NCBI RefSeq assembly: GCF_023055435.1
Contig: NW_025963779.1
Span: 70,556,001-70,620,000, forward strand
Direction: 5' to 3'
Source of the DNA: Haliotis rufescens
Taxonomy: Eukaryota
DNA length: 64,000 nucleotides
Positions 1-64,000 of this stretch are shown here, piece by piece. Position numbers and translations under genes: made by a program. Under the pieces are notes generated by a model. The model searched no databases. It had not been told where the DNA came from and saw only the letters and a program-made list of their open reading frames with translations. Positions within the stretch are counted from its first letter, which is position 1. Each line of letters starts with the position of its first letter.

Positions 1-279
1 TCCTCTAAGTTATTATCCCGTAACTTCAAATTCAATGTTATCTTTGAAAATATGTCAGCATTTCAGAGATTCATGTTTACCATGTGCTGTCATGGTATGG
101 TTTTTGCCATGCTTCGTGCCCGGAAATATGTATATCCAGCAGATCGTCAATATATCTCTATCATGGCAGAACTTTCTTAAAAGAAAACAAACAGTGATCT
201 TTAATCTAAACTGTTTTATAATTAAGTACTTTTAATAGGCAATGGTAACAGTACAAATTACTTTCGAAAATTCGTGCAG

Positions 280-665
280 CTGCAGCCCCAGCCTTTGGTG
301 TCTACATTCCACAACTTTTGAGGTACAATCCAGCATGCTCTTTCTCCCAAGATATCAAAAGGCGTCATTCAATTCTTGCTCAGAAGTTGTTTGATAACAA
401 TTCATGGCCTCGGGAAGGCTTGTAGGGGACATACCAAATTCGACGCATCAGTGAAAAAAAAAATGTCCGATGCTATTCCCTAATTAGACCATTTGTTACC
501 GTGTTTTTACAGGTGTCTTGACTTGCTTTTGCATGTGTTTGTATCGGGTGGCACCGGTGGGACAGGATACGCTCACTTTTTCGCGCACACAAGGTATCAT
601 AACAATTTCATAGTGATTCATAAACACATGCTCAAGATGTAGTCGTAGTCGTACAATCGACTATG
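280..665 (+). mobile_element. Penelope-like (Naiad-type) retroelement 3' fragment
   Basis: Encodes PAFGVYIPQLLRYNPACS...RHSILAQKL (RT C-terminus), followed by the shared 3' region gacgcatcagtga...caggtg...caggatacgc. Confidence 0.65.
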
Positions 666-671
666 AACTAT

Positions 672-793
672 GGGGGCACGGGGGCACGGGTGATTCGCTG
701 TGCAGAGTTGCGTCCCTTAGCACGTCAGAAACCTATGATTGTGGGTTCGAATCCCGTACCCGTTCCCGGAGTGGTAAACGTCTGAGACCTGCA
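672..793 (+). mobile_element. SINE family D fragment
   Basis: ggggcacgggtg...attcgctgtgcagagttgcgtccc...gggttcgaatccc...gtggtaaacgtctgagacctgc. Confidence 0.75.
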
Positions 794-1155
794 TTATACT
801 TTCATAAGAAAGTAATGTCGAAAGCCACCATCTTCAACAGAGTCAGAATTTGAGATATCTGCAATGGGTATTGAGCGTCGGCATCAAAAAGCCGTTGGTG
901 ATATTAACAAATAACTGAAATGGAAGGTGTCATCCAAAATGACTGAGAAAGCTGCGATGTACATGTATAAGAAAGACCCATGTAGGCCAGCGAGATATGT
1001 ATAAATTAGGAACCGAGCAACATCTTTAGGAATAGTTTTAACAGTTATCAATTAATTATCACCATGGTGTATTCTGTGTTAGTGATGATCAAAGCAAGGC
1101 GCAAGCGCAAAACGAGTTTGACTGTTGACTGTATTTGCTTTACGACTGTACACAC

Positions 1156-2357
1156 CATCATCCGACCAGGTATATGCAATGTTCATCTTCATGGTCTGAA
1201 ACATGGCCCCGGGGTGGTCGTTCAACTGCTTGATACTGGTCCTGTAGGCGTAGCGACCACCAGGCTTCAGAGGAATAACCTGGCCCGGACCTGCATCCCA
1301 AGTCTTTCTAAGAAAATAGCAGAATGAAAAATACTGAAATAATCTGACACTTCATTAAAACTTTACTTCAACTGGAACAATAACATTTATGGGTAATATA
1401 GAAAAAAACACTCGGGTAAGGATCGCATAAGGGGCATAGTTATGTAGGTATACATGTACTGTTCCACTTTTGATAGGGACAATCAGATATGTCATATATT
1501 TAAATGTACACATGATATATGAGAAACATTTTGTGTTAGGAAATATCTCTATCAAAGGTGGAGAAGTGTATTTCGATATTAAATCAACTAAACTGCTTAA
1601 TAGGCAAGGGTGATAGTAATCTTGTATAAATTGTGATACAGTGGTTCATGGTTGACATTCATGTGGATGGATTAGTTACATATGAAGCTGGTCGAATTCA
1701 TAACAAAGTAGTTAAAAAACCTCTTGTTGGCCTTTGAAAACATCGGGTTTTCATTTGCGCGCCAAGGACTCAGGTAGTTAAATTTGTAGATTTATCACTG
1801 AGTGAGGAAAGTATTCAGTTCAAGGTGTCATTTTGACGGACCTTTAACGTCGGCTGCGACGTCAATGGTGTCAAGGTCACAGAGTCAGTTAGTTTTAGAC
1901 TCTGATGGTGGCCATACGAGATGACCTTCATCTTGAAAATCTACTGTTTCATATGTGCCATATGGAACCTGGGTCATTGACAATGATGTGTGCCAATTTA
2001 GGACAATCGATTACCATCCAGCATCTGTTGATTACTTATAAAACATATACAATTTACAGCTGAAAGCAGTTTGACATTATGAGGTTACTGTCAAACGTGA
2101 AGCACATTTCAGGTGTGATATCGCTAATTGCTAAAAGCGGCATAAACCCATACACACTGATCTACCTACCTGCCAGTAACTTTCAGGGCACGGCTGCCCC
2201 CATGGACGTCGTCTGTGATTATGTCGAGGTTGATTCCAGATCCTCCCCAGTTGTCAGAGAGGTCCAGACTCTCAAATCCTGGGTTTTTCAATAATTCGAG
2301 TGCAAACACCGATTTTATTACTACTATCAGCAGAACAAGGTAGTCACGGGGACTCAT
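1156..2357 (-). CDS. GH10 xylanase-like glycoside hydrolase paralog A, first two coding exons (signal peptide + start of CBM4/22-like module); gene continues off the left edge
   Basis: Exon 1 2170-2357 encodes MSPRDYLVLLIVVIKSVFALELLKNPGFES...VHGGSRALKVTGR. Exon 2 1156-1307 encodes KTWDAGPGQVIPLKPGGRYAY...IAYTWSDD. Both have GT-AG boundaries, with the same phases and the same 152-bp exon 2 length as the paralog at 6121-20906. Confidence 0.88.
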
Positions 2358-2849
2358 AACTGTATATCAGCAAATCTCACTACTGTGTGAAGAAGAATGT
2401 GCCTTCACTGGTGTGATAGTACAGATAAGGTTTTGATCTCGTTTTTGACATGTTGGACAGATCACCTGATTGTAGACAGCCATTTTATAATGACGCATTA
2501 CACTAGATATATGGTGCGATCTTGTCAAACTATACAGGTGTTAGCATTACATGCAAAAATGGAATCCGGCATATGATCGCCTTTTCTCAGTGCCGCCAAA
2601 CGTCTAATATTCATGTACCAACACTGTTTTGTGGCTGCAGTGAATACCATTGAATATACATTGTACATGTCATGAATCATTTAGATACAAGCACACCTGG
2701 TAGCAGGTATACCGAAATATTTTACCTTTAGATTAAGATTAAGATTCAAAAAATAAATCGGAAGTGATTCTGAGGCATTTGATTGTTTAGCCAAGCAGTA
2801 TTTTAGCATTTATGTTTCCATAAACCGAAATAAATTAGGCAGGCCCCAC

Positions 2850-3560
2850 TAACGGACTGCTGTTTCGTAATTGGCTGATACTAGAGCCTGCTCTTTCTTA
2901 GAAGAATCTTAAGAGCGTCATACGGCTTTTTCTCAAAGGTTGAGTAATCAGGGTTACAACTTTACTTTCAAGGCTTCAGTAAAGCTTCCAAAAGGTTTTA
3001 TGGTGAGACAGGTGTTTGACATTTCCAAATTTGACGCATCAGTGACAAAAAGGATATCCGACACTATTCCCTATTTTGACTTGTGCCATATGTTCCCGTT
3101 TTTGCAGGTGAACAATTGACTTGCCTTTACATGAGTTTGTGACGGGTGCTATAGGTGGGGCAGGATACGCTCACCTTTTCGCACCTGGTATCATGACTGT
3201 TTGATAGTGATTCATAGAGTCATGCTTATGATGTAGTCAGAGTCGATTTGCGATTCCGACTTAATCATAAGCATGTGTTTATGAATCACTATAAAAAATG
3301 ATAATACAAGGTAAGCGTATCCTGCCCCACCGGTAGTACCCGTCAGCAAGACATGCAATAACAAGTAAATTGTACTTGTTCAACGGAAAACAAAGACGGG
3401 ACCATGTGGTACAAGTCAAAATAAGGAATTGCATTGGACGTAATTTGTGTCATTTATGCGTCAAATTTAGAAACATCCCACACATGTCTACCTTAAAACT
3501 GTTTGAAAGCTTTAACACTGATCAACTAGCTTTGGAGAAAGAGTTACATGACGCTCTTTG
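2850..3560. mobile_element. Two tail-to-tail Penelope-like (Naiad-type) 3' fragments
   Basis: The plus-strand copy (about 2850-3260) and the minus-strand copy (about 3265-3560) share gacgcat...ttccctattttgacttgt.cca.at.ttcccg...caggatacgc. Confidence 0.65.
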
Positions 3561-4284
3561 AACATATACACGCCTAAAAAGCAAAAAGGCTTCTGGAAAT
3601 AAATTAACGACTAAGTGTTGTCTGTCGCGCCTCGAAGAACTTCCTTCCCATCGATAACCTAACGGAACCAGAATGATTCTGTTCAATGCTGCAACAAATG
3701 AATGAAAGCAAAATGGAAATATCGTATTTACAACCAAGAAAGGTTCTGCGTATAATATCAGGCAGTATATCAGGAACCTTGTTCGAGGAATGTATCCGTC
3801 AATATGCACATAAACAAACAATATCCCATATATCAGCAGCTGTACAAAGAAACTTGTTGGGTGTCACGTGTCTTATATTTTAAAATATATATAGTGTTTC
3901 GGGATATTATAACTCGTATTCGTTTCCAAACTGATCATGTACGTTTCTGTCAGGTGGTTCACACGTAACGGAATGCTCGCTTCTGATCTTTTACGTAGGA
4001 AAACCGATGAATCGTAGGCATTAACGCCCAGATATGGACGAATTCCGTCTGCTTTAGTAAACCTTCATATACAAACACTTACTTTTGATAAATCCACTGT
4101 GCAAGTTATTAAGCAAAAAACGTATTTTCGGTTAATCATTTGATCGATGTTTTGGGCAACGCATGTTTACAATCTAAGTTTAGATTGAATGCCAAATTGG
4201 AACTACTGGTTGCTATATACCCTATACATCCTCAGAGGCATGGGTGAACGTTATAAAGATTTTTGGCATTATACCTGTAACAAT

Positions 4285-4547
4285 ACCCATGAAGATTCGG
4301 GTTAGAATAGGTCTTCAGCAACCCATGCTTGCCGTAAAAGGCGACTATACTTGTCGTGAGAGTGAGTAATGGGATCAGTTGGCCAGGCTGGCTGACTTGG
4401 TTTGATGCATGTCATCATATCCCAATTGCGTAGAACGATGCCCATGATGTCCATCACTGGATTGTCTTGTCAACCCTCGATCATGGACAGGCTGCCGTCA
4501 TATACCTGGAAATATTGCTGAGTGCGGCGTTAAACAACAAATACCAA
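4285..4547 (+). mobile_element. SINE family B (Nin/Deu-domain-like)
   Basis: accc(a/g)tgaagat...agaataggtcttcagcaacccatgcttgccgtaaaaggcgac...gcggcgttaaacaac; TSD acctgtaacaa. Confidence 0.8.
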
Positions 4548-4601
4548 CCTGTAACAAAATCAACTGAGCATCAAGTGGATGACAACAAATACACTATCCG
4601 G

Positions 4602-5067
4602 CCGAGCCAGCCGAACTAGGCTGTAATTATGGAGTTATTGTTTGGCTGGACTAACGAGTCTACAGATGCATAGTCCAATCAAAATCGCGTAACGAAATCG
4701 ACATCGTGTTCGTAAACTGCCGTGCAGATTTCGGTCGAATGCAGGATTTGCAAAGCATGTGTACCGACAGCTTATCGTCAACAGATATTTTCTAAATCTT
4801 TTCACGTTTTTACTCAAGGCGCTCACATGATCTGATGCACTTCTCGAAGTAAGGCCCGTTTTATTACAATATAGATCTTGATTATCGATCAGATCGTCTT
4901 CACTGGGCGACGCCATTTTATTTGAAGCAAATGTAAGTGATATAAGAGGTGGAATCTCATTGGTAAATGGGAGCGGTAAATAGGAGGGGCATAGAAGAGA
5001 CATAACTCGTAATAACTACTGGTGGCGCTACGATCGAGACCAGAAATTCCAGCCTAGTTTGGCAAGG
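4602..5067. mobile_element. Non-autonomous DNA element with terminal inverted repeats
   Basis: gccgaactaggctg (about 4610) is inverted with cagcctagtttggc (about 5050). Confidence 0.5.
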
Positions 5068-5170
5068 GTGGAAATTGGACTTATATGGTCAGTTAACTCC
5101 CTTGCCTCGAGAAGATGTGAATACACAGGTGTAGGGTGTTATGTGTCATTTGTTTAAATATTCATTGTTT

Positions 5171-5495
5171 ATTCTTGCGTGGTGTTGCGAGGGTGGCTGA
5201 AACATTCTGAGCCTCACCATGATGGACCACGTTGATGCATTTGATTACGATGATGGAATTCTGTAACATTAATCATGTTGCAACAGTCTCTATATAAAAT
5301 TGCGCAAAATGGCAGAGATATTGCCTATGCGATGTTAAATGATAAATAGGGGAGTGACATCAGGAGGTTATGAAATTTAGATGAAGGACCCACAGAAAAT
5401 TAAATTAATTATGTCAGTGCTAATATATTCTTACGTGGTGTTGCGAGGGTGACTGAAACAATCTGAGCCTAACTATGATGGACCGCGTCGATGGA
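5171..5495 (+). repeat. Direct repeat of about 70 bp (copies near 5171-5237 and 5427-5493)
   Basis: attctt(g/a)cgtggtgttgcgagggtg(g/a)ctgaaaca.tctgagcct..c.atgatggacc occurs twice. Confidence 0.75.
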
Positions 5496-5689
5496 GTGAG
5501 CCGTTATTTATTTTTCAACAGGAACCCTGCTGATGTGCATTGCTAAATGGTCGGAGTTCGAGTGGACATTAATATTATGTTATCGTTTGGTATGTATGAA
5601 ATGATGTGTTTAGTAAAACTGTATTCCACATGTATGTTGTCATAGCTTATTCAAAAACTTAGAGACCATTGGCCCAGGTTACATGTTTT

Positions 5690-5830
5690 AAGATGGTTGC
5701 ATTTGTTGATAGCACAATCACATTAATTTCATAAAATGTACGTCGCAATGCTTGGTATTTATTACACATGAGTATATGTACGAAATGATATTCATCTTCT
5801 GTAGATGACAGTCTACAGAAGTTACATAAA
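5690..5830 (-). mobile_element. LINE ORF2 C-terminal zinc-finger fragment
   Basis: CNFCRLSSTEDEYHFVHILMCNKYQALR matches the C..C...EDE.HF..C..Y..LR end of non-LTR RT proteins. Confidence 0.6.
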
Positions 5831-6065
5831 GTTACATGTAAAGTTTCTAAAGAATATATCAAAAGACAAAATCCGTCAACGTCTCCGTTTACAGATGTAA
5901 ACATCAGATTGTGAAAAATGGTTATATTCTGACCAAAAAAACTATAAAACACGTTCTGATTCACACCATATTCAAGTAATTACCTCACTTTATATGTTTT
6001 TATTTATATTAGGGACAATATATTGCTTCATATAAAAAAATAAAGTGAGAAGATAAAAACGTGCG

Positions 6066-6071
6066 TTTATT
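6066..6071 (-). promoter_or_regulatory. Putative polyadenylation signal of the GH10 gene
   Basis: AATAAA on the minus strand about 50 nt after the TAG stop at 6121-6123. Confidence 0.55.
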
Positions 6072-6120
6072 GCTGCTTTCTTTAGTATGAGTGAAACACA
6101 GGAATGTGAAAGCACCGACT

Positions 6121-9100
6121 CTAACCGATGATAGCCCCACCATGACCATCAAGTGAACAACACGTGGCCACGGCCAACACCCCTTGTTCGCCAGTAAACT
6201 TATCTTCACCATTCATGGCAATGCAGAATTCTCCCTTAGCCTGCGTCCCTAGAAAACAGATGAACAGACAGGGCTAGGATGTATGGAATACCTAAACATA
6301 ACAGATTGGTCATGTTTAATTAGCAGTTGTATGAAGAGATACTCATTCTGTGTTTTCAATGTGGAGCTATGTTATGTGTAGATGCAAACACAGAATGTGG
6401 AAGCAAACGCCATGTGTAAGCTTCCAATGTTAAATCTAGTGCAGTTAATTCTACAGGTACACTAGCTATTCATTGAAAACATAGTATGATTTATATTTCC
6501 ATTCTACCCGAACAAAATACAACGCCAAAGCCTTTGGTTGTTAGGATGATAGTGAGTGAAGTAGCATAGGTTGATACTAGTGTTTTGATGGGGTTGCCGA
6601 ATTAAAGGAATCGCAGCCATTAAAACGTTACTGTGTGCGATAGTGAAGCGTCAGTTTCAGTTATATCTCTAAAACGTGAAATATACTCTATAGGTTAACT
6701 TGCGCACTGCCACAATAATTTAAGCATTCGAGGAACTCGGCATTTTGTAATCTATATTTTCTGGCATCAAAGACGGAAGTGAAATCAACTTCTTCAATAA
6801 GAGATTATTGTAATTTGAAAACTCTCGTTGACAATTCAGAATCGAGGTTTATTTTAAAAGTCTAGGTCAAATAAAACGTACGTGTGGTTTTTCTTTAATG
6901 CATATGTTATTGTTCATGATAATGACATAGAAATTTGTGTTTCTGTACTTTCAGGATTTGATGCATATTTAAACCCGCGGTATCCAGGGCGATGAATCTT
7001 CATGGCTTTATAAGGAGAATAAATGGGTATATAAATGCTTCTCACTAGGATGATTCATATGAGTAGCATGAATTATATTATATGATATCCAATTTTCTAA
7101 AAGAAAACAAATACCTCCAATAAATGCGCCCGCTGACTTTCCAAAGTCGGCTCGGACGCTACAGCCAAACAGCACAGTTCCCGCATCACAGGCTACAGAT
7201 GCCTTCTCTCCCTTCTGGAGACTGCTCGGTGTGGACACCAGCGTCTTACAGGACAGTTTGGGGGCAGCACAACAGGCAGCATAAGACCAGGTACCTTCAT
7301 TTCAAGTTATATCTTTAGCTAGATTTTGCTATATTGTGGTTGGATACAAGTCTTGCATTGATGTCTACCATAAAACGTGAGTGCATTAAACCGGTACCAT
7401 TTAATAAAAATCATAGTAATATCCTGATTATGCAATTTGAAAGGATGCTCGTAAAACACTTTCAGATATGTTCAGGGTTTTGTTTCTTAAATCAGACATT
7501 TCAGATAACATTGTTTCTTTTAAAGGACATTAAAGTAACTTAAAGTTTCAACGTTACAGTAACTGGTTCGATAATATCACACTGACCTACAGTAGTGCCT
7601 TCATTTGAGGCAACACATCCCTTTTGATTGTCCGATGGGAAGGATCCTATCATCTCAGAGTCCCATGTCCAGGCCGTACAGCCTAAACGAGAGAGAGTAA
7701 TCACATCAATGCTGTTAATAGATAATATACCATTGACAATTTACATAACAAATTCAGTCGAACCCCCTTGTCACGAACTCATGGTGACGGGAAACATAGT
7801 TCGACTTATCCGGAGTTCGAAACATTCGATTCAACCTTATTTGACTCAGTTGGGTCAATGTGTAACCTCGCCTTCTCGCGTCTCCACACAACGAGTAAGG
7901 ACGTCTAAATGAACATAATCCAATGATGCTAATACACGCCGTAGTTACAACAGATTAACGACAATACTCATCATTCTCACTTAATTCAGTGGGCGATTCA
8001 AATACGAATCTGTCTTTCCTTTAACTTAAACGTCAAGCATTTTACACTGTGGGGATTCTAGGGTATAACAGATCTCACGTACCTCGTGTAAGTTGTAAAT
8101 ATTAGGTGGTCACAGGTGCACCATGAGAGCAGTGTTGTGTTATCTCTGCCATTATAAGATGTAATCTGCAAATACAGTGCTGGCTGCTGTGCCCTTTCTT
8201 TGACTAACTCAAGAAAGACTGTCAACTCACCTGTGGCAATTTCGGAGTTCAAACAAGTTGTTTCCACTCTCGCATCCACAGACTTGGCAGATGGTCCTGA
8301 TCCTCTGTAGGTACACTTGATGTTCTTCGTCTTACAGCATCGTGCAACAGCCTGGAGACCTGTATACGATTAGATATTTATGAAGGATTGGTCGGACAGG
8401 TTTTCTTCAAAACATTCAGTCGCTTTAGGTAAACAACCAAACCTTTCCTACTCATTTGCAGTATTATTTTATTTGCACAAAGTCTTGGATTAATCATGAT
8501 ACTATTGTAAATAAAAGCGACAAACCCTGAGCGTTTTCCATAATAATTATATTGATTGGTTAAATTAGCAGATGGCCCTGGACTTCTGTAGATGCACTTT
8601 AATTACTTGGTCCTACAACATCGGCAACAGCTAGAAGACCTGATATGTTGAGGTGGATTATAAGTCACGCAACTTAAATATATATCCATCTCTGGGTCGT
8701 TTCCAAACTTGTACTTAGGATATTAAATGAAATTGACCATTTTATTGCCACAGGACCACAGCTACTCTGAATTAGACCTTCGCCCGCGGTTTTGAAAGCA
8801 AAGCTGTCTAAGGGGTAATTTCTACAATCGTCATGATGTCAAAGATATTCCTAAGTATTTTTCGATTGTGTCTTTTTATTTTATTACAAGATAAATGCGA
8901 AAGATCTGAACAAATTGAGTGTCCATAATTTATTTGAAAAGGGTATGGTATAAACTCATTCATAGTGCAGAGAAGTTGATTATATTGGTATTGCTTAAAG
9001 GAACTGTTCCTTTTCTTCATACCATCGATTCCTTTAAGTCAGCCCAATACGTCAGTTGCTATCCGTATAACCATGTCAGAAAGAGTTCACAAGTATTAAT

Positions 9101-12100
9101 TTAAATTAAAAAAAGAATTGTATTATAAGCATGCGTTTATGAATAACGATCAAATAATGATGACACCCGGTGTTCGCGAAAAGATGACCGTTTCCTGAAC
9201 TACCGTTGGCACTCGTCACAAATACATCCAATTTCAATTCGAAAATAGCTTCTTTTTGAAACCTTTACTGTAGTCTTGAATGTTGTAACCCTGATCAAAG
9301 AACTTTTGAGCAAGTCATGTGGCGTTCTTTGAATATTATGCTCACCTTCTTTTGATCGCCAACCATTTACCGCTTTACAAGCCACCCGACCATTTTTAAC
9401 CTCAATTTCCTCGCCATCACGATACCACTCTCCATCCTGAAGAAAACCTGATATTATTCTTGAGAAGAAAACCGGTTAACAGTTTTCAATTTCAATTTTG
9501 TGTTGATGTTTGAATTATCCAAATATCTATAACAACGAGTACACTACATGTAAACATGAAACACTTAGTAAAATATTCTGCTACCTTTTCCAGAACAGAG
9601 AACTGATATACATCAAGTCAACTGTCTGTGAAAAAACATATTGTGATTAAATATTTTGAGTTTCTTTTATATTTTTTTTGGTTACCGGTCCGCCGGTCCT
9701 AAATTTTAGAAAACGAAGAAAACAAATACAACACCAGTTTGAATTAGTTGCTCTTTTTTATCATTTAAATGAAGAACAATATTGTTTTCAAAGAAACGTC
9801 TAAATACAAAAGTTGTTAATATAACTTGTCAATGCAAGAGAATAACCAGCCTAGATCTTCTGCCTAAACATATTCCACTTGGCGTGAAGGGCAAATAGCT
9901 GTGGAAATTAAATGAATGGACCACTGATGACCAGTGATGACACCAGGTGTTCGCGAAAAGTGCAAGCCTCTCCTGCCCTAAGCTATCTGCAGAATAGTCC
10001 TATTAATTATACTCAGACACACATACTAATAGTTTTATGAAGAAAATCTAAAAATATATAATTAGAAGAGTTGATTTTGAAACAAACCAACCTTGAATTT
10101 TGTATATCACACCGTACAAGCCAAACGTGGGCAGAAAGGCTGAATTTTATCTGGACTTAGAAGACCACCTTTGTGAAACTAAAGTGCAGGAAAAGGGGCT
10201 GGCAAACCAAGCATCACATTCAGAGAAAATATCGTCGGCATAATTAGAAAACAACAACATTCAATCCATCAATCGTACATATTTGAGGAGTTGGGTTTAA
10301 TGCTGCTTGGATCAGTGGTTTAATTATATCAAGGCCTAAACATATTGATAATAAGTACCTGATGATAACCTGAACAGCCGGTCATCACTTCATCACTCTC
10401 GCAGTAAGCATAAGTAGGCTTGTCATCGCCGACGTCAGAGACTGCGGACCAGCGGGTTACGCACTGAATGTCGGTATTATTAGCATCTGATGACATGTGA
10501 CCAACAATATGCTGGTTGTTATGGGAGACTTGGATAGCATGTGTCACGTGCACGAATGGATCAATAGTTGTTGGGAGTGTCACTTGATCTGAAAAGTTAA
10601 GGAATAAATTTATTACTTTCGTTTGTTTGTGTTCTAACGACTAATTCATCAATAGTCCAGATATATGACAACGATCACCCCAAACATTTTTACTTCGTTT
10701 GGCATTAGTTTTGGATTTATGAAAGTAATTTCAAGAAAAAAATTCGGACTCTTGATGCCCGTCCTCTGGGGACTAAAGAAATTGAAATTGCACGAGCTTT
10801 AAAAAATGACGAAAGTTTGCCTTGAATGAAAATAAGAGTTTATCAACCCCTTCACATAACATCTTCCTTAAAAGAAAATGTCCATGCATTATGTCACCAA
10901 AATAATTATATTGCAATCATGACATATAGGACTTGTCAATACATTGTGAATTTATACACCCAAATGTAGCAATAGTCTCTTACGGCCATCGCCACTGATG
11001 TCCAGGTTGAGTGTGGCATCTGCCTTCCCCAGGTGGAATTCCTGGTACATAACGGGCTTCCCCTTGTAGTTGACTACAATGTCATAGTCTCCCTGGAAGC
11101 CATTCACGGAGAAGGACGATCCATCTGAGAGATTCTTAGCTACATGTGTTGACCACTCCTTCTGGACCAGATCAAAGTAACGTTGACCAGCAGCGTTCAC
11201 CTGTACACATATACAACTTTATTTCAATGTGAATCTCCTTTCCGTCCAGTGTCAATTTTATGAGTGAGTGAGCTGGGTTTGACGCCGTTTTGTTATGAAG
11301 TATTTCAACAACGAAATTATAATTTGGTTTTATGAATTTAAGTTGTGTTTAGATCGTTTTTGGAAATAGTCCAAGTTCGTTGGTCTTCCTTCCCCATGAC
11401 GAGCGAACACGTTAACTGCTTGGCTTACCCGACAGCCGTTATGGTTTTCACTTGGTACAATGTGTGAGTGACCGGCTGCTTTGTTGTCTTATCTGCATTG
11501 GGTGGGGTGGGGGTGAGGGTGGTGGGGGGCGGTCGTCAGATACTTTATCAGTGTGTATCTTATTTATCCTTTGCCTTTGGCCCTGTTTCATTGTTTGTAT
11601 AATGAGTGAGTGAGTGAGTGAATATGGTTTTACGCCGCTTTTAGCAATATTCCAGCAATATCACGGCGGGGGACACCAGAAATGGGCTTCACACATTGTA
11701 CCCATGTCGGGATTCGAACCCGGGTCTTCTGCGTGACGAGCGAACGCTTTAACCACTAGGCTACCCGACCGCCCTGTTTGTATAATGACATATTAATGTA
11801 AGCTAATTTTCTTAAGTTTGGTCAATCAAAAATTGTTTCATAATATTTTAACATTATATTATAAGAGCTCATAACTGTTCATTGGCAATGGAGTGGTGGG
11901 GTAGCATAGTGGTTAAAGCGTTCGCTCGTCACGTCGTAGGCCCGGGCTCAATTCCCCACATGGGTACAATGTGTGAAGGCCATTTCTGGTGTCCCCCGCC
12001 GTGATATTGCTGGAATAGAAGCGAGGTAAACCATACTCATTCAGTCATTAGCAACGTTAAAAAAGCCTTTACATGAAAATGTAAGAATGTGATTCGTGCC

Positions 12101-15100
12101 CTGTTGCTCTTAGTGTTTCAGTACCTCTCATCGTCTTACTATACCTTGGTGCTGCCATAGTTGGCGGAGGTCGTGGCAGGCATGACAAGTTTATAAACTT
12201 ATAAAATTATAGGTTGAGGTCATGGCAGTATAAGTAACGCCACGGGATGTACTGGAGCTCACGCCTCACGTAGTGTTAAGCCACGTAGGATGAACTAAAC
12301 TTTGATATCTATTCCGAACCATTTGGTCATGATGTGTATATTTCGGCCCATTTGCTTATGATTTTGTAGTTACTCCATTGCGTCACGATGTGTACCTAGC
12401 TAAGCCTCAGTGTACTGTGTAATACTTCTTGTAGTGGTAAGTAACTATATGCAACTATATCTGATCTAATCTAGTTCATGCAATCAACCATTGTCTGTAT
12501 TATGGGCCTATGGCCTTCTTAATGAATAAACTGTCTGTCTGTATATGTAATCTAATATTTGCCTCAGTATCTAGACAATCAGTTATTGTAATAAAGTACT
12601 GTGCTCAGTTGTTATACTATTTAAGAATATTATAAAAGCTCTTGTTAATTAATCTTACAAAGAAGTTATATCCATTGATGAGTGCGGCGTAAGGGCTTTT
12701 CATTTGATGATCCCAGAATCCCCAGAATATGACGCCCTCCACTGCTGTATGACTGAAGTAGGTTCTGAGAGCCCAGTCGTACCAGTCCGCCCGGATATTC
12801 TCGTCATGGTGCACCAGGTCCATCTCGGTAATCCACAGAGGCAGTCCAACAGATCCCAGGTTGTCCAAACGTCTCTGAAATATAATGTTGCCCATAGTTT
12901 TATATCAGTACTTCAACCGTCAACTAGTATTTCTGCAGTAACATAAAGAGCAACATCAGGGTGATTGCTCAATCTCATTACTATGTACTGGTTTGTGTAC
13001 ATACAGCTTTTGATCGCATAACAGCATTTCCTTTCAGTAGCGGTCCTTGTGAAAGGTGGAAGTTATGTTTGCCATTAGACTGTTGAATGGGACTGACTAT
13101 TGACAATTAATTAAACATAAGGGAGGGAAGGCCTACTTTCAGAAGTGTGGGATCTGGAGGTGTGTAGTCTCTGAAGTGACTCTGAAGACCCAGGCCTCCC
13201 AGTCCAACATTAGCCTTTTTGAACTCTTTAGCCTGGGCAACGTAAGCCTGGAAATAAATATAACATATATAAGCAACAGCAAAATAAAACGTTAAATTCT
13301 CCAACTGCAGATTGTTGGTCGGCCAATTTTGTTGAGAATGGCGATAGTTGGTATTGCACGACTATATGGTAGATACTGAATATTTGCGTATTGGTGTTGT
13401 GGTTGTGGTGATTATTATGTGACATAAATCGCATAAATGATGTTCTGTGAACTGGTACATAGCAGGCCACCATCATAATGTGAAGTCTACGAAATGTATT
13501 ATCAACATACATCAGTGACGGCTCCAACAGCAACAACGTCGTAGTCATTGAGGAAGAGCTTGGGCACGGGATCAGCCTTGTGGACCATATCGTAGATCTT
13601 CTCCGAGTACAGGGCATCACCTGTTTTCTCTTCATATAACTGACCATGGAGAAGTTCGTTGTTCACGTCCCAGTGACCCAGTCTAACGCAAAATTTAAGA
13701 CATATACTTTCAAATATATTGTTTGAATCTTCTATGTTTGTCCATTTATCAAATATGAATAAACATGTGAGTATAATTGGAATTGTGTGTTGATTGTAAA
13801 TTACTATTTTACCATGACCATTCTAAACATGTCCATGGCGATAGATACAGTTCACTTACTGTCCCTTTGTGATGCCGGTCATATATTTGACTCTTTCTGC
13901 AATGGCTGCTTTCAACATTGTCCCGTTTAAGGCTTCTACCCAACTGGGAGAGTTACCTGGAACTCCCCAGAACATATTGTGTCCTCGAACTTTCATGCTG
14001 TAATATATGAACTGTTATAAATGTCCTAAAGAAATTATGTAATGCATTTGAATAATGGTGAAATAACAGTTTTATTTGTAGTTTTGAATTCCGTTAAATG
14101 CATCCAAAGTTAGTCTACATTGTAAGATACGTACCCATGTTGATTAAGCACCTTCACAGCATCTGTAGCAACTGTGTAGTCAGGTTTATCCTGCAAAGGA
14201 TGTTTGACAACAGTCATGTGTTTTTAGATATTTAGTCACATTGTGTTTTGCATTAATATTGTTTTTTTATGGAAGTTCTCCTTCTGGGAATTACTTTGCG
14301 TATTGTAAAATTTATAATTGCAAAAGTTTCGATTTTCCTTGATGAACACACAAATGAAGATATGAACAGTATATACCTTGGTACCTCTGTTGTACTTCCA
14401 CTTGAAGGATCCTGCTGTCACCCAGTTGAACATTGTATAGACGAAGTTTTGATACTCTTTGTAGCCGTCGTTTATCATATATTCCTCATTTATTACTGAC
14501 CCAAATCCAAACAGATGTCTTTTGTGGTCAATCTGTAAATCAGAGAAATTGACTTGTCTTAAAGTACGTATGTCACCACAGAAATTCATGGTCTCGGGAA
14601 TGTACAACTGAATTTTTCTCTTGTGGAATACAGTAAACTACGGTTATAACGAACTCAAAAGGACCACTAATTTTAGTTCGTTGTAGCCGTAGCTCGTTAT
14701 ATGTATATATACAGCATAACTACAACAAATAGTCGGGACAAAAACGTAAGTTCGTTATATCCGTCAGTTCGTTATAAGCGTGTTCGTTATAAACGTAGTT
14801 TACTGTATCTCATGCGCTTACGACCATAACAAGAGTCTCATAGGTACATACAAAGAAGCTGTATATTTATATTAAAAACATATGAAGTCCAAGTGTATTC
14901 TGCAGGGATGTCATTTCCTTTATCCATCATGAACAGAATTATAATATCTAACCTTAACTTCAATATCAGCAGGGTTGAATGAAGATGAATGTGTCACTCT
15001 GTAAAACACAATGATCCATATGTATTATAGACACATCATCGTTCATGGCACTAACGTGAAATAGAAGTTCTGAGAGAAATGTGTTATATTGAAGTGAGTA

Positions 15101-18100
15101 TGTATAGTTTTGGGCCGCTTTTTATCAATATTCGAGCAATATCACGGCGGGGGACGCCAGATATGGGCTTCACACATTCCACCCATGTTGTGAATCGAAC
15201 CCGAGTCTTCGGCGTGACGAGCGAACGCTTTAACCACTAGGCTACCCGACCGCCCTGTTATATTGTAACACACCGTATCAATTAAAGTCGTGTCTTAACA
15301 TACACACCATGTCAAAAATACTAATAGGATGCTGCCACTTGATTAGTCGTTACGTTTTGGAAAATATATATATTTCATATTTTTCTAACAACTGTCACTT
15401 CGTGAAAACACATCTTTTGCTTCAGGCCACTTGGTGAAATTGGCCTATTTATTTGGCAGTATGTATGTGATGAGTCTTGAGATTGTTGCAATTGTTTTAC
15501 ATTATACAGTTGTTCCGTTAAGAGAAGGAACCATTAATAGAGAACTGACATTTAAGTTTACCGTTTGGTAGAATTACCTTCAAAAGTCACACGACGTGCC
15601 TCCATGACTAAGGCGTTTTTCTTCGTTATAATGCGTTATCAAGTAAAATATACATTCAGTGAACAGGGTATGACAAAAGACCTATTACATGGATTATTAC
15701 AAACGTCCCGCCTGGTTCGTGTATGTCCGGAGCGAAACGTAGTACACATATAATAATTCATAAGCAATAGATGATAGAACGAAGGCAGCCCTACTGAACA
15801 TTGATGTTATTTTTCCTAATCTTCTGTATCCTCGCATCTGCCTCGGCCTTCCAGCTCATGTCCTCGTCCACCGTCTGGAGAGAAGCGTCGTCAACGATGA
15901 AGTCGATTCCTGGATCTGGGCCTTGGAAGTACAGGTTGGCCTTGCTGGTGTCTGGTGGTGTATGTGTAAATATACATATTCATGTACATGTAAACATCAA
16001 AATGGATAGCTTTACAAATGGTAAGATCTATGCATAAAGATTCAGAGTGACAAAACGCTCTCCACAAGACTGTATGACAAACAGGATGACTTCAACTTTC
16101 CAATGGTCAATAGTCCTTCCTTGCCTTTGGTGTCTATATTTCACAACTTTGTAGGTACAATCAAGCATGCTCTTTCTTCCAAGATTTCAAATAGCGTCAT
16201 ACAACTCTTGCTTGGAAGTTGTTTTATCAAGGTGACAACATTCCAGGCCTCAGTAAAGCTTTTCAAATTGTTTGTGGAGGATGTTTCTAAATTTGACGCA
16301 TCAGTGACAAAGATTATGTCGATGCAATTCCCTATTTTGACTTGTACCATATGTTCCCGTGTTTTTTTCAGGTGAACAATTGACTTGCCTTTGCATGTGG
16401 GTCAGGATACGCACACCTGGTATCATCACTGTTTGAAAGTGATTCATAAACTCATGCTCGTGATATAGTCGGATTCGTACAATGGACTCTGTTTTTTTGC
16501 AGAGATTTGTCGCTTATATTTATTCTTATAACAGTAACAGCACAAAATTAACTCAACCCTTTTTCAGAATGGACAGTTGTAGTTCCTTGTCTTCTCAACA
16601 TGAAATGAAGTAGTGTGAACAACCCTACACGGTTAATCCCACAAGGAGCATTTAGTTAAGCCTCTTCGACAAAGTGAAACCATTCATCGTATGAGATATT
16701 TCAAGTACCGTTTCAATACGTATATCTATATGCAAAAAACGGCACATCCCTTGAACTTACTGGATACATAATGTTCTGTCATAGTAGATATGTTGACATT
16801 GAAGAGGAGGGTAAATTTATTCGATGACGCTTATTATTTGTCGACATTTGCAACCGACAACATTTTCAGTGATCTCATAAAATCTCATTACAGTTTGATA
16901 GCGATCAAAATACGATAAAAACCAATCAAGAATGGTTTGATTAACCTGAAAATATGGAACTAGACACCAGATGATTCAGTCAGTACTGGACCTTATGTAT
17001 AGTGACTAAATACATTATTGCAGCCTCACCACCATACTGGTACCTCAAGAACGACCTCACACAATTGTACCCCTGTAGGCATTCAAAGAGGGCTCTTAGG
17101 TATGACGTGCTCATGTATAAACCACTAGGCTTCCCAACAGCCCCAACAATGAATAATGAATGTCACTGTTGAATACTTGAATTGACTGGGCTTACTTCTT
17201 AATGGAGCGGTGAAATCCCCGTCGAGGGTGAACCATCCATTGGCAGACTGGACAAATGGATGTTGAGCGATGTCGTAATAATCTGTTTTACCTGTGTATG
17301 ACAAAATTCATCATTGGGCTAGGAATGTCAGTATCGTGTCTCATAAAATCGTTCATATTTACAGAGTATAAATCATGTTTTTCGTAAAAATTCACAAAAT
17401 CCTTGTGATTTTCACTGAACCATAATATAATTGTCTTTCCCCATTCCTCCCGCCACCGCCCCTCTTTGTTTACTCTTTTCCCCTACCTACCCTACATTTT
17501 GAAGAAATTCCGCAAACTATTTGAAACTAGAATATTATTTTCGAAGTTTTTCAACCCACCGACCTGAATTTTAGGGCAAAACATTCGTAATCAAAAATAA
17601 GAAGAAAATGTCATCAGGATGAGTGATCGCAGCTTTGGATAGTATCTCATGTCATATCAAGGCATGTCAGCTTGATGTTGGAGGAAGCCCTAAGCCATGC
17701 CGATCTTTGACGTTTACTACTTTGGTGAAACCTTCCAGCACAGGTATGGTGCTGACGAACCCAGGAATATAATCAGGGCGAATCCGGCATTGGAGCCCAA
17801 GATGATATGTTTCCGGTATGGCTAAGAGGAACCAACTCTGCACAGCTAATTGCGGTACCTTAGACAAATGAGACACTCGTGTTAAAACAGTGAGAACAGA
17901 GACAGTTAAATCTTATTACAGTACACACCGTCATCAGCCCATGTATATGCAATGGTGATCTTGATGGTCTGGAACAACGTCCCTGTGTGATCATTCAGCT
18001 GTTTAACACTGGAAGTATAGGCATAGCGGCCACCAGGCTGTATGGGAACATCCTGCCCAGGGCCTTGGTAGGACTGTGTTCTGAAACGAAAATTACCAAT

Positions 18101-20906
18101 TTGCTATATGCTTTATATATGTGTGTTGATGTCGATGTTACACAACGATCCCAGCAGACATTACTTGCATATTTATGATCTTGAAAACTATTATAACTAT
18201 TTCGTACATAACAAGATAGTTTGGTTAACATTGCAGAACGTATGTACTATACTATACTGAACAGAACCACATCGACATACATGTACATCAAGCTGTGACC
18301 AGTTTAGGTAATTCCACTTCTAGAACAGCATGAAACAACTGGTGTAGTTTTCTATCAATACGATATACCACCAGATTATTAAATTAATGAAACCAACATC
18401 TATTAACTGATCATCTGTCCATATGTTTGTTAATGTAATGCTTATGCAGTGCCATGAAGAATCAGTTGAGAGTCCAGATCCTGTGTATCTTTACGTGGCT
18501 TTCGTTGGTATATTATACTTTTCATATTTTATCTTTGCGTTTTAAAACAATACACTGGTTCAGAGTCTTCAACATGAAAAGAGATTTTCATAATATTGAT
18601 ATGGTGACTTCAAACAATGATCACATTTCAGCACAACTGATTTGATTATTGATTTCATTGTGAACCATTTTAAGGCGGAAATAGAAAAGGGTACCTTTTC
18701 ACCTTTTTGTCTTTGCATATTAACATTTCTTTATGTACAGGTATATACATATACGCTTCATGGGGAACCGATATCGGCTCTCTGCATACCATGCATATCG
18801 AAATAATAATTAAAGCAACGAAATCCTTTCCATTTCCAATAGAAATGCCTGCTTAAAGCAGAGATTCCGACTATATCATGAACATGACGGTGTTTATGAA
18901 TGACTATCAAATAGTGATGATACACTGGTAGCACCCGTCACAAACACATGCAAAGGCAAGTCAATTGTTCACCTGCATAAACACGGGAACATATGGTACA
19001 AGTCAACATAGGTAATTGCATTGAACATCCTTTTTTGTCACTGATGCGTCAAATTTGAAAATGCGACCTACATGTCTACTATAAAACTTTTGTAACCTTG
19101 ATCAAACAACTGTTGAGCAAGAGATGTATGACGCTCTTTGTAATCTTGGTAGAAAAAGCATGTTCGATTGTATCTCAAACGTTGTGCAATGTAAACACCA
19201 AAGGCTGGAGCTGCTGTGATTTGGCTCGACATGAAGGGAACTTTTACTATTGGAAAGTTGAAGTCATCCCACTTGTCATGCAGTCTTCTTGTGCAGAGTG
19301 TTTTGCATCTCTGAATGTTTATTCATAGATCTAGATATGAAACATAACGTCTCTCAATAAGCAGATTGACAAAACAATATATTTCACGAACTTGCCATTC
19401 TTACTGATAAATTTACATGGCAAGGGTTTTGTCGTTTTTATTAACTATAAATATCTCTAATCTACGTAAAAATGGACGACATAGTTCAAATGTCGCCACA
19501 TTTATTCCACATATCAATTTTTTCCATTCCAGAAACTGAACCTTATGATAACAAAATCAAGACTATCTAGCCTTGACATATATGGCTATTGCCTTCCCCT
19601 TTCAAAATCATATACATTACATATTTAACTATGATATATGTCATAAGACTTTTTAATGTAAATTATCAGCAACCAGTGACCATACAATGTATTGTGGTAA
19701 TTTTGCTACACCGTGCCCGCTGTATATGTTGCGCTGTAATTGCGTAAATCACTACAAGCAAATGTTGTGCAACACAATGTTTGTTTTGAGGGATAGGGTG
19801 GGATAGGGTCCGGATTCCCTATTTGGAAATGTTGAAGTTGCAGTGAACATTTAAATTCTGGGATGAAAATTATCAAACATGTTTAAATGTATGACAACGA
19901 GCTTTTCTTTCTTACGCCCACTTGCAAGTTTTGGACAGCTAGCATGCTGAACTATATAACAATGTTTGATAGGCATTACTTACAAGTTGACGGATGACAA
20001 AGTGGAGATAACTTATGGATAACAAGGCTTGACGGTATAAGGATTTATACCAAAACGTCGCCTTTAAGTAAATAAAGAAGTTGTTATCCATACATTATCT
20101 CTACTTTATATAACAATGGCTAATATTAGTGAACTAAAAGAGAAAATAAGGTGCCGGTCATTCACCCAAGATGCGTGTTTTACTCCATTACGGTACAGTC
20201 ATTATCTACATCTGCTATGAATATCAGCTTCAAGAGTTGTTCCTATATCAACCTCTTAACACAGCCTTTTTGACACCTTTCAGTCTTACCTAATGAAGTC
20301 CTAAACATGAATGGGTGGAAATGAGCTAACTTTAGTTTCACAATGATTTGGACATTTTTTCATCATTTCTGAACTAAAGCATATCCCGTGGATCAATCAG
20401 GTTCCCTCTCATGTCCCTTGTCCTTTCTCAACATGAAATGAAATTGTGTGACCAATCCTGCTCGGGTAACCCACAAGGGACATTCAATGAAGCCTCTTCC
20501 CAAAAGTATTCATATAGTTATCCCCTTCAGAGAAGACTTCAAGGACTACTGGTAATTATTGCAGATATGGACATTAAAACAGGACATTTGGACCACTCTC
20601 AAATCGTATGGTTATAATATGTATTATATCCCATTAATTTGATCTTTAATACGTGTATGTATGTGATGAGATACACATATCATGTGACGTCCAGATAAAA
20701 CAGATTTCTTCTGTGTTAATTTACCTTCCGGATACTTTGACAGCATGAGTTCCTCCATGGACGTCATCAGTGATACTAACAAGTGTGAAGCCCCATCCTC
20801 CCCAGTTGCCCGACAGATCTGGACTCTCGAATCCTGGGTTTTTCAGCAACTCGAGTCCAAATGAACTCTGGACAATAAGTAGAGCTAGGACACTGCCTCG
20901 AACCAT
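6121..20906 (-). CDS. Secreted GH10 glycoside hydrolase (endo-xylanase/EGX-like), about 850 aa: signal peptide - CBM4/22-like - GH10 - beta-rich linker - three PCSK9-C-terminal-like Cys-rich modules
   Basis: 18 phase-consistent GT-AG exons: 20725-20906, 17929-18080, 17196-17291, 15795-15951, 14953-14998, 14377-14532, 14135-14190, 13860-13997, 13511-13682, 13137-13247, 12659-12874, 10984-11200, 10359-10588, 9346-9436, 8231-8359, 7587-7682, 7115-7294, 6121-6248. They total 2553 nt, open to TAG. GH10 motifs: VRGHNMFW, WDVNNE (acid/base), LFLNDY, GLGLQSHF, LWITEMD (nucleophile), VIFWGFWD. Confidence 0.93.
8568..8642 (-). pseudogene. Decayed duplicate (pseudo-exon) of the 5' half of GH10 exon 15
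   Basis: cagatggccctggacttctgtagatgcacttt...catcggcaacagctagaagacctg aligns to exon 15 at 8288-8361 (cagatggtcctgatcctctgtaggtacacttg...catcgtgcaacagcctggagacctg). The acceptor AG is kept but a 1-nt deletion shifts the frame. Confidence 0.7.
11603..11774 (-). mobile_element. tRNA-derived SINE family A
   Basis: A box (TAGCCTAGTGG), B box (GGTTCGA.TCC), (ACTC)n tail; TSD tgtttgtataatga. Confidence 0.9.
11890..12047 (+). mobile_element. SINE family A
   Basis: Same consensus, inverted relative to 11603-11774; TSD-like tcatt(g/a)gcaa. Confidence 0.85.
14631..14805. mobile_element. MITE (Tc1/pogo-type, TA target site)
   Basis: TA|CAGTAAACTACGGTTATAACGAAC ... GTTCGTTATAAACGTAGTTTACTG|TA terminal inverted repeats; internal GTTCGTTATA repeats. 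Confidence 0.85.
15093..15255 (-). mobile_element. SINE family A
   Basis: Same consensus; TSD tgttatattg. Confidence 0.88.
16050..16490 (+). mobile_element. Penelope-like (Naiad-type) 3' fragment
   Basis: TRLYDKQDDFNFPMVN...AFGVYISQLCRYNQACS RT C-terminal signature plus the shared 3' UTR. Confidence 0.72.
18865..19310 (-). mobile_element. Penelope-like (Naiad-type) 3' fragment
   Basis: Reverse-complement homolog of 16050-16490 (DDFNFPIV, AFGVYIAQRLRYNRTC). Confidence 0.7.
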
Positions 20907-20949
20907 GGCTGCAGTCCAACAAGTGTGACAAGCTGAACCTGCTTGAAAC

Positions 20950-20980
20950 GAATATATACACCTTTCTTATCTTATCTAAC
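20950..20980 (-). promoter_or_regulatory. Candidate core promoter of the GH10 gene (TATA-like + tandem GATA motifs)
   Basis: Minus strand reads AGATAAGATAAG...TGTATATATT about 45-70 nt upstream of the ATG; motif evidence only. Confidence 0.3.
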
Positions 20981-21789
20981 ACATTGGTCCCTTTACAAGA
21001 AATACTTACATATGTCTAATCCGATAAACAGCAGTAGGGGTTCGAGTATCTAAGGTGGAAAATAGTCTTGTGAGATCTTTGTGTTTGTAAATGTTTGGTG
21101 CTCTTTTTAAATGAATGGGCTATGAATTGTATTTTGGTATGGACAATGATATAACATGTCATAATACTTCAACAACCAAGTTTAGTTTTTAACCAAGACA
21201 AGAAAAAAAATCATAAGGTATCTCTTCAGGAATATACTGTACTGTTGATGTAAATTTTAAAAGGATTTTAAGGTAAGTGTATGACATGCACCATGGACAA
21301 ACTGACAGACCTTGTGTCATCACATATTTTCAGTCATCCATTTATCTACTTTTCGTTTACGTCCGATGTAAGATTTCAGTAGATAACCGAGATTGATTTA
21401 TCTTATGGCATTGACGTTTAATATTTAAATGTCATTTGTACTGCAATGCCTTGCAGGTTATCATTTAGATTCAGTCTGGGAATTTCATAAATGTTTAATC
21501 CAGACAAGGTAACAAAAATAAAGACAAATCACAGAAAAGCCAACCAAATATACCAGTATATAGTCAAAATGAACTGAACATTGAAGCTTAGTTTAGGGTT
21601 TGGAAGCCAAGGCTACCTACTGTTTATGTGTTTGAGTTGGGTTGTTGGGTAAGAGAAAAGGGGGCGTTCTCGATAGCCAAAATATTGTCTGTTAACAACT
21701 GTTAAACGGCAAAGCCATGTCACGACCAAATGAAGCACAGGGGAACAACGTCTTCGAAAGAATAAAAACAGGACAATCGCCAGGAGAAT

Positions 21790-22090
21790 ATTCACATGGC
21801 TACGTCTGTTGTGGTAAATGTGTACACCACCATCCTCTACAACAGCAGCAATCCCAGAATTGCGAAGGATATTTAACCAGGCAGTGAGGAACCGTGAGAC
21901 AGGTCTCAGGTGTTGTCTTCACACAGCAACACCGTCAACAGCTTCGTCAATGTACCAAGCACGCAGATTATGTATTGTATTGTATCACACTGCGGCCATA
22001 TCTCTACGAGAGGTCGGAAGATTGGTCGGGGGCAGGTAAACAATATAGGTGGTATTATGACACACTAGCAAAACAAATCATGTAGGAGAA
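21790..22090 (+). mobile_element. Highly decayed Tc1-like transposase fragment
   Basis: IPELRRIFNQAVRNR.ETGLR resembles the second HTH region of the Tc1 copy at 63171-63407. Confidence 0.45.
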
Positions 22091-22479
22091 CATGTCACAT
22101 TAACAGTACAACGCCCTTGTAAGAAAATCATCCAGCCGCACGTTGTTCACATTATGCACTATGTAAGCGTAATCTTTCAACGCCACAATGCAAGAAGCAT
22201 ACATCACGTGTAACAATAGCAGTCCAGCAGCACCACAATGTACAGGGCCTCCCGTTGCACCGTAAATCGCCAGAGCTAATCCAGTTGAACACCTACCTTT
22301 ATGGGACGAGTGGGATCGCCGAGTACGACACAAATAAGGAAACAGCAGCATATGTTCGAAATGCCGAGATGATTGACGTTCCCCAACGTGTGATGCATAC
22401 TTATTTCGTGCATTAGCACGCTAATGATACACGAGATACGGAGTTCCCATGACTTTGATCTTTTTCTTTTTTCATAGGA

Positions 22480-22860
22480 ACATTGGTAAAATCACCCATC
22501 GTTTAACAAATAAAGCAGCGTCAGCCTTGACTATTGAAACAGCTTACTGAGCGGTATCAAAGACGAATATGCAAAAACTTCGGCGACTGCAAAACACTGC
22601 AGCTCATACTGCTTCATGGTCACCTTAGTCAGCTCATGTATCTCCTTTGCTGAACTCTCTGCACTGGCTTTGAATAAATGTAAGAGTGGATGTTAAACTC
22701 ATGTTGATACAGCACCGAAATATCTCTCATATAGGATTGAGCTCAACAGCCTATCCAGGTCAACAACAACAGCTTGGTGTACCCACGTGGAAATTGAAAA
22801 CGTTTTGTTTCTTGTCATGCAAGGAGCATTAAAATGGGACTCTCTTCCGAGGGAACTGTA
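22480..22860 (+). mobile_element. L2/CR1-type LINE 3' fragment
   Basis: QKLRRLQNTAA...HVSPLLNSLHWL, typical of the end of L2-group ORF2. Confidence 0.55.
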
Positions 22861-23313
22861 GTAACCAAACTAAGTTTATATTAAGAGAAACATTCCATAT
22901 ATCTTGCTTTGTTTGAGGATGGAGTATATTATTTTAGTTATACCACGGCGTGGAAGTTTAACGTGAAGTCGTAATGAGGTCCTCATCCACGTCCGTGAAA
23001 CCTAGGAGCATAGTTTGATGGAGACACGCCAAGGCTGTACAGCTAGTGCAGCTTTTAATTTCAGCTGCCACGCTGAACCAGAATCAGTATGTCAGTGCAC
23101 ACTTCTCAGCAATTGGAGTTAAATATTCATACAGGGCACGTTTTGACACGTGACGAATTTATTATCTAGACGTGTTCACAATTAATTTACAACGAAGAAT
23201 TTTCGGTGAAATATGTTTGTGTCGCAGTGTTAGGCCTATCTTGTGACAGCTAATGGAATGGTAATGGTTGCTCAAAATGTGAACAGTGTCAATTATGTCG
23301 TGACAAGCAAATA

Positions 23314-23440
23314 TACTGAACAAAATTAGGTTGGGGATCAAGCATTTTTGGGGAAAATTATAAATGAATTGTGTTCTCAGTCTTAACTACAATAATATCT
23401 CTAAACATATTCACGATCCCTCACTTATTTCGTTCAGTTT
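23314..23440. mobile_element. Short Tc1-type MITE
   Basis: Imperfect inverted ends tactgaacaaaattagg...gatc and gatccctcacttatttcgttcagt. Confidence 0.4.
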
Positions 23441-23936
23441 ACTTGGTGTTTGTCCGTGATATTGTGCAGTAGCCTTCGATGATCGATCTCATGCAGGACT
23501 AATGTTTAAAATCGAGGGAGTATACTACTTACATTCACTTAGATACTTAGTTGTATCAAAGTAATGCACACATTTCGGCATTATAAATGTTAAGATCAAC
23601 AATAAAAAAACGAAGCATTCTGTCGTAGCATTCTGACAATATTATCGCCGCAGTCCTTGCAAATGAGGGTAGAGTAGCCTCCCTTTAGCCAAGCGGGCAG
23701 TCGCCGGAAATTTCCACCTCATTATTGTCAACCGAATCACCACTTTTTCGTAAATCCTGCTGCTCCAATATTGGTATAATTGTTTAACGATATATGCTAC
23801 AATTCTTTAAAAAAGGCAAACCATCTGCTGGCTCGTGTAAAACCAAATAGTCAACATAACACGACTCATCCTTCGCGATCCAATCAACAGTGTTCAATAT
23901 TATGAAACGACAATTTTCCTTTGAATGTCAATGTCA

Positions 23937-24569
23937 GTGTGTGTTATGTGTGTGAGTGTGCGTGCGTGTGTATGTTTGTAAGTGAGTGTGTGTATAGGGC
24001 TGNNNNNNNNNNNNNNNNNNNNNNNNNNNNNNNNNNNNNNNNNNNNNNNNNNNNNNNNNNNNNNNNNNNNNNNNNNNNNNNNNNNNNNNNNNNNNNNNNN
24101 NNNNNNNNNNNNNNNNNNNNNNNNNNNNNNNNNNNNNNNNNGTCTGTATGTTTGCTGGTGAGTGTGTGTATATGCTTGTGGGTGAGTGTGTGTGTGCGTG
24201 TGTATGTTTATGGGGGAGTGTGTGTGTGTATGTTTGTGAGTGTGTGTGTAGGGGTGTCTGAGGTGTGTGTGTATGTTTTTGAGTTAGTTTGTATGAATGC
24301 GTGTGGATGAGTGTGTATGTATGTTTGTGGATGAGTGAGTGTGTGTATGTTTGTTAGTGAGTATGTGTTTGTATGTGTATGTTTGCGAGTGAGTGTGTGT
24401 ATGTGTATGTTTGTTGNNNNNNNNNNNNNNNNNNNNNNNNNNNNNNNNNNNNNNNNNNNNNNNNNNNNNNNNNNNNNNNNNNNNNNNNNNNNNNNNNNNN
24501 NNNNNNNNNNNNNNNNNNNNNNNNNNNNNNNNNNNNNNNNNNNNNNNNNNNNNNNNNNNNNNNNNNNNN
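23937..24569. repeat. GT-rich low-complexity/microsatellite region with two N gaps (24003-24141, 24417-24569)
   Basis: Degenerate (GT)n/(GTAT)n around runs of N. Confidence 0.9.
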
Positions 24570-24878
24570 TGAGGTGTCTCATTAGGCAAAGGACAGACAT
24601 GGTCTTGATTTCAAACCTGAAATCGAAATAAGTATTATCGTTAATTAAACAAAGTAAACCCAAATGTTTTTGTCATATGCGAATTCCACCGCGAGAACTG
24701 TGAGGAGAATTTATCATATACAGGGAAATTAATTTTCTATAGAAGCATCTGACCCACAAACGCGAATTGTGAAAGCGAAAACTACATGTAATATGAGTCA
24801 TATCGGTTTATCCTTCAGTGATGAACCGAGAGCTCTTCATTTTGAAGCCAACAATATTTTTAAAACGCATATAGGGAA

Positions 24879-27800
24879 TCAGCAGTTGACTTCTTCGTAG
24901 TCGGAACTACCTGAACAGTGCCGAACTTCTCGGCGATTACCATCCCTCGTGACCCGACTACAGGGCATCTCATATCCATCTGCGATGACTGAATAGTACG
25001 GTTCCTCCCGATCACACGGTTCCAAGTGTATTCCTGGTCGATAGTGAACCACTGGTTGATCAACAGGACTCAGATAACTTGCTTGGTTCTCATTACACGC
25101 GCAAGACTTCCTGAAAAAGTATGGATTACAAACGTATATCATGTCTATTAAGTTAAACGTCAAAGGACAAACGTAGCTGCAACAATGCATGACTCTATTA
25201 CCTTATACGCCACGTGGACTAAAGTACACTACACGTCGGTAGTGATGGCTTCATATTCTTGCCTGTGACACCTTTTGACTTTTTGTTCAGTTTGCTAAAT
25301 ATGCGCCGGTAATCCTACGTGTGAACAAGTCAAATATGTATATTTAGGTACCTTTTGAAGAAAGAAATAGATCCAGATACGATGACGATCGCGAAAATAG
25401 CACAAACAAATAGAAGTGCAGTAACATGCCTGCTAGAATGGACCTTTTCTGTAACAGAAAAAAAGAAGTACGAAATCGCATTGTTGTTAAACAAACACAA
25501 GTCAATGTGACTGATACTGTTATGGCTGCTTGCCGTGCTTAGATTACATAGGTGCTGTTACAAGTCTCACTATGAACTTTAAGTTTAAGTCGGAATCGTT
25601 CAATGAATAATGGTTTCTCATGATTATAAGAATTCTTTAGTGGCTCTAAGTTTAAGAACTCTCCCACTTGATTCATTTTGACTATTTTCTGTCTAAATGA
25701 GACAATTAGTCGTGTCGGGGATTCAACTTAATAGCATTATATGTACATCTAAATCATGTTATGTTATAAATGTCGTGAAGGAGTGGCCGATTTCCGTGAT
25801 TCATACATGGAATTTTATTTGAAACCAGTGCCGTCAGTAAACACGTTATCGGTAGTATGTGGTGTTTGTACCTGTGCACGAATCCCCTTTCCATCCGCTC
25901 CTACAGGACATGCAAACTCCGCTCTCCTTGTGACATACTCTACAGTTACCAGGACACGGAACAGAGCAGTCATCCATGTACACTCCCTCCTCGCAACCCA
26001 CTGTGCAGCTACCGTTCTTATCACACAGTGTCCCCAAACATCCTTGGCTGCAGTTCCTTACACACTCTGGGCCGTACAAACCCCGGTCACATTCAATACA
26101 CACTCCTGTGGATCTGTAACACCTTTGACAGCCTCGAGGACACGAGTGTTCACAGTAGGACCCCCATCTCCCCTCCAAGCAATCAGTGATGCAAGTAATA
26201 CTATCTGTATTCACATCTAACTTGTGACACATTTGTTGAGGACAGTCTGCACTGCAATTGTTCTCACAATGTCTTCCAAATGTGTTAAGTGTGCATCCCT
26301 GTGCACAGAGGGCACTTGTCTGCTCACATATTTTACCACGACATCCCGGAGAACACGTTGCATTACAATGAGCACCATAGTAGCCTGCTTCGCATCCATT
26401 GGTACAAACCCCAGTCAGTTTGTCACAGTCACGTCTACAGTTCTGACACCTACCTTCACAAAACAAACCAAAGTATTTATTTGTACACAGGCATGCACCA
26501 CCGAAATCACACTTGTTCTGTGAACACCCTTCACTGCAAAACTGACGACAACGAGTCCCGTACCTGCCATTCCGGCAAGCGGTACACGTGCCGGTGTCCT
26601 GGTGACAAGCAGTGCAGTTCCTCTGTGGACATTCATCAATGCACCTGTCTCCCATGTGGCCATCCAGACAGGGTGTGCAGGCTCCAGTGAGCACATGACA
26701 ACGTTTGTTTAAACAATGCTCTGAACATTTGTGGACACAAGTAGGGCCGTAATATCCGACTTTGCATCCTCCACTGCAGTTTCCACCGCTTTGATGACAT
26801 TGATTGTTTTTACAATTCGTTGGACATCTTTTCGAACAATTAGGACCGTAGTACCCAACCTTGCATCCGCCCTTGCACCTTCCACCATGCTGATGACAGC
26901 GGTTGTGTTGACATCCATGGCTACAATGATCTCGGCAAAATCCACCAGAAAAACCTGCCTCGCACCCGGAGGAACACCTTCCGTCGCGATCGTTACATTT
27001 CCCAAGCAGACACATGGCGCCACAGCTGTTCTCACACTGTTGCCCCCAAGTTTTCGACGCACAGGTACGCACGCATTGGTTACCTATGCTCTGGATGCGC
27101 GCACATTTCTCACAGTAACATTGGCTGTCACGGACACATTGCTTATCACATCGTTCACCGTGAAGTCCATTCTCACACCTCTCTCGACGACATGCGTAGA
27201 TGCACGTTTCAAGGCTCTCTGTAAGGTTAGGATACTGGGTTAGGTGCTAATTACTGTATTTTGAAATGAAACTTATCCCTTAATCACATCAGTAAACAAA
27301 TATTACCGTATTTCCTCCATTAGACTCCTAGACGTATATTAATTTCGCGCAAGCCGTTGACCCTGCGTGTATCAGAGGCCCGGCGTCTATTCTGTTTTAT
27401 GCTGGCTCAGTGACTCACTACCTTACCAAATCCCAAATTAAGCAGTCATCTAAAGGGTACATTTGCGGGAAATAGTCATTCATTTGTTAATCACCAGCAT
27501 TTCACACCCTTCGAGACCCGGCGTCTAATAGAGGCCCGGCTTCTATTTTTTGGACAGAACATATGACCCTGCGTCTATTCGAGGCCGGCGTGTGTTGGAG
27601 GTTCGGCGTCTAATAGAGGAAGTAGGTATTTAACGTCGTCACAAGAGGTGAATATGAAAGTGTGTCACTTTAGTTGTATGGAAGAATTATTGCTCAGTTT
27701 GTTCTATAAATCTACTCACATCACGTACAGTACTTGCCAAAAGTAATGGATTTGGTTTGGTTTGTTGTTAAACTCCGCACTCAGCAATATTCGAGCTACA

Positions 27801-30118
27801 TGACAGCGGTCTGTCAATAATCAAGTCTGGACCAAACAATCCAGTGATTGATATCATGAGCATCGATCCACGCAATTGGGACCGATGACATGCATCAACC
27901 AAGTCACCGAGCCTGACCACCCGATCCCGTTAGTCGCCTTTTACGACAAGCATAGTCGCCTTTTACAGCAAGCGTGGATTGCTGAAGACCTATTCTACCC
28001 CGGATCTTCACGGGCCTCAAAAGTAATGGAACATCTCATTAAATATAAATAGCAAAATCGTTTTTTGTTGTCGTTTGTGGTTTCTATGTCCGCTATCAAA
28101 TGCAAGGCTGTCTTTTCCAAAATGTCCAACAGTATCTCAAATTTCAGGAATCAACAACAGTTTCACTTTGTTATACGAACAACATTTCATCCAAGTTCAA
28201 CTATAGAAAAGTGTTGCAGAACGTAGTCTTGGCAGCTCGTGATGTAAATTCCGCTACAGGTGGCTGCCATGATACTGCTACCAACATGTTGGTCATAAAA
28301 TCACAGGTGTCTTTCTCTATTGTTGACAATAACAACCCCAGTCAGTTATTCAAATATGGACCAAAATATTGTGAGCATCTTCCAACCAACCGGGATAACA
28401 CTTTTAAGATCATTAGGCTCCGTGTCCAAGTATATGAAAGAAATGGGTCAAAATAAAAGATGAACCTGTTGAATGTCTTTCAATGCGTTAAGTCAGAGAG
28501 TGATAATAACCAACTGAAAATAGGAAACAGAAGTGACCCAGGCAACTGCCATACAAAGTCTGGTTGCCCCGCATTCACGTTTGTAGTGTCCCCTCCAGCA
28601 AAGCCTCGAATAACATAACTATTATATGTAATCATCACTACATTATATGGTTTTAAATCAAAGAACTTGGTATAATTGACATATCAAATAATGCCACATA
28701 TAAGGCTAGCATGTTTACTGAGGAATCCGACCCGTGAAGATCCGGGGTAGAATAGGTCTTCAGCAACCCATGCTTGCCGTAAAAGGCGACTATGCTTGTC
28801 GTAAGAGGATCTGGATCGAGCGGTCAGGCTCGCTGACTTGGTTGATGCTTGTCGTCAATCCCAATTGGGTGGATCGGTGCTCAGGATATCAATCACTGGA
28901 TTGTCAAGTCCAGACTCGATTATTTACAGACCGCCGTCATATATCTGGAATAGTGCTGAGTGCGGCGTTAAACAACAAACCAACCAACCAGCTGAGTAAG
29001 CCATCTGCCAAAAAACACGCATCAATACTATCATCTTTTGTATTGTATAGCTCCATGAAGATCCGTTTAAAGAGAGATACATTGATGGGTCAAGCAAATG
29101 TACCAAAAACTCCCCATCTCAAAGATTAACCATAATCCTTAATTCAAATTGAATTAAGGAAGAACGTTCTATATATTCACAAAAAAAAGATATTTGTGGA
29201 ATTAATTGAACTTGAATTCTTTCAAACGTTTTGTACTCCACTATTCCAAAAGGATAACTTCAGTCCTTGGTGCATGGGGCGTTTGTCACTGAATGTGTTA
29301 ACGATATATTATAGTTTCATCTCTATATCAAAGATTCGGGACGAAAATGGAAGCAAATGTCATCTTAAGTTTACTGAGAAAACTATATGTAAAATGATGG
29401 ACTTTCTCACTGATAACATCTAAGTGAAACGTGGGGATAAGACACTTGGGCGAGAATTAGGCATCTCCCTGCGCACCAGTTGTGCTCCCTTCTCGGAATT
29501 TCTGGGCGGATTGGCAAAATCAAAACAATGGAATTTGGCAGAGAAGTTAAATTTAAGCTTCAGGTATATCAATGATCGCTAAGCGTTTATTAATGGTCAT
29601 CTGGAGAATTCCCTTTCACTGATTTTCCCACCTGAACTTTGAATAAAAAAAGAGAAATAAATATCAATAAAACTAATTAAAAAAGGTTTAATTATGGAAG
29701 TTTCTTGGGTCTTTATAAGGCACAGTTATAAAGAAATGATATAGCGCGTGATGAAATAATGTATTGCATATTTTAAATCAGATAGAATAGTCAATTTCAC
29801 TGATGAGGTGTCAGGTATCGGTTATTAAATGACATAGGTTTCGGAGAATGTCAACGTTAACCTTATGTTTGACGTGGCATCACGCTGCTTTAGTAATAAT
29901 CCTGCAATAATACCGCAGGGGAAATAAGAAAGGATCTTCACACACTATACGGAAACCACTCACGGGAACTAGTAATGCAGTACTCTCAATCGACTTCCTA
30001 TGAAAACGTTACAAGTAAAAGGCTATTCCAATATCTTATAAACATATATATAGACGCCCTTACCATAAATGCAACAAGCAGCCAATGCCGTCACAATGCA
30101 GTAACATCTAAGAGCCAT
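24879..30118 (-). CDS. Multiple EGF-like repeat single-pass receptor (MEGF10/SCARF/Draper-like), about 576 aa
   Basis: Four exons: 30064-30118 (signal peptide MALRCYCIVTALAACCIYG), 25872-27218 (tandem C..G.YG..C...C EGF/laminin-type repeats), 25352-25448 (TM VTALLFVCAIFAIVIVSGSISFF-KR) and 24879-25110 (tail with YYSVI, GYEMP, SDYEEV). Phases are 1/1/2 and the total is 1731 nt. Confidence 0.9.
27306..27626. mobile_element. MITE with internal GAGGCCCGGCGTCTA repeats
   Basis: TA|CCGTATTTCTCCATTAGAC ... GTCTAATAGAGGAAGTAGG|TA imperfect TIRs and several subterminal repeats. Confidence 0.7.
27752..28015 (-). mobile_element. SINE family B
   Basis: Reverse complement of the family B consensus; TSD caaaagtaatgga. 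Confidence 0.85.
28729..28990 (+). mobile_element. SINE family B
   Basis: gacccgtgaagatccggggtagaataggtcttcagc...(AACC)n tail. Confidence 0.85.
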
Positions 30119-30559
30119 GTTGTCTGAATGACTGTCATCGATGGTTATGAAACAGCTGGTTGAATCATTTTCCGGTTGGCCAGCTATATGTATTTTTAGT
30201 AATATTATCATAAGTGTAAAACCGGGTAAAATGTTAATACTTCCGTAAGTTAAACAGCAGTTTGCTAACAATATCAGAGACACGTTATTAATACAATATA
30301 ACTATTATTATTTGTCCGCGGTGATGCTGAAGTTGTCCGTTTTTTCAGTTTATCTTTTGTATGACAGCATTGCTTTACAGTTAGTCAACTGTAACAACGT
30401 AACTGAAACATCATGTTCATTTTCGAGAAAGTGTTCTATATATCGGGAGCATAAACAAGATAAAACACTTTTTATATTCCTTAATTTTAAACCCTAGCTT
30501 TGCCAAACATATTTAAAATGTCTTGAAAGAATGCCAACTCGTTCATGATCGTGACCTTT

Positions 30560-30825
30560 GCTTGTACTAGTCCGGACTGATGCCGATTTATAGTGCTAGC
30601 TCACTGAGGTATCCATGACACAGTTTAACATGAATACCCCACTCAGACACAGTATACTGACTTCGAGCCGACCAGTCCTTGTTTTAGCCCCTTAATGCTC
30701 AGTGCCAGACAGGGTAACAACAAGTACCATATTTTAACGTCTCTAGGTATGACGCGGCCGGGGATCGAACTCCGGACCTTCCGCTCTCTGGGCGGACGCT
30801 CTACCACTAGACCACGGAGGCGGTC
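30560..30825 (-). mobile_element. tRNA-derived SINE family C (Meta-domain-like)
   Basis: Head gaccgcctccgtggtctagtggtagagcgtccgcc, B box gttcgatccccggcc, body cgtcatacc...atggtacttgttgttaccctg. Confidence 0.85.
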
Positions 30826-32196
30826 TCCTATAAAAGAGATACGGGTATGAACATAATTTTCCGGCAGGCACCAACTGTCACGAGCCGCAGAGTCTCCAGA
30901 TCCTACTTCTTGGTGGATCACACCCGCATAAATGCTGAAATCGAGTGATTTCGATATGACGCCGCTCTGTCCACTGTGTCAGCTTAATGTTGAGGAAAGC
31001 CCTGAGATGAAGGTCTTAGACATTTACTACTTTGTGAAAACCACATGCACGGGTAAAGTGCTGTCAAAACAAGTGCGAAAGAGGGGTTCGAACTCTTGAT
31101 CATTGCAACCTGTCACGACTTACTAACTGTGTACTGGATGGCCATATGTGTATGGGCAGTGCGTTGATTAGTGGCCAGCTTCGGAAAACCACGTTGTGTG
31201 TGTTTAATCAGGCCTACCTATGAAAACCAGTAGAGAGCAACCAAACTAAATATAGTCCACAGTATGGTTGCTCTCTGCTGAATATCATTTGTAGGTCTGT
31301 TAGTACCATGATTGAAAACACAAAACTGAACTCACCATGAACATCTATTATTTTTATTTTACATGTATCATTGCATGATTTGTGTACATAAAAGTGCTTT
31401 CAGATTTACAGTTGGGCCGCTACATCTAAGTCCAGGTTGGATGAATGGATTCCAGATCCTACAGATGTGTCTGGAAACAGAAAAGTCTACATTTCTCATA
31501 TTTTCCCCATCCTCAATATGAAACATTTAACTTGGTGGAGAATTTACAAAACATAATTCAAATAGTTCATCATAAGCAGGTGATATAAATGCTTCCAAAT
31601 GGTAACTTGATTCTCACCGGATCACACATATCCAGAAATAGGATGACAGCCTGAACAAATAAACATATTTACCTTATAATAGTCAAATGTGCACAGATTT
31701 TCTTTAGATCGCCACAAGGAAATATGTCAAAACTATAAATATCTTCAGTCGGATTTCTTTTCAAAATGGAAAGCATTCACACAAACTACTTCCGCCTATC
31801 GTTACATGAAGGCTCGGTTGAAATGAAGAACAGTGCATTTAATTTAATCTTGTGTCCGTTTTATCAGCAGAAGTAAATAGGTATTTAAAGAGGGGTGAGC
31901 TTGAACATATTTGGCAATACATAGCTTTGTTTGCCTGCTAGCTCAAATTGTATTTCAATCTGATCAGAAACAACTCAGGACAAGGAGAATGACATAACCA
32001 AATTACTATGACCTTGTTGTTAAAATTCAATATGATCAAAGGGAGGTAGCCCTCTATTTACTATGGTCTGTGTCAGGTTCAGTTCATGCACCACTACTTT
32101 AAAAAAAATTCCGCTTCTCACACGTATGCGCTACTGCATACCGACTTCCGTCTTTGTTGATGATAGCATAACGTGAATACTAATTACACAACACAA

Positions 32197-33904
32197 CTAC
32201 GCATCGAAACTACTCGTGGTTTTATCCCATTGTATCACATACACTGCCCGACAGGAGAGTTGATAGACAAAAGACAGACAACTACAGTCACCTCTTACAG
32301 TGTCATAGCATAAGGGAAACTGAAAGAAAGACGACATAAACGTTAAGAAAATAGAAAATATCTCCTCACTTTGCAACAGTGATACTATACGCGTTTGAAC
32401 CCCATATTTCATTAAAATGAAGTGTGATATACCCACTGCGTAACTATCAACAACTACCATACAACATCGTTGGTGATATAGTAGGCACTTACCGCTACAA
32501 TGTCAAGCCCCAGGTTTAGGCTCATCTCCGAGTATGCACGATATGCACTGTAGGCTCCAGTTGTATATTCATACAGCGCCTCGAACAGGAAGGCATACTG
32601 CTCCTGGAATTAAACACCGACACGCATGATAATATTGAGTATAAATATAGAGAAAATAATTTGAAAAATTAAATTGGGTTTATACTTCATGCCCTGATAC
32701 TCATGTACATCGAGATGGAGACATCGTAATTTGGGCCTTGTGTAGAACGCAATTTTCACTGCTGATGATTTGTACAAAACAACAGTCTGGAGACGGACAG
32801 ATTTTGGTTTTGTAAACTTGTGTCAAATGTGATAGGACTACCCAAGTGTAATCACCCTTTGTGTGAGTGAGTGAGGTTTTACGCCGCTTTCAGCAATATT
32901 CCTGCCATATCACGACGGGGGACATCAGAAATAGGCTTCACACGTTGTACCCATGATGGGAATCGAACCCGAGCCTTCGACGTGACGAGCGAACGCTTTA
33001 ACTACTTGGCTACCCCACGGTCCCGCACCGGTTCAGTGTAAATGAGGATGTCAACTTTTAGTATGGGGATTCGGGTGTTTATTTAGAGGGTATTAGGAAC
33101 TCAGGGGTGTGGTACGCAGGACGCAAATATAATCGTATTTGATATTCAGATTAAACATTAAAAAAATAATATTGGAGGACGTAATAATTTCTTTTATATA
33201 TTTTATTTTTTCGGTAATTTAACTACAAATCGCACCTCTTCTCAATGCTTGAAGGATTCGTGTTAAGCTGTATTCGGGATTCAGGTCTGGGCAGTGAGAC
33301 TCACAGTCAACAATTAGTGGTATTCGGTATCCTGGGGAGGAGGGAGTCGGCACCTATGTTAAACACAAAATCCCGTTCTGTATGTTCAGCGTTATGGCAC
33401 CCACCTCGGTCTGGACCATCTCCATCCGCTGTTCTCGGAGGTGAGATACACAGCCGAAAACATCCACAATATCGTCAGCCTTTGCCTGGGACAGGAGGTA
33501 GTGCAGAGCAATGAATGTTCCAGTTCGGCCGATTCCAGCACTGAAATGAGCAATAATGTGTCATTACATCAATATTAGTAAACATTAAAAACTCAACGCC
33601 CTTGATTCAAACAGCACAGTGAAAGAAGGACTACCTGCAGTGGACGATGACTGGTCCGTGTACAGCTGACGCATCTCGGAGCACCGCTGACCGGAAGTCG
33701 AGAAATGACGTCACATCACGTGGGGAATCACAGTCAGGCCAGGCGGTGAAGTGGTATTGGTATATTTCCCTCTTCACCTCTCCAGACTTGAACATAGGAA
33801 CATGTTAGTGGCAATGTATCGCAATATTTGCGTCAAGAAAGGAGTTTCCAGTTACTCAATCGTTCACTCACTAGCTCACTGACACATAAACCTGAGAGTG
33901 GAAG

Positions 33905-33951
<47 letters not shown>

Positions 33952-36900
33952 TGTGTCTGTGTGTGATTAAGTTACATAATACTGTACACCAGAAACTGAT
34001 TTATTTGACGTCATGTACATAAGAGGACGAGCTCAATGTATCCTGTTGTATCGAGAGCATGACACTTTTTCACTTTCCTTCACGTAGGTCTTAAATGTGC
34101 CCCGCTTTCATTGGTGATTTATGAATATAGGTTATATTTTTACCTTGGTGATATTGAACGTCCTCTTTACATAAGTGTCGCTGACTTCTTCAAGCACAAA
34201 CTCCACCATGATGTCATCAAATGTTTTGTTTTCATTGAATTCGCCTGGCCAATACTTGACACACTTCATCTGAAAATAACCATGGTTTGCGTTAATGTCT
34301 CAATAATCTGTCCAAATTGCTGTGATACATTCACGTTCTTATATCGGTGATATGTGTGCCCAATTCGTCTTCGTCGCCGCAATTCGCTGGGCAGAGTTGT
34401 GTCCCTTAGGTGTGCAGAGAAACATCTGAAACCTGTATTGATTCAGGCGTATCACCCACATTAAGATTACACAGCTTGATATAATTGAACAACTGTTCAA
34501 AGTGGCGCTAGGCCCACTTCACTAATCTTAATATTTCAGCCAGACTTTTGACCGATGTTATTCTTATTAAAAAGTTAAACAATCATATAAGCACCGGAAA
34601 ATATTCCATGGCAATCATTTTGAGATTTAGTGTGCACCAATTTAACGATAACAAAATGGTAACAGGAAGAAAACAAGGAATTTGGATTGTAATAATTCTG
34701 CAATTAAGTTTTATTAAAGTAGAAGTGACAGGAAACAGTGGCTATGAAATTAAATACGAACACTATTTAGTCAGGACGGGAATGATATTAATGAAGTTAT
34801 TCTGATAATTGAATCATTGATCACCACGTCAATGACAGTCCTGAAGGCGGATTACCTGGACGAACTTAGCCCGGCTGACGAGGTGTATCTGTACACATGA
34901 AATTTATGAAATAAATCAATAGAATTTCGTAAAACAACCTTTCCGTCTTCAATGATGTTCGTAAGCATGACAATCTGTCGAGCATGGGTCTCCCATACCA
35001 TCCTCCAGAAGTCTGGCACCACACGCAGAAACGGCCCTTAAAAACATGAGTGAGTATTATTTAGCAATAATCCAGCAATATCACGGCGGGGGACACCAGA
35101 AATGGGCTTTTCACACATTGTACCCATGTCGGGAATCGAACCCGGGTCTTCGGCGTGACGAGCAAACACTTTAACCACTAGGCTACCCGACTGCCCCTTT
35201 AAGAAACATGAAGTTAATCTGATTAGTTCATGGCATCCAATGAAGGAAATGGGCTTGCTGAAATGTTTGTGATGGAAGAATAAAAAAAAGGCTTGAAGTG
35301 ACAGCAAAACGACCATGGCAGGTTACGAAAATAATAAAATCTCAAGTAGAGATAATTTCTTTGTTACTGATAGCTCACCTTGCGCGGCTATGAACTGTTG
35401 CAGGCTGCCGACCCCCTGGTGAGAAATATAACGTTATCAATATTAACGGTGCATGTATGTGAATACACTGAAACCCGTTATACCAGACATCACCGTTTCT
35501 ACTGTAAGCGTTCGGGTTAACACATGTCCGGATTACGTTATAAGAGATACGTAGTAATATCACGCCCATCATATATAGATTGCCCCAATGATAGTCCAGA
35601 TGACGGGCATTCTGGATAAACGAGGTTTCTCTGTATGTACTATTCTCGGTTCTCGTACCTAGCCTGCCGGGCAGAAAGTGTACACCAATGTTTGATGAAA
35701 AAAAGCAATGAATAGTCGATGGTGATGTATTTCATACGGTCACACGGGTATTTCATACCATCATAGTTGTGCTTTTAGGCGTCATGCTTGCAGTGTTTCG
35801 GCGACTGTTTTGGTAACGTTTGTAATATTTTGCTCAAAACCAGTTTTCAAGTGTATACTTTCTATTGCCCGGAAGTTTAGATAGGTTATGTTCATTTACA
35901 CACTTAAACTCAATCTGATATCGATGTAACGATTAATGTGAATATCTATCGCATACAGTCGTACTATGAATTCATACACATTTGGAAATGTATGTCAAAT
36001 ATTGTTTCAAGTACTTACCCATATGAAATTTGTGGCATTTGTGATGGTAACTATGTTGTCTCAAATAATACTTTGCATCACAAAACTATATATTTTTTCC
36101 TTTCATGCACGTTAACGTGGATTTTTAAATCAAATTGAAGTTACGTTAACGTGGATTTTTAAAACAAATTGAAGTTGCGTTATACGGTGAGTAAGCGGTT
36201 AGTTGTGTACCGCCACCAGTACAGTGTGTGTCTTGTGTCAAATCAATCATTGTGTGAGTGGAAAGCCCAAAACATAAATGTGATGTTTTAACAGCGTAAC
36301 CATGGTGAAATTGGAATTTATACAATCAGCGGAGAATGTCGTCTAAGGAACACATTTCTTAACAACCTGTTACGTTTTAGAATATGGTGCTACCTGCGCC
36401 CCGTATGTTCAATGACGTCAGAAACAACGAACATACCTGTATGTAATTAGCATTGATGTATCCACTGGAAACATTCTCGGCGACCACCTTTAACACAACT
36501 CGACTGCTATCATCTGAATGTGTAGCGAAGATACAAACAGAGAGCATTAATAATAAATTAAATATATTTCATAGTGAGATTTACAGAAATGGGTTTCACC
36601 GATTTATATACCAATAAATATTTACTCATAATATCAAACAGGCTCCATTATTTACAGACCGACGTCAAATAGCTGGAATATTGCTGACAAACAAACTAGA
36701 CGATGGTTACCTACATGAAGTAACGTCTTTGCTGACAAGCGTGATTAGACGTTATCTTTGATGAAAACAACCAGTGAGTGATGTGGGATAAATGTCGTTA
36801 TGAAAATTATTTCGGTAATGTCACGGCGTATCATCTTAATGGGGCAGGACAGCCCGAAGGGATGCATGTATTAGAAGTTTACTGTGCACTCAAAATATAA

Positions 36901-39900
36901 ACTCATATTCAGGATGAATCTGGGATTCGAAATCCTATGGGGCGTAACTTTGTAATCAAATGGGCATCAATTGGGCCACTCTCAAAATAATATCAAATTT
37001 CACTCGGGGATATACCGATATATCTTCTCTGAATGAGTGGCCTTTGTTCTCCCTGTCCACACTAAGATATACGGATTATCTCCCCTGAGTTAATTGACAT
37101 TGTATGTCCCTCGCGAAGGCTCGCGATGAATTGACAAGGAACAAGGAACTCGCACTTTTTCGTTGGCCGTTTGTGCAAGGTGTACAGCTGCCGGTCGGAG
37201 GCTACTTACACGGTAGAACATCCCGGTATCTGTTCTTGCAGATGTTATCACTCTTCTTCGCCTCACTGCACAGCGTGTAGTCTGCTCTTGGTAGATCCTT
37301 CAAACAAGTTGATAATCAAACATTTAGATCATATTTCTGGCTAAAACAAATACAACGTCAGAATGGCAGAAAACATGGTGTTGATTTTCCTACGAAACCT
37401 ATTTCATTGGGGGTAAAAGGCGAAACCGCGGTGAAAACAACACGAACGGATCACTGAAAGTCAGTGATGACACCAGGTGGCGCCCCACCGGTAGAACCCG
37501 CCACTCACACAATTTGTTTACCAGAACAGGCGTGATTTCACAATTCAAACTCTAGAGTTTCAATTTAAAAAAAACACATTTTTTTTTATAATATCCAATT
37601 GTTTGCTCATTGTCAGTTGTGTGACGTCATCCACCTAGAAATATTTCAAGCATTACCTACTTTCGATTATCTGTGAATTTTGTTTGTGATAATGCAAAGC
37701 CGACTGATACAATACCACTTAATGATGATACTGTTCTGAAGAATCAAGCCAACGGCCATGCAAGGTAACAACAAGAACCATTTTTAACATCATTTGGTGT
37801 GACGGGGCCGAGGATCAAACCACCGGCCTTTATCTCTCCGGGCAGACGCTCTATCCACTAGACCACGGAAGCGGTCTACTTTATAGTTTTAATATACGGA
37901 GATGGGATATATCGGATGTATTGTGTATCGGAAGACGTTTAAGGGTCAAGATGTTTTACAGACTACTGCGGTTCAAAAAAGAAAAAATATGTAATGTTAT
38001 AAAGTTACATTTTTTACATGCATCAAACTTTCTAATCGCTTGTATAGCAAATGCCTTCACCTCGTAGTATGTAAATTGAACATGACACTTACTTCAAATT
38101 GCTTGAACAGACACTTGGTACTGAGGAAGAGCTGTAGACATCGCCTCATGTCTGTCTCGCGGGTCTCTGTAGCTGACTCTCTATTGGGATGGCCGTGTTG
38201 GCGACTGAGGGAGTCATACACTGTGTCGTCGACAGCGTCAGTGCCGAGGCGTTTGTCGTCACTGACGCCGCTGGTACTTGGACACGGGTTGTTATTGACT
38301 GCTTGGAGTTCTGAAATAAACAGCTGATGCATGTAGTGTGAATTTTATCTCGAGAGCGTTGTTGCAGTACCTTGCACTATAGTACGAAATCGCACCCATC
38401 CACCGTTACTTCCCAGATGTGATAATTTGAAGTTCAGTTAATTAAAATTGAATGGACATAATGAACAGTCACTCATACTCAGAATTTGTTCAATACCTAA
38501 TCGTATGACAGGATTGAATCTGGTTCCTACACAATGTCAAATAAAACGAACATCCAGATTGAATATCGACGACATTACATAACATCAGGTGCAAAGTGAG
38601 TATAGACTTTTCCACATCCATTGTATCAGTTCTCTGTAGATCGACACGTTGTATATACTATCCCACAAATGTAGGGGATAGTGGGAATCATCAAGACATA
38701 TCTTGTGACCTATATGATATGATCATATCTGCTGGGGAGTAGGCGATCAGATTCTGGGTTCTAATGGTTAATGTGATGAGATGGTGGCACACAAGGTCGT
38801 TAAAGAGGTCGAGGGTCATACGAAATTTGCATTTTGCAGCCAACGTCACTGATATCGGGTAAAACCACCTCTGTTGGCCAAACATGCACGAATTTTTCGA
38901 GGCATGCTTCTGATGAGTCGACCAATGTCAGCTTGACTCATGTTGTGCTGACCATGGCATGACATGGGTGTGTAGCTGTTGGAGGAATTGGGTCACAATC
39001 CTCACAAGATGAGCACGTGCATTATCATCTTGAAAGATGAAACGTTGCCCAACACGCTTTGCAAAAGTGGTGCAACGATGCTGACCCGATAGTGTTGAAA
39101 TGTGACTCTACCAATGACGGTATTGAGCGCAGTTCAGCCAGTCGTTTTGATACCACCCCATACCATTATGGACCCGCCCCCAAAACGATCATGATGTACG
39201 ACGTTAACGCCAATAAAAGACTCATTAGAATCGATGCCTTCGGTCGTTGAAGTTGGGAGTGCTGACGTTCCCTACACCGCTGACGCTCACAATCTGCTGA
39301 TGACAAATTGAGAAACATGTAGCGTTTGGGCAACAAGATTCTGACGTGTGCCCACCTCCAACATGACCTTAGCACGTGAACGTTAAGAACGTTGCAAACG
39401 TCGCATGATCGTTGTTTCTTTAATGATTAAATGTGTTGAATAAGTGTCTTTGGGCGTTTAGTTCCAAGAGATCAGTTTGCGTCTGCTAACAACCGAGTCT
39501 GAGTGAAAATGGTAAATCAGGCATAACACCCTTTGCACGTGCTGTCCTGGGTCACGTGCTTCATGACTGTCACAGTGTTGTGTTTTGGAGTGGACTTCTT
39601 CGGAAATGTTCTTGCCACATAAATCGCTTACTTTCATTGCCAGACATTTGAGTATTTTCCTATAGTTTCACCTCAGACAAATTATCCCCTACGTTCTGCA
39701 AAGTATATCATATTTATAAACCTTTATAAAACCAAATACCATACCGTTTACCACTTCTAAACATAGACTTTGGCTGTTTTGATTTCCTCTGGATAGGCAG
39801 CTCATTGAACCGTCACGAGAAATCGGTGTTACCCTGGAATTGCACAAGGAAATGATAAGTCACTGAGTACAGGTGTACGGGTGGTGAGTGTCGGAAGCAC

Positions 39901-41203
39901 ACCTGAAAGTGTGGATCTCAGAGTAAGAGATTAGAACTGCCAGCTTTGGCAGTCGGACAGTTTTTCAACGGGAAAAATAAACAATCCGATTGATGACAGA
40001 CCAGAATAGAGTCTTAATGTGCCTTGCACAACGAATACCCGGCGTCATCACTTATTTTTAGTGATCCATTCAAAATATTCATCACTATTTTGCCTTTATG
40101 GAATCTGTTTCGGCAGATAATCGGGACAGTTATTTCCTGATGTTGACATTTTGAATTTACTAGTGTTATCGTCGGTACATATACAGTGATCACTGAAGGT
40201 AAATGTTTCCACAAGCCATTTTCAATTTGTTACAGGGACGTTTCTGTACACAGCAATAACAAGTGCAACTCACCGACCAGAGTTCGCGTATGCACTGACA
40301 CGACGACTGTTTCCGCCCAGCCACCTGTGACTGAAATGGTAAGAAAAAATTGAGTAAGGGTTTCGTTGCCACAGATGAATGACTTTGTATAAACATTAAC
40401 CTGTCTATAATTGTATAACATCAGTAACGACAGAATGCACGGATACATGTCTGTGTGCGTGTTAGCATTGTGTGNNNNNNNNNNNNNNNNNNNNNNNNNN
40501 NNNNNNNNNNNNNNNNNNNNNNNNNNNNNNNNNNNNNNNNNNNNNNNNNNNNNNNNNNNNNNNNNNNNNNNNNNNNNNNNNNNNNNNNNNNNNNNNNNNN
40601 NNNNNNNNNNNNNNNNNNNNNNNNNNNNNNNNNNNNNNNNNNNNNNNNNNNNNNNNNNNNNNNNNNNNNNNNNNNNNNNNNNNNTGTGATTTCAAATAAA
40701 TAATTGTCACATAAAAGAGGGACAAGACTCGAGTCAATAAGTAGCCACAGGTCATTCAAATACACTTAACCTGTTTTTATAATTGCCCTAATTACAACGA
40801 AACATTATCTTAATTTCACACGAGGCACTAACACTAATGTTTTGACCTACTGTGAAGCGTTGTCCCGCTTTAATGTACTTTCTCAGTATACAGATTAACA
40901 CGGGACTTACCGGCGTGTGCGGTAGATGCACGTGAACACTTCGATCACAAATATCACCACAAGCAAGCCACTTGATACACATATGACATATGGGCAGTAA
41001 TCACCTAAATAAATGAAACAGACATAGGAAGAAGTGAAGGTTATATTTATTGTTGAATCAAATTATACTTTATGCGTTATAATAAGTTATATATAACGAG
41101 ATTTTAAATGATTGTTCAAGTTATCAATTGACAAGTTTTAATTGACTGACACACTTTGAAACGCAATGTTCACGTTTAACTATAAAGGTATGCGATATTC
41201 GGC

Positions 41204-41240
<37 letters not shown>

Positions 41241-41444
41241 TTGGAGATTTAACGAGCGCTTCCGGGGATATCGATTTCTCACTCGGTATTCGGCAATGAA
41301 TTGTTTCAGTTATAGCCTATTAAATATCAATGAAACGTGTCTTCACAGGCAGTTGTTTATGTATTAACACTTGGAGTCACTGTGTTCTAATGTTAAGGAT
41401 TAATATGACAGAAACTAATCAATACCAGTACACTTACATTCCAT
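32197..41444 (-). CDS. Classical protein tyrosine phosphatase (receptor-type D1-like domain) with N-terminal membrane anchor and a single PTP domain
   Basis: Exons 41438-41444 (ATG), 40911-41004 (TM), 40274-40330, 39745-39833, 38093-38310, 37210-37297 (KNRYRDVLP), 36437-36513 (YINANYI), 35379-35415 (FIAAQ), 34939-35036 (DFWRMVWE, IVMLT), 34144-34269 (KCVKYWP), 33635-33786 (WPD, VHCS), 33405-33540 (AGIGRTG, QRMEMVQT) and 32493-32603 (EQY). The terminal exon is either 32197-32319 or an alternative near 31408-31470. The PTP core is firm; the N- and C-terminal exons are less certain. Confidence 0.87.
32861..33025 (-). mobile_element. SINE family A
   Basis: Same consensus, diverged. Confidence 0.85.
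33907..33965. repeat. (GT)n microsatellite
   Basis: Direct reading of the sequence. Confidence 0.95.
35048..35197 (-). mobile_element. SINE family A inserted at a PTP splice acceptor
   Basis: Same consensus; flanked by ccttaaaaacatga and cctttaagaaacatga. Confidence 0.88.
36109..36180 (+). repeat. 34-bp tandem duplication
   Basis: acgttaacgtggatttttaaa(t/a)caaattgaagtt x2. Confidence 0.8.
38656..39705 (-). mobile_element. Decayed Tc1-like transposon in a PTP intron
   Basis: Imperfect TIRs tactatcccacaaatgtaggggata and ttatcccctacgttctgcaaagta; internal remnants of Tc1 DDE segments (FQDDNAR-like, MVWGG-like). Confidence 0.65.
40475..40684. other. Assembly gap (N run) inside a PTP intron
   Basis: Run of N flanked by tgtg. 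Confidence 0.95.
41204..41240. repeat. (GAT)n microsatellite
   Basis: Direct reading of the sequence. Confidence 0.95.
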
Positions 41445-42215
41445 ACTTGTGCTGTTATCCCCGAAAGGCGAAAGAGAAGGTAAATCCTTAAAAAATAATC
41501 AAGAATACACATCCAGTAAGTTAATTGCATAACAAGTCCGTAATTTCCTCAACAGCGAGGCATTCTGACATCTGAAAAACCTTGTTGAACCGATATGCAC
41601 TCATGATGCCACAGAGTTATTCCCCCTATATCAACACGGCATATTATACGATTAATTACTATTTTAAGTAAAAGGCTTAATATATATTAAAGGGCTAACC
41701 ATGATCTCTCATGCCTTCAATCTAGAGCCATTAAACCATGCTTGATCCACGAAACAAATAAAGACTTATTTCATTTTCGTATACAAATCCAGTTGATATT
41801 AGTGTTGTAAGGTTATTGTCACACATAAACTCTATCGTGTATGAAAAAAACGTGTCTGCGAAGTAGCAGTTATTAAACAGATGTAGACACGGATCCATAT
41901 GGGGGATGCAGTGGATTCAGCTGCCGGTACATGCTCACTGTTCACTTACACAGTCGTTTCCTGAATGTCTTTGAAGTACTTGCCTTTAGCATCAGCCGTT
42001 CAAGCAACTACATACATGTGTGTCAGAGCTTATGGTTTTCTTTATGATTTGTTAGTGAATGTCGATTGAATCTTTTTTGTGTGAATAATCCCAGACCATA
42101 AAAAATATGGTATAATTACTTTTGAACGTCAGTTCGTATTACTTCAACTACACAAGAAATAAATTTTTACTTCATGCTTCATTACACGAATGCTGTAATT
42201 ATCAATCATTTAACT

Positions 42216-42281
42216 AGGTGAAGGTGAGATTTGGTTTAACGTTGCGTCCAAGATTATTGCACTTATATAGCGACGTGCATG

Positions 42282-42325
<44 letters not shown>

Positions 42326-42581
42326 TGTATTAGCCCGGACTGATGCCGATTTATAGTGCTAGCTCACTGAGATACCTTGCCGCAGTTTAACATGCATATC
42401 TCACTCAGACACAGTATACTGACTCCGAGCCGACCAGTCCTTGTTTTATCCCCTTAATGCCGAGCGCCAGGGTAACAACAAGTACCATCTTTTAAAGGTC
42501 TTTTGGTATGACGCGGCCGGGGATCGAACCCCGGACCTTCCGCTCTCCGGGCGGACGCTCTACTAGACCACGGATGCGGTC
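42216..42581 (-). mobile_element. SINE family C, full length, with internal (CA)n
   Basis: Family C consensus; TSD caatcatttaacta. Confidence 0.9.
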
Positions 42582-42710
42582 CAATCATTTAACTACTTAT
42601 AACTACACAGCTGCACGTTTTCCTGTTTATTAATGATCCATATGTTTTAAAAATATTTCTCGGAACAACCTTTTTGACTTTTTATTTCATGGAAGTACAT
42701 GTGGTTACAT

Positions 42711-42930
42711 ACCGCTTCCGTGGTCTAGTGGTAGAGCGTCCGCCCGGATAGCGGTACTTGTTGTTACCCTGTCTTGCTCTCGGCATTAAGGGGCTTAAAC
42801 AAGGACCGGACTCGGAGTCAGTGTACTGTGTCTGAGTGAGGTATTCACACAAACACACACACGTACATGCACGTCGCTATATAAGTGCAATAATCTTGGA
42901 CGCGACGTTAAACCCCATTTCACCTCACCT
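42711..42930 (+). mobile_element. SINE family C, internally deleted
   Basis: Head and tail of family C, inverted relative to 42216-42581. Confidence 0.85.
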
Positions 42931-43474
42931 GTGGTTAACATGATACAGTTCATCACTCAACTGACCTAACTGGTTAGACTCTGTGACACAAACTTCAGCC
43001 AATAACATAAAATATGTAATCATATTACTAATACGGGTAATCGGTTCTGCCCGTATAAGGAGAATTCAGTTACAAATTGCCACGTGTGACAATAAGATTG
43101 TTTAGGCATTACTTCAGATTTGATATGGCCAGTTATGTTAGTGGAATAGACTTTTTATCTGATGAAACATTCTCTTGCAATGATGTAGGTAAATGATCAC
43201 TAGAAAAGCGAACTTACCCTTTGCGTTCATGCCTGCAATGTTTAGTAGATGAACCGTTATGTAAGGTGCACGTCCTTGTTTCACATCGATACTGATACCA
43301 CTTGTACGTCACACACTACAACCTTCTATTTCCTGTCCCACTTGTCACTGACATCAATAATATTCATATGAAGTAAATCTAAACAAAGTTTCAAATCCAT
43401 CAGCACGGTAGTGATCACTGTGAAACTATGCTGCTCGGGAAGGGGTAATTGAATTAAGAATATGGACTCCATTT

Positions 43475-43496
43475 TGTGTGTGTGCGTGCGTGCGTA

Positions 43497-43540
<44 letters not shown>

Positions 43541-43542
43541 TG
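43475..43542. repeat. (GCGT)n microsatellite
   Basis: Direct reading of the sequence. Confidence 0.95.
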
Positions 43543-44398
43543 TCTTCTGAAGCAGTGACAGAAAAATGGGTTTGTCAGAAAAAAGGCCCAGGTCGCTGGA
43601 TGTTGAATACCCGGTCCATCATACGGTGGTATTTTATTGTGTAATGTCCTCACGTATGGAAGTCCTTGCTTCTTTTATAAAGTCAACATCATCAGTATCC
43701 AGTCAACCCGCATGGGACTGTAACAGGTCCAGAACATTCTATTTGTTGTCGTAAGAGGTGACTCACTAGGATCAAATTATCAGGCTCGTTGACTTATTTA
43801 CGTGTCATCGTACCCTGACTACGTGGGACGTTGCTCATAATATCAACCACCGGTTTGTCTGGCACACATTCGATTATTTATAGGTCGATATGATACAGCT
43901 GGATTATTGCAGACAGCGGTGGAAAGAAACGACAAAGAAACAAAATTTAATACTGAATTGTTAGTAACTTAGAGATACGAGAAATGGTTTTTGATTCAAC
44001 AAAAGCAAAAGCGATATCATGTGATGAAAATCTCGCCATCTCGTTGTCAGTCGATTTACCGGTGTTGTGTAATGTTAAAGGGATTTGGGTGACATACATG
44101 TTCTTGTACAGACATAATTGCGTTAAAAAAACCAAGTCAGATAACATTATGAAATATTTCCGCCACTTCATATCATGCAAAACGCGAAGGTGTTAATAAA
44201 GACGTGCTTGTTGTTTCGAAGTTAAATGACCCAGCGAAACTTAATCAGAGGCGATCAATTTTGGTGTACTTTGAAGTTACCTCAACAGCAGTTCGATATT
44301 TCTCGATCAGAGATACCGATAGTCGATATAAGGTTCAGTGAATGAGTGTATTAAATGAGCATTTAAGTGATATCACAGCGAATCAGTGAAACGTGTGA

Positions 44399-44574
44399 TG
44401 AGTGAGTGATTGAGTGAGTGAGTACGGTTTTACGCCGCTTTTAGCAATATTCCAGCAATATCACGGCGGGGGACACCAGAAATGGGCTTCACACATTTTA
44501 CCCATGTCGGGAATCGAACCCGGGTCTTCGGCGTGACGAGCAAACGCTTAAACCACTAGGCTACCCGACCGCCC
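44399..44574 (-). mobile_element. SINE family A
   Basis: Near-consensus copy; TSD aa(c/t)gtgtgatga. Confidence 0.9.
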
Positions 44575-45593
44575 AAATGTGTGATGAAAACCCGAGTGAG
44601 TGGATTAACGTTAACACGATTTCCATGATAAGAGTGAACGATTGAGTTGGTTTTAACGCCGATTTAAGAGGATTTCACGTTATATCGCAGCGTGTCAGCT
44701 TGACAAGCGGAACTCCAGAGGTGAAGCAGGTATAAAGGGCGGTAACTGCTTTGGGGAAACCAACCGCAAGAGCATGGTGCTGACAAACGTGGGAACAATC
44801 AGTGCGAATCCCCCGATGATGGACGCCTAAAGGACAAAACTAAGTTCTGCGACTTAGATGACTGGGCCACCGTGGTCCCCAGATGAAACCCCGCAGAGAC
44901 GGAAGTTGTGTACATGAATGCCGTGAACATGGGAACAATCAGAGCGAATCTAAACTTCGAACCCACAACATGGCGGACCCTACCGCAGCTGAGGGACGCG
45001 ATTCTGCAAAAGCGACAATGTGTTCTGAATATGGCTTTTAATCCTTGTTATTGATGACCTAGCCACATATAAATAACCTGTTACTTTGAACAAGCTGCAT
45101 CCGAAACATTCAGATCGACTTCTTATGAAAATGTTTATCTATTTTTATTATTATAACCTATCACGATAAGCGTATTATTTCATGTATCCCTAATACATCG
45201 TTTCAATATAAACCACTCAACAAAGAGATGTTTAGAACTTATGAGAGACTCATTGGGTTACCACGTAAATGAGAAACAAAGAGGGAGATAGTAAGACAGT
45301 AATTTATTTACTTATGAGAAGCGTACTGAACAACAAGTATGATTCTGACACATTGAAACATAAGCAAACGTTGAAGGCAAAGACAAATCCTGCCAAAAGG
45401 ACATAATTTTGCTTTACGTTTGTTTAAGATAAATCATTTTTACCAGGTGAAAATGCTTAATTTGTCAATTATGAGATAAATGCGTGTGCCCACAAAAGCA
45501 TAATTTATCGGAAATTTCCAGGCTTAGTGAAACCAATACAAGTGTGAATACAATACTTACACATAAATACTATGATCCTTCCACTGTCTGTTC

Positions 45594-45755
45594 GGGGCGG
45601 TCGGGTAGCCTAGTGGTTAAAGCGTTCGCTCGACACGCCGAAGACCCGGGTTCGATTCCCGACATGGGTACAATGTGTGACGCCCATTTCTGGTGTCCCC
45701 CGCCGTGATATTGCTTGAATATTGCTAAAAGCGGCGTAAAACCATACTCACTCAC
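45594..45755 (+). mobile_element. SINE family A
   Basis: Near-consensus copy, ggggcggtcgggtagcctagtggttaaagcg...gcggcgtaaaaccatactcactcac. Confidence 0.9.
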
Positions 45756-45961
45756 TTATATATACTGACATATATCATCACATTTACCCTTTCAAGTACA
45801 ATTTACATAGTTAAACAGTGTTCACAAATAATTTAATTTACTTTCGAAACCCTGAATGTCCAATTGTATATTGACCAGTGCCAGTTGTACACAATATGCT
45901 TTTACAACACTAATATTCCCATATTTCTTGCTAAAATATTGAAATCATTTTGTACATTTAA

Positions 45962-46558
45962 TCAATGTTTGGATGTCCCACCAGCCTTCGCAGCTTTCAT
46001 CAAGGGGTCGTTCTTGTTGACTCTCCTCATTGTATGTTCCAGGACTCTGTTGATGTCGGAGCTATCCCTTGCTGATACCTCATAGTGGCCATGCTCCCAT
46101 TCACAACTGATGGACAGATCCCTGTAGACCCGCACAGTCTTGTCCGCATCTTGCGCTATGTCAGTCTTGTTGGCCACAAATATGATAGGGATGCTGTCTC
46201 CCTTCTGTTTTAAGATCTGTTCCCTGACTGCCGTGACAGACTTGAAGGAGTCCTCACAGACAAGGGAATACACCAGAAGGTAGGCGTCACAAGAAGGCAG
46301 TCGTTGGATGAATGGAAAATGTCGTTTCACTGCTGTGTGTATAATTTCAACATTGAGGTCTCTACCTCCGATTCCTAAATCATCATCACGTTCACCTTTC
46401 CTTGTCTTCTTGCTTCTAATTTCCGACCACTTCCCCTGTAAGCCATCCATTAGCGTCTTCTTCCCCACTCCCTGATAACCCATGACGACCATTTTCAGGG
46501 AGCTTTTTTCTGGGCGTCGTGGCTCTTCCTTGAGAATTCTTTCTGTTTCAGGGTCCAT
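45962..46558 (-). CDS. Atypical Ras-superfamily small GTPase (Ras/Rap/Di-Ras/Rhes-like), uninterrupted CDS, 198 aa
   Basis: MVVMGYQGVGKKT (G1), EIIHTAV in place of DTAG (G3), YLLVYS...SF, IIFVANKTD (G4), YEVSAR (G5). Start taken at MDPETE. No CaaX box at the C-terminus (GGTSKH). Confidence 0.85.
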   Translation of the reverse strand: MDPETERILKEEPRRPEKSSLKMVVMGYQGVGKKTLMDGLQGKWSEIRSKKTRKGERDDDLGIGGRDLNVEIIHTAVKRHFPFIQRLPSCDAYLLVYSLVCEDSFKSVTAVREQILKQKGDSIPIIFVANKTDIAQDADKTVRVYRDLSISCEWEHGHYEVSARDSSDINRVLEHTMRRVNKNDPLMKAAKAGGTSKH

Positions 46559-47281
46559 ATCAGGATGGTCACATACACGTATGGAGAAAAGTTGTGTTCT
46601 CGTGGAGGCAGCCGTTATCAATGTGAGGAGTGATCTGATAATGAAATATGTTGTGTTGAACCTGTGAGACATACATTGAACAACCACTCCTGTTCCATAG
46701 CAACAGCAACGTTTGGTGTGATCAATAGGGAAAACGTGTTATATTTATAAGATTTTGTTCTCGTTTTAGCTGTGTGTAGACTTAGAAAAGAATAAAATGT
46801 GCAACCATTTAAGATAAATTTTATTCCTAACGCCATTTTCGTTTTCCAAATATAATAGTATATCAAGGGACGTTAGTATTCGTGAGTAGTACTTTACATT
46901 AAAACTCTATTTTCTTTCCATCGTATAAAGCTTGAAGTAGGAATATATACATAACAATGGTTCAATTGGCAACATGGATGCATGTTCAATTTATTGTCTT
47001 TAATTATAATTACTGCATTTCACTTGACTTGCATGAAACTGAATCAAACATTCAACAGTTCCCGGTAAACAATCATCATGTTTTACTTCTACGGTTTTAT
47101 GGTCACTAGCTCACTACGATTTGGAACTTACCATAATAAACTTATTCTGACACCCTCCACACATTACATGATAGAATTTTCTTTTCTTACGCATTATGTT
47201 CAGTCCAGACTCCCTTATTTCCTTTCACAACTACAGGATCTAAAATACGTACATGTGCACAGGCACTTTCTTTAAGACGGT

Positions 47282-47546
47282 ACCCGTGAAGATTCAGGGT
47301 AGAATAGGTCTTCAGCATCCCATGCTCTGCAAAAGGTGACTCTGCTTGTCGTAAAAGGCGACTAACGGGATCGGGTGGTCAGGCTCGCTGACTTGGTTGA
47401 TGCATGTCATCGATCCCAATTGCGTGGATCGATGCTCATGATATTAATCACTGGAATGTCTGGTCCAGACTCGATTATTTACAGACCGCCGTCATATAGC
47501 TGGAATATTGCTGAGTGTGGCGTTAAACAACCAACCAACCAACCAA
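47282..47546 (+). mobile_element. SINE family B
   Basis: Near-consensus copy with (AACC)n tail. Confidence 0.87.
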
Positions 47547-48873
47547 TGAACTTGAAGACGAAAAATATTAATATCTTAATGGTCCTGCATTAATTTGAAA
47601 AAAACCTACACAGCAAAGCCCTGTTTGAAATACACATGTTTCTTGGTTAAGATTTAAACATTACATGGTCATGACAGCCATGCGTATTCCATATTTACAT
47701 GTTCTGACAGCGGTTGCAATTGGTCCTTGTTGAATGCAGAATGCCCCCAAAGTTTTGTGTCGGAATTCCGTTTTGTGATTTCAGCACTCGGACATTTAGA
47801 TACTTTCTATGAACATTATGAACATAATTATACTTGTCCCTCGGGAATTGACTTAATATATCTGGGACAATTGATATTCGCAACAAAATCGCCATTATAT
47901 TTTTCACTTTACTTGGCCTTTAACAGTCCGGTGAATGTACGGTGTACAGCTGTGATCAACAACTGAAACTGTGTCACACCGTCCAAGCACAAGCGACTAC
48001 ATCTACTTCCTCCTGACAATATAATATCGATGACGACTTCTTCAATACAATAATATTTCAGTTGATCACCAATACTACCTTTTCATTAAATATTCACCGT
48101 GGGAATTGAGGTTGAGAGCGTTGCGGTGTTTTGTGTCAAAGCAGAATACATATTTATTTCCAGACTTATAAAGTTTTTTTTCTTCACAGATAAGTCAAAC
48201 ATCGTGTTTTGCCCTTAGCGATTGTTTTCAAGTTCAGTTCAAGCGACAAGTTACTTTCTTGTGTAATCTTCTTTTCTTTAATTTTTGGAACGAATTTATT
48301 TTAACACTCGAAATGATACCAGAAAATAGTCAACCCCTAAATCCTCTCTTTAGGCTTAAAATCTCCTGCTGTCAGTGGGAAACACTTCCACTTGACTCAG
48401 TGCCCGGTTTCACTTCAATTCAATTGTGAGTGTCATAAAAGTGCACTCAGAGCGTTCCTACGTACCCCTACATTCTTCCAGTTTAACCCAATCGCCCTTT
48501 TGATATTCACATGCTGGGACGTCACAACCATGACCGCCTAGAGGGAAGAAAACATCTTGAAACACATTCAACCTACTATAAATACATTTAATCTCTGAAA
48601 TGACAATACTTCAAGATATATTTTTGTTAAAAAGAATAATTCATAAATAAAATGAAGGAGCTTGGAGAATCTGGATGTATGTGTTTGGGGGTCTTCTTGA
48701 GAGACCGTGTTAATACAAAAACAAAATACACCAATACGATGTAATGGAGAATCATGAGAATCTGTTGATTCCACTTCTCCGACTTAAATCATGCCTCGGT
48801 TGACATACAATTTCTCTATAAGTTTGTCTGATGACCTATAGTTGCTTCAGGTTTACTTCTTCCAAATTAAGGC

Positions 48874-48956
48874 GTGAAGCCCATTTCTGGTGTCCCCCGC
48901 CGTGATATTGCTGGAATATTGCTAAAAGCGGCGTAAAACCAAGCTCACTCATTCAC
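48874..48956 (+). mobile_element. 5'-truncated SINE family A
   Basis: 3' half only; TSD acttcttccaaat. Confidence 0.8.
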
Positions 48957-49661
48957 TTCTTCCAAATGCTGGTTCAAAATGTTCAGTGATTTCCTGGCTC
49001 AGAATCAACTGCAACAACAACAGCGTAACGTCGTCATCATAGTTGATTGGATAAAAAAAACCCCAAAAAACCACATCACACGGTGCAAGCAATACAATAC
49101 TTCATTTCAAACCAGGAAATGAAAACCCTTCTCTTTAGGTCCTTGTACACGTCATGTAAAACGAAACACATTGCAATAGACCTCTGATAGTTACGGGCCG
49201 GGTTAAACGAGCGTTCTTGTCATCATCACTGATACGTTCATGCAAACACAATTAATGTCGGTGTTGTGCACTTCCTTTTACCCTGCTCGTACCCTATAGA
49301 GGGAAATATTGCTTCAAATAACATTTCAGTTATTTGCGAATCCTTGGTTTTGTTATGAAGACAGGAATATATATAATAATTTTATCATCAACGTGATATG
49401 GCAGAAATCATCATGCACTGAGTCATCCAATGAATTAATGCGTAAAACGTATCGCTGGTTTCAATTATTCTTCAGTTGCGTTGATAATTGTACACTGTTT
49501 CCATATGCCTACACGTACACATACACATTTCAAATCAAACATTTGGTATCGGATGAAATTATATCGTGATTTCACGATATTTCTCACATTCTATATTTTG
49601 ACATAACTGTCGCGATAAAGACCAATCAGAATGCAACTTAGTAACTTGTTAATAAGATATA

Positions 49662-51141
49662 TACTGAACAACAAAAGTTACTCTGACATTGAATAAGATT
49701 TAATGCAGGTATGTTTTTTACTAAATCTGAAAAAAAAAATCGGTTTGCAACAGATAAAAGACTCCTGTATGTGTTCAAATGGTTTATTTTGCAATACTGA
49801 CTTCAGAAAATGCGTTATTTCATAAAAAGAAAAACATGAACATGCCAAAATGTCAATTTACAAATCAATAGCGTGTGTGTCCACCTCTGGTTGCGATGCA
49901 AGCAACACATCTTCGTCTCATGGAATAGACCAGGCGTCGCACAAAGTCCTGTGGGATATCTGTCCATATCTGCTGGAGCATGTTTCGAAGTTCCTGGATC
50001 CCGAGTGTCTGTGGAACACGTGGTTGACGTCGAAGGCGCCGATCCATCTCATCCCACATGTGCTCGATTTGTGAGAGATCTGGGGAGCGACCCGGCCAGG
50101 GGATGACATTCACGTTGTTTTGTTGAAGAGATTCCTGAACAAGTCGAGCAATATGAGACCGGGCGTTGTCATGTTGAAAGGTAATGCCTGGGCCATGACG
50201 ACGCACAAACGGTAGTACAACAGGGCCGATGATCTCGTCGCGGTAGTGCTGTCCATTGAGGTTTCCCTCTACCACTATCTTACTGGTCCTCTGTCTTGCT
50301 GTAATCCAACCCCATATCATAACCGATCTTCTTCCATGACACAATGATTGACGTAACGTTGAAATCGACGTCGGTACACTCGAATCCGCCCATCGCTGTG
50401 GCTGAGGTGAAAACGAGACTCGTCAGTGAAAAGAACTTGTCCCCACAGTATGACCGTCCAGCGTAGACGCTGTCTTCACCACTGTGGACGTGCTTGACGG
50501 TGGTTTCCTGTCAAAATGGGACGTCTGGCGGGTCTTCTGGCGACAATCCCTGCACATCTGAGGCGGCGACGTACGGTCTGTGAAGATATTCATCGTGGAT
50601 GCTTCTTGCAGTCACTGTTGCTGGCTGGAATCGATTTCGTAGGTGTGTTGTTCGAATCTAGTTGTCTTGTCGATTATTGGTTACACGTGGCCTGCCACTC
50701 CGAGGATGGTCTCTGACTGCATTCGTCTGTTGCCAACGTTGCCATAAATACCAAATGGTGTTTCTGTGGATGTTAAATTGTATTGCAACATCACGTTGAC
50801 TCGATCCTGCTTCAATCATACCAATGGCTCGCAGACGCTCATTTTCGGACTGGCGTGGCATTTCGTACAGTTGTAATGTTGAATAATTGCATAATTTTGT
50901 TTTTTTTTCTGAGTGGTTGTTGTCAGCATGAATTTAAACAATGCATATGGAATACCGTTAACGCGCATGTGTTTATAACCATTCTTGGGTTGTGAAATGC
51001 ATGGGGCTTGCATGCTTTTCTGTAGCAGTTGCGTTTTTGTGACTTGATTCCATACATGTACTACAATATTGAAAACAATGCTTTACTTGTTTGAAAAATA
51101 CACTAAAATATTGGTGTCACAGGAACTTTTGTTTTTGAGTA
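49662..51141 (-). mobile_element. Tc1/mariner DNA transposon, full length, frameshifted transposase
   Basis: TIRs tactgaacaacaaaagttactctgaca and tgtcacaggaacttttgtttttgagta in TA context. Transposase pieces: 50658-50861 (HTH, RSGRPRVT), VLFTDESRF near 50410-50440, and 49865-50344 (FQHDNAR...WPGRSPDLSQIEHMW; DD34E type). Confidence 0.92.
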
Positions 51142-52536
51142 TATATACATTACGCATTATAATTAGTCTCACGCACAAAAATGGCATTATTGATAACAAG
51201 GCAAGAAGTAAAGCATAATTACTATGTTGTATCATACATTATATACATTGATGATTTATTCCTAATCATAGGCAACAAACACTCGCTGTCATAACTTATA
51301 GTTTTACAATGGTTTTAAGTGTGTTTTGTTTTACCAAGCAACCTATACTTGTCTTCGGGGATCGGGTGTTCAGGCTCGGTGACTTGCTTTTTTGGTAGCG
51401 TGAACATTGTTCAAAACATCGTTGAAATTGTCTTGTCTAGTCTTGATTACCAAAGGTCGCCATGATACAGCTAGGATATTGTTTAGTGCTCTGGTAAATA
51501 ACAAATATAAAAATGTCAATGCAAGAGAAAAACCAGTCTTGATTATTCGCCGAAACAGATTCCATTTGGCGTAAAGGGCAGAAGGGCTGTGAAAATTATA
51601 TGAATGGATCACTGAAAATCAAGGATGACACCAGGTGTTCACGAAAATGATAACAAACAAGAAATATATGTATGATCAAGAACACTTTTATAAATAATTG
51701 TCTAATGGTATTCATTTATGTACAGCCTATGAAACGCATCGTTTATATCCGCCTGGACCTCCTGCTCTACTGGACCTACACCCTTTGTTTGTCGGGTAGG
51801 TGTCACTTAAATGCTGACTCAAAAATACTTCCTTGTTTCCTAGTCTGGATGACAGCTTGTCAGATGTATTTGTGTTAGATATTCAAATCAGTCAGATGTA
51901 AGGTTTTCTGTATTTAAGCACAACATTAAACTAATTGACGTTTTGCTATTATATCTGCACCTGCATCCCTATATTGTTTTCTCCACTGATGTTATTAGTG
52001 AATATACTCAAGACAAAGGTAACTGTGATCATGTATTGATAACTGAGCATTGTTAATCATTCTGGAGATTGTAACTGTATATATCTTTATAAATGTGTTA
52101 ATAGTTTTTTCTGTGTACAAAACAAACGCTTATCAAGACATACCAGGGACGCTGAGGTAGAAAAAAGAGTTAGAACTCAAATGATGTTTCGCTCACAACG
52201 GCTGTACTCTTATGAAGAACTAAAGTATCCATACGTTTCACCAGACGGAATTTAAAGGTTTCAAGGCTAATTTAATTAATTTTATTAATCTATACTACGA
52301 ACATTTGGTTCATGCAAGAATCCACGACCATCGGATCCTGGCATGACCAAGGGACGCCACTCTGTACATGATAACATGATTAATAATGTTACATGAACAT
52401 GTGTGTTTAGAAAAACTTAAACTTAGTCATTATATGACTGTGTGACAGGGAGGTACTTCACATAGGAATGCGTGAAGATGTCACGCATATATTTTGGATA
52501 GAAACAAAAAACTGTTAATAAACTGAAGCTGCAAGA

Positions 52537-52881
52537 GGTGAGGTGAGGTGAAATGGGGTTTAATGTCGCGTCCAAGATTTTTGCACTTATATAGCGACGT
52601 GCATGTACGTGTGTGTTTGTGTGTGTGTGGCTGTTTGTACTAGTCCGGACTGATGCCGATTTATAGTGCTAGCTCACTGAGATACCATGCCGCAGTTTAA
52701 CATGAATACCACACTCAGACACAGTATACTGACTCCGAGCCGACCAGTCCTTGTTTTAGCCCTTTAATGCCGAGAGCCAGACAGGGTAACAACAAGTACC
52801 ATCTTTTAACGTCTTTAGGTATGACGCGGCCGGGGATCGAACCCCGGGCGGACGCTCTACCACTAGACCACGGAGGCGGTC
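52537..52881 (-). mobile_element. SINE family C
   Basis: Family C consensus; TSD ctgaagct(g/a)caaga. Confidence 0.9.
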
Positions 52882-52974
52882 TGAAGCTACAAGAAATCAC
52901 TGGCATGATTGTTGATTATTTGCCGAAACTCGTCGGTACTCAGAGTTTGTCAAAAACCACACTCAAGAGAACGG

Positions 52975-53205
52975 GTGAATTTGGTTCAGATAACGCGCAT
53001 TGAATAGTATTCCAGTTATATCATGAGGTGTCAGTTTGATGCAGGTCTCAGATGTTTACCACTTTGGTGAAACCCACGAGCATGGTTATGGTACTGACAA
53101 ACCTAGAAACATAATCGAGGCGAACCGGGATTCGAACCCTGACCATAGGAACGCAACTCTGCACAGCAAATTGCGGCGTTTTTGACGACTGGGCCACCCG
53201 TGCTC
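52975..53205 (-). mobile_element. SINE family D (diverged)
   Basis: gcaggtctcagatgtttaccactttggtgaaacccacgagc...gactgggccacccgtg is the reverse complement of family D. Confidence 0.75.
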
Positions 53206-53615
53206 CATCCAAGATATGATCACATTAGATTTATTTGGATAAAAATACAAATAGACAACGCGACAGTCGGAATTACGGATTAAAAATATGAAAACGGCTC
53301 GGGGTTGTAATTTTTAAAATTCTCTTGGGACATATAATCCATAATTATTCCTCGTAGCTCGTATGTTATTCTATAATTCTTTCAGAATGCACGGAGGGAA
53401 ACTACAGAACTCAAGGGGGCGACTGAACATGTTCTTCATGTGACATACGTCCATCACACCTGACGGCCTCCTACAACACGTCATGTGTGCTGTATCAATA
53501 CGTCAAGTGAGGGTTAGGCTGTAATAACACGTGAAGTAGAGGATACCGGTTAACGTGTAACCGATGGGCGAGGTCTTGTCGGGGAGGTTGCAGGTGACGC
53601 TATTCAGGACGTACC

Positions 53616-54397
53616 TGTAATAATACAGATAACAAACGCTGCAGCTGTACCGATGGTGGTGACTGCAGATATAGCAAGGGTTACTATGGCAACAACTGCT
53701 ATGTCACCTGTTGTGACAGTTTGTGTGATGATGACGGCATGTGTCCAAATGGATGTATTCCTGGATGGCGTGGTGGCAGGTGTGTTAACCCGTAGTCACG
53801 CTGTCTCATTAGTTAGTGCGATATGAAGAACGGGACATGTATAATTTGGCTGTGTGAATGGTTTCCATGGTGACTGGTGTTAAGATGTGTGTGGCACAAT
53901 CTGTAACGATGGTCCGTGTTACCAAAACACTGGGGAATGTGATAGAGGATGAGTGTCGGGATGGTATGATCAAAGTTTGCTCAGAATATGCTAATTTGAG
54001 AGAGATTTGTCTTTAAACAGATTTTGGCGGTTATCAATCATAATCTAGATGACACTATAAACAGATATGAGCAATCGTCATTTTTCATATGTATACATAC
54101 TTAGTATGATATATGGTGTACCAAACGGTTCTTTAATACAATATTTTACATGTATTTCTTGCTATTTTGAGCAGAAGTTCCTGTTCCTGTTGCGGCGCAC
54201 AATCCCTGGTGTATTCTTCGTGCCCAGACATGCCCAGACACGCCCAGACACGGCATACCTTAAATGTACCCTCGATGGCAGACTTGATGGAATCAGCGGA
54301 CGCTGATGACTCCTACTATTCCGGAAGTACCGGACTCTCTACAGGATCGACTAAACTCTGCCCTGGTTACACACGGCTGTGCAGAAGCAGCGTGTAA
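53616..54397 (+). pseudogene. Decayed EGF-repeat receptor paralog (EGF exon fragment plus cytoplasmic-tail exon)
   Basis: 53616-53975 translates as CSCTDGGDCRYSKGYYGNNC...CIPGWRGGRC...GCVNGFHGDWC*DVCGTICNDGPCYQNTGECDRG* with in-frame stops and a frameshift. 54175-54397 is a phase-2 exon (SSCSCC...DDSYYS...) resembling the tail exon of the 24879-30118 gene and is followed by AATAAA. No TM exon is seen between them. Confidence 0.7.
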
Positions 54398-54739
54398 ATA
54401 AACCTACATCACCTGCTGAAGATCCAGAAACATTGTCAGATACTAACTGGACTAGTACTGTATAACTAATGCTGTGGCGATAAAGTGATAAGAGATAAGA
54501 TGTGGAGATACATCCCTACACCGCTTTGGGGCGATTAAATGGCCTACTTGATAGAGAGTTTGCGCTGAAGATCTGTTTGAGATTCCTCATAGGCACAACG
54601 CGTGAAGCCACTGCTTGAACATTGCTAAGAGCTGCGCAAAGACTTAACACACTCACCGCCTCAAATACCACAATACCACTGTGTCCGTTATACGATTCCG
54701 ACAATATCATATAAGTATATAATTATGGTTTTCAAAGAG

Positions 54740-54975
54740 CATTATACTACTCCCGCTCAAGTTGTTTGATTAAAATGACAACATTCTAGGCCAAAAGCTT
54801 TGAAAGGGTTTGTTAGGATGACATGTGAAGGGCATTTCCAAATTTGACGCATCAGTGACAAATATACTGTCTGATGTAATTTCCTATTTTGACTTGCACC
54901 AAATGGTCCCATGTTTCAGGTGAACGACTGACCTTGTATGTGTTTGTGATAGGTACTACTGTTGGGGCAGGATAT
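54740..54975 (+). mobile_element. Penelope-like (Naiad-type) 3' fragment
   Basis: catttccaaatttgacgcatcagtgacaaa...cctattttgacttg...ggggcaggata, shared with the other copies. Confidence 0.6.
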
Positions 54976-55161
54976 ATTTTATCGTAGATTACACTGTACT
55001 CGACATTTGTTATAGGATTGTTATAAATCTACCTAATTATCATGTATGAAATATGATATTCTTGTCACTATTAGCAAGATGTTCACATTGTCAGCTTTGA
55101 TAACTGAATAGTATAAACAGCTGAGGCTCATTGTTTGTATCAAAGTCATTTATAGCAAAAC

Positions 55162-55444
55162 GGGGGGCGCGGGTGGCCCAGTCGTCTAAGGCGCCGCGAT
55201 TCGCTGTGCAGAGTTACGTCCCTTGGGAACGCCAGAAACCTATGATTGCGGGTTCGAATCCCGATTCGCCCCGATTAAGTTTCTAGGTTTGTCAGCACCA
55301 TACCCGTGCTCCTGGGTTTCACCGAAGTGATAAACGTCTGAGACCTGCATCACTTCGGGCTTTCCTCCCACATTAAGCTGACACGCCGCGACATAACTGG
55401 AGCAGTTAAAAGCGGCGTTAAACCCAACTCACTCACTCACTCAC
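55162..55444 (+). mobile_element. tRNA-derived SINE family D
   Basis: A box TGGCCCAGTCGTCTAAGG, B box GGTTCGAATCC, (ACTC)n tail; TSD ta(t/a)agcaaaac. Confidence 0.9.
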
Positions 55445-56540
55445 TAAAGCAAAACCACGATGACGTTGAAATATGTCCCCTTTTAGTGCTGTTTTCTATT
55501 CATATTTCATTATTTGGTAACTGGTGCTTTATTCATATTCATGGGAATCCATCGTCTAGTTTTTGTAAATAGTTTTCTACCAATGAAGTGATTTGTATCC
55601 AGGAAATACTATGTCTGTACATTGTCCATTACGTTAAAATGAATTATAGAGATATAATGTCTACAGCGCGTAATCACACGAATAAACTCCTTACTGATAC
55701 ATGTGTAATTATTTCTGGTTTCAGTTAATTAGTATGGAAAAATTAAGATGAGCCATAAGAAACTCCCAAGCAGGCTACATTGTAAATTTAATTTGGCACA
55801 TGTGAAGAGATAGATTCTTCCACTGTTTATCATTTGGAACTGTCGCTGATGTTTCAGACTAACAAACTAGTTTATTTCTAAACGGTTACATATCTTTGCA
55901 TAAGTTTATGTCGAAATGCACATATACTTACAACCTAGTGCATGTTGAAAGGTTGTGTTTTCGACCAGTCTCGTTTTCTGCTGATCATCAATGAATGCTA
56001 CTGTTTTCATGTAAACTTCCTCCTCGCAACGAATATTGCCTTGCGACAAATATCCAAATAATTCAACGAGGACGTGTGCTGTTCAGGAGATACACGGAAC
56101 TTACCACTGCAATATTGAATTATTCAAATACGAGACACCTTACATTTAAGCCTAGGACTATGTATCTAGTTCCCCAACAGGCAGTGGGTCATACGTGATG
56201 TCAGGTCAAGAAGACTAACAGACAGACTGACGGATAGAGTCACCAATATTCAACAATATTCACCTGTAAATAATCGAGCATGAGCCAGACAAACCACCGA
56301 CGGATATTATGAGCAACGTATAACGCCATCAATAAACCAATTCACCGAGCCTGAACATCCGATCCAATACTGTCGCACCGTATGACCATCACAGATTGAT
56401 GGCGACCTATTCTAGGCCAGGTCACCACGGAATGCATATCCCATTACTGACTGGCAAGCGAATTGATTTTATATAATTAGTTAAACAAATTTATCATATA
56501 TTTTATAGATTATTTGATACGGATAAGGTGTACAGGGAGG

Positions 56541-56724
56541 GGAGGTGAAATAGGGTTTAATCAGGTTCAAGAATGTTGCACTTATGTAGCGACGTGAATG
56601 CAGTGACCAGTCCTTGTTTTATTCCCTTATGATAACAAAAAGTACCATATGTTAACGTCTTTTGGTATCGAACCAACGACCTTCCGTTCTCCGGGCAGAC
56701 GCTCTGTCCACTAGACCACGACGG
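56541..56724 (-). mobile_element. SINE family C, deleted copy
   Basis: Partial match to the family C head and tail. Confidence 0.7.
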
Positions 56725-56914
56725 TTTGAACAGGGAAGTGGTAACAGGATTCATAGGATTCAGGTTTGGGCGCAGATTTTTTTTTATAGCAAACAGTTTT
56801 ATTTGAATCATGAAAATACAAGTTGGGGACAAGTGATACTTGTACAAATATTTGACAACCCCCTCCCCCGATGCCACATCCATGGTGAAGAGAATTATTA
56901 TGAATGCACCGGCG

Positions 56915-57136
56915 ATGTTGTTTGTGTGTTGACGGCTATGTGACGGCGGTCTGTAAATAATTGAGTCTGGGTCAGACAATGAAGTGATTGACATCATGAA
57001 CATCGATCTACTCGAATGGGATAGGATGACATCATGCATGAAGTCAGCGAGCCTGACCATCCGATCCCGTTAGTCGCCTCTCACGACAAGCACAGTCACC
57101 TATGGGTTGCTGTAGACCAATTCCAACTTGGATCCC
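56915..57136 (-). mobile_element. SINE family B (diverged)
   Basis: gcgagcctgaccatccgatcccgttagtcgcctctcacgacaagc matches family B. Confidence 0.75.
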
Positions 57137-57490
57137 AGCGATGTACATTAATTATTTGTATTATCATATTCAAACTAATTGTCACATTAATCCGTCAAAT
57201 GAAGCGTACAGGTTGTCATACGGGTGGCATCCGCTACTCACACCATTTGCATAAAAGGTACTCCTGGCATGTTAACAAACCAGACAACCAGACAACCAGA
57301 CACTCAAGTATAAAGAGTTAAACCATGCGTCTTCAGGGTGTAGCTGTAAACGAGTTGTAGAAGGAAGGAGAAAGAGAAAGAGATAGAGTGGGGGGTAGGA
57401 ACGTGGAAATCGAAAGTGTGATTCATTCAGGTGACTGCTGTGTCAGTAGTGAGGTGGTATGGAGTGTATTATTACTGTTTTGTATTCTTT

Positions 57491-57515
57491 GGGGGGGGGG
57501 GGGGGGGGGGGGGGG
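57491..57515. repeat. Poly-G tract
   Basis: About 25 consecutive G. Confidence 0.9.
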
Positions 57516-58864
57516 TAATTCGTAGTTATTCTTATTTCGTAGGTTAATCTTTAAGCAGGCAGTCACGCGCACGCTATTAATCGTTTAGATTAACAAACGG
57601 CTAAATTATCTACTCCTTCTAAAAAATCTATCTTTCTAATGATTTTCTTTGTTTGTTTTTTGTTTTATTGCTTTTGTTAATAATTGTTTATGTGCCAAAA
57701 TCAATCAATTTGTGGATTCGTAAGCTAATTATTTTTTAATATGAAGACACTTAGACAAAAACTAAATACAAATGTTGTATCTGCGGTATTGTACGTTAAT
57801 CGATTTGTTTTGAATGCACTAGAACATACATATAGTGTGGGATATTGTTCATAATGTCATCCACTGGTTCATAAGTCTGTTAAGAATCGATTAGTTGCAA
57901 GCCGCCGTGGTATAGCTGGAATATCGCTGACTGGGTCGTAAAAGACCAGACAAACAAACAAAATGTTCATATTTGTGATCCAAACACAAACGAAAAAGAT
58001 GCGAAGTAAAAATATGTGAAATTAAGGTGCCCTTTAACAATCCAAGGTTCCGTTGAGTAATGTTAACGAGTCTTTCATTGGTAAATATTTGTCATTTAGC
58101 GAGACACCTGTTTAACTGGAATTCGAGCATTCACGTGAGTACACACAAGTGAAAGTAGAAATGTTTCCTTACGCTCGCAAGCTTGGATATTTCACTGAGA
58201 TCTGACCACAACTGTCCATGTTGCCCTTGTCAAATACCTCAGACTAAATTAAACTTATTCCCTCTACGTATCTGTGTTTCAGTTTGATATGAACTATCTC
58301 TTCCTTCTGAACAACCTAGACTGAATTACACACACAAACAATCCGTCGGACACCAACTGTGATCCTTTTTATGTGTTACATTAGACTGAGGTAATATTAT
58401 CAATTGTTAGAAAAATTTAAAGAAAAATTGTAAAGAAAATGTAAGGAAAAGCAAACTGTCAATGTGTTATAGCTGCTAATACTGCAGTAGGAAGCTTATG
58501 TATGGTATGGACCCCGACTGTTTATACAGACATTTTAACATGCGAGATGTATTCTTTTGATATTGTATATTACGAAGCGTTGACGATCCATCAAGTTGGT
58601 GCATATTTTGATGTATTTCATATGTACACACGCATGGCTATAAATAGTTTGGGTAAACCCATCATATTTCCGGGTACAGAGGTGGTTCTATTGTCGAATC
58701 TAAGTGAACAGGGAAATAGAATTATGAATCATCCTGACGGCTGTGTTGCAATGTGATGTACACACCATGAGGGAAGGCTGTTTCTAAACCAACATAATCA
58801 CAGTGACGACTTAATTCACAAGAGAGGCAGAGAGGCTACATGTGATTTCAACAGGAGAAGAAAC

Positions 58865-61254
58865 ATGGAGGTAATATATAGTTAAGTTTATAACATCATC
58901 TAATGGATATTAATTATCTGAATGCAAAAAATAACAATTGGAATGGACAATTTTCAATCAAACCGTAGCATGTCAGTTAGACTAACATATAATCCCTGAA
59001 ATAAATATACGCGACAAAAATATTATAATAAAAGGAGAAAGAAGTTCATTGCACGCGTTTATGAATCATTGTCAAATATAGTGATGATACCAGGTGATTG
59101 CGAAAGGGTAAGCGTATCGTTATTTCCTGTACTGTTTCTCTATTCCAGACACGGCTGCTTGCATATTGCTGGATCGTGATCATTGCAACATTCATAGCAG
59201 GATCTGGTACGTCTGCATTTTATCGTATCTGAGTCACTTGTTTATGACCTCTGCCCACCCTGATGTACACTAATATAGCAATTAATTAGAATCATTGATA
59301 CCAAAAAGTTAAAACTTAATCAAGGGCCATAATTTGCCATTAACGGCGTCGTCATTGTAAACCAGAGAATGTTCCACAAAATTGTAACCCAGGACACCTC
59401 TGGTGATACAGTTGATACAGATGATATTTCTTTGTAACAGTACATGTGTACACCGCACTAGTATCTTCTTATATTTTGCCTTTGGCTAGAATCTTGTGTG
59501 GACACATTGGGGGATCAGTGCAAGAAATTGGATTGTTCACAACCAGGAATAGATGTCAGCTGTGCGAAGACGTGTGCCACTTGCCGAGAAGAAGGTTTGT
59601 CATAGAACTATGATTCCTTTATCTGTTTCTCGTTCCTTAAGTTAACCTTAACTTTGGTTAACATGCACAACTTAACCAAATGTTATGTATACAGAGTACA
59701 CAATTCGGATAAGATCTTGATTGCTGTTGTTGTTTCGTATTTCTATATATGTTAACTTCTAAACACAATATATTGATGATATTCGTTGATATACAATATC
59801 TGCCGAAAACAGAGTTTAATAAGTATTCAATGCAAATGTCAATTACAGTTTCTTCATAATACTTTCCTAATAATACGACATTAATTGTGCAGGTTGTGCA
59901 AAAGGTTACTACAGGACAGCTGAGAGTATCTGTGAATCCTGTGCCAATCCGCCGCTATCGGTATCAAATCGTACTCACTCATACAACAGTTCCTGTCTGG
60001 AAGAGTGTCCCGATGGCAAGTGGGGACTTGACTGTAATACAAACTGCGGCATTGGGTGTACGTCTACTTGTTGCAGGTGGACTGGTCTATGCCATGGTGA
60101 ATGTAAACGCTGCTACTGGGGTCCTAAATGTAATCATATACATGACGGGTGTAACTGTGACCAAACCACCGGGGAATGTATGTGTAAAAAAGGACGTTAT
60201 GGAGAAACGTGTTACTCACAGTGCTCATCTCAATGTGGAGGCGATGTATGCGATACCACAGGTACGTGTTCGAGCGGATGCAAGGAAGGTTGGTCTGGCA
60301 AGATGTGCGATCACTCCTGTGTAAACTGTTTACTGAGCAAGTGCATGGCTGATGGAACCTGTACACATGGTTGCAAGGCTGGTTTCTATGGTAACTTGTG
60401 TCAGGTCGCATGTAATGAACACTGTAACAATATTATATGTAGATGGAACACAGGCGAGTGTGACGAGGGATGTACTGCTGGGTGGTATAGTGGCAGATGT
60501 GACATCAGATGTCCAGGAAACTGTGCTTCAGAATTGTGTAACAGAACTGATGGTGCATGTTCACACTGTAAGAATAGTTTCATGGGTTCTAACTGTAACA
60601 CACCATGTCCACATAATTGTGGTACGAAGACATGCAAACAAAAGGACGGTTCGTGTGTCAAGTGTAAAGTTGGCTACAGCGGATCTCACTGTAACACACC
60701 TTGTCCAGACCAGTGTGCCACAGATGCCTGTGAACAACATGGAGCTTCCTGCACAGGATGCAAACCTGGCTATAAAGGTCCACACTGCGACACCCGGTGT
60801 CCAGATAAATGTTCGAGTTGTCACCAATCTGAAAATACATGTATCTCATGCAATGCTAACTGGTACGGGGGAACATGTGGCAAATCTTGCAACACATGTC
60901 TGAATGGTACATGCAACATAAATGATGGAGCCTGCCTATATGGATGTAAACCTGGTAGCTATGGACACCGCTGTAATAGAACCTGTAATGAAAACTGCTT
61001 AAAGACAGAATGTTTCCGTGACTCGGGAAACTGTACACACGGATGTAAGGACGGCTGGTGGGGGCCTCAGTGTAACAGCAGATGTCCGTCACACTGTGCC
61101 AGGTGTGATAGAGTTGATGCTGCATGTCTGGAATGTGAGGAGAACTACTATGGAGAGAACTGTAGCAGCAGGTGTTCACCCAGGTGCGGCAGCTGTAACA
61201 GAACAGGACACTGTCTTACCTGTGCTGAAGGCTGGGAGGGAGACAACTGTCATG
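58865..61254 (+). CDS. ShKT-domain + multiple EGF-like repeat protein (MEGF/SCARF-like), 5' part; downstream exons not identified in the window
   Basis: Exons 58865-58870 (ME), 59149-59206 (signal peptide TRLLAYCWIVIIATFIAGS), 59490-59594 (SCVDTLGDQCKKLDCSQPGIDVSCAKTCATC, ShKT-like) and 59893-61254 (EGF repeats, in frame with ORF 60180-61373, donor CATG|gtaacg). Confidence 0.85.
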
Positions 61255-61621
61255 GTAACGTTCCTTTTGTTAGCTCACCTGACAGAAGGAAACGGCGTTT
61301 GGGCCGAGACACCATTTCCCTCCACTGTGTTGCAAAACTAACGTATTTCTTAAGTATGTGTCTTTATGTGTAAGCTGCGGAAGTAATTCAAAGGTAACCT
61401 ATCATTTATAGTTTCAACAAAATCATGAACGAGCTCCTGTGTTACTGGATTGCCTAGCAAAGATTCAACCGTCGCATAGCATTAGTATTGTTGTGCGGCG
61501 TTAACAACAAACAAACACTAACATTTTTATGTTGTGTAAGTTGCGGCTGCTACATACCTTTTAACTAACCCCTGGTGAATTTTTCAGTGATCAATTGTCA
61601 TAATGTTCCTTAAATGTTGTA

Positions 61622-61900
61622 GGTGGCACGGGTGGCCCAGTCGTCTAAGGCGCCGCGATTCGCTGTGCAGAGGTGCGTCCCTTGGGCACGCCAGAAACCT
61701 ATGATTGTGGGTTCGAATCCCGGTTCGCCCCGATTATGTTTCTAGGTTTGTCAGCACCATACCCGTGCTCGTGGGTTTCACCGAAGTGGTAAACGTCTGA
61801 GACCTGCATCACTTCGGGCTTTCCTCCCACATTAAGCTGACACGCCGCGATATAACTGGAATATTGTTAATGCGGCGTTAAACCCAACTCACTCACTCAC
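61622..61900 (+). mobile_element. SINE family D
   Basis: Nearly identical to 55162-55444; TSD cttaaatgttgta. Confidence 0.9.
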
Positions 61901-62649
61901 TTAAATGTTGTAATCTTGATCAAACATTTTTTCAGCAAGAGTCGTATGAGGCCCTTTTAAATCTTGCTTGATCAAGGTTACAACATTCAAAGCCTTCTCG
62001 GGATAAGAGGATAAGCATTACTAAGTATAGATTCGATCCCCCGGGTGCGTCATACCAAAAGATAATACACTTGTTGTTACCCTGCATGGAGCTCGTCTCG
62101 GGATAAAACAAAAACTGGTAGGCATGGTGCCAGTATACTGTGTCTGAGTGGGATATTCATGTTAAAACCGCGGTATAATATCTCAGTGGGTAGTATTAGC
62201 AGCAACACACACACTTACATGGTCGTTGCAATAATCTTGAAAGCGAAGTTCCTTCCTGTTTCACACCACCACTAGCTATTTCTATGGAGGAACAAAACAC
62301 AATATTATACGTTATCAGTCTTGACTGTCAGAAAATATGATTATTGATAAGATGATAGAGTTTCTAGAAGAGAATATATCTGTGTATAAATCACTCACGC
62401 CATAGGGCCACAATATATACCAACGGAAAAAGTAACTGTGCTTCATATAAAGCCGTGTAAATGTCATGTAATTAAACAAATATTTGGTCATTCGTCTGAT
62501 CAATGTTTTGTCATAACAAATTCATTGACAAAACTCATACATGGTAACAGGAGACAGAGCGCCACGCCCAACGAGAGGGGTTGTGTAACAACTCAATTAA
62601 CCAAGTCAGTTATCGGATGTGACAACTGTTTCCCTTGATACAGGGGAGT

Positions 62650-63500
62650 CAGCGGCGGCGCATAAAAAACACCAGGTGATTGAAAAAAAGCCTTTGGGAT
62701 GTTGTTCTAAATGTCAACCAAAAAATTTTCCCAAATGATCAAGCATTACCGGCTGGTTTTGATCCCTTCGTCGCCGTCGTTTCACCACACCCGAGAGGTG
62801 TTCTGTGTGGAAGAGGTCAGGGGAAACAGTCGGCCATGGCAGTACAGCAGTGTTATACTGCCTCAACGTCTGTTGCATTACGTTGGCGGGCATTATCCTC
62901 CTGCAACATGACGTTATGTCAATGCATTTGCACAAAGGTCCTTACGCCATTCAGAGTTGACTTGTGTTCTCCCATGAGTTGTGATGCCACTCCATACCAT
63001 TACAATTCTAAAACTGACGACGTTGAGTAACGCAAGCGTTGCTAAAACGTTCTCCTGGACGCCTGCAGACCCTTGCACGACCATCATAGCTGTCCAGATG
63101 AAACATGGACTCCGCTGTGAACAGTATGCTGTCCCAGTCCTGTCTTATGAAGCTTTTGAGGCTGTCTACACTAAGCAAGACGTGCCTGACGGTGACGTGA
63201 ATCCACAATTTGGCTGTTTCTGGGACGTCGGAGCAGGATGTTGTGATCCCTCAACGGGTTGCGCACAGTTCTGCCACTAATTGGTCTCAATCCAGGAATT
63301 GTCGGAGTTGTTAAAGTGGCAGTTTGGTATCGATTCCGAAAACGCACCAATCGAATATGGTTATCTTTGTGACGTGACGTCATACCTGGTCGACCGGCCC
63401 GTGGCAAGTTGCCCCGCAGTAGATTACGTCTCCAAAGAGAATATATTGTGTTTCGATGTTAAAATGCCTGGCAGCAAACCCACGCCGCGTTGACGTTAGT
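62650..63500 (-). mobile_element. Decayed Tc1-like transposase
   Basis: Fragments AGRPGMTSRHKDNHIRL...IPGLRPISGRTVRN, ILFTAESMFHLDSYDGRARVCRRPGERF and LPWPTVSPDLFHTEHL in shifting frames. Confidence 0.8.
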
Positions 63501-64000
63501 TTTAAACAAGTATTGGCATTGCGTAAACGTTATTTACAGTAAACAAAAGTTGTTGTTTTTTAGCACCTGACAGCTAAACCATCACTGTATGCTGTTCACA
63601 TTAAAAATCCACGTGTGAGAGTATCTTGCTCCCAACAAATACGCAAACATCGAAATTGTGCGCCGTGCATGAACATGTACGTGCAAATTAGGAATCACGA
63701 CCTTAAAGTCGAGGAGATGTCTTCTATGTAATAAGAGAAGCATTATCTAATATCAGAATAAATATATTTTCATTAAACGTTATATGAAACACAGTTATTT
63801 TGATCGATTACAATACACACAAGGGGGACATCATGATTGTACAAGTCAATAAATGACGTTAGAATTATGACATATGAAATGAATTATTATTTACCGGCGG
63901 AATAAATCTTAAAAAGCATAGAATAACTCACTAAACGTAGACCTTCGACATAATAGGCAAAGACAAACAGTTAGACATTTTGACAACATTTCCCAGTGAA

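What the first reader, a model, noticed from the sequence alone, without database searches (positions are those of the whole stretch)
6121..10470. GH10 glycosidase fused to a complete PCSK9-like C-terminal Cys-rich (resistin-like) triple module
Seen in sequence: exons 13-18, mostly fragmented or out of frame in the ORF track, splice in frame to give IQCVTRWSAVS...CESDEVMTGCS...RDGEEIEVKNGRVACKAVN...GLQAVARCC / KCTY...TCLNSEIATGCTAW...GCVASN...YAACC / AAPKLSCKT...ASVACDAGTVLFGCS...FCIAMN...GVLAVATCC. That is three modules of six Cys each, every one ending in CC. Established knowledge: the vertebrate PCSK9 C-terminal domain has three such 6-Cys beta modules (recalled motifs CRTVWS, RGER...LVCRAHN, GVYAIARCC, ASCCHAPGLECK, VACEEGWTLTGCS, AVAICC), which match position by position. 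Inference: a domain best known for directing LDL-receptor degradation is here appended to a polysaccharide-degrading enzyme. It could be an unrecognised carbohydrate- or mucus-binding module, or an uptake/sorting signal in digestive cells, and it bears on the origin of the PCSK9 tail.
Basis: partly seen in the sequence, partly recalled or inferred. Interest (0 to 1): 0.9.

Follow-up and report, generated by a model that had tools for sequence, protein, structure and literature searches.

The report
Abalone xylanase with PCSK9-like tail
A red-abalone digestive xylanase gene ends in a three-part cysteine-rich domain that is a true relative of the tail of human PCSK9. This shows that the PCSK9 tail is an old, movable protein module, although nobody yet knows what it does on a sugar-cutting enzyme.

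Summary
Six GT-AG exons on the minus strand (10588..6121) encode three 6-Cys modules, each ending in CC.

They are exons 13-18 of one 18-exon gene (20906..6121). Every exon translates to an exact piece of RefSeq XP_046337941.2, named 'endo-1,4-beta-xylanase 3-like' from Haliotis rufescens. Its domain order is CBM4_9, GH10, a small beta domain, then the tail.

Evidence that the tail is homologous to the PCSK9 C-terminal domain:
- Sequence: one stretch, E 1.5e-19.
- Pfam: PCSK9_C1 and PCSK9_C3 score above gathering.
- Structure: a predicted model of a homologue superposes on the complete PCSK9 domain (Z 27.6, rmsd 2.1 A, 214 of 222 residues).

The fusion is old and conserved. It occurs in chitons, gastropods, bivalves and a brachiopod, and all 18 Cys are invariant. 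In this genome all 8 strong tail copies lie 3-6 kb downstream of a GH10 exon.

The same module also occurs on Sushi-repeat genes in abalone, alone or with Kringle in hemichordates, and on subtilases in amphioxus and vertebrates. Intron positions shared between the two abalone gene types point to a shuffled six-exon cassette.

Function is untested. I favour a non-catalytic docking module. Public annotation already shows the architecture, but I found no paper discussing it. The scan had noted GH10 genes elsewhere in this genome, but not this tail.

The parts
20725..20906 (-). Exon 1. ATG at 20906, a hydrophobic signal-peptide-like N-terminus, and the start of CBM4_9. The RefSeq model starts 31 codons further upstream.
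   Evidence: ORF. Exact substring of P0175. The H. cracherodii orthologue P0176 starts at this Met.
15795..18080 (-). Exons 2-4 (18080..17929, 17291..17196, 15951..15795): the rest of CBM4_9 and the linker.
   Evidence: Junction peptides and exon translations are exact substrings of P0175. Pfam CBM_4_9 scores 68 bits on P0175 residues 50-188.
12659..14998 (-). Exons 5-11 (14998..14953, 14532..14377, 14190..14135, 13997..13860, 13682..13511, 13247..13137, 12874..12659): the GH10 catalytic barrel. The acid/base Glu lies in the motif WDVNNE (exon 9). The nucleophile Glu lies in ITEMD (exon 11).
   Evidence: Pfam Glyco_hydro_10 scores 127.8 bits. Best PDB match is GH10 XynA 7d88, E 2e-71.
10984..11200 (-). 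Exon 12: the small beta-sandwich domain that ends the tail-less GH10 relatives. Its donor GTAAGA is in phase 1. If left unspliced, the frame stops 10 codons later, at 10952.
   Evidence: Tail-less homologues end 0-13 residues after this point.
10589..10983 (-). Intron 12, only 395 nt, joining the xylanase part to the tail.
   Evidence: The junction peptide SGDGHQVTL is present in P0175.
10359..10588 (-). Exon 13: a His-rich hinge (7 His in about 40 residues) and the first half of module 1 (Cys 1-3).
   Evidence: Pfam PCSK9_C1 partial hit, E 1.1e-3, on the exon alone. Exact substring of P0175 from residue 599.
9346..9436 (-). Exon 14: the middle of module 1 (Cys 4).
8231..8359 (-). Exon 15: the end of module 1 (CC) and the start of module 2 (Cys 1-2).
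7587..7682 (-). Exon 16: the middle of module 2 (Cys 3-4), including a conserved aromatic strand (TAWTW here).
7115..7294 (-). Exon 17: the end of module 2 (CC) and the first half of module 3 (Cys 1-3).
   Evidence: The exon alone matches the PCSK9 C-terminal domain 7anq_A at E 3.6e-8, aligned to PCSK9 residues 597-644. Pfam PCSK9_C3 partial hit.
6121..6248 (-). Exon 18: the end of module 3 (Cys 4, CC), a short C-terminal extension, and the stop TAG at 6123..6121. An AATAAA lies 49 nt downstream.

Best explanation
The region is the 3' end (exons 13-18) of one 18-exon red-abalone gene, 20906..6121 on the minus strand. It corresponds to RefSeq XP_046337941.2.

The gene encodes a secreted modular endo-beta-1,4-xylanase. 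From the N-terminus it has a signal peptide, CBM4_9, a GH10 catalytic barrel with both catalytic Glu intact, a small beta domain, a hinge, and a disulfide-locked triple module. That module is homologous, as a whole unit, to the C-terminal Cys-rich domain of PCSK9.

The tail was added to the old C-terminus of a GH10 gene through a phase-1 intron, as a six-exon cassette. This happened early in lophotrochozoan evolution. The tail has since been kept under purifying selection about as strong as that on the catalytic domain.

The steps above are shown. The next step is inferred. The tail does not take part in catalysis. It acts as a rigid, pseudo-threefold binding or targeting module that docks the enzyme to a partner other than its xylan substrate. 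I think the most likely partner is a host cell-surface or matrix (glyco)protein of the gut or digestive gland, by analogy with what the domain does in PCSK9 (about 40%). Direct glycan binding comes next (about 30%).
For: One gene:
- Every exon translation and every junction peptide is an exact substring, in order, of P0175.
- Intron 12 is 395 nt and phase-matched, and exon 13 has no start codon or signal peptide.
- Homologues from Haliotis, Aplysia, Lymnaea, Biomphalaria, Pomacea, Littorina, Patella, Mactra, Mya, the chiton Liolophura and the brachiopod Lingula carry CBM_4_9 + GH10 + PCSK9_C1 + PCSK9_C3 and align collinearly with the window.
- Three assembled contigs of 2.55-2.65 kb hold full 841-846-aa reading frames, so they are most likely spliced mRNAs.
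- In the window's own genome all 8 strong copies of exon 17 lie 3.3-6 kb downstream, on the same strand, of a GH10 exon. Fourteen further GH10 exon copies have no tail.

Homology to PCSK9:
- P0175 residues 637-871 match human PCSK9 residues 454-680 at E 1.5e-19.
- Pfam PCSK9_C1 scores 65.9 bits (cut-off 31.3) and PCSK9_C3 scores 36.6 bits (cut-off 26.7).
- The AF2 model of homologue P0009 has pLDDT 91 and pTM 0.82. Its tail matches 7anq_A at Z 27.6, rmsd 2.1 A, 214 of 222 residues, 30% identity.
- The ESM Atlas model of P0175 itself matches the PCSK9 cluster at TM 0.82.

Unit homology: modules group by position across GH10 tails, PCSK9, amphioxus and hemichordate proteins.

Selection: all 18 Cys are invariant in 32 proteins. 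Column conservation is 0.56-0.59 in the tail against 0.60 in GH10.

Cassette: four of five introns sit at identical positions and phases in the abalone PAN-Sushi-tail gene. The fifth has the same phase.

Docking rather than CBM:
- The enzyme already has a CBM.
- Elsewhere the module sits on Sushi, PAN, Kringle and protease proteins, or stands alone. GH10 was the only CAZyme family among the 45 hits.
- No CBM or lectin fold appears among its structural neighbours.
Against: I have no RNA or protein evidence from this species.

Nothing here tests the function. Several points fit a glycan-binding role as well as my preferred one:
- A pseudo-threefold C-terminal module on a GH10 recalls the GH10-CBM13 xylanases.
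- Module 2 has a conserved aromatic strand.
- The Atlas lists bacterial look-alike folds on hydrolases and adhesin-like proteins (an untested lead).

The His-rich module 2, thought to matter for PCSK9's pH-dependent behaviour, is absent. Pfam PCSK9_C2 does not recognise module 2.

A single origin of the fusion is not proven. Lingula and one chiton copy are unresolved in the GH10 tree, and four tail-less proteins nest inside the tailed clade (quick tree only).
Confidence: 0.8

Rival explanations
1. The tail is a new kind of carbohydrate-binding module. Its three equivalent faces would bind xylan, another algal wall polymer or mucin glycans multivalently, raising the enzyme's concentration on its substrate.
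For: C-terminal beta-sandwich modules on GH10 enzymes are usually CBMs; GH10-CBM13 xylanases such as 1isv appear. Module 2 has a conserved alternating aromatic strand. The high pTM of 0.82 suggests the tail is packed in a fixed way against the enzyme. The Atlas shows similar predicted folds attached to bacterial hydrolases and adhesin-like proteins (lead only).
Against: No structural neighbour is a CBM or lectin. After PCSK9 (Z 28) the next match scores only Z 5.4. GH10 was the only CAZyme family carrying the module among the hits. Its other partners are Sushi, PAN, Kringle and protease domains. The enzyme already carries CBM4_9. The only member that has been studied binds proteins (PMC9113161).
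Confidence: 0.3
2. The tail has no ligand. It would be a disulfide-rich stabilising or oligomerising cap that protects the enzyme in protease-rich digestive fluid.
For: There are nine predicted disulfides in about 235 residues. The model is compact and confident. The domain sits at the extreme C-terminus.
Against: Non-Cys surface motifs are also conserved over several hundred million years (consensus). Tail-less paralogues work in the same fluid without it (PMC6573481). The module persists on unrelated proteins and as free-standing secreted proteins, which suggests a function of its own.
Confidence: 0.15
3. Exons 13-18 are a separate gene, or the fusion is an artefact of gene prediction.
For: If intron 12 is retained, the frame stops 10 codons after exon 12, so a short isoform is possible. 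An AATAAA lies in intron 12 at 10614.
Against: Intron 12 is only 395 nt and exon 13 has no Met or signal peptide. The same fusion appears in more than 40 proteins from four classes, including full-length frames on 2.5-kb contigs. The genomic pairing is 8 of 8.
Confidence: 0.03

Closest known systems
C-terminal Cys/His-rich domain (CHRD, modules M1-M3) of vertebrate PCSK9
   Same: Both have three tandem 6-Cys modules of about 70-76 residues with a CC-x6-C spacing. They are collinear over the whole domain at 30% identity and have the same pseudo-threefold 3D arrangement (Z 27.6, rmsd 2.1 A). Pfam PCSK9_C1 and C3 score above gathering.
   Different: The abalone tail is attached to a xylanase, not a subtilase. 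Module 2 is not His-rich (0 His in the window) and is not recognised by PCSK9_C2. Instead the hinge before module 1 is His-rich in abalone and bivalves. Nothing indicates any link to LDL-receptor biology.
Tail-less molluscan GH10 'cellulases/xylanases' (EGX type of apple snails)
   Same: They share the signal peptide, CBM4_9, GH10 and small beta domain, and they are intron-rich endogenous genes. The described ones are digestive-gland specific (PMC6573481).
   Different: They stop exactly where exon 12 of this gene ends. The characterised enzymes are 230-597 aa. I found no characterisation of the tailed subfamily of about 840 aa.
Bacterial GH10-CBM13 xylanases (e.g. Streptomyces olivaceoviridis FXYN, PDB 1isv)
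   Same: Both have a GH10 barrel followed by a C-terminal, internally threefold-repeated, disulfide-containing beta module (one search lists 1isv among the GH10 matches).
   Different: CBM13 is a beta-trefoil lectin fold. The abalone tail did not match trefoils or any other CBM. This is an analogy of layout only.
Hemichordate 'PCSK9-like' free-standing triple-module proteins, Kringle-PCSK9_C proteins, and abalone PAN-Sushi-PCSK9_C genes
   Same: They carry the same triple module. Modules group by position in the tree. The abalone Sushi genes share the six-exon structure of the tail.
   Different: The N-terminal partners differ, or there is none.
Resistin / RELM-beta head domain
   Same: Both are small disulfide-rich beta modules that form a threefold head (PMC9113161).
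   Different: The match is only weak (Z 3.7-3.9). Resistin is a true trimer of single chains with a coiled coil, not three modules in one chain.

Membership tests
PCSK9 C-terminal domain (Pfam PCSK9_C1/C2/C3) | Three tandem modules, each with six Cys and ending in CC | tested here: met
   Read directly from exons 13-18. A regex finds three modules in P0175 with the same lengths and CC-x6-C spacing as in PCSK9 proteins.
PCSK9 C-terminal domain (Pfam PCSK9_C1/C2/C3) | Profile match above Pfam gathering score for modules 1 and 3 | tested here: met
   On P0175, whose exons are identical to the window's: PCSK9_C1 scores 65.9 bits against a cut-off of 31.3, and PCSK9_C3 scores 36.6 against 26.7. Single exons score below the cut-off, as expected for pieces.
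PCSK9 C-terminal domain (Pfam PCSK9_C1/C2/C3) | Profile match of module 2 to PCSK9_C2 | tested here: not met
   PCSK9_C2 gives no hit on P0175. Module 2 is still aligned in the 3D superposition. It groups with module 2 of the amphioxus and hemichordate proteins, while vertebrate module 2 forms a long separate branch.
PCSK9 C-terminal domain (Pfam PCSK9_C1/C2/C3) | Pseudo-threefold arrangement of the three modules in 3D | tested here: met
   Model of homologue P0009 against 7anq_A: Z 27.6, rmsd 2.1 A, 214 of 222 residues. The Atlas model of P0175 itself matches the PCSK9 cluster at TM 0.82 over 227 residues.
PCSK9 C-terminal domain (Pfam PCSK9_C1/C2/C3) | Histidine-rich module 2 ('Cys-His-rich domain'; 9 of 14 His in M2 according to PMC9113161) | tested here: not met
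   Mean His fraction is 1.2% in module 2 of 32 GH10 tails, and there is no His in the window's module 2.
PCSK9 proper (the proprotein convertase) | Subtilase (Peptidase_S8) catalytic domain upstream of the tail | tested here: not met
   The upstream domains are CBM_4_9 and GH10. The two S8 matches in the genome lie elsewhere. This gene is not a PCSK9 orthologue.
Glycoside hydrolase family 10 | Profile match and (beta/alpha)8 fold | tested here: met
   Pfam Glyco_hydro_10 scores 127.8 bits. PDB 7d88 matches at E 2e-71. The homologue model matches 7d88 at Z 46.
Glycoside hydrolase family 10 | Two catalytic glutamates (acid/base after Asn; nucleophile in a T-E-x-D motif) | tested here: met
   WDVNNE in exon 9 and ITEMD in exon 11. 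Both Glu columns are at least 90% conserved in 32 tailed homologues.
Glycoside hydrolase family 10 | Xylanase activity | not testable with these tools
   This needs an enzyme assay.
Carbohydrate-binding module (for the tail) | Fold or sequence relation to a known CBM or lectin, or shown glycan binding | tested here: inconclusive
   No CBM or lectin appears among the structural neighbours of a tail-only model. Binding itself cannot be tested here.
Resistin / RELM | Single head module with an N-terminal coiled coil, assembling as a trimer | tested here: not met
   Here three modules sit in one chain with no coiled coil. Z is only 3.7-3.9 to 1rgx and 1rh7.

The most novel reading that the evidence does not exclude
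The PCSK9 tail is not a vertebrate invention. It is an ancient bilaterian, exon-shuffled extracellular targeting cassette, possibly with bacterial structural forerunners. Its original job would be to hand cargo to a conserved cell-surface partner for uptake and endo-lysosomal routing. In molluscs, which digest partly inside cells, it would route a xylanase (and its bound food particle) into digestive cells. That would give a simple invertebrate system for identifying the long-sought partner of the PCSK9 tail.
Probability: 0.12. Interest if true: 0.85.

Novelty: new variant of a known kind. Interest (0 to 1): 0.55.

Why it matters
How the C-terminal domain of PCSK9 sends the LDL receptor to lysosomes is still debated (PMC9113161). 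That domain is usually discussed as a vertebrate feature related only to resistin.

This gene shows the same triple module on a digestive enzyme. It has been conserved across molluscs and a brachiopod, with all 18 Cys fixed. In the same genome the module also sits on Sushi-repeat proteins, with the same intron layout. That makes the module an old, mobile building block and gives many natural versions to compare.

For carbohydrate-enzyme research, it is an accessory module that I found described for no glycoside hydrolase. It also marks a whole subfamily of animal GH10 enzymes that appears uncharacterised.

The value is limited in two ways. The architecture can already be seen in public automatic annotation, and nothing yet shows what the tail binds.

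Tried and rejected

Joined model: I did not build or search a joined spliced protein. Exons were searched by reference one at a time. Whole-protein tests used the public protein P0175, after I showed exon by exon and junction by junction that it equals the window's exons.

Weak or blank results:
- Exon 13 alone gave no PDB hit.
- Single exons score below Pfam gathering.
- Foldseek on the full-length model listed only GH10 structures in its top 50. The PCSK9 match appeared with the exhaustive aligner.
- An exon-wise scan of the genome with PCSK9_C1 found nothing, because introns split the domain.

Matches I rejected:
- Sushi-repeat proteins among the exon 17 hits (P0021, P0024, P0030, P0031, P0034, P0041). 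I take these as cross-matches of Cys-rich repeats, not tail homologues.
- A Closterium protein with 10 short stretches (P0002). I did not follow it up, and it is probably of the same nature.

Bacterial look-alikes reported by the ESM Atlas could not be fetched or tested. Pfam at E up to 10 showed no link to a bacterial family.

The careful GH10 tree did not finish, so only the quick tree is reported.

The N runs at 24003-24141, 24417-24569 and 40475-40684 lie outside the gene and were left alone. I met no human-like contig.

Full report
**What is in the sequence.**

I set the exon limits from splice sites and reading phase:

| Exon | Coordinates |
|---|---|
| 13 | 10588..10359 |
| 14 | 9436..9346 |
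| 15 | 8359..8231 |
| 16 | 7682..7587 |
| 17 | 7294..7115 |
| 18 | 6248..6121 |

The stop codon TAG is at 6123..6121. All six exons have AG acceptors and GT donors. Only the acceptor of exon 17 is poor in pyrimidines. The product is a His-rich hinge followed by three modules of six Cys, each ending in CC.

**It is one gene with the xylanase.** Upstream on the same strand lie twelve more exons. They start at ATG 20906 with a signal-peptide-like N-terminus.

- Exon 12 (11200..10984) ends at a GTAAGA donor in phase 1. Exon 13 starts in phase 1, only 395 nt further on.
- Exon 13 has no start codon and no signal peptide of its own.
- Taken one at a time, the in-frame translation of each of the 18 exons is an exact substring, in order, of public protein P0175. 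Every junction peptide is also found in it. P0175 is XP_046337941.2, 'endo-1,4-beta-xylanase 3-like', from Haliotis rufescens.
- The 18 exons add up to 2553 nt, which is 850 codons plus the stop.
- The window's contig is 94,228,061 bases long, the same length as the contig that carries the H. rufescens proteins. The window is therefore red abalone.

Exons were searched by reference, and whole-protein tests used P0175 by its id.

**Domain content of the gene.** On P0175, Pfam finds four families, all above gathering:

| Family | Bits | Cut-off |
|---|---|---|
| CBM_4_9 | 68 | 25.9 |
| Glyco_hydro_10 | 127.8 | 22.1 |
| PCSK9_C1 | 65.9 | 31.3 |
| PCSK9_C3 | 36.6 | 26.7 |

Both catalytic glutamates of GH10 are present, in the motifs WDVNNE and ITEMD. 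PCSK9_C2 does not hit.

**Homology of the tail to PCSK9.**
- Exon 17 alone matches the PCSK9 C-terminal domain at E 3.6e-8, aligned to the junction of modules 2 and 3.
- The tail of P0175 (residues 637-871) matches human PCSK9 residues 454-680 in one stretch, at E 1.5e-19.
- The tail of homologue P0009 matches Xenopus PCSK9 at E 1e-12 in a database of 5.8 billion proteins, with 32% identity over 93% of the tail.
- I folded P0009 with an alignment of 32 tailed homologues. The model has mean pLDDT 91.1 and pTM 0.82.
- Foldseek on the whole model showed only GH10 structures.
- An exhaustive alignment against 48,161 PDB representatives placed the complete PCSK9 C-terminal domain (7anq_A) at Z 27.6, rmsd 2.1 A, with 214 of 222 residues aligned and 30% identity. 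Model residues 613-841 align to PCSK9 residues 452-680.
- The ESM Atlas model of P0175 itself matches the PCSK9 cluster at TM 0.82.
- A tail-only relative, the free-standing Saccoglossus protein P0025, gave a model with pLDDT 90.4. It has PCSK9 as its only strong PDB neighbour (Z 28.1).
- Its next neighbours are an apicomplexan perforin beta domain (Z 5.4), adiponectin (4.1), resistin (3.9) and RELM-beta (3.7). No CBM or lectin appears.

**How widespread the fusion is.**
- A search of 1.84 billion representative proteins with exon 17 gave 45 hits.
- The full-length hits from Haliotis, Aplysia, Pomacea, Babylonia, Elysia, the chiton Liolophura and the brachiopod Lingula all carry GH10 plus PCSK9_C (the Elysia model lacks the CBM).
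- A second search with P0009 added the bivalves Mactra and Mya and many more gastropods. It also found a second subfamily of about 560 aa without the tail.
- The tail-less proteins end 0-13 residues after the point that corresponds to the exon 12/13 junction.
- Three contigs of 2554-2652 nt carry complete frames of 841-846 aa. Because the gene has 18 exons, I infer that these are spliced transcripts.
- All 18 Cys of the tail are invariant in 32 proteins. The tail modules are about as conserved as the catalytic domain: 0.56-0.59 against 0.60 mean column conservation.
- In a quick GH10-domain tree, 25 of 27 tailed proteins form one clade (support 99). Four tail-less proteins nest inside it; these are losses or partial models. 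Lingula and one chiton copy are unresolved. A single early fusion is therefore likely but not shown.

**The tail in this genome.**
- Exon 17 has 8 strong copies. Each lies 3.3-6 kb downstream, on the same strand, of a GH10 exon. Fourteen more GH10 exon copies on other contigs have no tail.
- The gene just downstream of the finding starts in the window at 2357 on the minus strand. It is a tandem paralogue, identical to XP_046337947.2, and it also has the tail.
- A 97%-identical copy 48 Mb away equals XP_046331187.2.

**The module is mobile.** PCSK9_C triple modules also occur in these contexts:

| Context | Organisms |
|---|---|
| Downstream of a subtilase | amphioxus and vertebrates |
| Free-standing secreted multigene family | hemichordates |
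| With Kringle domains | the hemichordate Glandiceps |
| Behind PAN and Sushi repeats | abalone itself, at three loci on the same chromosome |

In a tree of single modules, module 1 of GH10 tails groups with module 1 of PCSK9, amphioxus and hemichordate proteins (support 99/97). Module 2 behaves likewise, except for the long vertebrate branch. The triplication therefore came before the fusions, and the unit moved as a whole.

The GH10 tail and the Sushi-tail gene at 74.75 Mb both encode the unit in six exons. Four of the five introns sit at identical positions and phases. The fifth has the same phase in a loop that contains an indel. Both cassettes are entered in phase 1. This is the signature of exon shuffling.

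**Differences from PCSK9.** There is no subtilase domain, so this is not a PCSK9 orthologue. Module 2 has no His in the window and 1.2% on average in 32 tails, whereas 9 of the 14 His of the human domain are in module 2 (PMC9113161). Instead the hinge before module 1 is His-rich in abalone and bivalves, with up to 9 His in 42 residues. It is not His-rich in caenogastropods or Lingula.

**How it probably works.**
- Shown: this is an intact, secreted-type modular GH10 enzyme with a conserved, rigid C-terminal PCSK9-type domain.
- Inferred: the tail is a non-catalytic binding module.

I favour docking to a host protein or glycoprotein (about 40%), for four reasons:
- The enzyme already has a CBM.
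- The module's other partners are protein-recognition domains.
- Among CAZymes in the hit list, it was seen only on GH10.
- No CBM or lectin fold resembles it, and the one studied member binds proteins.

A new glycan-binding module is a serious rival (about 30%). The layout resembles GH10-CBM13 xylanases, module 2 has a conserved aromatic strand, and the Atlas points to similar predicted folds on bacterial hydrolases and adhesin-like proteins (the last is an untested lead). A purely stabilising role is less likely (about 15%).

**Novelty.**
- RefSeq already models the fusion. Pfam hits are precomputed, and NCBI names one split fragment 'PCSK9-like'.
- A search of about 8.4 million papers found none that links PCSK9 to a xylanase or GH10, and none that uses the Pfam names in this sense.
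- The main survey of molluscan glycoside hydrolases does not mention the tail (PMC7560691).
- The apple-snail genome paper describes only GH10 proteins of 230-597 aa (PMC6573481).
- A major PCSK9 review does not discuss invertebrates (PMC9113161).
- I therefore class this as a new variant of known kinds: real and conserved, visible in databases, and apparently undescribed.

**Limits.** The structure tests used a homologue's model and the Atlas model, not an experimental structure. Function is inference only.

Noticed in passing
window 1..2357 (minus strand), continuing to G000:C1:70545183-70556000: A tandem paralogue starts at ATG 2357 with a signal peptide and CBM4_9. Its exons are identical to XP_046337947.2 (P0056). 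It carries its own PCSK9-like tail about 10 kb beyond the window start; its exon 17 is 75% identical to the window's.
   Followed up: yes
G000:C1:22036001-22056000 (L012, L013): A third gene of the same subtype lies 48 Mb away on the same chromosome. Its tail exon is 97% identical, and it equals XP_046331187.2 (P0055). It is either a recent dispersed duplicate or the product of gene conversion.
   Followed up: partly
G000:C1:61755620-61800837 and G000:C412:2194405-2198038: A cluster of four more tailed GH10 genes, plus one on another contig. They belong to a second subtype, with exon 17 41-47% identical to the window's. They probably correspond to the 839-840-aa RefSeq proteins.
   Followed up: partly
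G000:C1:74746880-74766879 (L010+L015); C1:60911001-60931000 (L019+L020); C1:92622001-92646000 (L016-L018): Three genes combine PAN and/or several Sushi repeats with a PCSK9-like triple module. One has at least eight tandem Sushi exons. The gene at 74.75 Mb shares the six-exon layout of the GH10 tail.
   Followed up: partly
window 11633..11792, 11882..12044, 15079..15294: The same short reading-frame pattern recurs on both strands inside introns of the xylanase gene (for example the peptide run VVKAFARHAEDPGS). It looks like an interspersed repeat of SINE or MITE type.
   Followed up: no
ESM Atlas neighbours of P0175 residues 630-881: Predicted structures from Actinomycetota, Chloroflexota and Myxococcota reach TM 0.77-0.83 over about 235 residues of the tail. 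Some are free-standing proteins of about 275-300 aa. Others are attached to an alpha/beta hydrolase or to adhesin-like 'choice-of-anchor A' proteins. The sequences could not be fetched, so it is open whether this is homology or convergence.
   Followed up: partly
window 25846..27072 (minus strand): A long open frame of 408 aa made of EGF/laminin-type Cys repeats. It belongs to the neighbouring receptor-like genes already noted by the scan (s1-816413).
   Followed up: no
GH10 tree: Amphioxus GH10 proteins and bacterial or metagenomic CBM4_9-GH10 proteins group together (support 98) inside the spread of molluscan sequences. This bears on the old question of whether animal GH10 genes came from bacteria. 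It rests on a quick tree with a midpoint root.
   Followed up: no

What the first reader, a model, noticed from the sequence alone, without database searches (positions are those of the whole stretch)
24879..41444. Possible split receptor-phosphatase system: ectodomain-less membrane PTP next to phosphatase-less EGF receptors
Seen in sequence: the PTP seems to start at a strong-context ATG (agtATGG) giving MECDYCPYVICVSSGLLVVIFVIEVFTCIYRTRR, i.e. a few extracellular residues, one TM and an intact catalytic domain. No minus-strand ectodomain exons are visible upstream before the Ras-like gene. About 1-2 kb downstream on the same strand is an EGF-repeat receptor with a TM and a Tyr-rich tail but no enzyme domain. 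Further EGF paralogs lie at 53.6 kb and 58.9 kb. Background recalled, not checked here: molluscs have many receptor PTPs with EGF-repeat ectodomains. Inference: the ligand-sensing and catalytic halves may be separate clustered genes, by fission or as a receptor-plus-adaptor pair, forming a modular innate-immune or engulfment signalling cluster.
Basis: partly seen in the sequence, partly recalled or inferred. Interest (0 to 1): 0.72.

Follow-up and report, generated by a model that had tools for sequence, protein, structure and literature searches.

The report
Abalone membrane phosphatase without outer domain
This abalone gene encodes a membrane-anchored tyrosine phosphatase with almost no outer part, likely lost from a sensor-plus-phosphatase ancestor; it is likely a general brake on signalling rather than the missing half of the receptor next door, and it sits beside an array of look-alike receptors predicted to work as on/off pairs.

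Summary
Observation confirmed. The minus-strand gene is a spliced, 433-residue, single-domain tyrosine phosphatase with an 8-residue outer stub and one membrane helix, identical to a red abalone RefSeq model; models from three other abalones are equally short. Its domain nests among abalone EGF-repeat receptor phosphatases, so the outer domain was most likely lost. The EGF receptor 1.3 kb downstream is a separate SCARF/MEGF-like gene with its own signal peptide, helix and tyrosine tail. Gene order, two membrane helices and the lack of a basic partner residue argue against fission or a dedicated pair. The closest analogue is vertebrate PTPROt/PTP-oc; I infer a ligand-independent tuner of tyrosine-motif signalling. 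More striking is the flank: from the 58.9 kb gene on, a 370 kb array holds 10 EGF receptors with ITAM tails and 6 with a fused phosphatase, whose outer domains are 81-92% alike across the two classes within a unit but about 40% between units. That is the signature of paired activating/inhibitory receptors; my paper searches did not find it described in molluscs. The scan has one earlier, unchecked note on tail swapping in another abalone receptor family, none on this locus.

The parts
41438..41486 (-). PTP start-codon exon (phase 0 in, phase 1 out); ATG at 41444 in A-3/G+4 context
   Evidence: same Met as RefSeq XP_046337951.2
40911..41004 (-). PTP membrane exon; helix 9-30 with Glu24 and Cys28 invariant in 4 abalone species, basic inner flank
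38093..40330 (-). Three juxtamembrane exons (40330-40274, 39833-39745, 38310-38093)
   Evidence: joints and loose ends in contigs
32493..37297 (-). Single PTP domain, exons of 88, 77, 37, 98, 126, 152, 136 and 111 bases; WPD and HCSAGIGRTG intact
31358..31486 (-). Last exon: acceptor 31470 (433 aa, stop 31459) or 31486 (456 aa isoform X1); AATAAA at 31358
30064..30118 (-). EGF receptor signal-peptide exon
   Evidence: sequence only
25872..27218 (-). EGF receptor ectodomain, one symmetric phase 1-1 exon, 448 aa, about 83 Cys; single copy, best paralogue 47% over 236 aa
25352..25448 (-). EGF receptor membrane exon, no charged residue in the core
24879..25110 (-). EGF receptor tail exon, 6 Tyr, one ITIM-consensus match (SDYEEV), no ITAM
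43218..43420 (-). Candidate upstream untranslated exon of the PTP (GTAAGT donor near 43218, in-frame stop 4 codons before it); untested
   Evidence: inference
45965..46738 (-). Single-exon Ras-family GTPase gene, upstream neighbour
   Evidence: PF00071 E 3e-18
53380..54010 (+). Broken EGF-exon remnant (stops and frame changes), 30-43% alike to the plus-strand ectodomains
58865..61254 (+). First three exons of an intact 577-aa EGF receptor; helix and ITAM tail lie just outside the window (G000:C1:70620096-70620183, 70621259-70621478); first gene of the ITAM/PTP array

Best explanation
A stand-alone abalone gene encodes a single-domain tyrosine phosphatase with an 8-residue outer stub and one membrane helix; it likely arose when a member of the local EGF-receptor phosphatase family lost its ectodomain exon, and it likely works as a ligand-independent brake or tuner on tyrosine-motif signalling in general, not as the dedicated other half of the EGF receptor next to it. 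Shown: gene structure, splicing, conservation in four species, intact catalytic motifs, place in the tree. Inferred: N-out/C-in insertion without a signal peptide (net charge -2 outside, +6 inside), loss of the symmetric phase 1-1 EGF exon (which keeps the frame), enzyme activity. Inferred by analogy: with no bulky outer part it would not be pushed out of close cell-target contacts, so it would stay among clustered ITAM-type EGF receptors and act on them or on Syk/Src-type kinases, raising the threshold for engulfment or immune signalling.
For: Same start Met and no ectodomain in RefSeq models of 4 of 4 abalone species found. Contigs from 3 coded organisms splice the ATG exon to the membrane exon, with in-frame changes in the stub. 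No orphan minus-strand EGF exon in 420 kb upstream: the only ones belong to a separate gene with its own helix; 0 of 80 minus-strand ORFs (41.5-144 kb) plus the Ras ORF gave an ectodomain family above cut-off. Tree: inside the abalone expansion (100/97), sister to the neighbouring EGF-fused single-domain PTPs (89/81 and 90/82); grouping with PTPRA/E rejected (p-AU 2e-11), exclusion from the expansion rejected (p-AU 0.009). Domain exon lengths equal those of the fused neighbours. D1 is 86-98% conserved between species, the stub 1-3 of 8. Analogy: PTPROt, 8-residue ectodomain, acts on Syk and Lyn (PMC8645932, passages); phosphatase exclusion triggers Draper (PMC6219719, passages); shortened CD45 blocks phagocytosis (10.1101/250373, passages).
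Against: No functional datum at all. The sister grouping with the neighbours is below strong support, and grouping with the C1:79 Mb genes is not rejected (p-AU 0.14). The transcript's true 5' end was not seen: an upstream exon exists and its letters were not displayed; 14 codons are open before the Met. RefSeq models are predictions. PTPROt/PTP-oc can also activate Src (PMC8645932, PMC8799702, passages), so the sign may be opposite. Its own EGF neighbours are themselves long (about 450 aa), so size-based exclusion may not apply as it does for Fc receptors. The WPD loop reads WPDCDSP, not WPDHGVP, which may alter activity. The invariant membrane Glu is unexplained by this model.
Confidence: 0.6

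Rival explanations
1. One reading: the PTP and the adjacent EGF receptor are the two halves of one receptor (by fission, or as a dedicated receptor-plus-adaptor pair) and act as one complex.
For: Same strand, 1341 bases apart. Both are single-copy, old branches of the same families. In the flanking array each tail-type receptor has a PTP-type partner, and the 25 kb receptor has no fused partner with a like ectodomain (best 47%), so the two may be a relic unit whose PTP member lost its ectodomain. Membrane Glu24 is invariant in 4 species and absent from 10 of 10 EGF-family helices, as in charge-paired adaptors (recalled).
Against: Order is PTP then EGF gene, and each has its own unrelated membrane exon, so simple fission fails. 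The neighbour's helix core has no basic residue. PTP contigs stop at 31366, next to AATAAA at 31358, without running into the EGF gene. The tail's kinship to the array's ITAM tails is inconclusive (68 of 1000 shuffles score as high).
Confidence: 0.12
2. It is an adaptor-like or activating enzyme for some other partner: the membrane Glu pairs with a basic helix of an unknown receptor, or the enzyme turns Src on by removing its inhibitory phosphate, or it works on internal membranes.
For: Glu24 and Cys28 invariant in 4 species while the stub is not. PTP-oc activates c-Src and raises ITAM/SYK output (PMC8799702, passages).
Against: No partner identified; the Glu is six residues from the inner basic flank and may only mark the helix end (inference).
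Confidence: 0.2
3. The short protein is only one isoform of a longer receptor gene (internal promoter, as for PTPROt), or the true start lies further upstream.
For: The ATG exon has an acceptor and an open frame with an NST sequon before the Met; an upstream exon exists.
Against: No candidate ectodomain exon on that strand in 420 kb. All 7 named RefSeq accessions in the three clusters, from four species, are short. The best candidate upstream exon and the unspliced form both carry an in-frame stop. Small exons under about 60 codons and non-EGF domains beyond 144 kb were not excluded.
Confidence: 0.08

Closest known systems
PTPROt / PTP-oc / PTP-phi (short isoform of vertebrate PTPRO)
   Same: 8-residue outer part, one helix, one PTP domain; known to act on Syk and Src-family kinases and on ITAM/ITIM pathways (PMC8645932, PMC8799702, passages)
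   Different: PTPROt comes from an internal promoter of a gene with 8 FN3 repeats; here it is a whole gene in an EGF-receptor PTP lineage, found only in abalones, with an invariant membrane Glu
Biomphalaria MEGF/GBD receptor PTPs and SCARF-like receptors (SudRes1, LG5R)
   Same: Gastropod clusters mixing EGF-repeat receptors with short tails and with PTP domains, tied to parasite resistance (PMC12297450, PMC13712769, passages)
   Different: Those PTPs have tandem domains and a galactose-binding domain; the abalone genes here have one PTP domain. The passages read mention no ectodomain-less PTP, ITAM tail or pairing; supplements not seen
Vertebrate paired receptors with homogenised ligand-binding domains (PIR, Ly49, NKG2, NKR-P1; 'merohomogenization')
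   Same: Neighbouring genes share near-identical outer domains but carry opposite signalling ends (PMC3210942, abstract); seen in the flanking array
   Different: Outer domains are EGF repeats, the ITAM is in the receptor's own tail, and the presumed inhibitory member carries the phosphatase itself instead of an ITIM
Draper/MEGF10/SCARF engulfment receptors
   Same: Signal peptide, EGF repeats, helix, tyrosine-motif tail (the 25 kb and 58.9 kb genes)
   Different: No EMI domain hit, ectodomain in one large exon, short tail; orthology not tested
PTPRA/PTPRE (R4)
   Same: Short ectodomain; top non-abalone hits at 40-45%
   Different: Two PTP domains, which inflate their scores; tree grouping rejected

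Membership tests
Classical tyrosine-specific PTP | PF00102 domain over cut-off with KNRY, WPD, HCX5R and Q loops | tested here: met
   263.6 bits, residues 173-404; motifs at 176, 313, 346, 389
Classical tyrosine-specific PTP | Measured phosphatase activity | not testable with these tools
   needs an assay; WPD hinge deviates
R4 receptor PTP (PTPRA/E) | Tandem D1-D2 | tested here: not met
   one domain, then a 28-residue tail
R4 receptor PTP (PTPRA/E) | D1 groups with PTPRA/E | tested here: not met
   p-AU 2e-11
PTPROt/PTP-oc | Stub ectodomain, one helix, one PTP domain | tested here: met
PTPROt/PTP-oc | Isoform of a gene with an FN3 ectodomain upstream | tested here: not met
   no ectodomain family in 80 minus-strand ORFs, 41.5-144 kb; small exons could be missed
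PTPROt/PTP-oc | Orthology to PTPRO | not tested
   no PTPRO row in the trees; the target nests in an abalone expansion
Gastropod EGF-repeat receptor PTPs | PTP domain descends from the family | tested here: met
   inside the abalone expansion, 100/97; exclusion rejected p-AU 0.009; no Biomphalaria rows
Gastropod EGF-repeat receptor PTPs | Signal peptide and EGF ectodomain | tested here: not met
   absent in the target; present in the fused neighbour
Gastropod EGF-repeat receptor PTPs | Tandem PTP domains (as in SudRes1) | tested here: not met
   target and array genes have one domain; D2 seen only at C112:11.5 Mb, C112:62 Mb and C594
SCARF/MEGF10-like receptor (25 kb gene) | Signal peptide, EGF-type repeats, helix, tyrosine tail | tested here: met
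   35-47% alike to family ectodomains; Pfam gave no family for this exon at E 0.001
MEGF10/Draper proper (25 kb gene) | EMI domain and ITAM | tested here: not met
   no Pfam hit; no ITAM in the tail
Charge-paired membrane adaptor | Acidic residue in the adaptor helix | tested here: met
   Glu24 in 4 of 4 species
Charge-paired membrane adaptor | Basic residue in the partner's helix | tested here: not met
   0 of 10 EGF-family helix cores
Paired activating/inhibitory receptors (flanking array) | Near-identical outer domains on different signalling ends | tested here: met
   81-92% within units, 38-48% between; one-class clades rejected p-AU 2e-35 and 1e-61
Paired activating/inhibitory receptors (flanking array) | ITAM consensus Yxx[IL]x6-9Yxx[IL] in the activating member | tested here: met
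   10 tails, spacing 8 or 9; consensus from PMC9546547, passages
Paired activating/inhibitory receptors (flanking array) | Likeness confined to the outer-domain part of the gene | tested here: met
   DNA identity 89-94% ends at or near the 3' end of the EGF exon in 3 of 3 pairs compared
Paired activating/inhibitory receptors (flanking array) | Shared ligand, same cells, opposite output | not testable with these tools
   no expression or binding data

The most novel reading that the evidence does not exclude
The locus is a molluscan paired-receptor complex of a new design: ITAM-bearing EGF receptors are matched by look-alike receptors whose inhibitory end is a built-in phosphatase rather than an ITIM, outer domains are re-matched by repeated recombination, and the ectodomain-less phosphatase is a freed module that serves as the shared, non-excludable brake (possibly docking through its membrane Glu) for the tyrosine-tail receptors, including its neighbour.
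Probability: 0.25. Interest if true: 0.78.

Novelty: new variant of a known kind. Interest (0 to 1): 0.52.

Why it matters
Molluscs have hundreds of unexplained EGF-repeat receptors and receptor phosphatases, and such clusters are linked to parasite resistance in snails. This locus offers a concrete logic for them: matched on/off receptor pairs, long thought of as a vertebrate device, with the off switch built in as an enzyme. It also offers a natural test of the phosphatase-exclusion model, since a phosphatase with no outer part should be immune to exclusion. The short phosphatase alone is a convergent repeat of PTPROt and of moderate interest.

Tried and rejected
No holder on record as RNA was listed; the runs used are presumed RNA contigs. 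Low contig depth over the EGF gene cannot rank genes and is not used. The letters of the upstream exon were not among the loose ends displayed, and both lays are spent. A 33-base candidate exon at 31650-31618 was dropped: contig lengths in 2 runs and both RefSeq isoforms skip it. Search with the EGF exon gave 2 weak hits among 190 candidates and not the gene itself, so it says nothing on orthologues or synteny. Residues 1-175 against 1.84 billion representatives: 1 real hit (H. asinina) and 2 repeat-protein chance hits. Atlas search: one unnamed cluster at 0.92 and PTP clusters below 0.9, no lead. Minus-strand small EGF exons at 243-246, 286-288 and 329-334 kb (window-extended) were considered as a distant ectodomain and rejected: the two copies examined have their own helix exon. 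The 53.4 kb remnant is not the lost ectodomain's close copy of any gene tested (30-43%, no DNA match). Kinship of the 25 kb tail to ITAM tails: inconclusive. A cleavable signal peptide reading of residues 9-30 is disfavoured by charge distribution; no dedicated predictor was available.
Full report
Setting. Coordinates above 64000 below are window-extended (add 70556000).

1. The phosphatase gene is real. Fourteen minus-strand exons with AG/GT ends and matching phases give 433 residues from the ATG at 41444, identical to RefSeq XP_046337951.2; a second isoform differs only in the last acceptor. Pfam finds one PTP domain (173-404, E 2e-78) with KNRY, WPD, HCSAGIGRTG and Q loop in place; the WPD loop continues CDSP where PTP-sigma has HGVP. 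Contigs of presumed RNA runs skip the predicted introns: 39832-40273 in 4 of 4 runs laid, 40330-40911 in 2 of 4 plus a variant in a third, and ATG exon to membrane exon in 4 of 4 (two with a 4-base offset that I read as one substitution, two with in-frame replacements of 11 and 23 letters for 20). In 2 runs one contig spaces exon 5 and exon 11 by exactly the 426 bases of the exons between. Those contigs end near 31366, beside AATAAA at 31358.

2. The ectodomain is absent, with one caveat. Models from H. cracherodii, H. asinina and H. rubra also begin 8-17 residues before the helix. The stub is unconserved (1-3 of 8 identical), the helix conserved (15-22 of 22), the domain 86-98%. Charge is net -2 to 0 before and +4 to +7 after the helix, which predicts N-out insertion without a signal peptide (positive-inside rule, recalled). 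Caveat: the ATG exon has an acceptor at 41486 and 14 open codons before the Met; one run has 32 more 5' letters that do not continue into the intron, another stops at the acceptor, a third runs on unspliced to 42175. The upstream exon was not displayed. The best candidate donor (43218) and the unspliced form both put a stop in frame four codons upstream. In 420 kb upstream no orphan EGF exon lies on that strand: small EGF exons at 243-246, 286-288 and 329-334 kb belong to another gene with its own helix (two copies checked), and 80 minus-strand ORFs up to 144 kb gave only transposon families above cut-off.

3. Origin. G000 has at least 160 PTP exon matches; the target is single-copy, its best paralogues about 65% in the most conserved exon. 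Trees of the D1 domain used 19 reconstructed paralogues, 3 other G000 PTPs, 4 orthologues and 6 database proteins (32 rows; 24 rows after leaving out 8 long, near-duplicate or gappy rows). The target lies inside the abalone expansion (100/97) as a long branch sister to the single-domain EGF-fused PTPs of the adjacent array and C1:19 Mb (90/82, 89/81; not strong). Grouping with PTPRA/E is rejected (p-AU 2e-11), as is a clade of the expansion without it (0.009); grouping with the C1:79 Mb EGF-PTPs is not rejected (0.14). A large upstream EGF exon was seen for 12 of the PTP loci examined (6 in the array, 2 each at C1:19, C1:79 and C112:11.5 Mb); for the others the stretches fetched showed none, perhaps being too short. 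In the fused genes the ectodomain is one phase 1-1 exon between a 0-to-1 signal exon and a 1-to-2 membrane exon; the target has a 0-to-1 exon spliced to a 1-to-2 membrane exon, as frame-keeping loss of that exon would leave (inference). The N-terminal 175 residues have relatives only in abalones.

4. The neighbour. The 25-30 kb gene gives 576 residues: signal peptide, 448-residue EGF-type exon, helix, and a tail with six tyrosines, one ITIM-consensus match and no ITAM. Its splicing is not confirmed: one low-depth contig starts at the tail acceptor and another crosses an intron. It is single-copy. Such short-tailed SCARF/MEGF-like receptors mixed with EGF-PTPs are described in Biomphalaria (PMC12297450 and PMC13712769, passages), so clustering alone needs no fission. 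Against fission: reverse order and two unrelated membrane exons. Against a charge-paired adaptor: the target's invariant Glu24 has no basic counterpart in 0 of 10 EGF-family helix cores, the neighbour included. For some link: its tail shows four tyrosines in the same order as the array's ITAM tails, but the profile score is matched by 68 of 1000 shuffles.

5. The flanking array. From 58.9 to 423 kb, 17 large plus-strand EGF exons were found: 10 are followed by a helix and an ITAM tail (YxxL-x8/9-YxxL), 6 by a helix and a single PTP domain, 1 is unassigned. One gene of each class was assembled in full and is open (577 and about 937 residues). They fall into three ectodomain types, each holding both classes: 81-92% identity across classes within a type, 38-48% between types. 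Ectodomain trees reject an ITAM-only or PTP-only clade (p-AU 2e-35, 1e-61; 3 identical copies left out); DNA likeness of 89-94% covers the signal and EGF exons and ends at or near the EGF exon's 3' end in 3 of 3 pairs. Synonymous distance is 0.09-0.14 between partner ectodomains, at or near saturation between types, at least 1.8 between ITAM tails, but 0.07-0.38 between PTP exons (92 codons only). So PTP modules and ectodomains have been recombined repeatedly, by conversion or by grafting a local ectodomain on a spreading PTP module. This fits paired receptors with homogenised outer domains (PMC3210942, abstract). ITAM-Syk signalling in oyster haemocytes is reported (PMC6994640, abstract), and ITAM/ITIM receptor families in Hydractinia (PMC9546547, passages). 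Some repeats have 100% identical proteins and could be assembly duplicates; two more ITAM genes elsewhere had no PTP exon within the 40-50 kb fetched.

6. Mechanism. Shown: anatomy, splicing, conservation, descent. Inferred: a plasma-membrane enzyme that needs no ligand. PTPROt, with the same plan, dephosphorylates Syk and Lyn and can inhibit or activate (PMC8645932, PMC8799702, passages). Draper is triggered by exclusion of bulky phosphatases (PMC6219719, passages) and shortening CD45 blocks phagocytosis (10.1101/250373, passages), so a stub phosphatase would stay at contacts and raise the threshold of the many tyrosine-tail receptors. I put 0.85 on the structure and origin, about 0.6 on the whole model, 0.12 on a dedicated pair, 0.2 on another partner or an activating role, 0.08 on a longer form.

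7. Novelty. The protein is annotated, under a misleading 'mu-like' name, and its plan is known from vertebrates; a stand-alone gene of this plan from the EGF-PTP lineage, and ITAM/PTP pairing with homogenised EGF ectodomains in a mollusc, were not found in ten searches of the open library (listings, plus the passages and abstracts named above). Subscription journals are not covered, and the Biomphalaria supplements, which I did not open, may list such genes. Verdict: new variant of a known kind; interest 0.52.

Noticed in passing
window 58865-64000 and G000:C1:70620001-70980000 (L001-L036): Array of 10 ITAM-tail and 6 PTP-fused EGF receptors in three ectodomain types, outer domains matched across classes; paired-receptor signature. 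Deserves its own study.
   Followed up: partly
G000:C1:70.77-70.87 Mb (L015-L026): About 42-kb unit repeated with 100% identical proteins (ectodomains at 222/265, 248/290, 256/298 kb): very recent duplication or assembly artefact.
   Followed up: no
G000:C1:70.795-70.802, 70.84 and 70.883-70.890 Mb, minus strand: A second EGF receptor type with one small exon per repeat pair, its own helix exon and varying exon number between copies, interleaved in the array.
   Followed up: partly
G000:C1:78.866-78.871 Mb (L082-L083) and C446:0.77 Mb (L086): Two further genes with a 93% identical ITAM tail but only 65% identical ectodomain, and no PTP exon in the stretch fetched.
   Followed up: partly
window 40911-41004: Glu24 and Cys28 in the PTP helix are invariant in four species and absent from paralogues; Cys28 could be a palmitoylation site (recalled analogy).
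   Followed up: partly
window 41483 and 41002: All four runs read another base at 41483 than the window; two runs seem to differ at 41002.
   Followed up: no
L055 (G000:C594:50.79 Mb): A 991-codon uninterrupted frame holding FN3-like part, helix and tandem PTP domains: a nearly intron-free receptor PTP.
   Followed up: no
window about 6000-21000, minus strand: Multi-exon genes whose exon translations look like glycoside hydrolase family 10 enzymes with a carbohydrate-binding module (label recalled, not tested), apparently in two copies.
   Followed up: no
window 49868-50933, 62717-63458, 38650-39600: Tc1/mariner-type transposon remains (DDE_3 and HTH hits for the first two; the third, inside a PTP intron, judged by eye); abundant tRNA-like SINEs throughout.
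   Followed up: partly
window 45965-46738: Single-exon Ras-family GTPase between the PTP and the array.
   Followed up: partly
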